Assembly (NCBI GenBank): GCA_965225855.1
Contig: CBDDCK010000005.1
Span: 480,001 to 544,000, forward strand
Direction: 5' to 3'
Length of the DNA stretch: 64,000 bases
Source: Spirochaetia bacterium
GTDB taxonomy: Bacteria > Spirochaetota > Spirochaetia > SP-2023
In this document: one piece after another, positions 1-64,000 of the stretch
Layout of the letters: each line of letters opens with the position of its first letter
Position numbering within the stretch: position 1 is the first letter of the stretch
The notes under the pieces: model-generated
Database searches by the model: none
What the model was told of the DNA's origin: nothing
The model's input: the letters and a program-made list of their open reading frames with translations, nothing else
Program-made: the position numbers and the translations under genes

Positions 1-889
1 TTTGTATTCCTGTTGGAATCACAGCTATTGCTACACGTATCTGGGATCCATAAATTGCATTGTTTATAAAACTTAAAATTTTTACATCGGTGTTGACTTG
101 TTGGAACAAATCTGGGTTTGGGGTATTACGCTCTTGGTAAATTTTGTATTGTAATTGTTGTTGTTTAAAATAAGGCATATCTCTTGCCAGTTTCTGGCAT
201 AGCTGCTGCCAAATAGGTTTTTCCCATAGCAATAATTTTTCTTGTTTGTCGAGGTATAGAGCACCCATTGCTAAAATCAATGCAGCTTCACTGAGATACG
301 GAAAAATTTTAAGCTGGTTGGCGCAGTCAAGAAGAAGTGCCGCGCATGAGCTAGCCGTTTTGATACAACGCAATTGGACTTGTGGTAAACTTAGGCTATC
401 TGGACGATGATCCCAAATGGCAATTACTTCAGGTATTTTTTGCCAATTATCAGGTAGATGGTGGCGATCGATTAATACAAAAGCAGCCAATTCATCGGGG
501 CATTTTAAGGTAAATATTGGCAGATTTTGTTTCTCCGTATTTTTAAGATAAATTGTTTTTTTGGGGTTTAATATGTACTCTAAAGTCGTAAGTTGATCGC
601 CACATTGATATAGTTGACCGAGAAATTGGAGTAGGTAGCAAATATCCTTACGCCATAATAATTCTTGAGAATCGAGTAGAGGGAAAATACAATGGAGTTT
701 GTGCGTTGGGTATCGTTTACGCAATATTTGTAACATTCTATGATAAATATTTTTTGAAGGAGATAAGACTGGTAATTGGTACAAAGTTTGCCAGATTTCG
801 GCAAATAAAATGGAAGATGCTAAAGCATCTAAATCGAGGGCTTCACTAGGTAGGATATAAACATCAGCGGGGGTAGTAGTCTTGTACAA
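1..889 (-). CDS. DHH-family phosphoesterase (exopolyphosphatase/Prune-like), 3' end outside window; not in the ORF track
   Basis: Manual translation gives an open frame from TTG at 889 to the window edge: DVYILPSEALDLDALASSIL (DHH motif I-like), FVLIDRHH, IWDHRP, TASSCAALL, MGALYLD. Confidence 0.6.
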   Translation of the reverse strand, partial: MYKTTTPADVYILPSEALDLDALASSILFAEIWQTLYQLPVLSPSKNIYHRMLQILRKRYPTHKLHCIFPLLDSQELLWRKDICYLLQFLGQLYQCGDQLTTLEYILNPKKTIYLKNTEKQNLPIFTLKCPDELAAFVLIDRHHLPDNWQKIPEVIAIWDHRPDSLSLPQVQLRCIKTASSCAALLLDCANQLKIFPYLSEAALILAMGALYLDKQEKLLLWEKPIWQQLCQKLARDMPYFKQQQLQYKIYQERNTPNPDLFQQVNTDVKILSFINNAIYGSQIRVAIAVIPTGIQ

Positions 890-2306
890 TTTGATTTTTT
901 CCCTTTTTTGTGGAAATTTCAATAAATTTACGGTTGAGCAGTGTACCATTAGAATAGTATAGTAATTCTATATCATGATGGCCTGGAGATATTTGGATTT
1001 CACCAACCCAGCCGACTGAGGGGTAAAAATCCGCTGTGCGTAAATCTGGGCTAGGGCTGCTAACTATAGCACTTCCAACTAAACCCGCTACTAATTGCGC
1101 CAGCGAATTATTCTGTAATCCAGTTTGAACTGCTTCACTAGCAATGACTTTCAAAATAAATGCTGTAATCTGTTTAGGCAGAAAATCAGCGCGCAGACGG
1201 CGAAATAATTCCATTCTGATTTTTGAAAAAGGCTCTAATGGATAAAGTTCTTGTTGTTGCTTTTGATCGATACGAACCAGAATGCGGTTTACACGGTTTT
1301 CTCGTTCCAACATTACCGGCACCATCATTTCATAGTAAGAAAAATTTGTGTTGAGTGCTGGTATCAAAATTGTATCAAAGCCCAATTCAGCTTTTGTATT
1401 GGCATTGTCCATTTGGACAGCTACCCCACCCGGTATTTTTAGAATACGAATGCCTTCTGCATCTTTGTAAACACCAGCTCCGGTAAAAATTATAAAATTG
1501 ATGTTGTTAGAATTTTCATGTACAGTTCCCGTAGGAAGATATTTTTTAGGTATAGAGTGATAATATCCACTAGTATCGGTTAGCTTTTTGAGAGCATCTC
1601 GATTAATACGCCAATCATCGAAACGGCGATCTTCACGGTAATAAATCATACCTAAATATTGCATGAGGGCAGAATTACGAAAATTTAACTGTTGGTTTTT
1701 CTGTTTAAAAATCCCTGTATTGTCAGCGTATTGTTGATAAAGTTTTACTTTTTGATGATTGCGGCGCAGCTCAACTAGAGCCCCTTCTAAAGAATTATTA
1801 TTCCAATAATATAGCGAGGCAAAAATATTTTGCCATAAACTTTCTTGTAGACTGGCTGTATAGAATTGGCTGGGGTTGCTGTTGGCTTGCTTGTGAAAAG
1901 AGTTTTGTTGATTGTCGTTTAGCCGCAAAATTTCTTCGGCCCGTTCGAGAGGGTAGGCATTTTTTGCATTGTCAATTGGCTTTGGGACAATAGAGCGATA
2001 ATATTCTAAATTACTTTGGTTAATATAAAACAGCAATTCATCTTGAGATTTGTAAAGCTCTTGGTAATTTTGGTGCGTTTCCGCAGCAGCAGCATATTGC
2101 CCCGCTCGAAGGAATTTTTCAATGTTGGCTTGATTTTCAGGACCGTAGGCACTTTGGCAACTAAAAAATAATAACAGCAGCCCCCAAAGCACCCCCATTA
2201 TATTTGGATATTTGCTACCTTTCAGGTACTTCGTATATGGTGAGGCAAATACAAATTTGAGGAATCGCGCCATATACCCTAGCAATTTTTTAGCCCAAAT
2301 CCTCAA
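864..2306 (-). CDS. COG3014-like lipoprotein
   Basis: 480 aa, lipobox-like LLLFFSC, ALVELRR and PDLRT motifs; adjacent to an LpoB-like gene. Confidence 0.6.
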   Translation of the reverse strand: MRIWAKKLLGYMARFLKFVFASPYTKYLKGSKYPNIMGVLWGLLLLFFSCQSAYGPENQANIEKFLRAGQYAAAAETHQNYQELYKSQDELLFYINQSNLEYYRSIVPKPIDNAKNAYPLERAEEILRLNDNQQNSFHKQANSNPSQFYTASLQESLWQNIFASLYYWNNNSLEGALVELRRNHQKVKLYQQYADNTGIFKQKNQQLNFRNSALMQYLGMIYYREDRRFDDWRINRDALKKLTDTSGYYHSIPKKYLPTGTVHENSNNINFIIFTGAGVYKDAEGIRILKIPGGVAVQMDNANTKAELGFDTILIPALNTNFSYYEMMVPVMLERENRVNRILVRIDQKQQQELYPLEPFSKIRMELFRRLRADFLPKQITAFILKVIASEAVQTGLQNNSLAQLVAGLVGSAIVSSPSPDLRTADFYPSVGWVGEIQISPGHHDIELLYYSNGTLLNRKFIEISTKKGKNQIVQDYYPR

Positions 2307-2308
2307 AT

Positions 2309-2950
2309 CTACCAGTCATTATTGAATCGTTCTGTGGTATTTCGGCGCAATTGGGCCGATTTATTAATGAGCTTTTTGATGCGTTCGGTGCCAACCCAAG
2401 CTTTAATATTACTTTCTATATTAATCAATTCCATACTGACTAAATAATATATAATTTTTTGCCCAGGAGTTTCTTCCACCTTTGAATTGATACTGCCAAT
2501 GAGCATAAAATCTGCACCCGTTTCTTGGGCAATACGTTTCATAGTTTCTTCACTCGCATTGGATTGTTGATCCTCGCGTTCACCACGTATTTGGCTGCGC
2601 TCGGTAGAACTAGCGACAAAAGTAACTTGTCCGCTGTTGATCAATTCCGCTTCTAAATCTTTGACAAACAAAGGGGTATCAATATGTTCTGAAGTGTTAT
2701 TGCGCACATTCCCCACAATCACAACAGGAGGCTCGGATTCTTCCCAGCGTTCTAGCCAACCACCAGATAAAACGCTATCGACCATTGTAGAGGCAATTTG
2801 TTGAGAGTCCGTATCATTCCATTCCCCCGTTAGATCATAGGTTTCATCAGCGGCAATGCGCTTTACCCCTGTATTTGAACTCATGCCGATACAGGCATAA
2901 AAAAGTATGCTTGAGAGTAATGTTGAAAGCAATTTCGCTTGGGTTCTCAT
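2309..2950 (-). CDS. Penicillin-binding protein activator LpoB-like lipoprotein
   Basis: Lipoprotein signal (FYAC); DLTGEWNDTD, VRNNTSEHIDT, GADFMLIGSI motifs. Confidence 0.75.
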   Translation of the reverse strand: MRTQAKLLSTLLSSILFYACIGMSSNTGVKRIAADETYDLTGEWNDTDSQQIASTMVDSVLSGGWLERWEESEPPVVIVGNVRNNTSEHIDTPLFVKDLEAELINSGQVTFVASSTERSQIRGEREDQQSNASEETMKRIAQETGADFMLIGSINSKVEETPGQKIIYYLVSMELINIESNIKAWVGTERIKKLINKSAQLRRNTTERFNNDW

Positions 2951-2994
2951 AATATTTTTCCTTCTTATTAGAAATTCAAAATTAAAGTTTAAAA

Positions 2995-4833
2995 TTAGTT
3001 TCGTTTACAGACCTGTTGCAATACAGCTTTTATGCGGCGTATACCTTGGGACGAAGATTGTTCTTTAGCAATTTTGAAACGCCCTAAACGGCTTATCTCG
3101 CCTGTATTTTTAACATGAGGGCCACCACAAACTTCCAATGAGAAATTACCTATAGCATAAACTTGGATTTCCTCATCGTATTGCTCGGTAAATAAAGCGC
3201 GGGCTCCACGAGATTCTGCTTCTGCCAAATTCATCGTGCTATAACAAACCTCTAGATTTTGTTCTATTTGCTCATTGACCATAGCTTCCACTAAATTTAT
3301 TTCTTTAGGCTTCATCGCTTGTGGGTGCGAAAAGTCAAAACGCATACGCTCTGCTGTGATGTTACTACCGCGCTGTTCTACATGTTCGCCAAGCACTCGT
3401 CGCAGGGCTTCGTGTAATAGATGTGTGGCTGTATGGTAGGCCGTAGTCATCTGGGAGTGATCAGCCAGGCCGCCTTTAAAGATTTTATCGGCACCTTTCC
3501 TTGAGTTATCACGGTGCTTAGCGAAGGCTTTTTTAAAACCTTCATGATCCACGGTTAGCCCTAACTCAGCAACAATTTCTTCCGTCAACTCCAGCGGGAA
3601 ACCGTAAGTATCATAGAGCTTAAAAGCCAAACGGCCCGATAATATATTCGACTTTGAATGTTCCTGTATATCTTTTAGTATGCACTGCAATTCTTTCTCA
3701 CCTTTATGCAGTGTTTGGATAAAACGCTGCTCTTCTTGAGCTATCTCTTTGATTATAAATTCTTTGCGGCTATGTAGGCTAGGGTAGGCTGTACCGAGTT
3801 TTTCTATAATGGTTTGGGCAATAGGGTCTAGGAAGCTACCTTTAATTTGCAGGTTCTTACCATAGCGTATGGCACGCCGCAACAAACGGCGCAGTATGTA
3901 ACCCTGCCCTAAATTGGAAGGCGGCACACCGAGCCGATCACCCAAAATCATTACACTGGCACGCAAGTGATCGGCAATAATACGAAAACTGCGATCTTCT
4001 AGGCTATCGGTGTGCTGATAAATAAATTGCGGTTTGCTATTTTGCGCTGTACACTCGCTGATCGTTTGCAGTATGGGGGAGAATATTTCTGTTTCAAATA
4101 CAGATGCTTTGCCGTTGAGCATGGCAACAGTTCGCTCTAAACCCATACCTGTATCGACACAACATCGCTCTAGCAATTGATAAGCGCCCCCGGCTGTTTT
4201 GTTGTACTGTATAAATACATCATTCCAAATTTCAATGTACTTACCGCAAGAACAATTACTGGGCTGACAACTATCGCCACAGTTTACTTTGCCAGTATCG
4301 TAAAACATTTCACTATCTGGGCCACAAGGCCCTGTTTGTCCTGCTGGTCCCCACCAATTATCTTTGCGGGTTAGGAAGTAAATACGCTCTGGTGGTATAC
4401 CAAGCTGCTGCCAGATATTTGCAGCTTGTTCATCGCGAGGGATTAGACCTTCTTCTCCTGCAAAAACGGTAACCGAAAGCCGATCAGCTCTAAGGTCTAA
4501 AACTTGAGTGAGAAACTCATAGCTCATATGGAGAGCTTCTTCCTTGAAGTAGTCACCTAAAGACCAATTGCCTAGCATCTCAAAGAATGTTAAGTGATTG
4601 GCGTCGCCAACTTCATCTATATCCCCTGTGCGGATACAAGGCTGGCAGTTGACTAACCGCTTACCTTCTGGGTGCTCTTGACCCAAGAGGTAGGGGACGA
4701 GGGGGTGCATGCCTGCCGTAGTAAAGAGCACCGTTGGATCATTCTCCGGAAATAGAGACTTTGCCGAAATTTCGCGGTGGGCATGCTTTTCAAAGAAGGA
4801 TATATATGCTTTTCGTAACTCGTTAGCAGTCAT
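2995..4833 (-). CDS. alaS: Alanine--tRNA ligase, short form lacking C-Ala domain
   Basis: DPTVLFTTAGM, HLTFFEMLGNWS, DTGMGLER, editing-domain HTATHLLH and CGGPHV; 612 aa. Confidence 0.97.
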   Translation of the reverse strand: MTANELRKAYISFFEKHAHREISAKSLFPENDPTVLFTTAGMHPLVPYLLGQEHPEGKRLVNCQPCIRTGDIDEVGDANHLTFFEMLGNWSLGDYFKEEALHMSYEFLTQVLDLRADRLSVTVFAGEEGLIPRDEQAANIWQQLGIPPERIYFLTRKDNWWGPAGQTGPCGPDSEMFYDTGKVNCGDSCQPSNCSCGKYIEIWNDVFIQYNKTAGGAYQLLERCCVDTGMGLERTVAMLNGKASVFETEIFSPILQTISECTAQNSKPQFIYQHTDSLEDRSFRIIADHLRASVMILGDRLGVPPSNLGQGYILRRLLRRAIRYGKNLQIKGSFLDPIAQTIIEKLGTAYPSLHSRKEFIIKEIAQEEQRFIQTLHKGEKELQCILKDIQEHSKSNILSGRLAFKLYDTYGFPLELTEEIVAELGLTVDHEGFKKAFAKHRDNSRKGADKIFKGGLADHSQMTTAYHTATHLLHEALRRVLGEHVEQRGSNITAERMRFDFSHPQAMKPKEINLVEAMVNEQIEQNLEVCYSTMNLAEAESRGARALFTEQYDEEIQVYAIGNFSLEVCGGPHVKNTGEISRLGRFKIAKEQSSSQGIRRIKAVLQQVCKRN

Positions 4834-5214
4834 TTTAAAGCCTCACAAGGTAGCTTGGATTAATAAACAAAACATCCTACAGATATTCAAAGATTTTGAC
4901 AAGGTAGTATCCGATTTTAAATAGAATATATATTACGTTAAATATAAGCAATATTAGAGTTTAGCCATAGATATTTTTACCAGATATTTTATTCCGCCTA
5001 TATTTATGGGCCAATTCTTACATACAGCGGCTTTATAAAACGGTTTCCTTATCAGCTCTAATGTAATTAAACAAATCTTTATTATTGATAGGCCCTTATT
5101 GGTTTTAAAGATCAATGTTATCTAAATATTATTGCTATTTATAATGTCTACTTGTTTATTATATCCTATCGTTAAGAATACCGATTTTGAATAAAACATT
5201 TATTTTATATCGTA

Positions 5215-7005
5215 CTATTGATAGGTTAGTAGCGATAATAGCAATGATTCAAAACTTTGGCTTAGTTGCAATAGTTGGGGCCAATCACATTTTTGAGTTT
5301 CTTTGTAGCCGGCTTTAGGTAGACAAAGACGCAATAGGTAGTCTGCAGCATAGTTTTCACTTTGCCACCACTGTACAGAATTACCTAGTTCACCTTCACG
5401 AATATAGCGTTGCAGATGCCACAGAATGTTTAGTTCGGTTTGCCAAAACTCTCGCACAGCTTGTCTCCCCCGTTGCGTTGAAGGTTGAATATTTTGCCTA
5501 TTTTTTTGACTAATAGCCTCGTTATTGTGATTCGTTTGGCTATTATTCTTACGATAATAATAATTTAGGGCGGCACTAGCTTGGGCATAATTTAATTTTT
5601 GAATTGCGCTAAACTTCATTGGCCCATCGAGGTAAGCAACTAGCTCGGCTGTACTATAGCGCATAAGGTAATTTTGCAATTGCTGTGCGTAACTACAGAG
5701 TATTTTGTCGGTAACAAAACCTTCGGTAACAAAAGGATTGTTCGTTAAGGGCCTCTGCAAGCTAGCGGCAAAAGAGTTTAGTGGTTGCAGGCGGCTCGAA
5801 TGCTGTAGTAGCTTTTGGTGAATCGATGTAGAGCGAACATGGTGTAAATCTTTAGGGTAGGCAAAGTCATAGCCTAGTAACAATAAGAATCGAGGCCGAC
5901 ACTGCAAGGCCACTGCTAGGGAGGTAACCCCCACCGAACCTAGTGGTTCCAGCGGCATCGGTTTAGTATTCGTTTGGCAATGGTGAGCAACCGATTCTTG
6001 CAACTTGCTGAACCGCTGCCACAAAGACATTGGCGCAAATTCAGTAGCCATGAGCACAAAGGGGAAGGGCATTGTAGTGAAACTGCGTGGGTCGCAGCTA
6101 AGGTCGGCCACTTGCATAAAGGTAGCTTGTCGCTGCCATTGCTGCTCTAATTTTGTAACCAGGTTGCCTACTCCGTAGAAATCTTGCAAGTTTAATACTT
6201 GGGCGTCTAAATTGATAACGTAATCTGGTATGATTTGGGCACAAAGCAATGGCAGCAAAGCTGTGTCGACAGATAATAGGGTAAACTTTTTGCGTTCCTG
6301 CCGCAGCCAAGCATAATGTTGTTCTAAAGATGGCCCTGCTGCTACTAATATTGCGTTCGTTAATTTTGATGGCAAAGCTTGGCAATGGGGCAATTGGGCT
6401 ACATTGCGAAAAAAATTCCGTAGCCATAAAGGCCCCAATTTATTTAATGCCAAGCGATTCTGCCAGAAATTCTGGTTGTAAGATTCCAGCCATTCCAATA
6501 CAGGCTGAAAGGCTGTTTTTTGTAAGGTAAAGGCCCTACTTAGGGGCAAGATACGTATGCGGCGAAAACACCAGCTATCCCAGCATTCATTGCCTTGTAA
6601 CCATTTATGTAAACGCCAAATTGCATAGTCTAGTTTTGTACCAAATTTTCTACGATAACCAGCAAGTAAGGGCAAAAATGCAGTGGATTCATTCTGTAGT
6701 ATAAAATCTTGATTCGATGTTAAACTGGCTATTAGGTTTATGCCAGCTTTTTTGAATAGTGGGTACAAATAGTTTGCAGAAAATTCGGCTAGCTCTGAGT
6801 CCCATTCCAATAGCAACAGGCGTGAAGTTTTTGGCAATTGTGCCAAAATTTCCAATAGCCCAGGCCCATGGCCAGGGCTAGGCCAAACATACAGACAAGC
6901 TTCTTCCCAAGTTTGGGGTATCTTGCCTAAAACATTGCGATATAGAGCTTTGCCATTCCAGTAAAGCTGATCTTCTGTTTGATTAAAACAAAGCCGCCCA
7001 GTCAA
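5215..7005 (-). CDS. Maf/MptE-like (DUF115) protein
   Basis: AILVAAGPSL, SVDTAL, IIPDYVINLD, GSVG, LLGYDFAY motifs. Confidence 0.75.
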   Translation of the reverse strand: MTGRLCFNQTEDQLYWNGKALYRNVLGKIPQTWEEACLYVWPSPGHGPGLLEILAQLPKTSRLLLLEWDSELAEFSANYLYPLFKKAGINLIASLTSNQDFILQNESTAFLPLLAGYRRKFGTKLDYAIWRLHKWLQGNECWDSWCFRRIRILPLSRAFTLQKTAFQPVLEWLESYNQNFWQNRLALNKLGPLWLRNFFRNVAQLPHCQALPSKLTNAILVAAGPSLEQHYAWLRQERKKFTLLSVDTALLPLLCAQIIPDYVINLDAQVLNLQDFYGVGNLVTKLEQQWQRQATFMQVADLSCDPRSFTTMPFPFVLMATEFAPMSLWQRFSKLQESVAHHCQTNTKPMPLEPLGSVGVTSLAVALQCRPRFLLLLGYDFAYPKDLHHVRSTSIHQKLLQHSSRLQPLNSFAASLQRPLTNNPFVTEGFVTDKILCSYAQQLQNYLMRYSTAELVAYLDGPMKFSAIQKLNYAQASAALNYYYRKNNSQTNHNNEAISQKNRQNIQPSTQRGRQAVREFWQTELNILWHLQRYIREGELGNSVQWWQSENYAADYLLRLCLPKAGYKETQKCDWPQLLQLSQSFESLLLSLLTYQ

Positions 7006-7060
7006 TTTTCTCTTGTTTCCCTATTGTTGTTCTAATGACAATAAGCTGCATGTTTTCATT

Positions 7061-8833
7061 TTAAGGAGCTTGTGCATTACTCCATGAGTTATAGGCATTC
7101 TCGAAATTTTGGCTTAAATTTCGTTTGTTTAAAAATTTCAATTCCTGCCCACCTGTTAAAAGGCTACTGAAATAGTAGTTGTATAAAGATTTTTTGCTGT
7201 CCAATCCGTCTGTTTTACTACGAGCAAAATCTCGAACATTTGAGTCGCGAAACTCGTCTAAGCGAAAAAATGCAATGTACTGTTGGTCAGCTTGGTTTTG
7301 TTCATCGACTCCAAACAACATGACTTTGCTAAATTCACCGATTTTCAACGAAAAGATATCTTCAAAGAATTGCTTGGATTTGGCAATTACAGCAGCTAAG
7401 CTATCTTCTGTAAAAGATTTTGTCATTGATTCATACAATGGAGTAGAGCCTTCACTACTGTAGTTGAAACCAAAAAATTCTGGTGTTGTACTGAAACTAG
7501 CTTGTACACCCAATCCTTCTTGATCTAAGAATTCAAGATTGTCCGCAGATTCTGCTCTGGATTTTAATATTTCCAGATTTTTCCGGAAATAATTGGTAAT
7601 CAATGAAATTTCATTGTCTTCAATATAACTGCGCACGGTGGAGGCTACAGCAGTAAATGCAGTTTCTTGTTGAGTTGACTCTTCTGTTTGTGTTGGTTTT
7701 ATTGAATCACTTAGTTCATTTTCAGTTTGGTTTTCACCTGGTGTTGCATCTTCTATCTTGTCTTTTACATCTTCTTCTGCTTTAATTTCTTCTGCTGTCT
7801 TGATTTGAAAAAAATACCATTGATCGGCTAGTTTATACGGGCCAGCATATTGGCCTTGTTGTAAAGCAAAAATTTTATCGGACCATTCGCTAGCTAAATC
7901 TCCTGTAACATCGCCTATAGAATCACGACTAAAGAAATCACGAATTTCATAGTAAAATTTATAACCATATTCCCCTTTGCTCTGGCTATAGACATCATTA
8001 GAATAGATTTGGGCTAGCTCGCCAAAATTACCATTATTCTTTAGCTCTTCTTCCACTTTTTCTAAATTGTCCTTAGAATCGACAACAATTCGGCGCATAA
8101 ACTGTTTTTGAAATAGATTGGAATTTTCATTGTAAAATTTTTCCACTTCTGTTTCAGGGAAATTGGCAACCTTGTAGTATAGATACGATACTTTTCGAAC
8201 ATCGCCTAAAGTGGGAACGAGCAATTCCAATTCTTTGTTGTTAATGAGCTCTGCTGATTCGTAGATATCGTTCCAAATATTTTGGGCAGCAGCGTAATGC
8301 ATAATATTTTGGACGTTCTTTAAGCGATTTGGTTCATCTTGTAGTTGATTCCAAGCCGCACGATTAAACTTTCCATTTTGGACAAATTGTTTGTAGATCA
8401 GAGCATTGGCTTCTTGATTGCTCACATCATTGCCCCGATCACGCAAGAAAAAGTAATGGCCATATTGATTGACGGTAGAAAAGAACGCTCTTTCAAACAC
8501 GATACGACGCTGATAATCGCTACTGGTACTATCAATGCCAAACTGATTGAGTAAACTATTTAAATTATTATTAAATAAACCATAATTTTCTGTATATTGA
8601 ATTGGCTCACCTTTATAATTGCCAAAGTGAATATTTTGGCTTGCACTAACATTATTGCTTAAAATCGGCCAAGCTACAAATGATACGACAACAACAACTA
8701 AAATAATCATAGCTCCATAGCTCATTTGCTTTTGCAATTTCTTGTGCTTAATTTGATGTGTACTCTCATCTTTTGAAGCAATCAATTTTTTGTCAGTTTT
8801 TTCATTGTTTTCCATTTGTTTTCCATTCCTCAA
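7061..8833 (-). CDS. SurA/PpiD-like peptidyl-prolyl isomerase or periplasmic chaperone
   Basis: N-terminal TM anchor, FGNYKGEPI, parvulin-like FGELAQIYSND...GEYGY. Confidence 0.75.
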   Translation of the reverse strand: MRNGKQMENNEKTDKKLIASKDESTHQIKHKKLQKQMSYGAMIILVVVVVSFVAWPILSNNVSASQNIHFGNYKGEPIQYTENYGLFNNNLNSLLNQFGIDSTSSDYQRRIVFERAFFSTVNQYGHYFFLRDRGNDVSNQEANALIYKQFVQNGKFNRAAWNQLQDEPNRLKNVQNIMHYAAAQNIWNDIYESAELINNKELELLVPTLGDVRKVSYLYYKVANFPETEVEKFYNENSNLFQKQFMRRIVVDSKDNLEKVEEELKNNGNFGELAQIYSNDVYSQSKGEYGYKFYYEIRDFFSRDSIGDVTGDLASEWSDKIFALQQGQYAGPYKLADQWYFFQIKTAEEIKAEEDVKDKIEDATPGENQTENELSDSIKPTQTEESTQQETAFTAVASTVRSYIEDNEISLITNYFRKNLEILKSRAESADNLEFLDQEGLGVQASFSTTPEFFGFNYSSEGSTPLYESMTKSFTEDSLAAVIAKSKQFFEDIFSLKIGEFSKVMLFGVDEQNQADQQYIAFFRLDEFRDSNVRDFARSKTDGLDSKKSLYNYYFSSLLTGGQELKFLNKRNLSQNFENAYNSWSNAQAP

Positions 8834-8990
8834 TTATTTTTTTGAGCTTTTTGTTTTGCACAGACAATCATGCCATAAATTAGAAAAATTATCGAAAATA
8901 ATAGATCAATATTTATCTATATACAAATAATATAAAAGCAAAAACTTTATATCTAAATTACAATTAGAGAGTCCATCTTTATTTTTTTAT

Positions 8991-10793
8991 TCATAATTTG
9001 TAATAAGAGCGAACCAAAGCTTGGATACTCTTAAAAGCATGCACCGCATTTGCAATATCAGATAACAAATTTTGCCTAGAAGAATTGGGCATCGGTACAC
9101 TGAGAGCCTCGTTCAATTTAGGATTATCACTAATAGCAATACTTTGCAATTGAGACACTACTGTTTCAAATGTAGTGTTGGCTAATTCCAACAAATTATT
9201 TGCCTCTGTATCAATTGCTTGAATCTGCACTCTGATCTGATGAAGCAAATTACCAGTATCATTTTTTTCTAAACGATAGATAATGTTCATTAAATTTTTA
9301 CCCCAAGCCCTCTCAGGACTTAATTCACTATTAAAAATACGCAGACGCTCTTCTAAATTATCCAAAGCCATACTCTGATTCATCAAAACTGTACGAAATA
9401 GCGATGTTTTCGAGAATACCTTACGTACTAAATAAACGAAAATCCTTTTAATATTTATGGTATAGTATTTTGTTAAAAAATTGTAAATAATATTGACTTC
9501 GTCAACATGACCAAAGCCCGGAACATCGGGGAAACGCCCCGTATTGACAATACTATCATTGCGGTAGTATTGTAGTAGAGAATGTTCATAATCAATTAGG
9601 AAATCCTCTTTTGCATCGGCGTTGCATTCATTGCGCACTTGCTTGATAAAAATATCGAGTTCCGATAGTAACTGCTTTTCAACAAATCTTTTAATCCTAT
9701 CTTTCATTTTCAAAGAAGATAATTCGATTGATCTGGGATTATAAAAATAATTTGAGCTACACAGTCGTATTAGATCGCTAAACGGATACTTAGAAATTTT
9801 AGTATTCCAAATTTTACAAAATTCTCCAAGCCTTTTCAGTAGTTCCTCATTTTCGCTGACCTTTTTCGTAATATTTTCTAAAGAAATTTCTTGATCATTT
9901 TCAGCTAATATTATTCCACATGATAAAATATATTTAGCGACATCATTCGTTTCAAGCTTAGAAAGCATCGGCACAAATTGGTAGAAATTTTCAAAGTGCG
10001 CTTTGAGGCTCATCGATATGATGCAATCATCAAAACGTCCTGTTTTTAGCGTGATGATAGAGCCCCCTAACGCTATAAAAAATTTTTTATAGCCAAAATT
10101 AATAAATAGAAACAAATAGTAAAAATCATTTAAACTATTAACTAGAGAACTCGCAAATACTGGATTGATGTTCATCGAGTATTTACGGATTATCGAATAC
10201 TGTTTAGTAAGGTATTCTCGGAGAGTTTCTCCACTTTGCTGGATTTTCTCTCGTAAGAGATCTAAGTCTATTACTTCAGAGAGATTGCGATTCATGTCAA
10301 TATCTTTGTATAAATGCTTGAACGCATACCGAGTATAAATTTCCAAACTTTTACTTTGTTTAAACATAGGCTTCAATATAGCAGCAAAATTATTAGCCAT
10401 AAGAAATGCCTTGTACAGTTCAGAGATAAACTTACCAGAAATCATCTTTGTATTGGAAAGAACTAAACCCCGCCCCGCCTTTTGGATTTTATTGGTCAAC
10501 TCAGCTAGCAGAGATTCATGATACAGTTCTGCAGGGGTTCCTTGACTGAATAATGACTTAATGCTGTAAATACCACGTATAATAGCAGGTTCACTCTTAT
10601 ACGCTTTGTTCAGCTGAATTCTGCGATTCTCTTCTTCTTGCTCTATGGCTCTAGCAATTTCTTGTTTTTTTTCTAAAATCTGTCTATCTTGTAGTTTTTG
10701 CACTTTATCAGAAACGATTTTTTCTTTTTCTTTCTCTAGGTCATTTGCAAGCCTCTTTTTTTGTTTTTTAGAAATATCACTTACATTTTTCAT
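8991..10793 (-). CDS. Conserved spirochaete protein (DUF5312-like)
   Basis: 600 aa helical protein with a coiled-coil N-terminus; family call from recollection. Confidence 0.5.
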   Translation of the reverse strand: MKNVSDISKKQKKRLANDLEKEKEKIVSDKVQKLQDRQILEKKQEIARAIEQEEENRRIQLNKAYKSEPAIIRGIYSIKSLFSQGTPAELYHESLLAELTNKIQKAGRGLVLSNTKMISGKFISELYKAFLMANNFAAILKPMFKQSKSLEIYTRYAFKHLYKDIDMNRNLSEVIDLDLLREKIQQSGETLREYLTKQYSIIRKYSMNINPVFASSLVNSLNDFYYLFLFINFGYKKFFIALGGSIITLKTGRFDDCIISMSLKAHFENFYQFVPMLSKLETNDVAKYILSCGIILAENDQEISLENITKKVSENEELLKRLGEFCKIWNTKISKYPFSDLIRLCSSNYFYNPRSIELSSLKMKDRIKRFVEKQLLSELDIFIKQVRNECNADAKEDFLIDYEHSLLQYYRNDSIVNTGRFPDVPGFGHVDEVNIIYNFLTKYYTINIKRIFVYLVRKVFSKTSLFRTVLMNQSMALDNLEERLRIFNSELSPERAWGKNLMNIIYRLEKNDTGNLLHQIRVQIQAIDTEANNLLELANTTFETVVSQLQSIAISDNPKLNEALSVPMPNSSRQNLLSDIANAVHAFKSIQALVRSYYKL

Positions 10794-11044
10794 AAAGTTT
10801 TCTAAGACGCCCCTTCATAAAACATTTCCAGAATTCTTGGAACAGGAATTTTGGAGTTTGCATTCCATTAGTTTTTGTTATTTCCAGCATTCATTATACA
10901 AAGTTTTTTGTTTGCTAAAGCCCTATACTCTAAGGGCTACTACAAGCCAGCAGCAATCAGCTTTTTTAAGGATATTTGCTTAGATTGTCAATATCTTAAT
11001 ATTTCGATCAAAATTATTATTTTTTATCCTTTTAAAATGTTACT

Positions 11045-13474
11045 ATGCAAGGTTTGCGCTTAAATGTAACAGAACAATTATATTTGTTTTTATTGAGTAT
11101 TGGGATTTTTTGGGTTAGCGACCATACCCCGACCAATAAAACTGAAACGAAAAAACAAAATCTGGTTGAAACAGAAAAGAGATTTTACAAAAAAGAAAAA
11201 GTAACGCAAGATACGGCTCAATTTTCATATGCTAAAAAACAGTCTTACCGTATTTTGACTTCTAACTTGACCAGCCAAATTCCAATTGAGTTTCCAAAAG
11301 CACATTCTGCCAATATAGTTAGCAAAACCAATCAAACCAGTAAAAATAATAAAACAAAGAACAGCATTCTAAGTCCAAATAATGTAGCTGAATCTCGTAG
11401 GGGTTGGTATTATGAGCTTCAGTTAAAAATTTCCGGCCCTTTATTATTGACCGAACAAAATGAAAATTACTTTAGGGAAAACAATCAAGCATCGGCAATA
11501 TTCAAGTTGGAGAGCCCTTACCACAATAAATTAGGCCGGCTGCAAATCCGTGGCCAAGTACCCATTCACTTGTTTTGGCAAACAACATCAACCACAGCTT
11601 ACCCTAATGAAATTATGAAGCTATTACCAGATAAATCTCAAATTCAAGTAATGCAAGCTGTCTACCATAGCAACCTCTATTTGCGCTGGGAAATTCCTAA
11701 AAGGTTGCCATTAAACAAAAATTATCAAAGTGCTTATCTGCAAATCGGCAGTATTGAGCCTCGGTATGAAAGTCTTTGGCATATGCTGGGTAGTGCTACA
11801 CCATTCCCCGGATCAAAACAGTCTTTAGCTTACCTTCCCAAACCTAGCACCCACCAAGTAACAAAGCAAGGGCAGCCACTGGCAAAAACTTTGCCTAGTT
11901 TGGAATACAAAAGCGATGGTGCTCTAGGGCAAAATATTGGCTTGAGTTGGGACGGCCGTTTTGTACAAGCATTATTACTGCACCAGCGCAACAGCTATGA
12001 GCAACATTTGAGTACCGGGCTTGCCTTGCGTTTGGATTACTTGCCAAAGCGGCCAGCCTCGTCCATAAACTCTCGGCCAGCCACAAGAGCGGTGCAAAAT
12101 ATTTACCGAATTCGTGCTGCTAGTTTGCTTAGCCAAAATTTAAGCCGGCCAGATAATGATAGCTCTTGGTATTTTGATCATCTGCAATTGCGACAAAATA
12201 GCCATTTCTATCAAGCCGAAGCCAGCCAGCGTTGGAACGAGCTCTTGCGCTATGATACTTCTGTTAAGCAATTCTACTTTCAATTAGCTTGGAAACATAA
12301 TGTTTATGCAGCACCCGGGAAAAAGCAAAATTCTTATTTTCAATTAGGTTTGGAACAAGCAGCCAGTGTTAGCCCTTTAGATTATTGGGGCAGTCTACAA
12401 AGGTACTACTTCAAATTTCAATTCCCCATTTTTAAGCAGTCTATCAATTATATGTTGCTGAACAATGAATTTTATGCTACTTACAGCGATGCGAACTGGA
12501 TTGATTCGCGCCGCAGATTGGCTAGCTCTACCGTAAGCCAATGGTATGGACAGCGTTTGAATCTTCAAAATCAACTTAGTCTGTATTTTCAGCAAAAATC
12601 TTCCCAACAAAAAACGGCCAGTTCGGGATCTGGTAATTCAAGCTCGGCTTCAATTTCACAAACATCATCGAAGAGGCATCAACAAATTTTGCGGCTAAAC
12701 AGTGGCGCAAAAACAATACAGTTATTCCACAATACCCAAAGTAGTTATTGGAATCTCGGTGCTGATAATTACTGGTTGTGGTACAGTAATAGGAAATCAT
12801 TCAAACATCTATGGCACTTAATGTTAGGGGTCAATTTATACCAGACACTGCCTGCTGTTAATGATATTCGTTTACAGCTTAGGTATTTCCCCACGGCCTT
12901 GTGGCAGGGTTTTGTTACCAGTAGTTTGGGTTGGCAGCAGCAACCGCCCACCAGAAAGCCACAACTGCATAGAAAAATTGTTAGAACGCACCGTTTGGGT
13001 TGGAAAACCAAATTCAAGGCTAAAGCAACGGAAGAAAATTTAGAACAAGGTAATTTGGAGCAAGCAAGCATCGCATTGAGCTTATTTTTCCAAATTTGGA
13101 ATTATGGCCAATATAGCCGTCAAAAGAATACCACAGGTTGGTGGAAATTTTTTCAGCTACAATGGGAACTGGGGTTACAATTTCTGCTAGAACAAAGTAC
13201 CTATTTGATTTTACAGACGAAATTACAAGCCCATTTTCAACTAGCCAAACATTGGTCTATATTATTTACAGTAAAACTAAACGAATGGCAAAAAACGCAG
13301 GAAACCGTACTGCAACCGCCGAAAACCCTAAAATTAGAATTATCTTTGTGCTATCAATTTCAAAGTTCTAAAGATTCTCAAATAAGCCTTCCGCAAGGCC
13401 AAGGCAATATCGAGCAAGATATTCCAGGTGATGACCCGTTAAAAGAGTTCAATAATTCTTTTGAACTGGAGTGA
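11045..13474 (+). CDS. Hypothetical exported or outer-membrane protein
   Basis: 809 aa open frame, hydrophobic N-terminus, W/Y/Q-rich alternating C-terminal segments. Confidence 0.55.
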   Translation: MQGLRLNVTEQLYLFLLSIGIFWVSDHTPTNKTETKKQNLVETEKRFYKKEKVTQDTAQFSYAKKQSYRILTSNLTSQIPIEFPKAHSANIVSKTNQTSKNNKTKNSILSPNNVAESRRGWYYELQLKISGPLLLTEQNENYFRENNQASAIFKLESPYHNKLGRLQIRGQVPIHLFWQTTSTTAYPNEIMKLLPDKSQIQVMQAVYHSNLYLRWEIPKRLPLNKNYQSAYLQIGSIEPRYESLWHMLGSATPFPGSKQSLAYLPKPSTHQVTKQGQPLAKTLPSLEYKSDGALGQNIGLSWDGRFVQALLLHQRNSYEQHLSTGLALRLDYLPKRPASSINSRPATRAVQNIYRIRAASLLSQNLSRPDNDSSWYFDHLQLRQNSHFYQAEASQRWNELLRYDTSVKQFYFQLAWKHNVYAAPGKKQNSYFQLGLEQAASVSPLDYWGSLQRYYFKFQFPIFKQSINYMLLNNEFYATYSDANWIDSRRRLASSTVSQWYGQRLNLQNQLSLYFQQKSSQQKTASSGSGNSSSASISQTSSKRHQQILRLNSGAKTIQLFHNTQSSYWNLGADNYWLWYSNRKSFKHLWHLMLGVNLYQTLPAVNDIRLQLRYFPTALWQGFVTSSLGWQQQPPTRKPQLHRKIVRTHRLGWKTKFKAKATEENLEQGNLEQASIALSLFFQIWNYGQYSRQKNTTGWWKFFQLQWELGLQFLLEQSTYLILQTKLQAHFQLAKHWSILFTVKLNEWQKTQETVLQPPKTLKLELSLCYQFQSSKDSQISLPQGQGNIEQDIPGDDPLKEFNNSFELE

Positions 13475-13710
13475 TATAACGGCTAAATCACAACAGAATA
13501 GCTATTTGTTTTTATTATTGCCGGAAAATGATTTTGTTAAAGCCTTGCTTTACTTTGGCAGTTTATATTGCGCTCAATTGGTATTTCTGTTATGCTTTGC
13601 TTACTCTTTGGATTTCACTTGACTTTTATGGCTCTCATATTTTTTGTGATGATTTTTGTTTACCATAAAAGTTTGGAAAGAGTAAAGTGCTTTGATAATA
13701 ATTGTAAAAA

Positions 13711-15366
13711 TTGGGATTTATATTTGTGATTGCTGTTACGGACATGCGCTTATCGTTTGGCCAGCGTGTTTTATTTGACCAAGTCAGCCTTAAATTTTCA
13801 CCGGGCAACTGTTATGGATTAATTGGGGCCAATGGTGCGGGAAAATCGACGTTTTTGAATATCCTTGCTGGCAAGCAGGAAGCTGACAATGGTAAAGTGG
13901 TTATGCCTGGCAAAGAACGGCTGGCGGTGTTAGAGCAAAATCATTTTGCTTATGATGATTTTACGGTTTTAGAAACGACAATTGTGGGCCATAAACGGCT
14001 TTATGAGGTAGGTCAGCAAAGGGCTGAATTATATGCCAAGCCCGATTTCAATGGTGAAGACGGTATGAAAGTGGCCAATCTGGAAGCTGAATTTGCAGAG
14101 TTGGGTGGTTACGAAGCCGATAATGAGGCAGCCATCTTGCTAAACGGTTTGGGCATTGAAGCCGATTTGCACCAGAAGAATATGGCTGAATTAGATGACA
14201 ATATTAAAGTGCGTGTGTTATTAGCTCAAGCTCTGTTTGGCAACCCAGATAATTTGTTGCTCGATGAGCCCACAAACTACTTGGATTTGGAATCCATTAC
14301 TTGGTTGGAAAATTTCCTTTATAATTTTGAAAATACAGTTATTGTCGTTTCGCATGATAGGCATTTTTTGAATCAAGTTTGTACCCATATGGTGGATATA
14401 GATTTTGGCAAAATGACGATGTTTGTCGGTAACTATGATTTTTGGCAGAAAACTTCAGAAATTATCAACACCCAGCAGCGGGATCAGCGCAAAAAAAACG
14501 AGGATCGTGCAGCGGAGCTGAAGGAATTTATCCAGCGGTTTTCTGCCAATGCTGCCAAATCGAAGCAGGCGACTTCACGCCGTAAAGAGTTGGAAAAATT
14601 AGATTTAAGCTCTCTACCGGCTTCTTCGCGCCGCTTTCCCTATGTGGCATTTAAACCGTCTCGTGAAATTGGGCGCAATGTGGTGGAAATGAAAGGGGTT
14701 TGTTATACCACACCCGATGGCGAAAAATTGTTTCATAACTTGGATTTTCAATTAGAAAATACGGCTAAAATTGGTTTTGTCGGTGCCGACAACCAGCGCA
14801 AAACGGCGTTGATGCAGTTAATTACTGGAGAAGTTCAGCCCGATAGTGGCGAAATTTTGATAGGGCAGACGGTTCGCAGTGGTTACTTGCCGCGCAATAA
14901 TAGTCCATATTTTTCTAGCAGCATGAATATGACCGACTGGCTGCGTCAATATTCAAACAATGAAGATGAGAGCTATATCCGTGGTTTTTTGGGCCGTATG
15001 CTTTTTAGTGGGGACGAATCACTAAAGAGCGTGAATGTACTTTCTGGTGGTGAAAAAATGCGCTGTATGCTGTCTATGCTCATGCTGCAAGAAGCCAATA
15101 TGCTGGTGCTCGATGATCCTACCGCCCATTTGGATTTGGAATCGATTACTTCGTTAAACAATGGTTTGATTGATTTTAAAGGTGTTTTGTTATTTAGTTC
15201 TCACGACCATCAGTTTATTCAAACCATTGCCAACCGGATTGTTGAATTTACGCCTAATGGGATTATTGACCGTTGCATGCAATTTGATGATTACATTCAA
15301 GATAAAAAAATCGCGCAGTTGCGTGATGAAATGTTTGGTGGAAAGCATGATCGCATTGTTATTTAA
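13711..15366 (+). CDS. ABC-F family ATP-binding protein (YbiT/YkpA-like)
   Basis: Two ABC domains, no TM: GANGAGKST, LLLDEPTNYLD, LSGGEKMR, LVLDDPTAHLD; likely start GTG 13726. Confidence 0.92.
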   Translation: MGFIFVIAVTDMRLSFGQRVLFDQVSLKFSPGNCYGLIGANGAGKSTFLNILAGKQEADNGKVVMPGKERLAVLEQNHFAYDDFTVLETTIVGHKRLYEVGQQRAELYAKPDFNGEDGMKVANLEAEFAELGGYEADNEAAILLNGLGIEADLHQKNMAELDDNIKVRVLLAQALFGNPDNLLLDEPTNYLDLESITWLENFLYNFENTVIVVSHDRHFLNQVCTHMVDIDFGKMTMFVGNYDFWQKTSEIINTQQRDQRKKNEDRAAELKEFIQRFSANAAKSKQATSRRKELEKLDLSSLPASSRRFPYVAFKPSREIGRNVVEMKGVCYTTPDGEKLFHNLDFQLENTAKIGFVGADNQRKTALMQLITGEVQPDSGEILIGQTVRSGYLPRNNSPYFSSSMNMTDWLRQYSNNEDESYIRGFLGRMLFSGDESLKSVNVLSGGEKMRCMLSMLMLQEANMLVLDDPTAHLDLESITSLNNGLIDFKGVLLFSSHDHQFIQTIANRIVEFTPNGIIDRCMQFDDYIQDKKIAQLRDEMFGGKHDRIVI

Positions 15367-15449
15367 GCTGTATCAAATGCGGTGATTCCCAAATTTTAAA
15401 ATAGGTTTTTGCTTTGCTTTTATATAAAAAGTATAAAGGACTGGAGTAG

Positions 15450-17117
15450 GTGATGGCCGCTGCCTTAGATATATCAGAGCACAAGTTTGCTAGCCATGAT
15501 GATGGTTTTGAAACAGGTTCTTATCGAGTTTACCACAGAGAATTTGCCTCATTGTTGCATACAGAAGTTCTTGATTTGTGTGCAATGTGCAATCAATTAC
15601 TGCTGACACATCAACAACAACCTGAAAATATTTCTCTCAATAGTGGCGGTGTTTACCGTTTCATTATGGAGTGTACTCGGTGTGAGGATTTACTCGATCA
15701 GGTGCATGCCGATCAACAAGTTGATTGGGTTTATATCCGCAAGTTAGCTGCCATCATTAAGCATAGTTGCTCTATTACATCGAATTTACAATATCTGGCT
15801 GTATTGGCGGAAAAACTCAAAGGTGCGGTAGAAGGCAATTTTGCTATGGCCAACCAGTTTGTATTGCGCGATTTTTACAATGTGTTGTTAGAAAGTGCTC
15901 AAAATTTTCTCAAAGAAATGCGGCGCTTAAACGTTATTGAGCCTGATCATCGACTGCCTATGGTATTTTTAAAATATTTTACATCGGATATTAGCCCATT
16001 GATACGGCTGAAAACGACTAACCCATTCCGAAATGATCGAGTAAATAGTGAAAAAAATATTGTTTTGAAAAAAAAACAGGAAGTTGTTTTATATTTAGTG
16101 AGCACTTTGCTACAAAATTGTGATGTGATTGATTATTTTAGCCATTTGTTAAGTGCAAAAATGAATATGCGTGGAGAGCTCATCAAAAATGAGTTGCATG
16201 AAGAATCCCTTACAGTTCAGCGTGAATTGTTCCACAGCATAATTACGTTTTTCGATACCCACTATTCTCAAAAGCAAATCATTGATGATTCCGACTTATT
16301 GCATTTGCTCAATCATGTCAAAGTCATTCATCAATTGTTTACTGGTTTGGCTACTTTGATACGGATTGAAGAGCGGCATTTTGAATATTTTGTTCAGCAA
16401 GATATTGACTTTCATTTAAGTAAAGAATCTATCGAGGGGATTATTTTTGATTTCTTTGTGAGCTATATCGATCGTTTTCGTTGGCAGATTGAAAAACTTG
16501 CGAAGACTTTGATCCGCAAATACTCTGTTTGGCAAGAAATTTGCGTATCGGTGCCTTGCTATCGCGGTTTTCATGTTCGCCCTTCTACCTTAGTGGCGCG
16601 TATTGTCATGCATTACGGCAGTAAAGTTACCATGAAATTGAAAGATACAACGTATAATGCAGCGGTTCCGCTAGATTTGTTTCGTGCGAATGAAGTAATC
16701 AATGCAGAAAAACGCCGAGAAATTGGCGATATTATTGTCGCAGATCAAAAATGCCAAGAATATTTAAAACTGTTGCGTAAGAATCAAGCTCAAGATCAAA
16801 TATTGATGCAGAAGTATTTTTTGGAATTATTCCAAAACCTACAAAGGCAAGAAAAAATTGTGGTTTATGAATTGTTATTGATGGAATCATTGGAAGCCCC
16901 TTCATCTGGTGAAGATTTTTTAGAATATATTAAACGCGAAGTGGCTTATTTAATGGCCACGGGGAAAATTGATATAATCTCTAATTTAGAGGTTTTTTTT
17001 GAGGGCGATTCGCGTGTATTGAAGGATATTGCCATACTAGCAGAAAATGGTTATGGCGAAGATAAAGCGGGAAATAATATTTCATTACCGAAAGAATTAT
17101 CCTATTTGAGAAAGTAA
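15450..17117 (+). CDS. Large protein with an HPr-like phosphocarrier domain
   Basis: YRGFHVRPSTLVARIVMHYGSKV resembles the HPr active-site His motif, after ~360 aa of helical sequence. Confidence 0.7.
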   Translation: MMAAALDISEHKFASHDDGFETGSYRVYHREFASLLHTEVLDLCAMCNQLLLTHQQQPENISLNSGGVYRFIMECTRCEDLLDQVHADQQVDWVYIRKLAAIIKHSCSITSNLQYLAVLAEKLKGAVEGNFAMANQFVLRDFYNVLLESAQNFLKEMRRLNVIEPDHRLPMVFLKYFTSDISPLIRLKTTNPFRNDRVNSEKNIVLKKKQEVVLYLVSTLLQNCDVIDYFSHLLSAKMNMRGELIKNELHEESLTVQRELFHSIITFFDTHYSQKQIIDDSDLLHLLNHVKVIHQLFTGLATLIRIEERHFEYFVQQDIDFHLSKESIEGIIFDFFVSYIDRFRWQIEKLAKTLIRKYSVWQEICVSVPCYRGFHVRPSTLVARIVMHYGSKVTMKLKDTTYNAAVPLDLFRANEVINAEKRREIGDIIVADQKCQEYLKLLRKNQAQDQILMQKYFLELFQNLQRQEKIVVYELLLMESLEAPSSGEDFLEYIKREVAYLMATGKIDIISNLEVFFEGDSRVLKDIAILAENGYGEDKAGNNISLPKELSYLRK

Positions 17118-17188
17118 ATCAGTGAAACTCGATTCAGTTTTATTTTTTGTTTTATGGGTTTCGTCCTCTGTTTATGGAGTAGTGTTTT

Positions 17189-18523
17189 ATGAAAGCTACA
17201 AAACTTGAGGGTGAGCTTGCGATTCCTGCTTCTAAGTCCCACACCATTCGGGCTTTGTTAATAGGGGCTTTGGCGGGTGATTTTGAAGAAACGATTTTGC
17301 GTGGCCCTTTAGTCTCTCAAGATACGCTTTCGGCGTGCCATATGGTGGAGCAATTTGGCTGCCAGTTAATTGAAGAATTTCCAGAAGAATCGCAAGTCTC
17401 CTCTGTAATCTGGCGGTTGCGTGGTATTCCGGCAAAAAGGCTTCACGATAGCAGGCCCATTTCGATTAATGTTGGCAATTCGGGCACAGCACTGTATTTG
17501 GGAACGGCAGTTGCGGCATTGTTTTCCTGTCCAGTACATTTTGATGGTGATACTTCGATTCGCCAACGTTCTGCTAAAAATTTGCTCCAAGCTTTAGCAA
17601 ATTTGGGCGTTTGCGTTCGCTCTGAAAATTTTTATTGCCCGTATACGGTGCAAGGCCCAATTAGCGGAGGTTCTACTAGGTTATCGGCGCCAACTAGCCA
17701 GTATTTAAGTGCTTTGCTTTTGGCATTACCTTTGGCGAGCGCCTGTGAATCTGAGATTTGCTTGGATTTATTAAACGAGCATCCTTACGTGGATATGACC
17801 TTGGGATGGCTGAAAAGCCAAGGGATTCGCTGGCATAGTGAAGGTTATGAGCGCTACCAAATACCCGGAGGCCAGCATTATCAAGCGTTCCAATGCCAAA
17901 TCCCAGCGGATTTTTCTTCGGCAACATTTTTCTTTTGCGCTGCGGCGATTACCGGTAGCACCATTTGCCTAACGGGTTTGAACCCTAACGATAGCCAAGG
18001 CGATAAGCAAACTTTGGATTTTTTGCAGCGTATGGGCTGTGAATATCGTTGGCAGTTGCTCAATAAAGAATTAGGCTCCTATGTGCTTGAATTTCGCGGC
18101 CCTGTCCAATTGCGTGGTGCCGAATTGGATTTGAGCCAAACTCCAGATGCTTTGCCTGCGCTTGCTGTGGCTTGCGCTTGTGCTACGGGTACCAGCCGTA
18201 TTGTTAATGTGGCCCATGCGCGCCGAAAGGAAACCGATCGCATTGCTTGCATGGCAAAAGAATTGCGAGCCCTTGGTTTTGAACTAGATGAAAATCCCGA
18301 TGGGCTGACCATCTATGGCGGTACTGAAAAATTTCGCTTGGCAAAAAAGGGCTTGGGAGAGCCAAAGCGCATAGCACGTGGTTATCATGATCATCGTATT
18401 ATTATGGCTTTATGGCTGTTAAATCTGTTACAACCTTGCCAAGCGATTGTGCTAGACGATAGCCGTTATGCAGCCGTAACCTATCCCAGTTTTTTTGAAG
18501 ATTTAAAGTCTCTGTGTGTTTAA
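17189..18523 (+). CDS. aroA: 3-phosphoshikimate 1-carboxyvinyltransferase
   Basis: PASKSHTIR, GNSGT, TSQYLSALL, DFSSA, RRKETDRI, DHRIIM. Confidence 0.95.
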   Translation: MKATKLEGELAIPASKSHTIRALLIGALAGDFEETILRGPLVSQDTLSACHMVEQFGCQLIEEFPEESQVSSVIWRLRGIPAKRLHDSRPISINVGNSGTALYLGTAVAALFSCPVHFDGDTSIRQRSAKNLLQALANLGVCVRSENFYCPYTVQGPISGGSTRLSAPTSQYLSALLLALPLASACESEICLDLLNEHPYVDMTLGWLKSQGIRWHSEGYERYQIPGGQHYQAFQCQIPADFSSATFFFCAAAITGSTICLTGLNPNDSQGDKQTLDFLQRMGCEYRWQLLNKELGSYVLEFRGPVQLRGAELDLSQTPDALPALAVACACATGTSRIVNVAHARRKETDRIACMAKELRALGFELDENPDGLTIYGGTEKFRLAKKGLGEPKRIARGYHDHRIIMALWLLNLLQPCQAIVLDDSRYAAVTYPSFFEDLKSLCV

Positions 18524-18526
18524 AAC

Positions 18527-20404
18527 ATGAACAAGCCTTTGGAATGTTTCCAGCGTTCTGGCCATTGGCCAGATAACTGGTCTAATGATTGGGATTTACT
18601 GCACAGGACTTCCTTGTGGGAAATAGGGGAGCTGTTCGAGCGCGAGCAATTGCTCTGTTGCAGCAATTTGACCCAGCTTAAAAAAGAGGTAAGGGCATCT
18701 GGTTTAAGCTGTGCTAAAGTGGAAATGCAGCAAAAAATATTGCCCTGTTATGATTCGCGTCAATTACAGAACCAACAAATTTTTGTGGCCCTAATTGGGG
18801 AAAATTTTGACGGCCACGATTTTATTCATCAGGCAGTGGATTTTGGGGTATTGGCTATCGTCTACCAAGTGCAACTGGAAAGAGAATTGCAGCAGCAGAT
18901 GGGACAACTTGGTATTGTTGCGTTTCAGGTGAAATCCAGCCGTCAAGCTTTGGCCTTACTTAGTGCCCATTGTTTTGGTTATCCTTCACAAAAAATGCAA
19001 GTGTTGGGCATTACCGGCACTGATGGCAAAACTTCCATAGCTTATTTTTGTTACCAAATACTTTCTGACTTAGAGAATGAAAACACCCCAGTTGGTTTAC
19101 TTAGCACGTTTGGTTTGGATTTTGGTCTGGGTTTGGAGCCCAACCCGCTGCACCAAACAACGCCTGAATCGCTGCTTGTGCAGCGTGCTTTGGCCAGAAT
19201 GCTAGCAAACGGTTGCCGTTTTGCTGTGCTAGAATGTTCATCGCACGGCTTATCACCTTTGACAGCTCGGTTGATGTATGTAGAATTTAGTGGGGCTTTG
19301 TTTAGCAATTTAAGCCCCGAACATTTGGAATTTCATGGCAGCATGGAATGCTACGCACAGGATAAAGCTCGTTTGTTTTCTCGTATCAAAGTTGGCGGAA
19401 TTGCAGTTTGGAACATTTTAGAAAGTGCCTCGGAATTGTTGTACCATAACAGTGGTGCACGCAAAGACCTTCAGCATTGGGGTTATGCAGCCAAGCCATT
19501 TGCTGATTCTGCTGTTCTTCTGGATAATTGCAAAATTGGGCTAGAGCGACCAAGCTGCATTCCTTTTCGCCAAATATTGCAGGCTAAAAATTTTCAATTG
19601 GGTGTGCGTGGTTCACGCTTTGAGTTGGAGCTGGCCCGATGGAAAGACTATGTTAAAATGGCTACCTACCATTGTGCGATTCATATACCGGGTTCGGTTT
19701 ATATCTCGAATGCGGTGGGTGCCTTGAGCCTTTGTTATGCTATGTTAGAAAATGAATTACAAGTTCAGTTACAGGCCGATGGAATTTGTAACTTGGGCCA
19801 AATTTTGCAGAGCTTATCCCCTAAAGATGCGCTTGAAGAGCCATACTTTTTGGCCTTGCGTGCCCCTAAGGGCCGCATGGAGCTGGTGGACAGCCAAGCA
19901 CCATTTACCGTGTTGGTCGACTATGCCCATAGCCCTGGTTCCTTTTCTCGTTTACTGCCCGAAATGAAGGCATTGTTGCCGCAGTCAAAGCGTTTATTAA
20001 TTTTATTTGGTTCTGCAGGCCAGCGCGACCGCCAAAAACGTTTTTTGCAAGGGCAGCTTGCTGCCCGCTATGCCAATGTGATTGTGCTGTGTAATGAAGA
20101 CCCCCGCGAAGAAAATGAAATGGCAATTTTAACTGATATTCGGGCGGGGGTATTGCAAATGGATAAAACCGATAAAACCAATTCTACCGATTTAAATTTT
20201 GACTTTATCTTGGGGCAAAATTTATTTTTGATTCCAGACCGTCGCCAAGCGATGCAGCAGCTTTTTGCTTTAGCTCGGCAAGGGGATTTAGTTTTGTTGT
20301 TGGGTAAAGGCCATGAAACTTCTATGATTTTTTCAGGCCAACGCCAAGAACCTTGGGATGAACAAGAAGTTGCCCTGGCTCTATTACAACAGTATCTGTG
20401 CTAG
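18527..20404 (+). CDS. murE: UDP-N-acetylmuramoyl-tripeptide synthetase (MurE)
   Basis: GITGTDGKTS, TTPES, ECSSHGL, EHLEFHG, VDYAHSP, LLGKGHE; EDPR in place of the DAP-type DNPR. Confidence 0.9.
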   Translation: MNKPLECFQRSGHWPDNWSNDWDLLHRTSLWEIGELFEREQLLCCSNLTQLKKEVRASGLSCAKVEMQQKILPCYDSRQLQNQQIFVALIGENFDGHDFIHQAVDFGVLAIVYQVQLERELQQQMGQLGIVAFQVKSSRQALALLSAHCFGYPSQKMQVLGITGTDGKTSIAYFCYQILSDLENENTPVGLLSTFGLDFGLGLEPNPLHQTTPESLLVQRALARMLANGCRFAVLECSSHGLSPLTARLMYVEFSGALFSNLSPEHLEFHGSMECYAQDKARLFSRIKVGGIAVWNILESASELLYHNSGARKDLQHWGYAAKPFADSAVLLDNCKIGLERPSCIPFRQILQAKNFQLGVRGSRFELELARWKDYVKMATYHCAIHIPGSVYISNAVGALSLCYAMLENELQVQLQADGICNLGQILQSLSPKDALEEPYFLALRAPKGRMELVDSQAPFTVLVDYAHSPGSFSRLLPEMKALLPQSKRLLILFGSAGQRDRQKRFLQGQLAARYANVIVLCNEDPREENEMAILTDIRAGVLQMDKTDKTNSTDLNFDFILGQNLFLIPDRRQAMQQLFALARQGDLVLLLGKGHETSMIFSGQRQEPWDEQEVALALLQQYLC

Positions 20405-20468
20405 GCTTTCTTGCATAATTCATTGAGAACGGGTAAATTGTACGGAATAAAATTTTGGAGCATAAATA

Positions 20469-21230
20469 ATGGTAGCAAGATGGATAAGCGAATTAAGCTT
20501 TATTTTTACGTGGGGAATATTATTGATTGGGGCTGGGCAAATGGCTATAGTTGCGCAGGAGGGCAGTAACTTTCAGTTGCTCCATGATGCTGGTTTAATT
20601 ATTCGGCTGAAAAATTTGGAAGAAGGGCAGCCGCCTTTTGTCAGCCATAATTTATTATTCTTTACCTATAAAGGGAATACTCAAACTCAAGTTGTGGGTA
20701 TTGCTTTTGAATCAGAAGGATTTGCCAATTTGAAAATGCTGGAGCGAAATGCTCACAATGTTTTTATTTATGTAGTTCCTTTGCCAGCCGAAGGTCGAGT
20801 TGCATACCGCTATTGGGTGGACGGTTTGTGGCAGCGTGATCCGGTAAATCCTCTTTATTACTTAGATAGTTATGAGGTAGCCATTTCTTTTTATGAAAAT
20901 AATGATTTATCACGAATTCAAGGTATTAATCCTGTTACTGTGGGTAATAGTTATGATTTTTATGCTCGTTTTGCCCCGGGGCAAGATGTGTATATTTTAG
21001 GTAGTTTTAACAATTGGAATCCGTTTATTGCACCGTTGGAACAAAAAAGGCTTATCGAACCAGAGTTAGCAGAATATTATATTCGCATTCAACACTTAGT
21101 GCCGGGTGACTATCAATACTATTTTTGGGTTGGAGGTTTTAAGCGGCTGGATGCTCTTAATCCTCGGGAGGCCATAAATAGTAGTACAGGGGAGCAGGTT
21201 TCTATTTTTACGGTTCATTCACAAAAATAG
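20469..21230 (+). CDS. Exported glycogen-binding domain (AMPK1_CBM/CBM48-like) protein
   Basis: YRYWVDGLWQRDPVNP, VYILGSFNNWNP, GDYQYYFWVGG. Confidence 0.75.
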   Translation: MVARWISELSFIFTWGILLIGAGQMAIVAQEGSNFQLLHDAGLIIRLKNLEEGQPPFVSHNLLFFTYKGNTQTQVVGIAFESEGFANLKMLERNAHNVFIYVVPLPAEGRVAYRYWVDGLWQRDPVNPLYYLDSYEVAISFYENNDLSRIQGINPVTVGNSYDFYARFAPGQDVYILGSFNNWNPFIAPLEQKRLIEPELAEYYIRIQHLVPGDYQYYFWVGGFKRLDALNPREAINSSTGEQVSIFTVHSQK

Positions 21231-21249
21231 TTTTGTTTGTTTTGTTCGG

Positions 21250-22863
21250 ATGCTTTTGCTTTGTTTTTTTATTGGGGCGCTTCGCGTTTTATTTAATTTT
21301 GTGCTTATTGCGATAATTTTTATATCCCTGTTTTTTTCTTGTGCCAAAAATGTTGTAGAGCAAAAAGTTGCTGATGATTTGGACGCAAAGGAATATGTAT
21401 ATGACAGTGATTTTAATTCTGTGTTGGATGATAATACCATTCACACAGGACTTGCCACTTCAGTGAGTTTGCCCCAAGGCCGCAAACCGCTGCAAGTGTA
21501 TGTTCGCCAGCTTACAGACCGCGCTGCAGAAGAGCAAATAGCGGTTTCTCGGCACCCTCAAAATGGTAACTTAGAATTATTTTTAATATCGCCTAGGATT
21601 GTCTCGAGTGCAGAAGGTTCGGTAGCGGATTACCGGATTGTGGCCCAAAAACAATTGAAAATTGATTCAGAAGCCTTTGCTGTCCAAACGCAAGACTTAA
21701 CGGGCGATGGTACAACTTTGGAAATTTTTGTTAGTGGGCAAAATACAGTTACAGGTTTACAGCAAGTGTATGTATTTCAACTGCTCATTGATGGCCTAGA
21801 AAAAGATATTATTGGTTTACGTGAAATTTTTTACGCAGAGAGCAATGGTTCATACGAAATTTCATACGATAGTAGCCAGATAAATAACGGAAAAAATTAC
21901 TATATTGTTCATCAACGTTTGTTCGATCAGTTGAGCTACGAGCTTGAATTGAGCTATTTGGTTTGGAATGCGAAACAGCGTACTTTTGTAATAGAGCAAG
22001 TGAAAACAATTGACAATGGTGGAAAGCTTTCTGAAAACTTAAAAGCAATTTATCGTGGTAGTGCTGAAGATTTTATCCATGCTATTGACGGTTTATGGAT
22101 CAGCGCTATCAGTGCTCTCCATGAGGAGCCCGAGCAGGTTGGCAGAATAAAGCAAACAATAGCCGATGTATTTTTGTATTTTGATTCAGAACAAAAAGAA
22201 GTAATGGTTTACGCTGATACAATTGGTTTAAAAGCAAATGATCAAGTAATAGAAGTGTATACGATTGTCAATATGGTAAAAAGTTTGTGGAACCGTGTTA
22301 CATTAAATCTGCGCAATAAGTATGTATACAATATCCAAAATTATTTTTATGTAACGCTCGAAGATGATAATAAAATTAAGCTGTTTACTACAGATGAAAA
22401 TAGTTCTAGCGATGGAAATTATCAGAGAGTAAATATGCAGACCTATCAAGCTTATGAAGCCCAAAATATGGATAATGTGAGCACTGCGGATTTTCAATTG
22501 GAAGGCCGCTTTAGCGAGCGTGCAGATGGTAGACAATACACTTTTTTGCCTGATAAATTGATTTTGGTTGAGCCAGATGGTAAAACTTGGGAGGGAGCTT
22601 ATAGCTTGTTTTCTTGGCTTGGCAATAATTATCTGGAGTTTCGTTTATTGCAATTAAATAGTTTTGCCGAATATCACCGCAGTTACCGCATTGAGCTGGA
22701 CAGACAAATTGATGAAGAATCGGATATCTCGGTATTGCTATTGTATCCGGTGAAGTTGTTGCGTGCTGAACAAATTAACAATACTTCAGAAAATGTGATT
22801 CGCTTGGAGCAGCAACATGCTCAAGATTATGAAGTTAGGGGTCATAATGAAACTAGCAAGTAA
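21250..22863 (+). CDS. Pallilysin-related adhesin-like lipoprotein
   Basis: Lipobox SLFFSC, QDLTGDG motif; follows the CBM gene as recalled for other spirochaetes. Confidence 0.55.
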   Translation: MLLLCFFIGALRVLFNFVLIAIIFISLFFSCAKNVVEQKVADDLDAKEYVYDSDFNSVLDDNTIHTGLATSVSLPQGRKPLQVYVRQLTDRAAEEQIAVSRHPQNGNLELFLISPRIVSSAEGSVADYRIVAQKQLKIDSEAFAVQTQDLTGDGTTLEIFVSGQNTVTGLQQVYVFQLLIDGLEKDIIGLREIFYAESNGSYEISYDSSQINNGKNYYIVHQRLFDQLSYELELSYLVWNAKQRTFVIEQVKTIDNGGKLSENLKAIYRGSAEDFIHAIDGLWISAISALHEEPEQVGRIKQTIADVFLYFDSEQKEVMVYADTIGLKANDQVIEVYTIVNMVKSLWNRVTLNLRNKYVYNIQNYFYVTLEDDNKIKLFTTDENSSSDGNYQRVNMQTYQAYEAQNMDNVSTADFQLEGRFSERADGRQYTFLPDKLILVEPDGKTWEGAYSLFSWLGNNYLEFRLLQLNSFAEYHRSYRIELDRQIDEESDISVLLLYPVKLLRAEQINNTSENVIRLEQQHAQDYEVRGHNETSK

Positions 22864-23674
22864 ATATATTTGGATAACCGGTAGTTCTGGTGGTATTGGT
22901 TTGGCTATGGCCGAGCAAGCTGCGGCCGAAGGTGCTGCGGCTCTGATACTTTCTGGCAGTAATATAGATAAACTGAAGCAAGCTGCCCGTAATTTTGATA
23001 ATGTTTCCTGTAAGGTATTTTGCCTGTGTTTTGATATGAGTAAGTCCGATGAGCTGAAGCAAGCGGTAAAAAAATATTGGCAACAGTTTGACCGGCTAGA
23101 TATTTTAGTCCACAATGCAGGCTTGTCGCAGCGAGCACCAATGCTGAATACGGTGCTGGAGGTAGAGCATTATTTGATGCAAGTAAACTATTGGGGTGCG
23201 GTGGAACTCACAAAGTTATTGTTACCGAAAATGTTGGAAAACAAGTCTTGCTATATTGGTATTACCAGCAGTGTTACAGGTTTATTTGGCGTGCCGTTGC
23301 GCACTACATATTGTGCGAGCAAACACGCTTTAAATGGCTATTTTATGGCCTTGCAGACAGAATATTACCAAAAAGGGCTGCGTATAACGATTTTGTGTCC
23401 AGGCAAAGTCAATACAGATATTAGTAAATCGGCCCTCAAAGGTGATGGTACTTCTTTGGGAATTATTGAACAGGGTCATGAAACGGGTATCAGTGTGGCA
23501 CGTTGTGCGGCAATTTTTTGGAAAGCCCTTAAGCGTGGTCGTTTATTCTGTTATGCTGTCCGTTCGGAGGCTTTGGCCATTTGGCTACACCGCCTTTGGC
23601 CACAACTGGGTATGGCCTTGATTCGCAAAGTTTTGCCACTGCAAGAAGATGTTGACCCCAATTCTCGTTGGTAG
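22817..23674 (+). CDS. SDR family oxidoreductase
   Basis: ITGSSGGIG, HNAG, catalytic YCASK; likely start ATG 22847. Confidence 0.9.
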   Translation: MLKIMKLGVIMKLASKYIWITGSSGGIGLAMAEQAAAEGAAALILSGSNIDKLKQAARNFDNVSCKVFCLCFDMSKSDELKQAVKKYWQQFDRLDILVHNAGLSQRAPMLNTVLEVEHYLMQVNYWGAVELTKLLLPKMLENKSCYIGITSSVTGLFGVPLRTTYCASKHALNGYFMALQTEYYQKGLRITILCPGKVNTDISKSALKGDGTSLGIIEQGHETGISVARCAAIFWKALKRGRLFCYAVRSEALAIWLHRLWPQLGMALIRKVLPLQEDVDPNSRW

Positions 23675-23731
23675 CCTCCTGCCAGATAGTACAAAGGTTT
23701 ATAGTATTAAAATTTAAAAATTTGAGGGACT

Positions 23732-25839
23732 ATGCAAGAAAATTTAAATAAAAAAATCTAGCTTTAGCCAATATTTTTAAAAATGGTTTTCCTCTTACAA
23801 ATGTTATTGTTTTGTTATTTACTGTTTTATCATTTGTGTCTACTCAATTTTGTACTTCATTATTTGCTCAATCGGCCCAAAGTGAAGAGAGTAAGCAAGG
23901 GCAGCAAAACCGTGAATTTCCTTTGCATGTCGCTAGTATTGCTAATGATTTTAATTCTGCCGAATTTTTACTGGCTGCAGGCTATGATGTTGATCAACAA
24001 AATTCAGAAGGGGCTACTGCGCTCCATTTTGTAGCCAGTAAAGGCAATGAAGCAATGGCTCTGTTGTTATTAGAGCATTCAGCCAATTTAGAATTGAGTG
24101 ATTTATTTCAGCGAACGCCTTTGCATTATGCAGTTTCCAATAATTATCAGGATTTGGTTGAGTTGTTTGTCGAGCAGGGGGCCAATATTGATGCTGTAGA
24201 TGTTGATGGGCGCAGTCCATTATTTTATGCGGTGTTGCAAGGGCAAACAGAGGGGCAAAAAAATTTGCTAGAGTATCTGCTTGCTAGCGGAGCCTCGATT
24301 AATAATCAAGATATAAATGGCAGGACAACATTGCATATTGCCGTGCTCCAAAGTCAACAAGAAGGCCAACAAGATGGCTTGGAATCATTATTGGCCAAAG
24401 GGGGCAATGCCAATATTCAAGACTATAAAGGAATGTCGCCAATTCATTACGCTGCCTTTAGTGGCAATATTGGGGCTTTGAAAACTATGGCAAAATATAA
24501 TGCTGATTGGGAGCTTTCTTCAAAAGCAAGTGTTTCGCCGCTACAATATGCCATAATCAACCAAGCTTTGAGTGAAGAGCAGCGTCTGGTTGTCATTGAC
24601 TTTTTGTTATCACAGAAAGTCAATGTCAATCAAAAAAACCGTGGAGGGGGAACGGCTTTAAATATGGCCGTGGCCAATGGCCAATATTCGGTGGTAAAAT
24701 TGTTATTAGACAATGGTGCTCAAATTAATGCTATGGCAGAAGATGGTTGGGCGCCATTGCATATTGCTGCATCGCAAGGTGATGGGTCTATGCTCAAATT
24801 ATTATTGGCCTACAAGCCATTGTTGGGCCTGCAAAATGGGGAAGGCCAAACTGCTTACGACTTGGCTAAACGCTACTATGATGCTTTGGAGGGTAGCGAT
24901 AAAACTAGTGAGCAAGCAGATATTTTGCCTTTGCTCAATAATTTGCAACTGGCTAAAAAAGCAATAGAACCGATACAGATAGCAAAAGAAACAGCCCCTG
25001 TCGAGCAAGAACCAGAATTGGTAGAGCGAAAGCAAGAATCGTCAAAAAAAAATTATAGCGTTGATTTAGAGCACTATATGGCAAATCCCTATCCATTATT
25101 GGCAGCAATTGAAGCAGGTGATCGAGAAGCTGTTGGCGATTTTTTGCACATGCGCTATAGTATTGATCAGCACAATGCAAAAAACGAATCAGGGCTCTAT
25201 ATTGCTACTTTGCTCAATGATTTAGCGATGGTGAAATTCTTGTTGGACAATGGGATTGAGATGAACCAAAAAAATAACAGCGGTTGGGCTGCATTGCATC
25301 TGGCGGCTCGCAAGGGTTATAGCCAAATAGCAAAGTATTTAATGGAGCATGGGGCCAAAATAAACCAGCAAGTTGCCGGTGGTTGGACGGCCTTGCACTA
25401 TGCCTCTTGGAATGGACATATTGATATTGTTGTTATGTTATTGGAGCATGGAGCGCAAGTAAATCAGCAAGCTGCCAGTGGCTGGACGGCTTTGCATGAT
25501 GCAGCACGGCAAGGGCATTTTGCCATTGTTGAATTATTGCTGGAGAATGGCGCCGATCTAACCATCAAAGATAAAGAAGGCAATACAGCAGAAGATGAAG
25601 CCCGCATTCGAGAGCATCACAAAATTTCTGAATATTTAGCGGTTATGGGTCAGTCCACTACAGCCGAGGCCTCGGCAGAGGCAACAGAAAATCCAGAAAA
25701 TCTGGTTTTAGATAAAACTTTAAAACAGGCAAACTTGGCCAAGACTCACGATAGCCCAAATACAGATGATAGCGGTACTAATCACCAAAATAACCAAGCT
25801 GGTAGCGAAGTTGCTAATCACGCTGCGCAGGCTAAATAA
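23732..25839 (+). CDS. Exported ankyrin-repeat protein; apparent frameshift in the A7 run at 23750-23756
   Basis: Many TPLH/TALH...GA ankyrin repeats (ORF 23812-25839). ATG 23732 has a GAGGGA SD and joins the ORF as a signal peptide if one A is added. Confidence 0.85.
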
Positions 25840-25853
25840 TAGGAATGTATTAA

Positions 25854-26680
25854 ATGAGCGAAGGCATTTTACATAAATTGGGCCATTTACAAATATTGCA
25901 ATTAGCGGTTTTACAAGATAATTACAGTTATTTAATTCATGATACCATTAGTGGTGCCACACCGTGGCCCTTGACCCTGCTGCTGATGTAAAAATTGTTC
26001 GGCAATTAGCTAAGCGCAATTGGCCACTTCAAGCGATTTGGAATAGCCATTGGCATGCAGACCATTGTGGAGGCAATAGCGAATTGCTTGCATATGTTCA
26101 AGCTCAAAATGGCAATGGCATGAAAAATATAGAAGTTTTGGCCTATAGCTCCCAAAAAATTCCTAGCTGTACGCGCCAAATCTGTGATGGTGAAAGCATA
26201 GCACTGGGCCATATTGAATTTCAAGTACATGAAAGTTTTGGTCATACTCTTGATCATGTGATATTTTCTTGCCAACTACAAGATGGCCAGAGTTTAGCTT
26301 TTTGTGGCGATACTTTATTTTCTTTAGGCTGTGGCCGTTTATTTGAAGGTAGTGCCGAGCAAATGTTGCAAAGTTTGGACTTTATTGCCAGTTTGCCAGC
26401 GCAAACCTTGTTATTTTGTGGCCATGAATATACTCGGGCAAACTTGCGTTTTGCTTTATGGTTAGAAGAAAATAATTCTGTTTTACAGGATTTTGCTCAA
26501 AATTTAACTAATGTTACGCTACCATCGACATTAGCGTTTGAACTGGCAGCAAACCCGTTTTTGCGACTGCGTGAGAAACATTTTTCTACTGCAATGGTCA
26601 AGCATTTTTCTGTTCAATGGCATACTTGGTCAGCTGTTGAACGCTTGGCTCAAATACGTTTGCTCAAAGATCGTTTCTAA
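25854..26680 (+). CDS. gloB: Hydroxyacylglutathione hydrolase (glyoxalase II); apparent frameshift near 25959-25962
   Basis: SHWHADHCGG, GHTLDH, GDTLFSLGCGR, CGHEYT, NPFLR. The N-terminal LQDNYSYLIHD lies in another frame from ATG 25854. Confidence 0.88.
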
Positions 26681-26727
26681 TTTTGTAAAACTTAGGCTAC
26701 TATATAAGACAATTAGTTTTTTATTAT

Positions 26728-28113
26728 GTGGTTTGTAAAATTTTTGCTAGCTATATTAAAGTTATTCGATTACAATACGCAACTATGAAAATCACGAACA
26801 CAGCAATTATTATTTTAGGAGCTTCTGGCGATTTGGCAAAAAGGAAGCTTTTCCCGTCTCTTAACAATTTAGTTAAGAGAGGCTATCTTGACTTAGAAAC
26901 CTGTTTGGTTGTTGGTAATGGCCGTTCACAGATCAGTCATGAAGAATTTCAAGAGCGCAGCGGTGCTAGCAAAAATCCCGAACAAGCTAGTGCATATAGC
27001 TATTTTCAAGGGATTGAAGGGCTCTGGGCTTATATCAAAGAATTGGAGAAAAATATCCGAGGTGGTTTTGACAACCATATTGTGTTTTTCTCCTTGCCTG
27101 CAAGTGCTTATGTCAATCGTTGTAATCAATTACTGAAAGATGGCTTTCCTGCTGAAACAACTCGCGTTGTGATTGAAAAGCCTTTCGGGCTCAATTCAGC
27201 TACGGCAAAGCAGTTGAATAAAGATATATCCAGACTGTTTCCTTCTAAACAAATATATTTGATTGACCATTATTTGGGCAAAGAAACCCTGCAGAATATT
27301 ATGGCTATTCGTTTTGCCAATCAGCTTTTTACTCCTATTTGGAACCGCGACTATATTTGTGGCATTGAAGTCAACGGTTTGGAAAGTATTGGTATAGAAG
27401 GCAGGGGTAGTATTTATGAAGAGATGGGAGCTATCCGCGATGTAGTGCAAAACCATTTACTCCAGCTTCTGGCTCTCACGATGATGGAACCTCCGAAATC
27501 ACTACAAGCAGATGATATACGTTTTTCTAAGCATGAATTACTGAAAAAGACCCGTTGCGTACAATCCCATCGTTTCCAGTATGAAGGTTATCGCAATGAG
27601 GAAAATGTGGCTGCATCTTCTCAAGTAGAGACGTATGTAGAATTAGAATTAGCTGTAGACAACGAGCGTTGGCAAGGTGTTCCTATCTATATCCGTGGTG
27701 GCAAAAAATTGCACAGGGCTGGTGTGGAAGTTATTTTGCACTTGCGGCAAGGTCATAATTCTCTTTACCATAATAATCGGGAGTTGATTATTATTAATGT
27801 TCAGCCGGTCCCAGGCATTGAAATTTGGCAAAAAGCTAAAAAGCCCGGTTTAGTAGAAAATCAGCATTTCCCATTGCAAGATTTTAGTCTGAACTACGAT
27901 ATGAGCTACCGTCAAAGTAGCAATCGCGATGGAGTGGAAGCATATACGCAGTTATTTTATAGCGTTCTTTGTGGTGATTCTTCTCTTTTTGTGCATGTTG
28001 ATGAAGCTGTAACAGCTTGGGAAGTTGTGGAAAATATTCTGGAGCAAGGGGCACTGAAGTTTTATTCGCCAAATACCATGCCCAAAGGCGGGCTTGCAAA
28101 ATTGGTTTGCTGA
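26728..28113 (+). CDS. zwf: Glucose-6-phosphate 1-dehydrogenase
   Basis: GASGDLAKRKL, IEKPFG, IDHYLGKE, RDVVQNH, RWQGVP; likely start ATG 26785. Confidence 0.95.
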   Translation: MVCKIFASYIKVIRLQYATMKITNTAIIILGASGDLAKRKLFPSLNNLVKRGYLDLETCLVVGNGRSQISHEEFQERSGASKNPEQASAYSYFQGIEGLWAYIKELEKNIRGGFDNHIVFFSLPASAYVNRCNQLLKDGFPAETTRVVIEKPFGLNSATAKQLNKDISRLFPSKQIYLIDHYLGKETLQNIMAIRFANQLFTPIWNRDYICGIEVNGLESIGIEGRGSIYEEMGAIRDVVQNHLLQLLALTMMEPPKSLQADDIRFSKHELLKKTRCVQSHRFQYEGYRNEENVAASSQVETYVELELAVDNERWQGVPIYIRGGKKLHRAGVEVILHLRQGHNSLYHNNRELIIINVQPVPGIEIWQKAKKPGLVENQHFPLQDFSLNYDMSYRQSSNRDGVEAYTQLFYSVLCGDSSLFVHVDEAVTAWEVVENILEQGALKFYSPNTMPKGGLAKLVC

Positions 28114-28145
28114 ATGAGTTTATTTTGCTGTTTTAAGTAGTTTCA

Positions 28146-28180
28146 AAAAGCAGCTTGTGTTTGGAATACAAGCTGCTTTT
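28146..28180. terminator. Bidirectional intrinsic terminator between convergent zwf and hsp20
   Basis: AAAAGCAGCTTGT-N9-ACAAGCTGCTTTT, a perfect 13-bp inverted repeat that includes the A/T tails. Confidence 0.8.
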
Positions 28181-28185
28181 GCTCC

Positions 28186-28656
28186 TTATTGAAGATCAAT
28201 TATGCGTTTTGATTGTTGTGGCTGTTTTTTGGACAATTTCAAATACAGCACGCCGTCTTGTAATTGAGCTTCAATATTTTCTTCATCGATTGCTTTGCCA
28301 ATTTGGAAAACTTTTTGGCCTGTTCTTTGGCTTAAGTGTTGTGTAGCGAGGAATTTTCTTGGTTGTTGCTCCTGTTCTTTCTCTTCTTGAGATTTTTCTT
28401 GAGGCTCTTGTTTGACTTCGATAGAAAGCCAGTTATTTTCCACACTAACCTGTACTTGTTCTTTTTTGGCACCGGGTATATCTACTGAAATATAAAAAGC
28501 TTGTTCATCTTCTTGTATAGCAGAATCCATCCATGGGTTTGCCAGTTGATTGCCAAATTGGTTTTTAAGCTGGTTACCAAAAAAATTGTTGCTAAACCAG
28601 TCGTTATCCAATATCAATGGAAGGTTTCGTAGTGGCAGAATGCTGTGATGTAACAT
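28186..28656 (-). CDS. Hsp20/alpha-crystallin small heat-shock protein
   Basis: VDIPGAKKEQVQVSV, IEAQLQDGVLYLKLSK. Confidence 0.9.
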   Translation of the reverse strand: MLHHSILPLRNLPLILDNDWFSNNFFGNQLKNQFGNQLANPWMDSAIQEDEQAFYISVDIPGAKKEQVQVSVENNWLSIEVKQEPQEKSQEEKEQEQQPRKFLATQHLSQRTGQKVFQIGKAIDEENIEAQLQDGVLYLKLSKKQPQQSKRIIDLQ

Positions 28657-28725
28657 ATTTATCTCCTTGGGATTTTTGCTCCCTTATGTTTTTATTTTGT
28701 AAGCTAACGCTTACACAGTTATAAA

Positions 28726-28741
28726 AGCAAAGAATATGCCA
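28726..28741 (-). promoter_or_regulatory. Sigma-54 (-24/-12) promoter of hsp20
   Basis: Minus strand TGGCATATTCTTTGCT, GG-N10-GC spacing, 70 bp upstream of the start codon. Confidence 0.7.
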
Positions 28742-28871
28742 TTTTATTTGTGGCAGGTAAAAATATAAAAAATTTCATAAAACTTTATTTGTAAATGTTT
28801 TAATGATTAATCACAAGAAATAACATCACTCTCATGCTGTAGCAATTTGACCAAGTCAAAATATACCATAA

Positions 28872-29963
28872 GTGCAAAATGGAAACATAATTGAACGGTT
28901 TTATGGCATTGATAAAAATATAGGTTCATTTTTACCACAATTGAAATGCTGGTTAATTTACTGTGATTGGATATACTGCCCATCTATGGTTGATGAAGAT
29001 GCGAAAAATATTTGGGATCAATACGCTTTCCCTTGGAGTGATTGGTGCCCTTGTAGCCCCAAATCTTTGAATAGTATGTTGTCAAAATTGGGGGCAGCTC
29101 CTCGTAAGTACTGGGGGCAAAATTTTTTAATTGACTTTTCAGCTCAAAAACGCATCGTGCAGGCTGCCGGCATTCAGCTATTTGATCGTGTTTGGGAAAT
29201 TGGGCCGGGGCTGGGTGCTCTTACCCAGCATTTATGGCGGAATTGCCATCATTTAACTCTTTTTGAAATAGACCCGATTTTATTGAATTTTTATCGCAGT
29301 CGCTTGAGGATTTTTGGGGGCTTGGGAAATTTGGGAAGTCTGGAAAATTTAGGCAACTTAAAAATGGCGGAAATGGCAAAGCAAAACGTAGAAAATTGTG
29401 TGCAATATTGCTGTACATTGATAGCAGGAAATGTCGCTAAAACTTGGCGCAATGCAGGACCCATACCCGATATTGTCATTAGCAACTTGCCGTATAATGT
29501 GGCTAGCTTAATTATGAGTCAGTTTGCCCAAGAGCCAAATTTTCGGCCGCGCTGTATGGTGTTTACAATACAAAAGGAAATGGCCTTGCGCCTTACGGCA
29601 CAAAAGCGCAGTAAAGCGTATTCTTCTTTTAGCGTATTGCTACAAAGCCAGTTTCATATTGAGTGCTTATTTGATTTGCCATCGCAATTATTTTTCCCTA
29701 AGCCAAATGTAATTTCGGCAACCATTCGGCTTAGGCCCCGTGAGCATGGCTTGAGCGCAGCTCAAATTGAAGAATTGGAAAATATTAGCCGAATCATTTT
29801 TAGCCATCGGCGCAAAACGATAGCCAACAATATTAAAGCTAGCCAATATAGAGCGCGTTTTGCCGAATTGGAATTAAAATTTAATAGCCTAGGTATTCAA
29901 TGTAGTCAACGTGCTGAAGAAGTGAGTATTGAACAATTTTTAGCTTTGGCCCAAAAATTCTAA
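28872..29963 (+). CDS. rsmA: 16S rRNA adenine dimethyltransferase
   Basis: WGQNFL, WEIGPGLGALT, SNLPYNV, QKEMALRL, HRRKTI; true start probably ATG 28986. Confidence 0.92.
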   Translation: MQNGNIIERFYGIDKNIGSFLPQLKCWLIYCDWIYCPSMVDEDAKNIWDQYAFPWSDWCPCSPKSLNSMLSKLGAAPRKYWGQNFLIDFSAQKRIVQAAGIQLFDRVWEIGPGLGALTQHLWRNCHHLTLFEIDPILLNFYRSRLRIFGGLGNLGSLENLGNLKMAEMAKQNVENCVQYCCTLIAGNVAKTWRNAGPIPDIVISNLPYNVASLIMSQFAQEPNFRPRCMVFTIQKEMALRLTAQKRSKAYSSFSVLLQSQFHIECLFDLPSQLFFPKPNVISATIRLRPREHGLSAAQIEELENISRIIFSHRRKTIANNIKASQYRARFAELELKFNSLGIQCSQRAEEVSIEQFLALAQKF

Positions 29964-29989
29964 AAATTCTGCAAACTTATTTTGCGCTA

Positions 29990-31426
29990 TTATCTACGTT
30001 TTTTGTTGATTAAAATAATAGCCAACACGGCTAGAACACTGGCGATGCCTAGTTCTATTGTCCAAGGTTCAGCCAACAATATATAGCTTAGCAGCAGGAT
30101 AAATATGGGGTTTAAAAATAAAAAGCTAGCTACATGGTTGGGGCGCAAAAAGCGTAGCGCTAAAAAATATAGCGAAGTTCCCAAAATATTGCTTATGAAA
30201 ACTAAAATTAATAAAGTCACCCATTCGATTTCGATTGTGCTGTTAAGCCAAAACCAACCCCAGCTTGTCCACAGTGCGGAAAATAGATAGGTATAGAATG
30301 AATATTTTTGTAGGCTGTAGCTTTCTTGCAATTTACTGCTGAAGAGTGTTATCAGACTCCAAGAAAAGGCTGTACCGATAAATAAAATACTTTGCCAGTA
30401 ATTTTGGCTGTTTAATTGAGTACCTAAAATATTTTGTAAATAGGAAAGGCCACCAATTTGAATTAGGCCACTCAATATACCAAGCATCAGGCCCAGGATT
30501 TGGCTGCGTTGTAAGGGGGCTTTATGACTGTAGCTGTACAAAATAGCAGAAAAGCAAGGGATTAGCACCGAGTTGAGTATGCCGCCTTGGCTGGCATATT
30601 CGATATGTAAACCATAAAAATAACACAAGTTATACACGGAAAAACTAAGCCCAGAGAGTAACAAATAGGCTAGGTTCGTCCTGTCTAAAGCAAATTCTGC
30701 TTTCATGATCGAAGTTATAATCGATAAATTGTTTAGTTGGTTTCCCGTATTTGTTGTGTGCTCCTTTAGCCATATGATTTCTGAGGGCTTATTCGGGGGA
30801 AAAGAGCGTTTTTTTTGTTGTTTACGGATTTTCGGGTAGCAAGAAATTATTTGTAAAAAAAAGAAAAAAAATGCTAATAGGCTCATACGTAAAGTTGTCG
30901 CCAAGGGAGGAGCCAAGCCAGAGGTAGCGATTATCCTATAGATGACCCAGCCCGAAGCCCAAAACAATAGAGCTCCAAACAATGCTATATGTGCCAAAAG
31001 TAGCCGTAGCTGATGCCTTCGGGTACTGCTGTGCCATCTGCGATGGTATGGGGCGATGTAGTTGATAGGGCAACGCAATTCTTCATTGGCTAAAAAAAAT
31101 GTTTCGAGTGCTGCTGCTAAGCTTTCTTGCCCATCTCCTAAGACAATCTTGTCTATTTTAGCAGAATTTTGGAGTACATAAAATGTACCATGTTGGGTAT
31201 CAGAGCTAATGACTTGATCGACTAAGCCACTTTCGATTAAAGCTGCTTTGCGCTGTTCAAAATTCCAAGCAGGGCTGCGTTGCTTAAAGTAAACAATTTC
31301 TTCATCGCGCGCCAACACCACCCATAAATACTGCCCATGTTTACGGCTCGATTTGAGAAAATAACGATGGCCTTGGTGTAACATGTCAAAACTGCCAAAC
31401 ACCAGTACTGCTTGATTTTTGTTCAT
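29990..31426 (-). CDS. Fusion of an HxGH nucleotidyltransferase (RibL/FAD-synthase-like) and an EamA/DMT transporter
   Basis: N-terminal FGSFDMLHQGH, VVLARD, IVLGDGQ, SST, then about 10 hydrophobic segments in one frame. Confidence 0.75.
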   Translation of the reverse strand: MNKNQAVLVFGSFDMLHQGHRYFLKSSRKHGQYLWVVLARDEEIVYFKQRSPAWNFEQRKAALIESGLVDQVISSDTQHGTFYVLQNSAKIDKIVLGDGQESLAAALETFFLANEELRCPINYIAPYHRRWHSSTRRHQLRLLLAHIALFGALLFWASGWVIYRIIATSGLAPPLATTLRMSLLAFFFFFLQIISCYPKIRKQQKKRSFPPNKPSEIIWLKEHTTNTGNQLNNLSIITSIMKAEFALDRTNLAYLLLSGLSFSVYNLCYFYGLHIEYASQGGILNSVLIPCFSAILYSYSHKAPLQRSQILGLMLGILSGLIQIGGLSYLQNILGTQLNSQNYWQSILFIGTAFSWSLITLFSSKLQESYSLQKYSFYTYLFSALWTSWGWFWLNSTIEIEWVTLLILVFISNILGTSLYFLALRFLRPNHVASFLFLNPIFILLLSYILLAEPWTIELGIASVLAVLAIILINKKRR

Positions 31427-31467
31427 ATTTTGTTAGCGAATATCAACTCGAAATCAGGCTAAGCAAA

Positions 31468-33861
31468 TTACCCAATATTCCCATGTTGCAGTTTTTGATT
31501 TTGCAATTTGCACTGCAATTTCAGCCCCGCGCTATTTCCTGTGGTATCTTGTAAGTAAGCTTGCCCTTCTTGGAGAAACAGCGGTATAGCAAAAAAATCG
31601 TCAATATTGGCAAGCTTGTTCAGCATTTCTATGTCCTCAAAACCTTGAATCACAATGCGCTCGCCCGGCTGTCCTTGGGGGTGCAATACTTCTACTTGGC
31701 GAGAGCCAGCAGTGCAAGCTTGTTTTTTTTCGCCTTTGTATGGTGAGACTGCCAAAATCATACCCATACTTTTTACGCCACGCAGTTTAACCGGCTTGAG
31801 ATTGGCCACAACCGCAACATTCTGGCCAAGTAATTCTTCAGCTTGGTAGTGTTCAGCCAAGCTAGAAACGATAGTGAGAGGCTCTGTTTCTCCACAGTCA
31901 ATTTTTTCGACAAAAAGGCGTTCTGCATCAGGGTGGGGCGCAATTTCGACAATGCGTCCCACACGCAGCTCGATACTTTTGGCCCACAGTTCAGAGCTAG
32001 GCTGGGGCTTTGCGCCCTGCTTTTGCTTTTTCTCTTGTTTGGGAGGCTGCTTGATTATTGGTTTTGGTGAGCGCTTGCTTTGGCTGCCGGCAAAACGCGC
32101 GCGCAATTCTTCTATACGTTCATTTTCTAACTGGTGGAATAAAATTTGCGGTTTAGGCAAAGGCTTTGCTGTATATAAATTTTGGTAGTTACCCAAATTC
32201 TGCCAGCTAAAAAAATTTTTTCCAATAGATTTATTAGGCTGAATCTCGGTCTCAACAGCAAGTAGGCCTAGCAATGAAAGCATTTTTTCAGCTGTTTGCG
32301 GCAAGTATGGGCGCAGGCAAATACTCAAATCATGGATCAAATAGACTAAAGCTGTCAGCCAAGCGTGGGTCAAAGTCCGATCGCTTTTTACCAGTATCCA
32401 AGGTTCTTTTTCTTGGAATATTTTATTGCCGTTATTCGACATATCCATAATGCGGTGCAGGGCGTCTTTGAGCTGGCTCCATTCCAGCTTTTCAGTAATT
32501 TCATTTTGTTGGCTACGCAATTCTTTGGCAAAGGCTACTAGCTTGCTATATTGCCAAACTTGCTCTGCTGGCAATAATTGGCCGCCAAAAAAACGCTGCA
32601 AAAAACTCAAACTGCGGTTGACTAAATTGCCCAAATTGCCAATCAATTCGCGATTTAATAGTTGTTGAAATTCACTCCAGGTAAATTCGTAGTCGCTTTT
32701 TTCTGGGCGGTTATAGTATAAATAAAAACGCCAGCAGTCGGCACTAATGCCTGTATCTTGGCAGTCATTGCCAAAAATACCTATACCGCGAGTTTTGGAA
32801 AATTTGCCACTTTCATAATTTAAATATTCAGACGATGACATGTGGTGCAGCATTGTCCAATGTTTTGGATTTTCTTGTGTTTTGTGTGCTTCTTGTACTT
32901 TGTGTGTTTGGGTTTTAGCCTGTGAGGCTAGTAGTGAGCTGGGGAATAATACAGTATGAAAAGGGATATTATCTTTGCCGATAAATTGGAATAGCTCGAC
33001 TTCTTTAGGGTTTTGCCACCAATTGCGCCAAGCATTTGCATTTTCACCGTGTTGCTCTAAAAGCTCTGCTGTAATGGAAATATAGGCAATGGGCGCATCA
33101 AACCAAACATAAAAGACTTTGCCGGGCATATCGGGAACGGGCACACCCCAGCTTAAATCCCGCGTAATGCAACGTTTTTTTAGACCATCTCGAATCCAGC
33201 TCTTGGTCATCTTCAAGGCGTTTTTGGCCCAACGGCCACGCTCACTAGCTTCATTGAGCCAAGTTTCCAGACGATCGTTTAATGCTGGCAAGTCGAGAAA
33301 TAAATGTTGTGTGCTACGTTGTTGCGGTTTTTGGCCACAGCTACCGCAGCGTGGCTCCAGTAAATCTATGGGTTCAAGCATTATTCCGCAATCTTCACAT
33401 TGGTCGCCGCGAGCATTTGTACTATGACAATGGGGGCAGCTACCGTGGATATAGCGATCGGCTAGGAAGCGGTTGCAATCCAAACAGAATGTTTGTTCCA
33501 TATCTTGTTTGTGGATAAAGCCATTGGCTTTAATTTCGCGGTAAAGATGCTGCACAATTTCTATTTGCTGTGGGCAAGAGCTACGGCCAAAATAGTCAAA
33601 GTCAATAGAAAACCATTCATAAATTTCTTTATGAATCTTGTGAAAGCGGTCGCAAAGTTCTTTAGGAGTTACTTTTTCCTGTGAGGCTTTAGTTTCGGTT
33701 GCTGTACCGTATTCATCAGAGCCACAGATGTACAAAGTTTCATAACCCCGTTGGCGGCAGAAACGGGCAAACACATCGGCGGACAATACTTGAATCAAGT
33801 TGCCTAAATGCGGAATATTATTGACATAAGGTAGGGCTGAGGTAATCAAACGCTTTTTCAT
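31468..33861 (-). CDS. metG: Methionine--tRNA ligase with C-terminal tRNA-binding domain
   Basis: ITSALPYVNNIPHLGN, Zn knuckles, YVWFDA, GKDNIPFH, KFSKT, C-terminal HPDAERL...NLKPVKLRGVKSMGM. Confidence 0.96.
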   Translation of the reverse strand: MKKRLITSALPYVNNIPHLGNLIQVLSADVFARFCRQRGYETLYICGSDEYGTATETKASQEKVTPKELCDRFHKIHKEIYEWFSIDFDYFGRSSCPQQIEIVQHLYREIKANGFIHKQDMEQTFCLDCNRFLADRYIHGSCPHCHSTNARGDQCEDCGIMLEPIDLLEPRCGSCGQKPQQRSTQHLFLDLPALNDRLETWLNEASERGRWAKNALKMTKSWIRDGLKKRCITRDLSWGVPVPDMPGKVFYVWFDAPIAYISITAELLEQHGENANAWRNWWQNPKEVELFQFIGKDNIPFHTVLFPSSLLASQAKTQTHKVQEAHKTQENPKHWTMLHHMSSSEYLNYESGKFSKTRGIGIFGNDCQDTGISADCWRFYLYYNRPEKSDYEFTWSEFQQLLNRELIGNLGNLVNRSLSFLQRFFGGQLLPAEQVWQYSKLVAFAKELRSQQNEITEKLEWSQLKDALHRIMDMSNNGNKIFQEKEPWILVKSDRTLTHAWLTALVYLIHDLSICLRPYLPQTAEKMLSLLGLLAVETEIQPNKSIGKNFFSWQNLGNYQNLYTAKPLPKPQILFHQLENERIEELRARFAGSQSKRSPKPIIKQPPKQEKKQKQGAKPQPSSELWAKSIELRVGRIVEIAPHPDAERLFVEKIDCGETEPLTIVSSLAEHYQAEELLGQNVAVVANLKPVKLRGVKSMGMILAVSPYKGEKKQACTAGSRQVEVLHPQGQPGERIVIQGFEDIEMLNKLANIDDFFAIPLFLQEGQAYLQDTTGNSAGLKLQCKLQNQKLQHGNIG

Positions 33862-33893
33862 ATTGCCTGTATTGTTCCTTATTTTTGCCAGTT

Positions 33894-34496
33894 TTACGCT
33901 AACCACGGCCGATTTTGGCGCAGTTTTTGTTCGTGGGCATAAATGGCTGCTTCACTAGCCAAAATCAAATCTATATCGTCCAAGCCTTCCAGCAAGCATT
34001 TGCGTTTAAAACTATCGATTTTAAAGCTATAGTTTTTATGTTCTACGCTTATATTTTGTTCAACTAAGTCTACCGTAAATTCTAGCCCCTGCTGGGCAAA
34101 CAAGCGCATTTCTTGGAGTTGTTCAGTGGCAATGATGGGTAGGGCTAAAATGCCATTTTTTACGGTATTACTGAGGAAAATATCGGCAAAACTTTCTGCG
34201 AGAATGACACGAATACCAAAATCGGCCAAGGCCCAAGGTGCGTGCTCACGAGAGGAACCACAGCCAAAATTCTTGCTAGAAATAAGTATTTTAGCTTCGC
34301 GGTAGGGTTTTTGGTTCAGCACAAAGTCTGAAATTTCCTGATTTTCTTGGTCATAACGCATTTCATGAAATAGATGGACTCCTAGGCCGGTGCGTTTAAC
34401 CGTTTTTAAAAAACCTTTTGGAATTAGCATATCAGTATCAATATTGTCAATATTGAGTGGTGCAGCAGCCCCTTTGACAACGGTAAATTTGTCCAT
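33894..34496 (-). CDS. leuD: 3-isopropylmalate dehydratase small subunit
   Basis: NIDTDMLIPK, NFGCGSSREHA, SFADIF, GLDDI. Confidence 0.96.
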   Translation of the reverse strand: MDKFTVVKGAAAPLNIDNIDTDMLIPKGFLKTVKRTGLGVHLFHEMRYDQENQEISDFVLNQKPYREAKILISSKNFGCGSSREHAPWALADFGIRVILAESFADIFLSNTVKNGILALPIIATEQLQEMRLFAQQGLEFTVDLVEQNISVEHKNYSFKIDSFKRKCLLEGLDDIDLILASEAAIYAHEQKLRQNRPWLA

Positions 34497-34543
34497 AGGT
34501 ATATTCTCCTCTTGGTTCTAATTATGTTTTTGAGCCGCTTTTG

Positions 34544-34939
34544 CTATTCTTGTTTTTCTTGGGCAGGGATTGTATGTTTTAACTCAAATCCCCGGACTAT
34601 GGCAAATGCGATCAATGCTAGCAAAAATACGCTAAGATACATCAAGGCTAAACTTTGTAGAGTTTCGATAATAAGGCGATATATTTCCAGAATACATCGG
34701 TATAAATTTAACTTGATTTTACCAGCGATATAATCTTCTAATTTATAAATATTGACGCCACCAGAAATGCCTGTTATGTAGGCGGCAAATTTTATATATT
34801 TATCCCAAGCCCTAGATATTTTATCTTGAATAATGCGCTGAAATATTGCCGAAACAGGTGCATCGAAAACTTTAACCACAGTATAAGAGACAATAACGGG
34901 AATGAAAAATGTAATAACGAATAATAATACAGAAAACAT
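34544..34939 (-). CDS. Small hypothetical membrane protein between leuC and leuD
   Basis: 131 aa, about 3 TM segments, AAGGA SD, co-directional with leuCD. Confidence 0.7.
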   Translation of the reverse strand: MFSVLLFVITFFIPVIVSYTVVKVFDAPVSAIFQRIIQDKISRAWDKYIKFAAYITGISGGVNIYKLEDYIAGKIKLNLYRCILEIYRLIIETLQSLALMYLSVFLLALIAFAIVRGFELKHTIPAQEKQE

Positions 34940-34949
34940 TGTTTGTCCT

Positions 34950-36356
34950 TTATTTTTCGATCAATTCGCGCACATCGCAGATATGGCCTTCAACGGCAGC
35001 AGCAGCAGCCATCGCGGGGCTCATCAAATGGGTGCGGCCGCCTCGCCCTTGGCGCCCTTCAAAGTTGCGATTTGAAGTGGAAGCACAGCGTTCATTGGGC
35101 AAAAGTTGATCGCCATTCATCGCTAAGCACATCGAACAGCCTGGCATGCGCCATTCAAAGCCGGCCTCAATAAAAATTTTGTCTAGCCCTTCTTTTTCTG
35201 CCTGTAAACGCACGGGCATGGAACCGGGCACAATTAGAGCTTGTTTGATATTAGAAGCAATTTTCCTTTGGCCTTTGGTTGCGGCGGCTTTTAATACTTT
35301 GGCTGCTTCGCGAATATCTTCAATTCGGCTGTTTGTGCAGGAACCAATAAAAATCTTATCAATTTGCACATCTGCCAGTTTGGTGCCCGGTTGTAGGCCA
35401 ATATAATCTAGTGTTCTTTGTTTTGTTGGGCTAGTGGCTTTCGGCACAACACCATTGATATTTAAAACATCTTCAGGCGAAGTGCCCCAAGTTACCTGAG
35501 GCTCTATATCGGCAGCATCAAATTGTAGTTCTTTGTCAAATACCGCATCGTCATCTGTTTTGAGGCTAAGCCAATGGGCCATAGCCTGCTCCCACTCTTG
35601 CCCTTTGGGCGACATTGCGCGTTCTTTCAAATAGTTAAAAATTGTTTGATCGGGAGCAACCATGGCAACGCGGGCCCCAGCTTCAATCCCCATATTGCAG
35701 ACCGTCATACGGCCAGCGATACTCATATTTTCAAATACACTGCCGGCAAATTCAATGGCATAACCAGTACCGCCTGCTGTTCCAATTTGTCCAATTACAT
35801 AAAGAATAGCATCTTTAGGCCTCACATATGGGCTAAGCTTGCCATCAATACAAATGCGCATATTCTTCATTTTGCGTTGCAACAAACATTGGCTGGCCAT
35901 CACTTGTTCCACTTCTGATGTGCCGATACCAAAGGCAATCGTACCAAAAGCCCCATGGGTAGCGGTATGCGAATCACCACAAACTACAGTACTGCCAGGT
36001 AGTATAAAACCCCGCTCGGGGGCAATAACATGGCAAACACCGTTGTATTTGTGCCCTAAGGGATAGTATTCAATATCACTTTCCTCGGTATTGTGGGCTA
36101 AGGTTTCCAATTGGATTTTGGCTTGTTCGTCTACAATCGTTTCAATGTTACAAGTTGGGGTATTGTGGTCGGCAACCGCTAATAATTTGTGCTTGTTGCG
36201 CACGGTGCGATCTTTGAGTTTTAAACCTTCAAATGCTTGTGGTGAGGTAACTTCATGGACAATCATGCGGTCTATATAAAGCAGGCTGGTTCCATCGGAT
36301 CGTTTTTCTACTTCATGTTCTTTCCATATTTTATCATAGAGGGTTTCGCCTGGCAT
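34950..36356 (-). CDS. leuC: 3-isopropylmalate dehydratase large subunit
   Basis: [49 protein letters not shown]. Confidence 0.97.
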
Positions 36357-36901
36357 CGGTGTCTCCTTTTTATTTAGCTTTAAAAGTTTATGTTCTGTAA
36401 TCTCTTATTCTTAACCGAATGTAGTCTCTTCAGAGACAAGCTTGGCCCAGCTAGAATAGTGAAATTACTTTATAAGCGCAATCAATAATTTTTGTAAGAC
36501 TAAATATAAAAGATATTTATAAATTGTTTATGATTTAACTATGGTACAAGGCTCTTTTGTTTTACAATGCAGTGTAAATTTTGGGAAAATTTTGAAATCT
36601 ATTATAAAAACTGTTTTTCGATTAGGCAAGAGGGATTCCCATGTGGGCAAAACAACAATACATAAAGCAATAGTTTGTTTTTGTGCTTTGTGTCTTGTCA
36701 GTTGTTTTGGTATCACAACGCAAAATCAAACACTATTAAACCATAAGCGTTCTCGCAATCTCAACCCAACCGTGAAGGCTATCGGGTTTATCAAGTTGAC
36801 AATTGGGCCTAAGCTTTGCTAAAATTTTCTCAATTGATGGAGCTCGACCCATATTATACTTATTAATGAATTTCATGCGGTGATTTCTCTCGGCGATAAA
36901 A

Positions 36902-38671
36902 TTGGCAACAAAATTAGATTTTATTGACAGTATGCCCAATCGTTTACAGCTTTGTGTGTTCCACTACCACTTAAAGCCCGGTGGGGTTACCGATGTTATT
37001 ATGGGCTGGATTCGCGTCTTGGCGCGTTATTCGGCAGAAATTTTCCCCCAATATCGAGAGCTTGTGGTGCGCGTATGTTGTGGCAGCGCAGAAAATGTAG
37101 CACAATTGCAGTCAGAAGATTTTGGTTTGCTAACTGTTGATTTTGCGATAGACAGCCGGCTCGGTTATGACAATCAAGATATACTATCTTTTGGCAAAGA
37201 TTATCCCAAACATATAGAGCAAGTGGCGACGCATTTATTAGAGCATTACAACGCTAAAGGTTGGGATAATTTATGGTGGCTGCACAATTATCATTTGGGG
37301 AAAAACGTCGATTATACTCAAGCGTTGCTTCAAATTGTTCAGCAGCTAAAGCCGGCCAATTTAAGCTTTTTATTGCATATTCACGATTTTCCCGAATGTG
37401 GGCGACTTGCGCTGTATCAAAAATTGCTTCAAAGTCAGTGCAGTTTGTATAGTCAATGTTCTGCCGAAGTTGCTCTGCTGTATCCAATTGCGCCTAATGT
37501 TTGTTATAGCACAATCAACAAGAGGGATTTACAAATTCTGCGAGATGCTGGTTTACCAGAGCAGAAATTATTTTTTTTGCCAAATCCTGTGATATTTGAT
37601 GATTTAACAAAATTTCCTGTCGATAGCGCTTCTTTGCGCATGCAATTTAACCAAAATTTTTGTTTGCCAGATGCGCCATTGGCATTGTATCCAGTGCGCT
37701 GTATTCGGCGCAAAAATATTTTAGAACTGGCACTGCTGAATGTATTGACCAAAAAGCCGTGGAATTTGGTTTGTACTTTGCCCGGGGTATCGGAGAGTGA
37801 ACAGCTTTATTCAAAACAGGTTGAAAACTTATATCAAAATGGGGTGATTCAAGGTGCTTGCCATGTTGGCCTGCAATTAGAGCAAAAAGGCTGGAGCTTT
37901 GCCATGTTGTGCCATGCTGCTGATATTATTGTTTCTAGCTCTGTGATGGAGGGTTTTGGCTTTACTTATTTTAACTCGATGTACTGGGGCAAAACTTTAT
38001 TTGCTCGCTATCTTGATGTTCTACAAGGTTTTGAGCATTGTTTTGAACCTGCGTTGTCCCTATTTTATCGCCAACTAAAAATTCCACTGTACAAGCTTAA
38101 TGGTAGGGTAGACCCTATATTAGCAGAATTATATTTTGAGCTACAACAAAAATATAGCAATTACATGCTTGGCTTGCCAGCTTTTGTGGGTAGGGAATTG
38201 CAACGTGAATTTAGCAAATTGCTTAAGCCGTCTGGTGAGCAGCTGCCCGAATATTTGGATTTTGCTTTATTCAATTTAGCCCAGCAAAAAAAACTTTTAT
38301 GGCGCTTGCACCATCATAAAAATGATACTGAAGATTGTTTTTTGCTAGCTTGCCGCCAAGCAAACTCAAATCTACTACAAGGTTTTGAATCTTTTCTATT
38401 TTATTCTGAAAATTTGCTTAAAAATCCTTCTGAAAATAAAGTGCAGCAAAATCGCAAAGATCTTGTTCGCAAAGATCTTGCCACCGAATTTGCACCACAA
38501 CGCCTTGCAAAAATTTTCAAGCAAGCGAGTATGGCTTGTTTGTCTGATCGTTTTGTGCTTGAGCCCAAATGTGCTGTTGATTTAGCTGCGATTAGCTATA
38601 ATGTTTTGCGTTCCTTTAGCAAATGGCAATATCATTATGCTATTTTATTGGACGATTGCTTGGGAAAATAA
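36902..38671 (+). CDS. GT-B fold (family 4-like) glycosyltransferase
   Basis: HYHLKPGGVTDV, HNYHLGKN, HIHDFPE, YPVRCIRRKN, SVMEGFG. Confidence 0.75.
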   Translation: MATKLDFIDSMPNRLQLCVFHYHLKPGGVTDVIMGWIRVLARYSAEIFPQYRELVVRVCCGSAENVAQLQSEDFGLLTVDFAIDSRLGYDNQDILSFGKDYPKHIEQVATHLLEHYNAKGWDNLWWLHNYHLGKNVDYTQALLQIVQQLKPANLSFLLHIHDFPECGRLALYQKLLQSQCSLYSQCSAEVALLYPIAPNVCYSTINKRDLQILRDAGLPEQKLFFLPNPVIFDDLTKFPVDSASLRMQFNQNFCLPDAPLALYPVRCIRRKNILELALLNVLTKKPWNLVCTLPGVSESEQLYSKQVENLYQNGVIQGACHVGLQLEQKGWSFAMLCHAADIIVSSSVMEGFGFTYFNSMYWGKTLFARYLDVLQGFEHCFEPALSLFYRQLKIPLYKLNGRVDPILAELYFELQQKYSNYMLGLPAFVGRELQREFSKLLKPSGEQLPEYLDFALFNLAQQKKLLWRLHHHKNDTEDCFLLACRQANSNLLQGFESFLFYSENLLKNPSENKVQQNRKDLVRKDLATEFAPQRLAKIFKQASMACLSDRFVLEPKCAVDLAAISYNVLRSFSKWQYHYAILLDDCLGK

Positions 38672-38832
38672 ATATTTCCATGTGAGTAAAAAACTGTGAT
38701 AGATAGAAAAATTCTCAAAATAATGCATGAATATTTTGTAAATAGCGAAGAGGCCAAGCAACTGTTAAATGATAATAGAGGACCTTTAGATAAAAATGGA
38801 AAGCAATGCTACTCAATGATTAATCAAATACC

Positions 38833-40680
38833 TTGATGATATTCTCAACCGTAGAGAGCTTACAAAAGCAAAACAAAGTCCAAAACGAAAAATTAAAGGT
38901 GCTGAAACAATTATTTCCTGAAGTCATCAATTCCGATGGGCAATTAGACATCAACGCCCTTCAAGACTTCATAAGCCTTAACCAAACCACCGCCAACAAC
39001 AAAGGCTATGAACTTACCTTTGCCGGCAAGGGCTTGGCCAAAGCTAGAGCCAGCAGCGAAACGCCTTATGAACTCAAAACCGAAACAGAGCAAAGCAAAA
39101 ATTGGCACAGCACCGAAAATGTCATGATTCGGGGCGACAATTTAGAAGTATTGAAAATCTTGAAGGCAAATTATTTTGCAAAAGTTAAAATGATTTACAT
39201 AGACCCACCTTATAACACCAAAAGTGAAAACTTCATTTATAACGACAACTTCAAAAAAAACGAAAAAGATTTAATCAAAGACTTTGGTTTGGACGAAAAC
39301 ACCACAGACTTTTTAAGTAATGTTTATGGTACTCGTAGCCACAGTGGTTGGTTGGCGTTTATGTACCCTAGATTGAAATTAGCGCGTGATTTACTCAAAG
39401 ACGATGGCGTGATTTTCATCAGCATAGACGACAACGAACAAGCGAATCTAAAAATTCTTTGCGATGAGATTTTTGGCGAAGATAATTTTGTTGCCCAATT
39501 TGTTTGGAAGACAACAAAAAGCGCACAAGGTATGAAAACCAAAAACATGATTGTGAACAATCAAGAAATAATTTTTACCTATGCAAAGGACAGCAATATT
39601 TTTGAATTTATCGGTATGGAAAGAAATGATGTTGGGTTTTCCAATCCGGATAATGATCGAAGGGGGGCATGGAAAAGGCAGTATTTGCAAAGATTAGGGC
39701 AGAATCTATCAAAAAAGAGAATTGTCGATCCTATCACCAACATATCATATGAGTTTGAGACTCCTTATACTCAAGAAAAATTAGAACGTTGGATTGAAGA
39801 AGAAAGAATTATTTTTCCCAAAAATAAAAATGGCTACCCAGCTAGAAAAGAATTTTTAAGTGAATATAAAAATAATAAACAGTTGGTAACCAGTTTAGAT
39901 TTATACCCTACAAAATCATATACTGAAAAAGTTTATAAGTTTTTTGACAACTATAAAATATTTAATAACCCAAAACCGGACGATTTAATTAAATTCCTTA
40001 TCAAGAATAGCTTTAATACAAATAATGATATTATCCTAGATTTTTTTGCGGGTTCGGGCACTACCGGCGATGCGGTAATGCAATTAAATAATGAAGATGG
40101 CGGCAATAGAAAATTTATCTTAGTACAATGGGACGAAGCCATAAAAGAAAATACCGAAGCGTATCAATTTTGTATTGAAAATAACTTTGAGCCGGTAATT
40201 TCCAGTATTACCATAGAGAGACTAAATCGTGCGGGGGCTAAACTCAAACAAGAGCAAAAAGCCAAAGAAGGCATATTTGAAAGTGAAAAATTGGATATAG
40301 GCTATAAAGTCTTTTCGCTCAAGCCAAAACCGAAAATTATAGAAGACGATAATCATTTATTTACTTTAGAAAACCAAAGAGAACATACTACCGATACTGT
40401 ATATAATATGCTTTGCGCCACCAATAAACCTTTGCACACGCCTGTACAAGAACGTATTGCCGATAGTTTGTATTTGGTGGAACATATAGCAAAGGGCACA
40501 ATGCAAAAAAGTTTTTATTTGCTCAATATACCCAATGAGGAAATAGCCAAACAGATAATTGCTGAATTGGACAAAAATCCCGATAGCCAAATTTATATAG
40601 ATGGCTATAGTAGTATCAAACTGCAAAATTGGCTAAATTTGGGTATCGAGAGTAAAGAGAGTGTAAGGGTGGTTTATTAG
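38833..40680 (+). CDS. mod: Type III RM methyltransferase (mod-1), no adjacent res
   Basis: [46 protein letters not shown]; start codon uncertain. Confidence 0.92.
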
Positions 40681-40716
40681 AAATAATTTCATTATAGCAA
40701 TTTTATTGGGGAAACA

Positions 40717-41136
40717 ATGATGGATAACAACAGAATAAAACATTTGGAGTTTTTGCAAAATATCATTACTAGAATGAATACCAATTCATTCCAAATAAAA
40801 ACTTTTACCGTTACTATGGTATCTGCGCTGTTAGCGGTTTTTGCCTCTACTAAAAATGAATTATTTATTTTGATTGGAGTTTTTGCAGTGTTGTTGTTTT
40901 GGTTTTTGGATAGTTATTATTTGCAGCAAGAAAGAAAATTTAGAGGCATCTATAACAATATTTCTGGCCTAAAAAAAGATGTTGCAATTAAAGATTTTGA
41001 AATGCCTATACATAAGTTTGTTGGTGGGCAGTTCAATTATTGGCAAGTATTTTGTTCTAAGACAATATGCTTATTTTATGGCTTTATTATAAGTTCCTTG
41101 ATAATAATTTTTATTGTTTTTAATTTTTGTTATTAA
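40717..41136 (+). CDS. Small membrane protein, putative defence effector
   Basis: 139 aa, about 3 TM; HLEFLQNIITRMNTNSFQIK and LDSYYLQQERKFR. Confidence 0.7.
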   Translation: MMDNNRIKHLEFLQNIITRMNTNSFQIKTFTVTMVSALLAVFASTKNELFILIGVFAVLLFWFLDSYYLQQERKFRGIYNNISGLKKDVAIKDFEMPIHKFVGGQFNYWQVFCSKTICLFYGFIISSLIIIFIVFNFCY

Positions 41137-41200
41137 GGTTTTGTTGATTATTAGGGTTGGGGATAAAATTTTTATCTTAATGTAAAGAAAAGTAGAGTTT

Positions 41201-41254
41201 ATGATAAACAAAAAAGAGTTGAGTCAAAATGCTATAAAAACCGTAGACAGTTAA
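41201..41254 (+). pseudogene. 17-codon 5' stub of a mod gene
   Basis: MINKKELSQNAIKTVDS* aligns without gaps to MINQSDLPKHNIPSLDS (mod-3) and MLTEQDLSQHNIKSLD (42055 stub). Confidence 0.55.
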
Positions 41255-41332
41255 AAAATGGAATATTGAGTTTTAAAGATTTCGCTTATGGATTAAAACA
41301 AAAGCAATTCATAATTCATCAAGGGAGAATAA

Positions 41333-41752
41333 ATGGTGAATGAAGATATAAGATGGCAACAGCGGTTTTTGAATTTTCAAAAAGCATTTCATCAACTCCA
41401 TGAAGCTATGGAGATTTTAGAAAAACGCCCTTTAACTAATTTAGAAAGGCAAGGTTTCATTCAAGCCTTTGAATATACCCACGAGTTAGCTTGGAAAACC
41501 ATGAAAGACTTTTTAGAATACAAGGGCAATACACAAACCATTTATGGTTCAAAAGACGCCACAAGAGAAGCGTTTAACGTAAATCTTATCACGCATGGAG
41601 AAGATTGGATGCGTATGATAAACAGCAGGAATTTAACCTCACACACTTATAATGAGGCTAAAGTACAAGAAATTATAAAGCTTATATCAAACAATTACTT
41701 TGTTAGATTTGTAGAATTTAAGGAAAAATTTCAAGAGCTTCAAAACCAGTAA
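41333..41752 (+). CDS. HEPN protein (HI0074-like nucleotidyltransferase substrate-binding family)
   Basis: GFIQAFEYTHELAWK and RNLTSH (RX4H). Confidence 0.88.
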   Translation: MVNEDIRWQQRFLNFQKAFHQLHEAMEILEKRPLTNLERQGFIQAFEYTHELAWKTMKDFLEYKGNTQTIYGSKDATREAFNVNLITHGEDWMRMINSRNLTSHTYNEAKVQEIIKLISNNYFVRFVEFKEKFQELQNQ

Positions 41753-41753
41753 T

Positions 41754-42053
41754 ATGTTCGGATTATCGCAAATCACGATAGATTCTATCAATGCAATTTT
41801 TGTAAATTATCAAAGTATTTTAAAGGTTATCGTGTATGGTTCAAGGGCAAAAGGCAATTACAAAGAAGGCTCTGATATAGATTTGGCTTTATTTGGCAAT
41901 GGCTTGGATTTTAAGGTTATCAGTGAAATAGATTGCAAAATTGATGATTTGATGTTGCCCTACAAAATAGACCTTTGCATTTACAATCATTTGGAAAACA
42001 GCGACTTAAAAGATCATATCAATAAAGTAGGTAGGCTTTTCTTTGAGAAATAA
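41754..42053 (+). CDS. Minimal nucleotidyltransferase (MNT), partner of the HEPN protein
   Basis: YGSRAKGNYKEGSDIDL, LPYKIDL; 99 aa. Confidence 0.9.
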   Translation: MFGLSQITIDSINAIFVNYQSILKVIVYGSRAKGNYKEGSDIDLALFGNGLDFKVISEIDCKIDDLMLPYKIDLCIYNHLENSDLKDHINKVGRLFFEK

Positions 42054-42054
42054 C

Positions 42055-42210
42055 ATGCTAACTGAACAAGATTTAAGCCAACACAACATCAAAAGCCTAG
42101 ACCCTTCGCAAACGCACAAGGAAAGCCAAAACGCAACACTACAAGCCCTCAAACAATTATTGCCGGAAGTCATCAATGCCGATGGGCCGATGGCCAATTG
42201 AATATTGAGG
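42055..42210 (+). pseudogene. 5' fragment of a mod-3-like gene with an 8-bp duplication
   Basis: MLTEQDLSQHNIKSLDPSQTHKESQNATLQALKQLLPEVINADG; DNA closely matches 58419-58566; GCCGATGG is doubled at 42178-42193. Confidence 0.9.
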
Positions 42211-42234
42211 TCAAATTGAAGGTAGAATTACTAT

Positions 42235-43197
42235 ATGCCAAACAAATCACATTTTAATAAAGGACATATTGCACTCAATAATCAAAGAAAAAATGGCGTT
42301 AGCCATAGTTCTAAAATAGATTTACCGGCGCATAATGTCAAAAAAACAACTCATACGGTTTTCATTCAAGATGCTGTCAAGGCGTTAAAAAATATTCCTG
42401 ACAATACGATTCAATTAATCTTGATCGATCCACCTTATAATTTAGATTTAGATTATTGGGATACCTTTGAGAATTATTTGGAGTGGGCTAAATTGTGGCT
42501 GGACCCAATATACAGAGTTTTAGCACCTTCTGGAAATTGCGTTATCTTTGGAGGTTTTCAGTATCAAGACCTTAAAAAGGGAGACCTTTTAGAAATACTG
42601 TATTACACAAGGCATTCGACTAATTTGCGTTTTGTAAATCTTATAATATGGTATTACAGAAATGGAATGAGTGCTCATAGGTTTTTTGCAAACCGGCATG
42701 AAGAAGCAGTTTGGTTGTCAAAAACAAAAAAGTATTATTTTGATCTTGATTCGGTAAGAATTCTATACGATGAAGAAACAAAAAAAATCTATAAAAAGGA
42801 TAAAAGACTAAATCCTGATAGTGTAGATAAAGGCAAAAACCCTACAAATGTTTGGGAAATAAGTAGGCTTAACGGAAATTCAAAAGAGAGAGTCGGCCAC
42901 CCCACACAAAAACCAATAGAAATTATACGGAGATTTGTTCGCGGTCTTTCATACCCTGGTTCTCTAGTTCTTGATTTCTTTGCTGGATCAGGAACAACTG
43001 GCAGAGTTTGTATTGAAGAAGGTAGGAATTCAATATTGGTAGATGACGATTCTACTTTGAATGACTACCTTCAGACACATATAGAACAAATAGATGATAC
43101 GTTTATGAAACCTTATGAAATAGTTCAGGGTAACGATATATCTAAAACTATTAGTAAAGTTTGGAATATCGATCGTAATAAAGTAGTATCCGTTTAG
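42235..43197 (+). CDS. Orphan beta-class N6-adenine methyltransferase, M.RsrI-like (probably GAATTC)
   Basis: DPPYN before [60 protein letters not shown] match M.RsrI as recalled. Confidence 0.88.
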   Translation: MPNKSHFNKGHIALNNQRKNGVSHSSKIDLPAHNVKKTTHTVFIQDAVKALKNIPDNTIQLILIDPPYNLDLDYWDTFENYLEWAKLWLDPIYRVLAPSGNCVIFGGFQYQDLKKGDLLEILYYTRHSTNLRFVNLIIWYYRNGMSAHRFFANRHEEAVWLSKTKKYYFDLDSVRILYDEETKKIYKKDKRLNPDSVDKGKNPTNVWEISRLNGNSKERVGHPTQKPIEIIRRFVRGLSYPGSLVLDFFAGSGTTGRVCIEEGRNSILVDDDSTLNDYLQTHIEQIDDTFMKPYEIVQGNDISKTISKVWNIDRNKVVSV

Positions 43198-43253
43198 AAA
43201 GTTGGTTTAATCTGGGTGCGCATAATAAGAAAAATATCACGGTGGTTTATTGA
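43182..43253 (+). pseudogene. 3' fragment of a mod-3-like gene
   Basis: SSIRLESWFNLGAHNKKNITVVY* versus mod-3 SSICLEDWFNLGAHRTDKKNIAVVY*. Confidence 0.85.
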
Positions 43254-43286
43254 TGGAAACGGGAGTTTAAGTAAGGAATAAACAAT

Positions 43287-44618
43287 ATGGCACAAGACAG
43301 TATTCTGCAATTAAAAATTGAAAACTTTAGGGCTATCAAAAAGGCTGATATTGAGCTTAATGGCATTACTGTAGCAGTAGGTGAAAATGGGGCCGGTAAA
43401 AGTACTATTTCTAAATTACTGTATTATTCTATTAAGATTGTCAATTACTATGATGAAGTTATTTATGAAAAACTAAAAGATAGGATATATGAGATAATAA
43501 AAGTGTTATCATCTATCAACCGCTATTATGACAATGATGATTTGAAAAATGATTTAGATTCTGTAAGAAACAACGATGCTGTTAATAAAAAAGAATTGCT
43601 TATTGATATTATTGATCGTCTCCAAGAATATGATGATAAACAATTGGGTAGAAAAATAGACAAAATAAGGTATAGATTGCTATTGAATTTTATTATTAGA
43701 AATGATGTTGAGGACTTTGATAATATTAAGGATTCTAAGGATGTTTGGAATATCTTAAAGAAAAAGGTTGTCCAATTATATGACAATGCCCAAAAAGATA
43801 TTCAGGCCAGAAGTAAAAAAATCTTTGAAAACAAATTGGCTAGTGTGTTTAATCAGAAACTGAAAGACTTTGTTGTTTGTGAGCATGGTGAAGCTATTAT
43901 TAGCAGAGACGATCAGCTAGGACAATTTTTCAGTATATCTAATGCTATTTATATAGATAGCCCTATGGCGGTGGAACATCCGGCCTATAAGGGGCGTTGG
44001 GGATATAGGGATATAGATACCGATGCCTTTAGCCATTGGAAAGATTTAAACTTTTATCTTAAAGAGACCAATCAAAAGCATCTTGAAGAAATTAGAGATA
44101 CAGATATATATGGTGAATTGCAAGATATTTTTAGTTCTGACGAAATTTTAGATGGAAAAATATCCATTAATGAAGGACGAGAGGAATTAATATACCGTAG
44201 AAACGATGGCCAAAATTTTCCTATTTTGGATTGTGCCACAGGGGTAAAGTCGATTGCTATTTTACAAATGCTCTATATTAATGGCTGGTTGAGTAATAAA
44301 ACGCTATTAATTTTAGATGAACCCGAAACTCATTTGCACCCACAATGGATTGTGGAATATGCCCGATTGGTAGTTTGGCTGAACAAAAAAGTAGGGGTTA
44401 CGTTTTTTATAGCGTCTCATAATCCCGATATGGTAAGTGCGATACAAGATATTAGCGACAAACAAGGTATTAATGACAACCTTAAATTTTATCTTGCTAA
44501 AAAACAAGAAGACTATACTTATAAATTTAACGATCAAGGCACAGATGAAGAGAATATTTTTGCCTCATTTAACATAGCCATAAACAAGATAAATAAATAT
44601 GGCGGTGATGATGAGTAA
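43287..44618 (+). CDS. AAA_15/AAA_21-like ABC-type ATPase (defence-associated)
   Basis: IENFRAIKKA, GENGAGKST, ATGVKS signature, LILDEPETHLHP, ASHNP. Confidence 0.85.
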   Translation: MAQDSILQLKIENFRAIKKADIELNGITVAVGENGAGKSTISKLLYYSIKIVNYYDEVIYEKLKDRIYEIIKVLSSINRYYDNDDLKNDLDSVRNNDAVNKKELLIDIIDRLQEYDDKQLGRKIDKIRYRLLLNFIIRNDVEDFDNIKDSKDVWNILKKKVVQLYDNAQKDIQARSKKIFENKLASVFNQKLKDFVVCEHGEAIISRDDQLGQFFSISNAIYIDSPMAVEHPAYKGRWGYRDIDTDAFSHWKDLNFYLKETNQKHLEEIRDTDIYGELQDIFSSDEILDGKISINEGREELIYRRNDGQNFPILDCATGVKSIAILQMLYINGWLSNKTLLILDEPETHLHPQWIVEYARLVVWLNKKVGVTFFIASHNPDMVSAIQDISDKQGINDNLKFYLAKKQEDYTYKFNDQGTDEENIFASFNIAINKINKYGGDDE

Positions 44619-45102
44619 ATATTGCCAAAATGTAACCTTAAATCATAAAGTAGCTCAAGAATATATAGATTGTGTTCAATCAATTGATTGTATTTGCAGA
44701 GAAGAAAGTTTTCATGAAGGAAAAAAGAAATGTTGTGATGTAGAGAATATTACATTTGGAGATGCGCAAGCCATCAATTTAGATTGTGTAATGAGAAAAG
44801 AAAAACCTATTCTTGCTTCTGTGGATATAATAATAGGATTAAATAATAAACGATATGTTGGGATTGAATTAAAATTGAATGTTAAAAAAGTTCCTATAAA
44901 TGATTCACAACAACTTAAAAGGAAAAGGTGTAATACGCTGAAGAAACTTAAATGTCAAGAAAACAATATGGACTTTGTTTTAATTTATTGCAGAACTTCA
45001 AAAGCGGAAAATTATTTACATAGAATACAAAGAGAGAGAAATCCGCCAAAACACGGATATGAAATAATGTTTCTTGAAGATTTTAAAACAAAATTTTGGT
45101 AG
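44599..45102 (+). CDS. Hypothetical protein, possible PD-(D/E)xK nuclease, coupled to the ATPase
   Basis: Overlaps the ATPase stop (ATGAGTAA); SVD...GIELK motif; Cys-rich. Confidence 0.55.
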   Translation: MAVMMSKYCQNVTLNHKVAQEYIDCVQSIDCICREESFHEGKKKCCDVENITFGDAQAINLDCVMRKEKPILASVDIIIGLNNKRYVGIELKLNVKKVPINDSQQLKRKRCNTLKKLKCQENNMDFVLIYCRTSKAENYLHRIQRERNPPKHGYEIMFLEDFKTKFW

Positions 45103-45118
45103 AGAGTATTCAAAAACA

Positions 45119-45688
45119 TTATTCAAACAAGATTAGAGCTTTATAATAAACCAGAACATCAGCTAGGCTCGCTTGAGAGCCCAATAAATAAACGGAATTT
45201 TTTTGTAATAACCTTTCATATTTTGCTAAAGTTAGCAAGCATTGTTGTTGGGCCGCACGCCAGAAATGTTCACAACTAGAGCTAGGGCTTGAATGGCAAT
45301 TCCATTCATTTTTATAGCGTTCTGGGTATTTATAGCAGTCTAAATAATATTTGAATGGTCCATCATTTTCATTGCCGATCGCTTCAGTCTGCAATCTTTG
45401 TTCTTCATCAAGGCCTACCCACCAATTGTCTCTATCAAATTGGCCGTTATTTCGTTCTAAAGCCCAATGCATAATGTCCCAACTTTCCTCACAAAGATAC
45501 GCAGTTTCAGCATGGTAAAGTACAGGAACTGTAACCCGTTCTTTATGCGATAATTTTACTAAATCATAAGGCTTATTCTTCAAAGACACTTCAATCAAAG
45601 AAAAGGGTAATTGGCTATATTCAAGCACCATACGGCAGCGTATTGCATAAGGGCAACGCCTAAATGAATAAAAAATATATGGTTTCAT
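45119..45688 (-). CDS. Glutathione S-transferase family protein, probably C-terminally truncated
   Basis: YSFRRCPYAIR, TVPVL, EESWDIM, FKYYLDCYKY; ends 12 residues after SLAD. Confidence 0.8.
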   Translation of the reverse strand: MKPYIFYSFRRCPYAIRCRMVLEYSQLPFSLIEVSLKNKPYDLVKLSHKERVTVPVLYHAETAYLCEESWDIMHWALERNNGQFDRDNWWVGLDEEQRLQTEAIGNENDGPFKYYLDCYKYPERYKNEWNCHSSPSSSCEHFWRAAQQQCLLTLAKYERLLQKNSVYLLGSQASLADVLVYYKALILFE

Positions 45689-45776
45689 TATCGCTCCAGC
45701 AATGGCTATAAAGTAGGTTATTTTGTTTGACAGCTCTAAAGTAATTTTAGTGGTAAGCTAAAATCGAAACAAGATA

Positions 45777-45870
45777 GTTTCTATGCATAGAAACATTTTG
45801 TTTTTATAGATAGAATCGTTTTGTTTCTATTTATGGAATATCTTTATTTTTATATATAGAATTGTTATTT
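45777..45870. repeat. 23-bp-period palindromic tandem array, copy A (4 units)
   Basis: TAGAA/TGGAA at 45788, 45811, 45834, 45857; perfect 18-bp palindrome GTTTCTATGCATAGAAAC at 45777-45794. Confidence 0.8.
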
Positions 45871-45933
45871 GACAATTGTATTAAACTGTGTTTTAATAGG
45901 CAGCAATATTATATATATGCGGGGTTAAATGAT

Positions 45934-46641
45934 ATGGCAATAAAATATGAATTACTGAAAAATCATATTGGCAGTGAACCAAAAGGCTACCATGCCTTAG
46001 TATGTAACCAAAAGGTATATGACCGTAAAGAGTTTGTTGAGATGATGCTCAATCGCGGTACGTCATTGACTATAGCCGATATTGAAGCGGTGCTAGCTTG
46101 CCAAGAAGAAGTCATCAAACAAATAGTCAAAAATGGCGAAGGGCTCAATACGGGTGTCTTTATCATGCATATTGATATTAAAGGCAAATTTGACGATGCC
46201 AATAGTCCTTTTAACAAGTCCAGTAATAGCTTGGCCATCAATATAACGGCAAGTAAAGTACTGAAAGATCTTTTGGGTGATATAGATGTGGAACGAGTCT
46301 ACAGTTCTGGTAAAGAAGCCAAAATCACCGTTGTTGAAGATATAGACAGCCAGACTCAAGATAGTAAATTGACCCCTGGCGGCCCGATAAAAGTTCTAGG
46401 CAATCGCATTAAAATCAAAGCTGCTGTGCCTTCGGACAACAAAGAGGGTTTGTACGTAGTAAATATAGCTGATGATAGCGAAACAAAGTTTAATACACCG
46501 ATTCGCAATAAGCCTTCTGAATTGATTTATATCATTCCGACTTTGCCAGCAGGCCAATATAAGTTGGAGGTACGCACCTATAAAACAGGTGCTACTGCCC
46601 TAAAAATCATTGCCTTCGATACGGTATTTACAGTTAGTTAG
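45934..46641 (+). CDS. HU-like DNA-binding domain plus Ig-like DUF4469 protein
   Basis: RGTSLTIADIEAVL, IKGKFDD, LTPGGPIKVLGNRIKI, NKPSELI, LPAGQYKLEVRT; ATG 45934 preferred over TTG 45862, which lies inside the repeat. Confidence 0.75.
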   Translation: MAIKYELLKNHIGSEPKGYHALVCNQKVYDRKEFVEMMLNRGTSLTIADIEAVLACQEEVIKQIVKNGEGLNTGVFIMHIDIKGKFDDANSPFNKSSNSLAINITASKVLKDLLGDIDVERVYSSGKEAKITVVEDIDSQTQDSKLTPGGPIKVLGNRIKIKAAVPSDNKEGLYVVNIADDSETKFNTPIRNKPSELIYIIPTLPAGQYKLEVRTYKTGATALKIIAFDTVFTVS

Positions 46642-46715
46642 GTATAGGTTTTATGCCATATATTATTACTTAGTTTTAAGTGATCAAAAAATAAAGGTAA
46701 TGCCAATACTTTGTA

Positions 46716-48164
46716 ATGGAATCTAAAACAATTGAAAATCTTGAAAAACTCAAAATATTGAAAGATGATATTCTTTTAAGTGAAATAAATGAATTAGATG
46801 ACTCTTTAACAAGATATTTTTCTTCCGCTTTTAATATTGATGATGCCTTGACTAGAAAGATTGTCAGTTTCCAAGCAAATAAATCTCGCACATATTATAA
46901 ATTATATAAATATAAAGAGGCGTTTTCCGTAGATTTAGTAGAATATCTTTTTCATAAATATAAAGTAGAATATGGTAAAATTCTTGATCCTTTTGCTGGG
47001 TCTGGTACATCTTTGTTTGCTGTTTCATCATTAGGTTATCAAGCAGAAGGTATTGAACTCTTACATGTAGGACAAAAAATTATAAAAGCAAATATACTGA
47101 TTAGAAATGATAATAAGAAGAAAATTACTGCTGGATTGAAAACTTGGCTATATAAAAAACCTTGGAATAATAAAGGGGAAATTAAAGATTTTGAAATACT
47201 TCGTATAACTAATGGGGCATATCCCTATGAAACGCATCAAAAAATTAAGCGGTATCTTAATGATTTAGAATATGAAATACAAGAAATCAAAGAAATACTA
47301 TTATTTGCACTTCTGTCTATTCTTGAATCAATTAGTTACACAAGAAAAGATGGCCAATACCTTCGCTGGGACTATAGAGCTGGACGTAGAAATGGTAAAC
47401 ATATTTTTGATAAGGGAAAAATCTATTCATTTGATGAAAGTATCATAGAAAAGTTAGCTGAAATAATAAAAGATATAAATTATGAAGATAATAATGATGA
47501 TTTATTGTTTCTAAAACAAAAGAATATAGAAAAAGGGGATATTAGCTTATTAAAAGGTTCGTGTTTAGATATTTTGCCTAAACTAAAAGGATATAGTTAT
47601 TCTGGAATAGTAACATCACCACCTTATTGTAATCGTTATGACTATACGCGTACTTACGCATTAGAACATGCAATACTTGGTATAAATCAAAATAAATTAT
47701 CTAATTTAAGACAAGCCATGTTAAGTTGTACAGTAGAAAATAAAATAAAAGAGCTTACTAATTTAAGCTATGATTGGAAAATAGCGATAGAGATTTGTGA
47801 AAATTTACCATTACTGCAAAAAATATTAGATTATTTAGATTATAAAAAAGAGATAAAAAAGCTTAATAACAATGGTATTGCTCGTATGGTTAGAGGTTAT
47901 TTTTACGAAATGAGTTGTGTTACTCAAGAATGTTATAGAGTATTAGATAAAGATGGTATAATGTTTATGGTTAATGATAATGTTCGATATGCTGGGGCAG
48001 TAATACCTGTAGATATAATTCTTTCAAAAATAGCTGAAACAATCGGATTTAAGATAGAGAATATTCTTGTTCTGCCACAAAGTAAAGGCAATAGTTCTCA
48101 ACAAATGGGTACGTATGGGCGATCAGTTTTAAGAAAGTGTGTGTATATATGGAAGAAGATATAA
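46716..48164 (+). CDS. N4-cytosine methyltransferase, M.BsoBI/M.AvaI-like (CYCGRG)
   Basis: YKYKEAFS, LDPFAGSGT, TSPPYCNRYDYTRTYALE, KGNSSQQMG; adjacent to a BsoBI-like REase. Confidence 0.85.
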   Translation: MESKTIENLEKLKILKDDILLSEINELDDSLTRYFSSAFNIDDALTRKIVSFQANKSRTYYKLYKYKEAFSVDLVEYLFHKYKVEYGKILDPFAGSGTSLFAVSSLGYQAEGIELLHVGQKIIKANILIRNDNKKKITAGLKTWLYKKPWNNKGEIKDFEILRITNGAYPYETHQKIKRYLNDLEYEIQEIKEILLFALLSILESISYTRKDGQYLRWDYRAGRRNGKHIFDKGKIYSFDESIIEKLAEIIKDINYEDNNDDLLFLKQKNIEKGDISLLKGSCLDILPKLKGYSYSGIVTSPPYCNRYDYTRTYALEHAILGINQNKLSNLRQAMLSCTVENKIKELTNLSYDWKIAIEICENLPLLQKILDYLDYKKEIKKLNNNGIARMVRGYFYEMSCVTQECYRVLDKDGIMFMVNDNVRYAGAVIPVDIILSKIAETIGFKIENILVLPQSKGNSSQQMGTYGRSVLRKCVYIWKKI

Positions 48165-48167
48165 CAA

Positions 48168-49128
48168 ATGCCATTTAAAAATCATCTAAAGTCATATCAA
48201 GACTTAATTACCCCCTTATGAAGAAACAAGAGCAGGATTTATTTCATTAGCATTAGAAAAGAACAGAAAAGCAACGCCCTTTATTGAAGAAGCTAAAGCA
48301 CTCAAAGTATTTGCATCAAAAGCAAAAAGGCCAAAAGATTTATTGGAAATATACGAAATTAAAGACTCCCTACTTACAGCATCGGGAGTCTCTGAAAAAG
48401 CAAAAAACTACTTAGAAAAAGATGATAAAGAAGAGGCTATATACCAACTAATAAAGAATTTTTTAGAACCTGCTGGAAAGGCGTTTTTAGATGAATTAAT
48501 CTATCGTTTTTTGCTAACAAGAGGAGATTCTTTGGGCGGTAGTATGAGAAATCTAGCGGGTGTACTGGGAGAATGGCGGTTTACAAGAATGTTTATATCT
48601 ACCTGTTCCATTAGCGGAATAAATTTAGAATATCTTGATTCTAAAACTAAGAAATGGATAAATCATAATTCTGATCCTGAGATAGAGAAACAGATAAAAG
48701 GCTTATATTGGGTTTATAAAAACAAAGAGCGTACCATAATTTATAATTTAACTGTGCCAATATTAAAAAAGAATATTGACCTTTGCTTGTTTGATAGTTC
48801 TCCTAGTCAGATAGTATTTGGTAAAAATGCCAATTCGGTACACCATAATTTTACAAAATATCTTGCCTTAGGTGAATTAAAAGGTGGTATTGACCCAGCA
48901 GGAGCAGATGAACACTGGAAGACCGCCAATTCAGCATTAGCTAGAATTAGGGCTGCATTTTCTGAACAATGTTGTCCTGTTAAAACATTTTTTATTGGTG
49001 CGGCAATTGAAAATGCGATGGCAAAAGAAATATATGAACAATTGAATAATGGCATTCTTTCAAATGGGGCAAACTTAACAAATGAAAATCAAGTTGTTTC
49101 ATTGTGTAATTGGTTAATTAAATTATAA
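48168..49128 (+). pseudogene. BsoBI/AvaI-family type II restriction endonuclease with +1 frameshift at 48211-48217
   Basis: GELKGGIDPAGADEHWKTA, LTRGDSLGGSMRN. N-terminal MPFKNHLKSYQDLITP joins YEETRAGFISLALEKN if one base is removed from CCCCCTT, giving 319 aa. Confidence 0.88.
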
Positions 49129-49227
49129 AAAATATAGAATATCAATGCTGAAAATAAAAAATTCTATATGCCAACAAGAAATCTATTAAAATTGACTTAG
49201 TGGTACGGTAATAATGGTTAGGGGATT

Positions 49228-49362
49228 TTTCTATGTATAGAACTGTTCTCGTTTCTATATATACAATCGCTTTATTTCTATAGATAGAATCGTTTTGTTT
49301 TTATCTATAAGAATTTTTTGTCTTTATAGATAGAATCGCTTTGTTTGTATAGATAGAAATGA
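49228..49362. repeat. 23-bp-period palindromic tandem array, copy B (6 units)
   Basis: Unit starts at 49238, 49262, 49285, 49308, 49331, 49354; consensus TAGAATCGYTTTGTTTYTATAGA. Confidence 0.85.
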
Positions 49363-49502
49363 AAGTGTTGAAAATAGAGTTGTCGTATAATGAAATACGA
49401 AAAGAAAAACACTGCAAATAGAAGTATTAACGGAAACAACGAAAAGATTTCTATGGAATTATTCCTTTTTGCCTCTTCATTTTAACTTTATTGGTTGGGT
49501 AT

Positions 49503-50360
49503 TCATCTATTAATTCTCTTTTCTTTTACCTTAACAAGGGACTTTAAATTTTTGTTAAATTGTCTTGCATCAATAGAATAATGGGATTTTCTATGGCAGT
49601 TACGACATAGAGCTATCACGTTATAAGGATGATCGGGTCCACCATCTGATAGGCGATGTAAATGATGGCATTCCAGAAATGGTCCCGATTTTGTATTAAA
49701 TGGTGCAGGATTATTACAGGCCTCACAATTACCACCAGACCTTTTTAAGGCATAGAGTTTTATAGCCTGCGAACGATAATAGGTTTGTTTTTCAATAAGC
49801 TTGACTGTTTGTAAATTCTTTGCTTTCTTTAAGGCAGCGATTCTTAAATCACTAAGAGATTTCTTTTTAAGTTCTTCTTCCGATTCGGGTATATAGTCAT
49901 CAATTTCTTGTCGTCCAGCTAAACCAACTGTGGAATCAATATCTAAGTGAAATATGAAGGCCTTTCTCATCTTGTCATTTCTATCAGGCCTCTGCCCCTC
50001 ATGGTATCCTATACAATTGGCTTCTCCCATATAGCGTACAGAACCATCTCTTGTGGATTCAAACATATGGATAGTTTTGTTATTTTCTTTATGCGCTCTT
50101 AAGGCTTCATTTCCTTTATTCATCTTCATGTCGCCTTCTCGACCTTCTCCAGTATACCAGAAGATACCATTATCACTGTACTCATTTTTATACCCATACT
50201 CTTCTTCTTTATTATAATCAAAAATAAAAATTACTGGATATTCTGCAGGGGTCGAAATTCCATATTGATTCTGCCCCCCGTAAATATTATGGATTTCACC
50301 TTTTCTATTGTATTCTTTTCCAACTTCAAACACGATTAACTCCCAATTTATTAGCTTCAA
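49503..50360 (-). CDS. SRA-like plus HNH endonuclease (McrA-like, putative modification-dependent restriction)
   Basis: YGGQNQYGISTP, WYTGEGREGDM...GN, CEAC, LECHH...GGPD...IALCRNCHR; likely start GTG 50333. Confidence 0.82.
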   Translation of the reverse strand: MKLINWELIVFEVGKEYNRKGEIHNIYGGQNQYGISTPAEYPVIFIFDYNKEEEYGYKNEYSDNGIFWYTGEGREGDMKMNKGNEALRAHKENNKTIHMFESTRDGSVRYMGEANCIGYHEGQRPDRNDKMRKAFIFHLDIDSTVGLAGRQEIDDYIPESEEELKKKSLSDLRIAALKKAKNLQTVKLIEKQTYYRSQAIKLYALKRSGGNCEACNNPAPFNTKSGPFLECHHLHRLSDGGPDHPYNVIALCRNCHRKSHYSIDARQFNKNLKSLVKVKEKRINR

Positions 50361-50418
50361 TTTTTATGTTATGAAAATATTAATATGTTCCAATTCATTT
50401 ATACCATTTTACCCTCTG

Positions 50419-50502
50419 CATGTATAGAACCGTTTTGTTTCTATCTATAGAAATTTTTTGGTTTTATGGATAGAATAGGTTTGTTTTTATATATGGAAAT
50501 GA
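50419..50502. repeat. 23-bp-period palindromic tandem array, copy C (4 units)
   Basis: Unit starts at 50425, 50448, 50471, 50494; begins ATGTATAGAAC and ends GAAATGA like copy B. Confidence 0.8.
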
Positions 50503-50538
50503 TAGACGAATTTATAGGAAACAAGTTAGGTTTAAAAT

Positions 50539-50676
50539 ATGAACATCAAAGAAGAACAAACAACGGACAATATCAAAATACCCTATAATATGAAGATTCT
50601 CAAAAAGCATTTTTCACACTGCTTTGATAAAGCGGGGGCTTTTGATTTTAGTAAGCTGATAGTTATTATCTTTTGA
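50539..50676 (+). pseudogene. 5' fragment of a mod-2-like gene
   Basis: MNIKEEQTTDNIKIPYNMKILKKHFSHCFDKAGAFDFSK; 50608-50645 is identical over 38 bp to 52980-53017. Confidence 0.88.
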
Positions 50677-50687
50677 TAATTAAATTT

Positions 50688-51347
50688 TTATAAGTCTTTC
50701 ACAAAATCTTGCAATTCTTCTCTTAAAAATTTAAATATGTCTACGCTAAATTTCATAGATGCAAATATGTTAGGAATTATTTGCTCTTTTTTATCTAGTT
50801 GTTTTCTACTTCTAATTTGTGTTTGTTGCAATAAAATTCCATATTCTAATAAATTCAGCTTAATTTTGGGGTGGACTATCTGATTGTTTGCTTGCAAACA
50901 TTGTAAATAATTATCCATACATTCTAGTGATTTAGTTAAATCTATATCTCCTACTTGTTTATTCTTGCTTAAATATTGGATAACTAGGTTTTCTAACATA
51001 CCTTCAATAATAATAGGGTCTCCTAAATGTTGAATTACATTCGGATATAATAACTGTATTTGGCCTTTTGTGTTTTGGCTTTGTTGATTATTTGGGTCTT
51101 CATCACAAATAATTTTTGCAGGTACTCTGCGGAAAACATTGATTGACGTTAATCGCCCTAACATCTCTAGCCAATTTTTTATTCCATCTAAGCCACCACA
51201 ACTTATGATTACCGTATTTTTATCTGGCCTGTCACTCAAATTCCATCCACTGTTTATGGTTTTAGCGTCAATTTGCCATAATTGTTTCAAAAATTGATAG
51301 AGAAATTCTTGGTCATGGATACCTTCACAGATAAGTAGCTTTTCCAT
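50688..51347 (-). CDS. DUF3226-like TOPRIM-fold protein
   Basis: LLICEGIHDQEF, SCGG, IICDED, GMLENL, CMDNYLQCL; directly downstream of an ATPase. Confidence 0.7.
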   Translation of the reverse strand: MEKLLICEGIHDQEFLYQFLKQLWQIDAKTINSGWNLSDRPDKNTVIISCGGLDGIKNWLEMLGRLTSINVFRRVPAKIICDEDPNNQQSQNTKGQIQLLYPNVIQHLGDPIIIEGMLENLVIQYLSKNKQVGDIDLTKSLECMDNYLQCLQANNQIVHPKIKLNLLEYGILLQQTQIRSRKQLDKKEQIIPNIFASMKFSVDIFKFLREELQDFVKDL

Positions 51348-51358
51348 ATGGACTAATT

Positions 51359-52516
51359 TTAACCTCGGCGCAAGTCGGCAAAACCTTTTAATTGAGCAAC
51401 ATTTTCTTGTGAATAGTAATGTGTCTCAATTTTGTTTTCTTCTTCATAAAGGAAATGCACTAAAATATTTTGTTTATCATTGCCTTCATATTTTGCAATT
51501 TCCTGCAAAATATCAAAAGAATGAGTTGTGGCAAAAAGCTGGATATTTCTCTTGGTTAATTCTGGAATAATCAATTCCAATAAGATTTTTATTGTATCTG
51601 GATGCAGGCCATCGGTAATCTCATCAAAAAGAATTACATCAACTCCATTGCATAAAATTCTTAAATATAGATTAAGGATTTTAATAAAGCCAGTACCCAT
51701 AGCATTTAGAGAAAAAGGTTTATCAAATTCATGATAGTAAATATTCAAAGTATTATTCGCATCTCGTATTTCATCAATATGGGGATCAATTTGTCGAATA
51801 AAACCCAAAACCTTTTGGCAAATCTTACGGTCTTGTATTAGCCCAGTTTCCTGCTTACTAAGTCTATCATTGTTTGGGACAAAACAAACTCTAGGCTCGT
51901 ATTGTTGCTTTATCTGATGATACCGTTCTATACCACTTTTCCAATCAGGTATAATTTCGCGGTTTTGTTCTACCATAGCATTTTGTAAAAAGCTTTCTAA
52001 TAAATTTTGTGCTGGTGGTATTCTGTTTTTATCAATTTCTTTGATTAAAATTTCCCAATCACACCAATTGATTTTTCGAGCCCCTTGTTTTTGATCTCGA
52101 ACCTCACAAGCAATTTTGAGCCTATCGGGTTGTTGGATTCTGCTATTGTCAACATATTGAATCTGGTATTCTAAAATATGACCAATCCTTGGTTTGCTTA
52201 CTGCATGATTTTGGCAATGGAAAGCAATCGTAATGGGCTTTACTGTATTAAATTGGTAAAAAAAGTCTTGATACTGTTCTATATCTCCTATGCCTGATTT
52301 TCTTGTTTCCATTAAAAAGCTACGAAAAAAATCTGTTGGTTCAAGCCCAAGAGAAAAAGCGATAGCTTCCAGTATGCTGGTTTTACCGATATTATTTTTA
52401 CCTATAAGTAAATTGAAGTTAGAGCATTCTTTTAGCTGTAAATCAGTAAAGCCCTTAAAATTTTTTATATTCAATTGGGTTATAAATTTCTTATCATTTT
52501 CTGCCATAAAACGCAC
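51359..52516 (-). CDS. AAA_15/AAA_21-like ABC-type ATPase
   Basis: IKNFKGF, GKNNIGKTSILEA, MGTG signature, LFDEITDGLHP, FATTHS. Confidence 0.85.
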   Translation of the reverse strand: MRFMAENDKKFITQLNIKNFKGFTDLQLKECSNFNLLIGKNNIGKTSILEAIAFSLGLEPTDFFRSFLMETRKSGIGDIEQYQDFFYQFNTVKPITIAFHCQNHAVSKPRIGHILEYQIQYVDNSRIQQPDRLKIACEVRDQKQGARKINWCDWEILIKEIDKNRIPPAQNLLESFLQNAMVEQNREIIPDWKSGIERYHQIKQQYEPRVCFVPNNDRLSKQETGLIQDRKICQKVLGFIRQIDPHIDEIRDANNTLNIYYHEFDKPFSLNAMGTGFIKILNLYLRILCNGVDVILFDEITDGLHPDTIKILLELIIPELTKRNIQLFATTHSFDILQEIAKYEGNDKQNILVHFLYEEENKIETHYYSQENVAQLKGFADLRRG

Positions 52517-52650
52517 TCTCTTTTAGTTTATGTAATTTCATATACAAAATTTCGCAATCATAGATTTTTACTAAAAGTTAGTTTATTGTAATTTTATTCT
52601 CTAATCAATGCTTAAAAATTATTTTATTGTTTTAGCCATATAAAAATACA

Positions 52651-52784
52651 GCCAAAGTTATCTCCGTGAATTGCTCGGGCAATATACGGGAAGAGCTTTG
52701 GCTAAATACGGGAAGAGCTTCGGCTAAATACGGGAAGAGCCCCGACTAAATACGGGAAGAGCTTCGGCAATACACTGTTTTACT
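52651..52784 (+). repeat. Leader element copy 1: conserved 5' flank, 4 x 22 bp, conserved 3' flank
   Basis: GCCAAAGTTATCTCCGTGAATTGCTCGGGC; units at 52681, 52703, 52725, 52747 (TAAATACGGGAAGAGCTTCGGC); then AATACACTGTTTTACT. Confidence 0.92.
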
Positions 52785-52889
52785 TAGAGGCGGCTACTTA
52801 GTAGGCCAACACTTTATTATTGTTGTTTAGGTTTTTATTTAAATGCCGAGGATATGGCAATATGCGGTAAACGATAACAGGAATAACCA

Positions 52890-54887
52890 ATGATAGAACT
52901 AGGACAAGAACCAGAAATTATAAAACAACGCCTAACCGATAACATTAAAGCACCGAATAATATCGAGCTTTTAAAACAACATTTTTCACACTGCTTTGAT
53001 AAAGCGGGGGCTTTTGACTTTGCTAAATTTAAGCAAGAGCTTTCGCAAAATGAAGAGACTAATTTTTCTAAAGAAAGTTACGGCTTAGAGTGGCTGGGCA
53101 AAAGCTATGCCAGACTTTTGGCTAGCGATGAAGCCACCACCTTACTTAGAGAAAATAAAGAGTGGAACGCCCAAGCCCAAAACCAAAACAGTCAAAATCT
53201 ACTCCTCAAAGGCGATAATCTGGAGGTGCTAAAGCATTTAAGTAATGCCTACTACCAAAAAATCAAGATGATATACATTGACCCACCTTATAATACAGGT
53301 AGTGATGGCTTTGTCTATCAAGATAATAGAAAGTTTAATACCCAAGAGTTAGCCGAGTTGGCAGGCATAGACGAAGAACAAGCTCAACGCATTTTGGACT
53401 TTACCCAAAGCAAAAGCAACTCCCACAGTGCTTGGCTTACCTTTATGTACACCAGATTATACATTGCCAAACAATTACTCAAAGACGATGGCGTACTATT
53501 TATTAGCATTGACGACAACGAACAAGCCAATCTAAAACTACTTTGTGATGAGATTTTTGGCGAGGATAATTTTGTAGGAAATATTATTTGGCATAAAAAA
53601 ACACAACCTTCTTTTTTAAGTAGTGAAATATCTAATGTTAAAGAGTATATTTTACTTTATAAGAAGTCTGAAAAATTGATTAAAACTTTTGGAGGGACTA
53701 CAAACCCTGATAAAAAGATAGAGATGATAAATGCTTCAAATAAAGAAGATGTTAGGACTTTTAACAGAAATAATATTATTTTTGACAATGGTGCTTTTAA
53801 CGGTATTTTACAAAAAGGTAAGTATGGGAATGCTAATTTACAAATAGAACTACTACAAAATGTTGAGATAGCTAACGGAAAGCCGTTATGTGATTTTGCA
53901 TTAATAGGTAGGTTTAAGTGGTCTCAAGTAAAAATCAATGAATCTTTTAGTAAAGGGGATACATTTTATTTAACTACAAAAACATTAAGACCAATTATGG
54001 AACAAAAAGAAAAAGTGGTAAAAACAAAACCAATTCTTGATTTATTAAGTAAGAAAACTAATTTTGAAATAGGGACTAATACAGATGGGACAAATGAAAT
54101 AGCAAATATTTTTCAAAAAAAAGAATTATTTACTAATCCAAAGCCTACTAAATTAATCAAATACCTTATAAAAAGTATTGAAAACAACCCCAACGACCTA
54201 ATCCTAGACTTCTTTGCTGGCAGTGGTACTACTGGCGAGGCGGTAATGCAATTAAACAGTGAAGACGGCGGTAATAGAAAGTTTATCTTGGTACAGTGGG
54301 ACGAAGCCATAAAAGAAAACAGCGAAGCCTATCGGTTTTGTACGCAGAACAATTTAAAGCCCGTTATTTCTAGTATTACACAAGAACGCCTTATAAGAGC
54401 TGGGCAAAAGCTAACAAAAGGGAATATAACGGACTTATCCACTTTGGATTTGGGTTTTAAGATTTTTGAAACCATAGCCAACGATGAGGGCGTGTGGGCA
54501 AATTATGACTTTGCAGCTAAAGAATCAAATGACAATATTGTCCTTTTGGACGAGGAAAAATTGCAAGAACAAGACTTGCAAAACCTACTCACCACTTGGA
54601 AAACTTATGACAATATCCCGCTAACCCAAGATTTAAGCGCGGTGGATTTAGCAGGGTATAAGGGCTATTACTTTGACAGTAAATTATATTTAGTCTATCC
54701 AGGTTTTGCGACAGAACACCTTGTAGCCCTGCTCAATAAAATAGATGGCGATACAAAATTTAATCCGGCCAATATCTACCTCTTTGGTTTTAACTTTGAA
54801 AGCAAAATGTTGCGAGAATTGGCAGAGAATATAGCCAATTACAAAAACAAGAAAGCAATTGAGATGGATTTAATCACCAGATATTGA
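52890..54887 (+). CDS. mod: Type III RM methyltransferase (mod-2, EcoPI/EcoP15I-like termini)
   Basis: [53 protein letters not shown]. Confidence 0.93.
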   Translation: MIELGQEPEIIKQRLTDNIKAPNNIELLKQHFSHCFDKAGAFDFAKFKQELSQNEETNFSKESYGLEWLGKSYARLLASDEATTLLRENKEWNAQAQNQNSQNLLLKGDNLEVLKHLSNAYYQKIKMIYIDPPYNTGSDGFVYQDNRKFNTQELAELAGIDEEQAQRILDFTQSKSNSHSAWLTFMYTRLYIAKQLLKDDGVLFISIDDNEQANLKLLCDEIFGEDNFVGNIIWHKKTQPSFLSSEISNVKEYILLYKKSEKLIKTFGGTTNPDKKIEMINASNKEDVRTFNRNNIIFDNGAFNGILQKGKYGNANLQIELLQNVEIANGKPLCDFALIGRFKWSQVKINESFSKGDTFYLTTKTLRPIMEQKEKVVKTKPILDLLSKKTNFEIGTNTDGTNEIANIFQKKELFTNPKPTKLIKYLIKSIENNPNDLILDFFAGSGTTGEAVMQLNSEDGGNRKFILVQWDEAIKENSEAYRFCTQNNLKPVISSITQERLIRAGQKLTKGNITDLSTLDLGFKIFETIANDEGVWANYDFAAKESNDNIVLLDEEKLQEQDLQNLLTTWKTYDNIPLTQDLSAVDLAGYKGYYFDSKLYLVYPGFATEHLVALLNKIDGDTKFNPANIYLFGFNFESKMLRELAENIANYKNKKAIEMDLITRY

Positions 54888-54921
54888 TATGCCAAAATAG
54901 TTTTAGCGATGCAATAACATA

Positions 54922-55011
54922 GCCAAAGTTATCTGCGTGAATTGCTCGGGCAATATACGGGAAGAGCTTCGGCTAAATACGGGAAGAGCTTTGGCAATAC
55001 ACTGTTTTACT
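54922..55011 (+). repeat. Leader element copy 2 (2 x 22 bp)
   Basis: Same flanks; units at 54952 and 54974. Confidence 0.92.
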
Positions 55012-55109
55012 GAAACGCTGCGCTTGTGGACGGTACTGGTAAAAATACTCATTGATTATGGTTGTTTGGTTTTTGGTTTCAATGCTGAAGGTTGATAAGA
55101 GATACGAAT

Positions 55110-58031
55110 ATGGTAAAATTACATTTTGAAAAGAACTTAGAACATCAACGACAAGCCGTTGAGGCCACTATCAAAGTCTTTGATGGGGTAGAACAACAAA
55201 CGCCTAAGGGCGTGCATAAAAATAGTATCAATCCAACTTTTAATTACCAAAGCCTTGCATTCAAACAGAATATCAAGCAAATACAAAGGCATAATGGCAT
55301 TGAAGCAAAACCAACTTTTTCTAATATCATTGATATTATGATGGAGACGGGCACGGGCAAGACTTATACCTATACCAAGACTATTTTTGAGCTGAATCAG
55401 CATTACGGCATTTTTAAGTTTATTGTGGTTGTGCCCACCTTGCCCATTAAAGCCGGGACAATTGATTTTTTACAATCCGATAGCACCAGAGGGCATTTTC
55501 AAACCCAGTACAACAAAAGAATCAATCTGCATATTGTCCAAAGCGAAAATAAAAAAGCTAACAAAAAATCATCGGCTATGCCTCCGGCGATTAGCGAATT
55601 TGTCAAGGCACAAAACCATAACAATATGGAAGTGATGATTATCAATGCAGGAATGATTAACTCGGACACAATGGGCAAAACATACGATACCACTTTATTT
55701 GATAGGTACAAAATACCTTTTGAAGGCATAGCAGAGACCAAGCCCTTTATAATTATAGACGAACCACACAAGTTTGATAAGAAAAACAAAACTTGGGAGA
55801 ATATACAAAAATTCAATGCTCAATGTATCTTGCGCTATGGTGCAACCTTTCCCGAAAAACAGATTAAAAGGCCAATACCCTTATTAAAGAAAAAAGAAAC
55901 TATAAAAATTAAAGATTATCACAATCTGATTTATGAACTCAAAGCTATAGATGCCTTTAACCAAAAGCTAGTCAAGGGAGTTATTGGGCATATTACCGAG
56001 TTTGCAGAAGGCCAAAAGGTTATGGTGCAATTAACAGGCTCTGATGACAAGGAAGCGAGTTTTAAATTGATTGGTACTAAAGACAAAAATAGCGTTAAGC
56101 TAACCAAAAAACAGAGCTTATCAAAAATACATCAAGCCATAGATGATTTGTGTATAGATAAACTCAATAAAACAGAAGTGATACTTTCCAATGGCTTACA
56201 ACTCAAAAAGGGCGATAAGATTAGCCCCTTTTCTTATCACCAAACCCTGCAAGAGTATATGATAGCAAAAGCGGTAGGGAAACACTTTGAAAAAGAAAGG
56301 GCCTACCTTACGCAAGAGGTCAAAATCAAACCCTTGACACTATTTTTTATCGACAATATTGATGAGTACAGAGACCAAGAAGGCAGTATAAGGCAAATAG
56401 TCGAAACGCAAATTAAAGCCCAAGCGGAAGGATTACTCGAAGGTGAAAACAATGCTTTTTATAAAAGCTATTTAGAACAAACGCTAAAGGATATTGCCCA
56501 AACGCACGGCGGCTATTTCTCCAAAGACAACAGCGATAAAGACGATAAAATTGAAAAAGAAGTCAATGAGATTTTGCACGATAAGCAAGCCTTATTGGAC
56601 TTAAACAATACAAGGCGATTTATCTTTTCTAAATGGACACTCAAAGAAGGCTGGGATAACCCCAATATATTCCAAATTTGCAAATTGCGCAGCAGTGGTT
56701 CGGAAATATCCAAACTGCAAGAAGTCGGTAGAGGCTTGCGCTTGCCGGTCAATGAATACGGCAATAGGGTCAAAGATATCGAGTTTTATTTGGATTATTT
56801 CGTGGATTTCACCGAAGATGATTTTATTGACCAACTGGTTCAAGAGGTGAATCATAAGTCCAATGCTTTCTCAAGAGAGGCCCATTACGACAAGCTAAGC
56901 GATGAAATGGTCGGAATGATTTGCAAGCATTATAGTATTTCAGAAGAGGATTTATTAAAGAGCTTAGACGAACAAAACCTTATTACAAGGGCAAATCAAT
57001 TTAAAGAGGGTGGTCTAGATTATATTAGAGAACACTATCCTTTGATCTTTGCAGGCGTTGATAGCAATCAAATACGAAAAGATACAGATACCAAACCAAA
57101 GGCTAAAATAAGGGTTGAAAAGTATCCCCAGCTACAAGCCTTGTGGGAGAAGCTGAACCAAAAAGTTATCTTAGAGTATAACATAAAAAATGAACCAGCA
57201 TTTAAAGACTTACTGAATGGCTTTTTAGAAAATGCTACTTCCTTTGTAAGTACGGGGATTACAGAAAAAACGCAACAGATTAAGCTGAAAAAGGACGAGG
57301 CTTTTATATTGGAAGAAACCTCGATTAGCGATAGCGACTTAACCGCAATGGTTACCATGCCCTACGATAAGTTTTTAAAACAGCTAGCCAAAGCCTTACA
57401 TATCAATATGAAAACCTTGCATAACGCTTTTGTGGATTTGCATATTCCTATTAACCAATACCTTAACCAGACGACTATAAGAAGCTTTAAACAAAAATTT
57501 AATAACTATTTAATGCATCAAGCCATCAATGATTTTGGCATCGCCTACCAACAAGTAACCAACGCTATTCACCCCACCAAGCTCACCAATACCCAAGGCG
57601 ATGTACAAAAAGAAATCAATGCTGCCGATGTGGGCGTACTGCAATCCGGCGAAAAAGTAGCGGATAAATACCTTTTTGAACAATTATTTTATGATTCGGA
57701 GTTAGAAAAAGAAAATATCAAGCAGAATATTCAAGAAGTGATTGTCTTTACCAAAATCCCCAAAAACTCTATAAAAATCCCCGTTGCAGGGGGCAAAAGC
57801 TATTCGCCGGACTTTGCCTATGTATTCAAATCAAAAGATGGCAACGAGCAACTACACTTTATCGTAGAAACCAAAAATGCCGATGAAGAAGGGCTAAGAG
57901 CTGAAGAACAAGCCAAAATACAATATGCCGAACAATTTTTTAAAGGGGCTATCAAAGTTAAATTTGAAACGCAGTTTAAAGAACAAACAATAATCGAGCT
58001 GATTGAGAAAGCATATAACGGGCAGATATAA
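55110..58031 (+). CDS. res: Type III restriction endonuclease subunit (res-1)
   Basis: METGTGKT, IIDEPH, LKEGWDNPN, QEVGRGLRL, C-terminal YSPDF...IVETK nuclease. Confidence 0.95.
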   Translation: MVKLHFEKNLEHQRQAVEATIKVFDGVEQQTPKGVHKNSINPTFNYQSLAFKQNIKQIQRHNGIEAKPTFSNIIDIMMETGTGKTYTYTKTIFELNQHYGIFKFIVVVPTLPIKAGTIDFLQSDSTRGHFQTQYNKRINLHIVQSENKKANKKSSAMPPAISEFVKAQNHNNMEVMIINAGMINSDTMGKTYDTTLFDRYKIPFEGIAETKPFIIIDEPHKFDKKNKTWENIQKFNAQCILRYGATFPEKQIKRPIPLLKKKETIKIKDYHNLIYELKAIDAFNQKLVKGVIGHITEFAEGQKVMVQLTGSDDKEASFKLIGTKDKNSVKLTKKQSLSKIHQAIDDLCIDKLNKTEVILSNGLQLKKGDKISPFSYHQTLQEYMIAKAVGKHFEKERAYLTQEVKIKPLTLFFIDNIDEYRDQEGSIRQIVETQIKAQAEGLLEGENNAFYKSYLEQTLKDIAQTHGGYFSKDNSDKDDKIEKEVNEILHDKQALLDLNNTRRFIFSKWTLKEGWDNPNIFQICKLRSSGSEISKLQEVGRGLRLPVNEYGNRVKDIEFYLDYFVDFTEDDFIDQLVQEVNHKSNAFSREAHYDKLSDEMVGMICKHYSISEEDLLKSLDEQNLITRANQFKEGGLDYIREHYPLIFAGVDSNQIRKDTDTKPKAKIRVEKYPQLQALWEKLNQKVILEYNIKNEPAFKDLLNGFLENATSFVSTGITEKTQQIKLKKDEAFILEETSISDSDLTAMVTMPYDKFLKQLAKALHINMKTLHNAFVDLHIPINQYLNQTTIRSFKQKFNNYLMHQAINDFGIAYQQVTNAIHPTKLTNTQGDVQKEINAADVGVLQSGEKVADKYLFEQLFYDSELEKENIKQNIQEVIVFTKIPKNSIKIPVAGGKSYSPDFAYVFKSKDGNEQLHFIVETKNADEEGLRAEEQAKIQYAEQFFKGAIKVKFETQFKEQTIIELIEKAYNGQI

Positions 58032-58149
58032 TAAGTATATACTGCTTCACTGAAAGCACAAAACCAAACGCCCCCACCCAAACAGAGCCCCCAAGAGCGC
58101 CTTACAGCAAATAATTTTGGCAAATAGCTTTAGCAATTTAACAAAACAA

Positions 58150-58260
58150 GCAAAGTTATCTCCGTGAATTGCTAGGGCAATATACGGTCAGAGCCCCGAC
58201 TAAATACGGTCAGAGCTCGCCCTAAATACGGGAAGAGCTTTGCCCATATACTGTTTTACT
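58150..58260 (+). repeat. Leader element copy 3 (3 x 22 bp, more diverged)
   Basis: GCAAAGTTATCTCCGTGAATTGCTAGGGC; units at 58179, 58201, 58223; then CATATACTGTTTTACT. Confidence 0.9.
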
Positions 58261-58418
58261 TAGAGGCTACCCTTAAAGGCTAGCATTCAAAGTAGTTATG
58301 TGCCAGTGGTGGATGCGATGGCTAGCTGGGAATTTTACATAAATATGATTGGCCAAAACCATACTAATTGATTATGATTGCTTTGATTTTTTATGTGAAT
58401 ACTAAGGAGAGTGGAGCT

Positions 58419-60341
58419 ATGATCAACCAAAGCGATTTACCAAAACACAACATACCCAGCCTAGACTCTGCGCAAACGCACAACGCAAGCCAAAACGCAA
58501 CACTACAAGCCCTCAAACAATTATTGCCGCAAGTCATCAATGCCGATGGCCAATTGAATATTGAGGCACTCAAAGATGTTATAGATATTGCCCAAACCAC
58601 CGCCAACAACAAAGGCTATGAGCTTACTTTTGCCGGCAAGGGCTTGGCCAAAGCCAAAGCCAGTAGCGAAACTGCTTATGAACTCAAAGCCCAAACAGAG
58701 CAAAGCAAAGATTTTGACACTAGCCAAAATATCGTGATTCGGGGCGACAATTTGGAAGTATTAAAAATCTTAAAAGCCAATTACTTTGAGAAAGTCAAAA
58801 TGATTTATATTGACCCGCCCTACAATACCAAGAGCGACAATTTTATCTATAGCGACAATTTCGAGAAAAAGCAACAAGAGCTTATCGAAAGTTTTGGTTT
58901 GGACGAAAGCACAAAGGATTTTCTAAGCAATGTTTACGGCACGCAAAGCCACAGCGGTTGGTTGGCCTTTATCTATCCGCGCTTGAAACTTGCAAGGGAT
59001 TTACTTAGAGATGATGGCGTGATATTTATTAGTATAGACGATAACGAACAAGCCAATCTGAAAATACTTTGTGATGAGATTTTTGGGCAAGATAATTTTG
59101 GAACAAGTTTTATATGGCAGAAAACAGATGCGAAGGTAGATCAAAATACAAATGCAAAAGTTATACACCGAGAGAAAAAAATACATGAATATATTTTATG
59201 TATTTTTAAAAATAAAGGCACAACGAGATTTAATAAAATAAAAAAACTGCCGATTTGGGGCAAACAACAAACTAACCCCGACAAAGATAAGAGAGGTAAT
59301 TGGCAATCAGGGATAATATCTTATGAAGAAGGACACAAAAACGAGGATAAAAGCAGTGAGTATTACTATACTTTAATATCCCCGTCTGGTATAAAATGGA
59401 AAAGGCATTGGTTTTTAAACCAAAAAGATATGAATGAGTTGGTTTTAGATAATAGGGTATATTTTGGGAAATCACCAGACTATAACAACGTACCAAGAAA
59501 AAAGACCTTTGAAAATGAGGAACAAAATTACCATTTTGAAACAATAGTAAGGGAAATGGGAACAAGTTCCAGCAGTAAAAGTGAAATAGAAGAAATATTT
59601 GATAAAAGGAAAGGAATATTTGATACACCAAAGCCAATTAAATTGGTAAAAGAAATTGTACGATGTTCTACCAACCCAAACGACCTAATCTTAGACTTTT
59701 TCGCAGGGAGTGGCACTACTGGCGATGCGGTGATGCAATTGAATAATGAAGACGGCGGCACTAGAAAATTTATCTTAGTGCAGTGGGACGAAGCCATCAA
59801 AGAAAACAGCGAAGCCTATCGGTTTTGTACGGAGAATAATTTAGAGCCCGTTATCTCCAGCATCACCATAGAACGCTTACATCGTGCGGGGGCTAAACTC
59901 AAACAAGAGCAAAAAACCAAAGAAGGTATATTTGAAAGTGAAAATTTGGATATAGGTTATAAAGTGTTTTCGCTTACGCCCAAGCCCAAACTTACGGAAG
60001 GGGCTAATAATGTATTTGTGTTAGAAAATCAAAGAAACAATAGCACTGACACTTTATATAATATGCTTTGCGCCACCAATAAACCTTTGCATACGCCCGT
60101 ACAAGAACGTATTAAAGGTAGTTTGTATTTGGTGGAACATGTGGAAAAGGGCATAACGCAAAAAAGTTTTTATGTGCTCCATATGCCCAATGAAGAAATA
60201 GCCAAACAGATAATTGCTGAATTGGACAACAACCCCGATAGCCCAATTTATATAGATGGCTATAGTAGTATCTGTTTAGAAGATTGGTTTAATCTGGGCG
60301 CGCATCGTACCGACAAGAAAAATATAGCGGTGGTGTATTAG
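58419..60341 (+). CDS. mod: Type III RM methyltransferase (mod-3, paralogue of mod-1 with a different TRD)
   Basis: [41 protein letters not shown] 58419 with GGAG SD. Confidence 0.93.
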   Translation: MINQSDLPKHNIPSLDSAQTHNASQNATLQALKQLLPQVINADGQLNIEALKDVIDIAQTTANNKGYELTFAGKGLAKAKASSETAYELKAQTEQSKDFDTSQNIVIRGDNLEVLKILKANYFEKVKMIYIDPPYNTKSDNFIYSDNFEKKQQELIESFGLDESTKDFLSNVYGTQSHSGWLAFIYPRLKLARDLLRDDGVIFISIDDNEQANLKILCDEIFGQDNFGTSFIWQKTDAKVDQNTNAKVIHREKKIHEYILCIFKNKGTTRFNKIKKLPIWGKQQTNPDKDKRGNWQSGIISYEEGHKNEDKSSEYYYTLISPSGIKWKRHWFLNQKDMNELVLDNRVYFGKSPDYNNVPRKKTFENEEQNYHFETIVREMGTSSSSKSEIEEIFDKRKGIFDTPKPIKLVKEIVRCSTNPNDLILDFFAGSGTTGDAVMQLNNEDGGTRKFILVQWDEAIKENSEAYRFCTENNLEPVISSITIERLHRAGAKLKQEQKTKEGIFESENLDIGYKVFSLTPKPKLTEGANNVFVLENQRNNSTDTLYNMLCATNKPLHTPVQERIKGSLYLVEHVEKGITQKSFYVLHMPNEEIAKQIIAELDNNPDSPIYIDGYSSICLEDWFNLGAHRTDKKNIAVVY

Positions 60342-60425
60342 TGGGGAAGCCAATTAAATCTAGGCGTGGATAATGCCAATAAGTAAAATATTATTGTGGT
60401 TTGTTAGAAATTTAAAAATTAGAAA

Positions 60426-61203
60426 ATGGCTATTATGAATTTTTGTTTAATGCAGTTAATACAAAAAAATACTACTGAAACAGAAAGATTTATTTATCCT
60501 AATAAAAGTAGTTTTCAGGGTATTGAAAAAGAGGGTTCTTTTAGAAATGGCAAAACTTTTTATGAGTTTAATATTGAAGAAACAGATAAATATATTTGGT
60601 TTTCTTTTGATTATGGAGAAGCAAATCCAAGAGATGATCAGCTAACAAATATACAAACGGGAGAAAAAAGAGACAATCCAAGAGCAGAAGACGAAAGTAG
60701 AAGAAACCAGACAGTTTTTTGTTCTATATGACTATGGAACGGAGTTTTTGTATATATATAACTTAGATAAAAAGAACATTTTTAAAACATTTTTAACTGA
60801 AAAATTATCAATAATTTTTGAAATAAAAAACATTTATGTATCAAAAGATGAATTCATTAAACAACTTAAAGAAGTTTCAAAAATTCAATTTACAGATACT
60901 AGAAATCTATTTAATCAAGGTAGTAAAGAAAGACAAGCATTAATAGATTTAACAGGAACAGATGCACCAGATAATTTTTCAATTGAAGCTACTTATTCAA
61001 AAGGAATGCTTGTTAAGATTGCACGATTTTTAAGAAAACAGGAAAACAGGAATTTAGTTATCAAGGGAAAAGATGAAAGCGGTTTTGAAAAGATATATAA
61101 TAGTGAAGACTTGACCCAAAAAATAAAGATTGATGTAACTAAAAATGATAATGGTAAATATGATTCTGAAACTGTAAAAATTAACTTACTGTCAAAATTA
61201 TAA
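60426..61203 (+). pseudogene. Unknown soluble protein split by a +1 frameshift (258 aa if joined)
   Basis: Removing one A at 60694-60696 fuses ORFs 60426-60731 and 60748-61203 through NPRAEDEVEETRQFFVLYDYGTEFLYIY. Confidence 0.7.
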
Positions 61204-61211
61204 ATAGAACA

Positions 61212-61670
61212 ATGAAATTGAAATTTTTAAAACATAAAGATTTACATTGTTTTGTAATTTTAATGCTTATCTCCTATATTATGGGATATTTTATATTTGA
61301 TAAAGCCTATAATAATTATTCTGAATTGATTACTTTTTTATCCATAGTCTTTGGTTTTACCATAACATCATTTTCTATACTATTTAATACGCCATTGAAA
61401 AAGGTTCTTTATGATAGAAGAATAAAATATTATGAAACAGAATTACACAGGCTAAGAACTTTTTATTCCAGTGCTCTATTATTTAGCATTCTATCTATAT
61501 CTTTTTTATTAGTTTTCTATAAAGATTTTACCATACTTATAAACATAATGGAGTATAAGCTTTATATAGCAAAACATAATTTTATTTTACCTATAATTGT
61601 GGGAGAAATTTATTTTCTTTATAAACTTATGGAAGATTTATTTAGAATTTTTGTATATCCAACAAACTAA
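61212..61670 (+). CDS. Unknown 4-TM membrane protein
   Basis: 152 aa, four hydrophobic segments, ITFLSIVFGFTITSFSILF. Confidence 0.7.
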   Translation: MKLKFLKHKDLHCFVILMLISYIMGYFIFDKAYNNYSELITFLSIVFGFTITSFSILFNTPLKKVLYDRRIKYYETELHRLRTFYSSALLFSILSISFLLVFYKDFTILINIMEYKLYIAKHNFILPIIVGEIYFLYKLMEDLFRIFVYPTN

Positions 61671-61680
61671 AGACTAACCC

Positions 61681-64000
61681 ATGCACTTTGAAAAACAAGC
61701 CTACCAAGAAGATTGCGTAAACAATATCATTCAAGTTTTACAGGCTTGTGATGTCCGCAATAACGATTTTAGCCATTTACCCAATGCCATTGATCAATTA
61801 TGGCGGGAAAGAGGCTATACTCAATTTATCAAAAGAGATGTAAAGCGTTTAGATATTTTAATGGAAACGGGTACGGGCAAGACCTTTACTTACCTGAAAA
61901 CCATTTTTGAAATGCATAAAAATTTTGCTAAAACGAAATTTATTATTGTATTGCCACGCACGGCGATCAAGCTGGGTGTGGTGCAAAATATCAAATTGAC
62001 ACGGGATTTTTTCTTTCAAGAATACGGCCAACACTTAAAATATATCGACTATCCCAAAGAGAGACTTTCTAAAATACAACACGACTTTTTAAATACCGAT
62101 GATTTGGTGGTTTTGCTTACAACCAACAGCGCCTTTAATTCCGACAAAAATAAAATCAATCAAAGTACCGAAACGCTTTTTGAGCAAGGCAGCGTTTGGA
62201 ATGGCATTAAAAATATAAAGCCCATTATCATTATTGACGAACCGCATTTACTCTCGGGTGCCGAAACCCAAAAAGGCTTGGATAAGTTGGATAATAGCCT
62301 ACAAATCCGCTTTGGTGCGACTTTCCCCAAAGACAAAAAAGACCAAGCTCATCATCTCTCCAATGTGGTTTATAGTTTGGATAGTATTTCCAGTTTTCGG
62401 CAGTATTTGGTCAAAGGCATTACGGTGCATACCCTTATGGGTGATTGGGAACAAGGGGGCTTAAAAGTCTCTGCTCTCGAAAGTAAGGCCAAAACTTTTA
62501 TGGCAGTGTATGATATAAACCAAGTCGTGTATAAAAAGAAAATTAGAGTAGGTGAGGATATAGGGACGATTACCGGCTTAGAAAATTACAAAGGGGTAAG
62601 TGCTACTCAAATCAAGAAAGATAAAGTGTATTTGACAAACCAAAGCATTTTAGAAGTCAGCAAAGAGGCTTATGAATTGGGCGATCAAGAAATGCTCTTT
62701 ATGATTAAAGAGGCCATCGCCAAACATTTTGCCAAAGAACAAAAGCTGTTTGATAAAGGCATTAAAGCGCTATCGTTATTTTTTATCCCGCGTATAGACG
62801 ACTTTAGAGAAAATGAGCAAAACCCGAATCCGCGTATCAAAACTATTTTTGCAGCAGAATATAAAATTCAAAGAGACCACATCTTAAAAACCACGCAAAA
62901 CGAAGCCTATAAAAATTACCTTGCCAAAGACTTTAGCGAGTCAGGAAAATTACAAGTGCATGAAGGCTATTTTTCAGGCGATAAAATCTCTACTAAAGAT
63001 AAAGACGCAGGCTTAAATAAAGAAGATTTGGGAGTAAATTTAATCTTAAATGAAAAGCAAAAATTGCTTTCATTGGAAACGTCTTTGCGGTTTATTTTTT
63101 CGGTTTGGGCTTTGCAGGAGGGCTGGGACAATCCCAATGTTTTTACCATTTGCAAATTAGCCGATACCGCCAAAGATACCAGCCGCAGGCAACAAGTCGG
63201 GCGGGGCTTGCGAATCGCCGTCAATCAAAACGGCGTAAGGCAGACCTACCAAAAGTTATATGAAAAAGAGCATGATTTTTACGACATCAACACTTTGGAT
63301 ATGATAGTCTCTGGTAAAGAAAGAGAATTTATTCATGCCATACAGCAAGAGATACAACAAGCAAGTTTTTCTTTGGTGGGCGATGTGGTTTCGCCCGATA
63401 CGCTCAAAGATTTAGAGTTGAGCGATGGCGAAAGTAATTCCATATTGAACACCTTAAAACGAAAGAAAATTATAAACGATGAAGGTGTTATTTTGTCTTC
63501 GATTTATGAGTTTTTGAAAGTCAATAAACAAGCCGTAGATGAAACAAGTGATTTTAACGGCGATATGAAAATCATCGATGAACGCTACCAAGAAATCTTA
63601 AAAATCTTTACTGATAATAGAAATTTGGTAAAAGACGGCAACCAGGAAAAGTACAAGAAAAAAGTAAAAATCCGTCCGAACCAATGGCAACAATTTAAAA
63701 CGCTGTGGCAAGCTATTAGTAAAAAATCCAAGATTGTTTATAAAAATATAAATGAGCAGAAACTTGTTGAGAAAGTCGCTGAAGAATTTAACAGACAAGA
63801 TATAGAGCCTATCCAGATCAAGCGATTGATACAAAAATACAATGCCCAAAGCGACCAAATTGAAAACACAGAAGAAACCCAAATGGGGCAAATAGATTTT
63901 TTCCAAACACAAAAGTTTAGCGATTTTTTAGATTTCTTTGTCAAAAAAGAAAAGCTACCGTTTGGCTTTATGCTCAAACTGTTAAATAAAATGGATAAAC
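61681..64000 (+). CDS. res: Type III restriction endonuclease subunit (res-2), partial; not in the ORF track because it has no stop in the window
   Basis: Manual translation: MHFEKQAYQ...LDILMETGTGKTFTY, IIIDEPH, ALQEGWDNPNVFTICKL, RQQVGRGLRI. Confidence 0.92.
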   Translation, partial: MHFEKQAYQEDCVNNIIQVLQACDVRNNDFSHLPNAIDQLWRERGYTQFIKRDVKRLDILMETGTGKTFTYLKTIFEMHKNFAKTKFIIVLPRTAIKLGVVQNIKLTRDFFFQEYGQHLKYIDYPKERLSKIQHDFLNTDDLVVLLTTNSAFNSDKNKINQSTETLFEQGSVWNGIKNIKPIIIIDEPHLLSGAETQKGLDKLDNSLQIRFGATFPKDKKDQAHHLSNVVYSLDSISSFRQYLVKGITVHTLMGDWEQGGLKVSALESKAKTFMAVYDINQVVYKKKIRVGEDIGTITGLENYKGVSATQIKKDKVYLTNQSILEVSKEAYELGDQEMLFMIKEAIAKHFAKEQKLFDKGIKALSLFFIPRIDDFRENEQNPNPRIKTIFAAEYKIQRDHILKTTQNEAYKNYLAKDFSESGKLQVHEGYFSGDKISTKDKDAGLNKEDLGVNLILNEKQKLLSLETSLRFIFSVWALQEGWDNPNVFTICKLADTAKDTSRRQQVGRGLRIAVNQNGVRQTYQKLYEKEHDFYDINTLDMIVSGKEREFIHAIQQEIQQASFSLVGDVVSPDTLKDLELSDGESNSILNTLKRKKIINDEGVILSSIYEFLKVNKQAVDETSDFNGDMKIIDERYQEILKIFTDNRNLVKDGNQEKYKKKVKIRPNQWQQFKTLWQAISKKSKIVYKNINEQKLVEKVAEEFNRQDIEPIQIKRLIQKYNAQSDQIENTEETQMGQIDFFQTQKFSDFLDFFVKKEKLPFGFMLKLLNKMDK

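Follow-up and report, generated by a model that had tools for sequence, protein, structure and literature searches.

A type II M.RsrI-like methylase gene flanked by the start and end remnants of a type III mod gene in a spirochaete defence island

We describe an intact type II methylase gene of the M.RsrI family that lies in the genome of a Spirochaetia bacterium between the start and the end of a type III mod gene, and whose stop codon falls in the 3' mod remnant. We consider it probable that a methylase-nuclease pair had entered the mod, and that a later deletion removed the nuclease together with the rest of the mod.

The locus and its mod remnants

The window, by which we mean the whole stretch of 64,000 nucleotides that was analysed, corresponds to positions 480001-544000 of contig C5 of the genome under study (G000, 94% complete). 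It contains a defence island in which three intact type III mod genes and two res genes stand among numerous cargo genes. Positions given without a contig name are those of the window.

A HEPN-type gene (41333-41752, plus strand, Pfam PF08780) and a nucleotidyltransferase gene (41754-42053, plus strand, Pfam PF18765) stand as a pair directly upstream of the locus. A single nucleotide separates these two genes, and another separates the nucleotidyltransferase stop from the ATG at 42055, with which the 5' remnant of a type III mod begins (42055-42210, plus strand, 156 nt). This remnant consists of the first 148 nt of a mod-3-like gene and of an 8-nt tandem duplication, which was seen in the alignment (42178-42193, plus strand) and frameshifts it; the resulting 48-codon leader stops at 42199-42201. 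The remnant is followed by a spacer of 24 non-mod nucleotides (42211-42234, plus strand), by the methylase gene (42235-43197, plus strand, 320 aa) and by the 3' remnant of a mod (43182-43253, plus strand, 72 nt). The latter overlaps the last 5 codons and the stop of the methylase (TAG, 43195-43197), retains 23 open codons in the mod frame and ends in VVY*. About 1.7 kb of mod is missing, and the locus has no intact Mod reading frame.

Both remnants were identified by blastn, shuffle tests and translation. Positions 42080-42210 are 87% identical (114/131, one 8-nt gap) to 58444-58566 in mod-3, the intact type III mod used as reference (58419-60341, plus strand, PADLOC MTase_III E 2.3e-145). They are equally 87% identical to mod-4, which lies outside the window (G000:C5:1810026-1808059), and 78% identical over 79 nt to the intact type III mod-1 (38836-40680, plus strand, PADLOC MTase_III E 3e-145). 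For positions 43179-43251 blastn gave 87% (69/79) with mod-4 and 80% (63/79) with mod-3. The remnants are thus homologous, at 80-87% DNA identity to mod-3/mod-4, to mods that pair with a res. Local alignment scores were 180 for the 5' remnant and 109 (mod-4) or 79 (mod-3) for the 3' remnant, against maxima of at most 38 in 300 shuffles; the interior (42216-43160) scored 26 against mod, inside the range of 60 shuffles, and is not mod-like. The sequence-only reading that preceded this analysis had placed the methylase between a mod start and a mod end and its stop in mod DNA, and both points are upheld by these scores and coordinates. Its choice of mod-3 as the match holds for the 5' piece, in a tie with mod-4, and gives way to mod-4 for the 3' piece. 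Since the mods here are mosaics, their comparison cannot tell whether the 3' end came from the same mod or from the next one in the array.

Although 1.27 Mb apart, mod-4 and mod-3 share 1063 nt at 97.8% identity (G000:C5:1810336-1809274 versus window 58064-59126), covering the upstream region and the 5' half, as well as 666 nt of the 3' end at 92.9%, and their middles differ. On sequence comparison, this pattern is that of a classic recognition-domain exchange.

The spacer carries a Shine-Dalgarno-like GAAGGT, which matches GGAGGT, as expected from the 16S tail, at 5/6 positions and lies 11 nt before the methylase ATG. A promoter scan of 38600-45400 gave 26 sites versus 32.6 +/- 5.3 in shuffles, none of them on the plus strand inside the remnant or the spacer, and was uninformative. 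The earlier suggestion that expression signals of the mod are reused has partial support. The incomer brought its own ribosome-binding site, the scan shows no promoter-like site in the remnant, and transcription would need an upstream source, for which read-through from the HEPN-type/nucleotidyltransferase pair is the likely candidate.

A mod-methylase fusion protein is ruled out by in-frame stops in the spacer, one of them at 42223-42225; the open frame of the methylase measures 323 aa. The 8-nt duplication is no target-site duplication, as both copies lie left of the junction; it was possibly selected to end the leader before the methylase start. The direct repeat expected of an insertion with a long target duplication is not seen, the flanks matching opposite mod ends and not each other, though one copy of such a duplication could have gone in a later deletion.

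Two cargo genes stand behind the shell, an AAA ATPase gene (43287-44618, plus strand, Pfam AAA_15/AAA_21) and its partner (44599-45102, plus strand), which matches no family in Pfam and PADLOC searches. They are followed by a glutathione S-transferase (GST) gene on the minus strand (45119-45688), which comparison with its G002 homologue shows to be cut at 45148/45149: the match stops at residue 180, and the homologue is about 55 residues longer. Cut at 45149, the gene takes its stop from foreign DNA, and borrowed stops are, as this truncated gene illustrates, a routine by-product of junctions in the island.

The remaining mod material of the island comprises the 5' scrap of a mod-2-like gene (50545-50655, plus strand; tblastn 68% over 37 aa, blastn 82% over 88 nt), the intact mod-2 (52890-54887, plus strand, Pfam) with its intact type III partner res (55092-58031, plus strand, Pfam) and, directly behind mod-3, the decayed 3' end of a second mod (60354-60407, plus strand; blastn 78% over 54 nt to mod-4; score 48 versus a shuffle maximum of 29). 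At the start of mod-1 (38816-38838) a mod-3-like MINQ runs into a stop after 6 codons, and the long frame begins 20 nt later. The same island holds a methylase paired with a BsoBI-family nuclease (46716-49128). Short blocks of tandem repeats precede mod and res genes, one family at 52626-52790, 54895-55025 and 58122-58238 and further blocks at 45777-45867, 49228-49365 and 50420-50505; the first family recurs at numerous sites of the genome, including before the family-B mods described below.

The methylase gene

The methylase ORF matches M.RsrI (PDB 1eg2) over residues 1-299 with an E value of 1e-107, and its best PADLOC model is MTase_II PDLC03327 (E 7.8e-112). DPPY at 65-68 precedes FFAGSG at 248-253, i.e. 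motif IV comes before motif I, and both motifs are invariant in 28 aligned sequences. The enzyme belongs to the beta class, with a predicted GAATTC N6-adenine specificity, which follows from the homology, the EcoRI-family neighbours of its relatives and the depletion of GAATTC described below.

The gene looks functional, as far as its sequence tells, and not decayed. It departs from the consensus at 3 of 178 conserved columns, the median of 119 relatives being 2, and among the 125 codons that differ from the gene at locus L011, 86 differences are synonymous and 39 non-synonymous. Residue 91 is a proline in the window copy and in no other; at this position E, Q or H occurs in the 119 relatives, and Q in the copy of sample X4. 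The sequence-only reading had asked whether the native C-terminus was lost; the tail after Y294 has a normal length (26 residues versus a median of 27 in 119 relatives). Borrowing is limited to the last few C-terminal residues, and the two valines may even be native, as some relatives end in ...EVVA. Because the C-terminus of the relatives is variable, the borrowed stop should cost nothing.

Relatives of the methylase and the missing nuclease

From 160 loci returned by scans of genomes and metagenomes we surveyed 37, at 52-83% identity, some of which are near duplicates and several of which have short flanks. A nuclease partner lies alongside the relative at 28 of these 37 loci. At 22 of them it is an EcoRI-family gene, located downstream in 16 cases (L018 being counted here) and upstream in 6, and at 6 it is an upstream helicase-nuclease; one further locus (L013) has a decayed nuclease start, and no partner was seen at 8. 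The loci with the helicase-nuclease, a protein of about 906 aa, are L015, L017, L030, L031, L095 and L098, which combine it with an M.RsrI-like gene and have no EcoRI-family gene.

In a tree built from the 45 best of 120 protein matches, the window protein falls into one group with P0002 and P0006 (99/95). P0002 is the closest protein among the matches listed (88% identity), and P0006 has the length and the C-terminus of the L011 gene. L011 is the nearest relative for which the context is known, and an EcoRI-family gene begins there within the methylase stop; the 3' junction of the window locus consequently falls just where the nuclease would begin.

The absence of an EcoRI/RsrI-like nuclease, already noted from the sequence, is confirmed to the extent that profile and tblastn searches of the 94% complete G000 found none. 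Pfam PF02963 gave no match for an EcoRI-family gene in G000, but the 14 controls of this search were silent too; tblastn of G000 with two EcoRI-family neighbours of the relatives gave a best E value of 1.6. No orthologue of the helicase-nuclease partner was found in G000 either, the best matches having 22-24% identity over the helicase core.

DNA and protein searches with the mods of G000 detected mod-like ends at 0 of the 37 related loci, a search in which diverged mod families may be missed. In the same-genus genomes G001-G003 the best match to the methylase had an E value of 4.5e-7, and none was a close relative. The sequence-only reading had suggested a look among relatives for an intact mod at this place; no orthologous locus was found in these congeners, and hence no pre-insertion allele. 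Of 80 loci kept from a scan of viral contigs, 2 exceed 55% identity.

GAATTC usage

GAATTC occurs 278 times in G000, where 738 occurrences are expected (O/E 0.38), and ranks fourth lowest among 64 palindromes; the more depleted ones are GATATC (O/E 0.22), TTCGAA (0.23) and TCTAGA (0.24). The ratio of GAATTC to CTTAAG is 278:441 in G000 versus 1010:286, 605:179 and 718:170 in three congeners that yielded no gene closely related to the methylase, these being raw counts and not corrected for composition. The depletion fits past exposure to an EcoRI-type nuclease and does not prove that this nuclease was encoded here.

A second case, empty shells and other mod arrays

A search of G000 for mod scraps, carried out with the ends of all 11 intact mods, revealed a second locus of similar architecture (L198, C5:776942-778249), composed of a mod start, a clipped DpnII-family nuclease, an intact type II methylase and a mod scrap. 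The mod start (C5:776942-777095, 154 nt) is of family B, and the 60 nt upstream of it match intact mods at 47-55 positions. After 31 non-mod bases comes the nuclease remnant, of which 55 codons are left, encoding the first 49 residues (94% to P0121) and the C-terminal EVFSGK. The methylase (777300-778217, 305 aa) is intact, and the 33-nt scrap of mod motif I behind it scored 40, a value that none of 300 shuffles and none of 250 control gene ends attained. The incomer at this locus was plainly a methylase-nuclease pair, and its nuclease was deleted on the spot. A plasmid search with the second methylase gave 41% at best.

Mod starts joined directly to mod ends, i.e. empty shells, were found at C5:784970-785137 and, on the minus strand, at 127572-127443. 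In the first of these the reading frame is kept across the joint, which lies at a 12-nt word present near either end of family-B mods, so that short-repeat deletion operates here. A lone mod 3' end lies at C5:110135-109976 (minus strand). The 5' remnants of the two methylase-bearing loci measure 156 and 154 nt; lengths of about 27 and 110 nt were found for other 5' scraps, and we therefore do not claim a hotspot near mod base 150. Mods make up about one fifth of the island, so that insertions into them need no targeting mechanism. A motif filter, which misses some methylases, retained 12 ORFs, of which 3 are parts of mods; shell-embedded methylases account for 2 of the other 9.

Family B consists of seven near-paralogous type III mods in two tandem arrays (G000:C5:113205-131973 and 769209-783668). 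For most of them the gene directly behind is not a res; by eye, we take the N-termini of these genes to resemble tetratricopeptide repeats. The gene 75 nt behind mod-4 (G000:C5:1807984-1804253, minus strand; L193:1251-4982) encodes 1243 aa, has no Pfam match and matches Cas12a3 structures (PDB 21we, E 2.8e-82). Tandem mod arrays with 5' and 3' halves that are 85-97% alike are also present in the congener G001. One of its arrays (L191-L192, G001:C1:487066-506349) has four mods, one split by an IS-like gene, with cargo between them and a single res at the end.

Assembly and a related sample

Runs X1 and X3 represent one sample, probably the source of the genome, and are not independent biology. 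In both, a single 8502-nt contig spans 42136-45500 with 0 differences and bridges both junctions, reaching 75 nt to the left of the 5' junction and far beyond the 3' junction. X4 is a different sample from a different study, for which 8 of 17 pieces were among the matches listed and coverage was taken from the depth table. Its 270-nt contig crosses the 5' junction, extending 131 nt to one side of it and 74 nt to the other, contains 8 substitutions in the arm and one inserted base, and also has the 8-nt extra of the duplication. Concern that the junctions were assembly artefacts is thus answered for both by single X1/X3 contigs and for the 5' junction by X4 as well.

The X4 pieces of the methylase (42255-43013) are 98.7-100% identical to the window, and three of the four listed differences are synonymous. 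Cover is missing in X4 at 41074-42009 and at 43225-43844, the latter including the 3' junction, and we do not read this as absence. From X5 a single 38-nt piece matched. In X4 the 5' junction is linked to another mod start, for which G000 gave no match, and its upstream neighbour is the segment corresponding to 45119-45148 and not the nucleotidyltransferase; the joint falls at window position 45148, where the GST gene of the window is cut. X4 thus shows an exchange in the 5' arm, for which a single crossover in a tandem array suffices.

Discussion

The probable course of events begins with a promoterless fragment, carrying the methylase and an EcoRI-type nuclease, that would have joined a mod near base 148. 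A later deletion would have fused the methylase gene, within its final codons, to the 72-nt tail of a mod, either the same one or the next in the array, with loss of the nuclease. This deletion probably occurred at a short shared word, as ...EVVA is the end of some relatives and two valine codons can spell AGTAGTA, with which the 3' remnant opens. The methylase would then be transcribed from upstream and translated from its own ribosome-binding site; it would mark GAATTC and may have been kept as protection against EcoRI-type nucleases, and the mod ends would be leftovers still able to recombine with intact mods. We favour this two-step route because 28 of 37 relatives have a nuclease, because of the gene overlap at L011, because GAATTC is depleted and because the nuclease of the second case was deleted in place. 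Counting against it, the locus has no trace of a nuclease, whose loss is deduced by analogy, three palindromes are more depleted than GAATTC, the window copy has its private Pro91, and the microhomology is a guess, the ...xVA end pattern occurring in only 6 of 119 relatives. The sequence-only reading had proposed a whole-gene replacement inside the mod shell; the end state it described is correct, and its single swap sits poorly with relatives that mostly have a nuclease and with a second case that lost its own in place.

A one-step origin, in which a methylase-only fragment recombined with one mod at two short homologies and replaced its middle, seems to us rather unlikely, though it deserves serious weighing. 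A lone methylase could have been the donor, given the 8 of 37 relatives without a partner seen. In its favour, one subfamily, mod-3/mod-4, gives the nearest match to either remnant, the mod frame has stayed open through the 3' remnant, and a weak similarity between methylase tail and mod extends about 15 nt to the left of the junction; short-homology exchange at mods is documented (PMC3467074). The survey of Oliveira et al. (2014, PMC4176335), as far as its general conclusion goes, finds in situ decay to be a rare origin of solitary methylases and so favours solitary genes arriving as such. However, one step would require two illegitimate crossovers, one of which would have trimmed the donor to within a few codons of where the nuclease begins; a partner is present in most relatives, the second incomer came with its nuclease, and GAATTC depletion points to an earlier exposure to the nuclease.

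Starting from the favoured two-step route, one may go further and regard tandem mods as landing pads, where promoterless type II systems enter near base 150 and lose their nuclease, after which the stumps let the whole methylase circulate among mod slots like a mod allele; we hold this extension to be doubtful. Still less probable is that the mod ends already act as homology arms between which the methylase moves, by double crossover, from one mod slot to another as a whole-gene allele. X4 would suit such movement, since it combines the same 5' junction and 8-nt extra with another arm allele, mod start and upstream neighbour, and so would the tandem mod arrays of G001 with their similar halves. 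Against this, the X4 evidence is one short contig of depth 7, linked by a 30-nt overlap, with the 3' junction uncovered; the same data would result if the 5' arm had undergone one crossover or a gene conversion within a tandem array, the 3' arm has just 72 nt, and 0 of 37 related loci have ends like the mods of G000. Misassembly or chance resemblance is hardly credible: mod paralogues do make branch points in short-word assembly graphs (joints to mod-3-type contigs), and no listed contig spans the whole 7 kb, but the 8502-nt contig without differences and the X4 bridge of the 5' junction oppose the former, and the shuffle tests exclude the latter.

M.RsrI of Rhodobacter sphaeroides is described as methylating the inner adenine of GAATTC (PMC7544214). 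The methylase reported here resembles it in homology over residues 1-299 and in its beta-class motif order, and differs in being embedded in mod remnants, with no cognate nuclease found and with a GAATTC specificity that is predicted. That type II systems replace a mod locus is already known from Helicobacter pylori PeCan4, in which the type III mod at locus 4 was, by the account of Furuta and Kobayashi (2012, PMC3467074), substituted by a type II restriction-modification (R-M) system and an IS. In both organisms an incoming type II system takes over a type III mod locus. In PeCan4, however, the nuclease and the IS are present, and the main text, figures aside, does not describe retained mod ends, whereas here both mod ends are kept, the nuclease is gone, the ORF scan of the window shows no IS and the pattern occurs twice in the genome. 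The same article suggests that target-recognition domains move between mods through short homologies of 8-117 bp. This too sets a foreign specificity between conserved mod ends, but as presented there it keeps an in-frame Mod and has its junctions at motifs IV-VIII and X-III; at the present locus the junctions lie at mod nt 148 and at the last 72 nt, the mod has lost its catalytic motifs and the passenger is a gene in its own right.

Exchange of the present locus as a cassette is hinted at. The cassettes of Neisseria and of pneumococci exchange through conserved flanks. These flanks are conserved neighbouring genes, whereas here they would be the stumps of a multi-copy methylase gene. Alternative whole-gene R-M cassettes at one locus are described for the minimal mobile elements of Neisseria (PMC1797815) and for pneumococcal DpnI/II/III (PMC12707154). 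What is new here are the retained mod ends, their recurrence in one genome and a hint that the 5' end is still recombining. In the openly readable text of the literature searched, we found no earlier account of an orphan type II methylase with mod ends retained on its two sides, which is a weak negative.

The two loci in one genome provide a readable record of the birth of orphan methylases, with the nuclease scar visible in one of them, and in-place loss of the nuclease runs against the conclusion on solitary methylases given in the survey cited above (PMC4176335). If the stumps are not used for exchange, the locus represents turnover of a defence island with an unusually clean scar. If they do serve exchange, mod arrays would serve generally as docking sites for methylases, whatever their class, and a methylome could switch class by ordinary recombination. 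Should tandem mods indeed be landing pads, recognition-domain swapping would extend to the swapping of whole enzymes.
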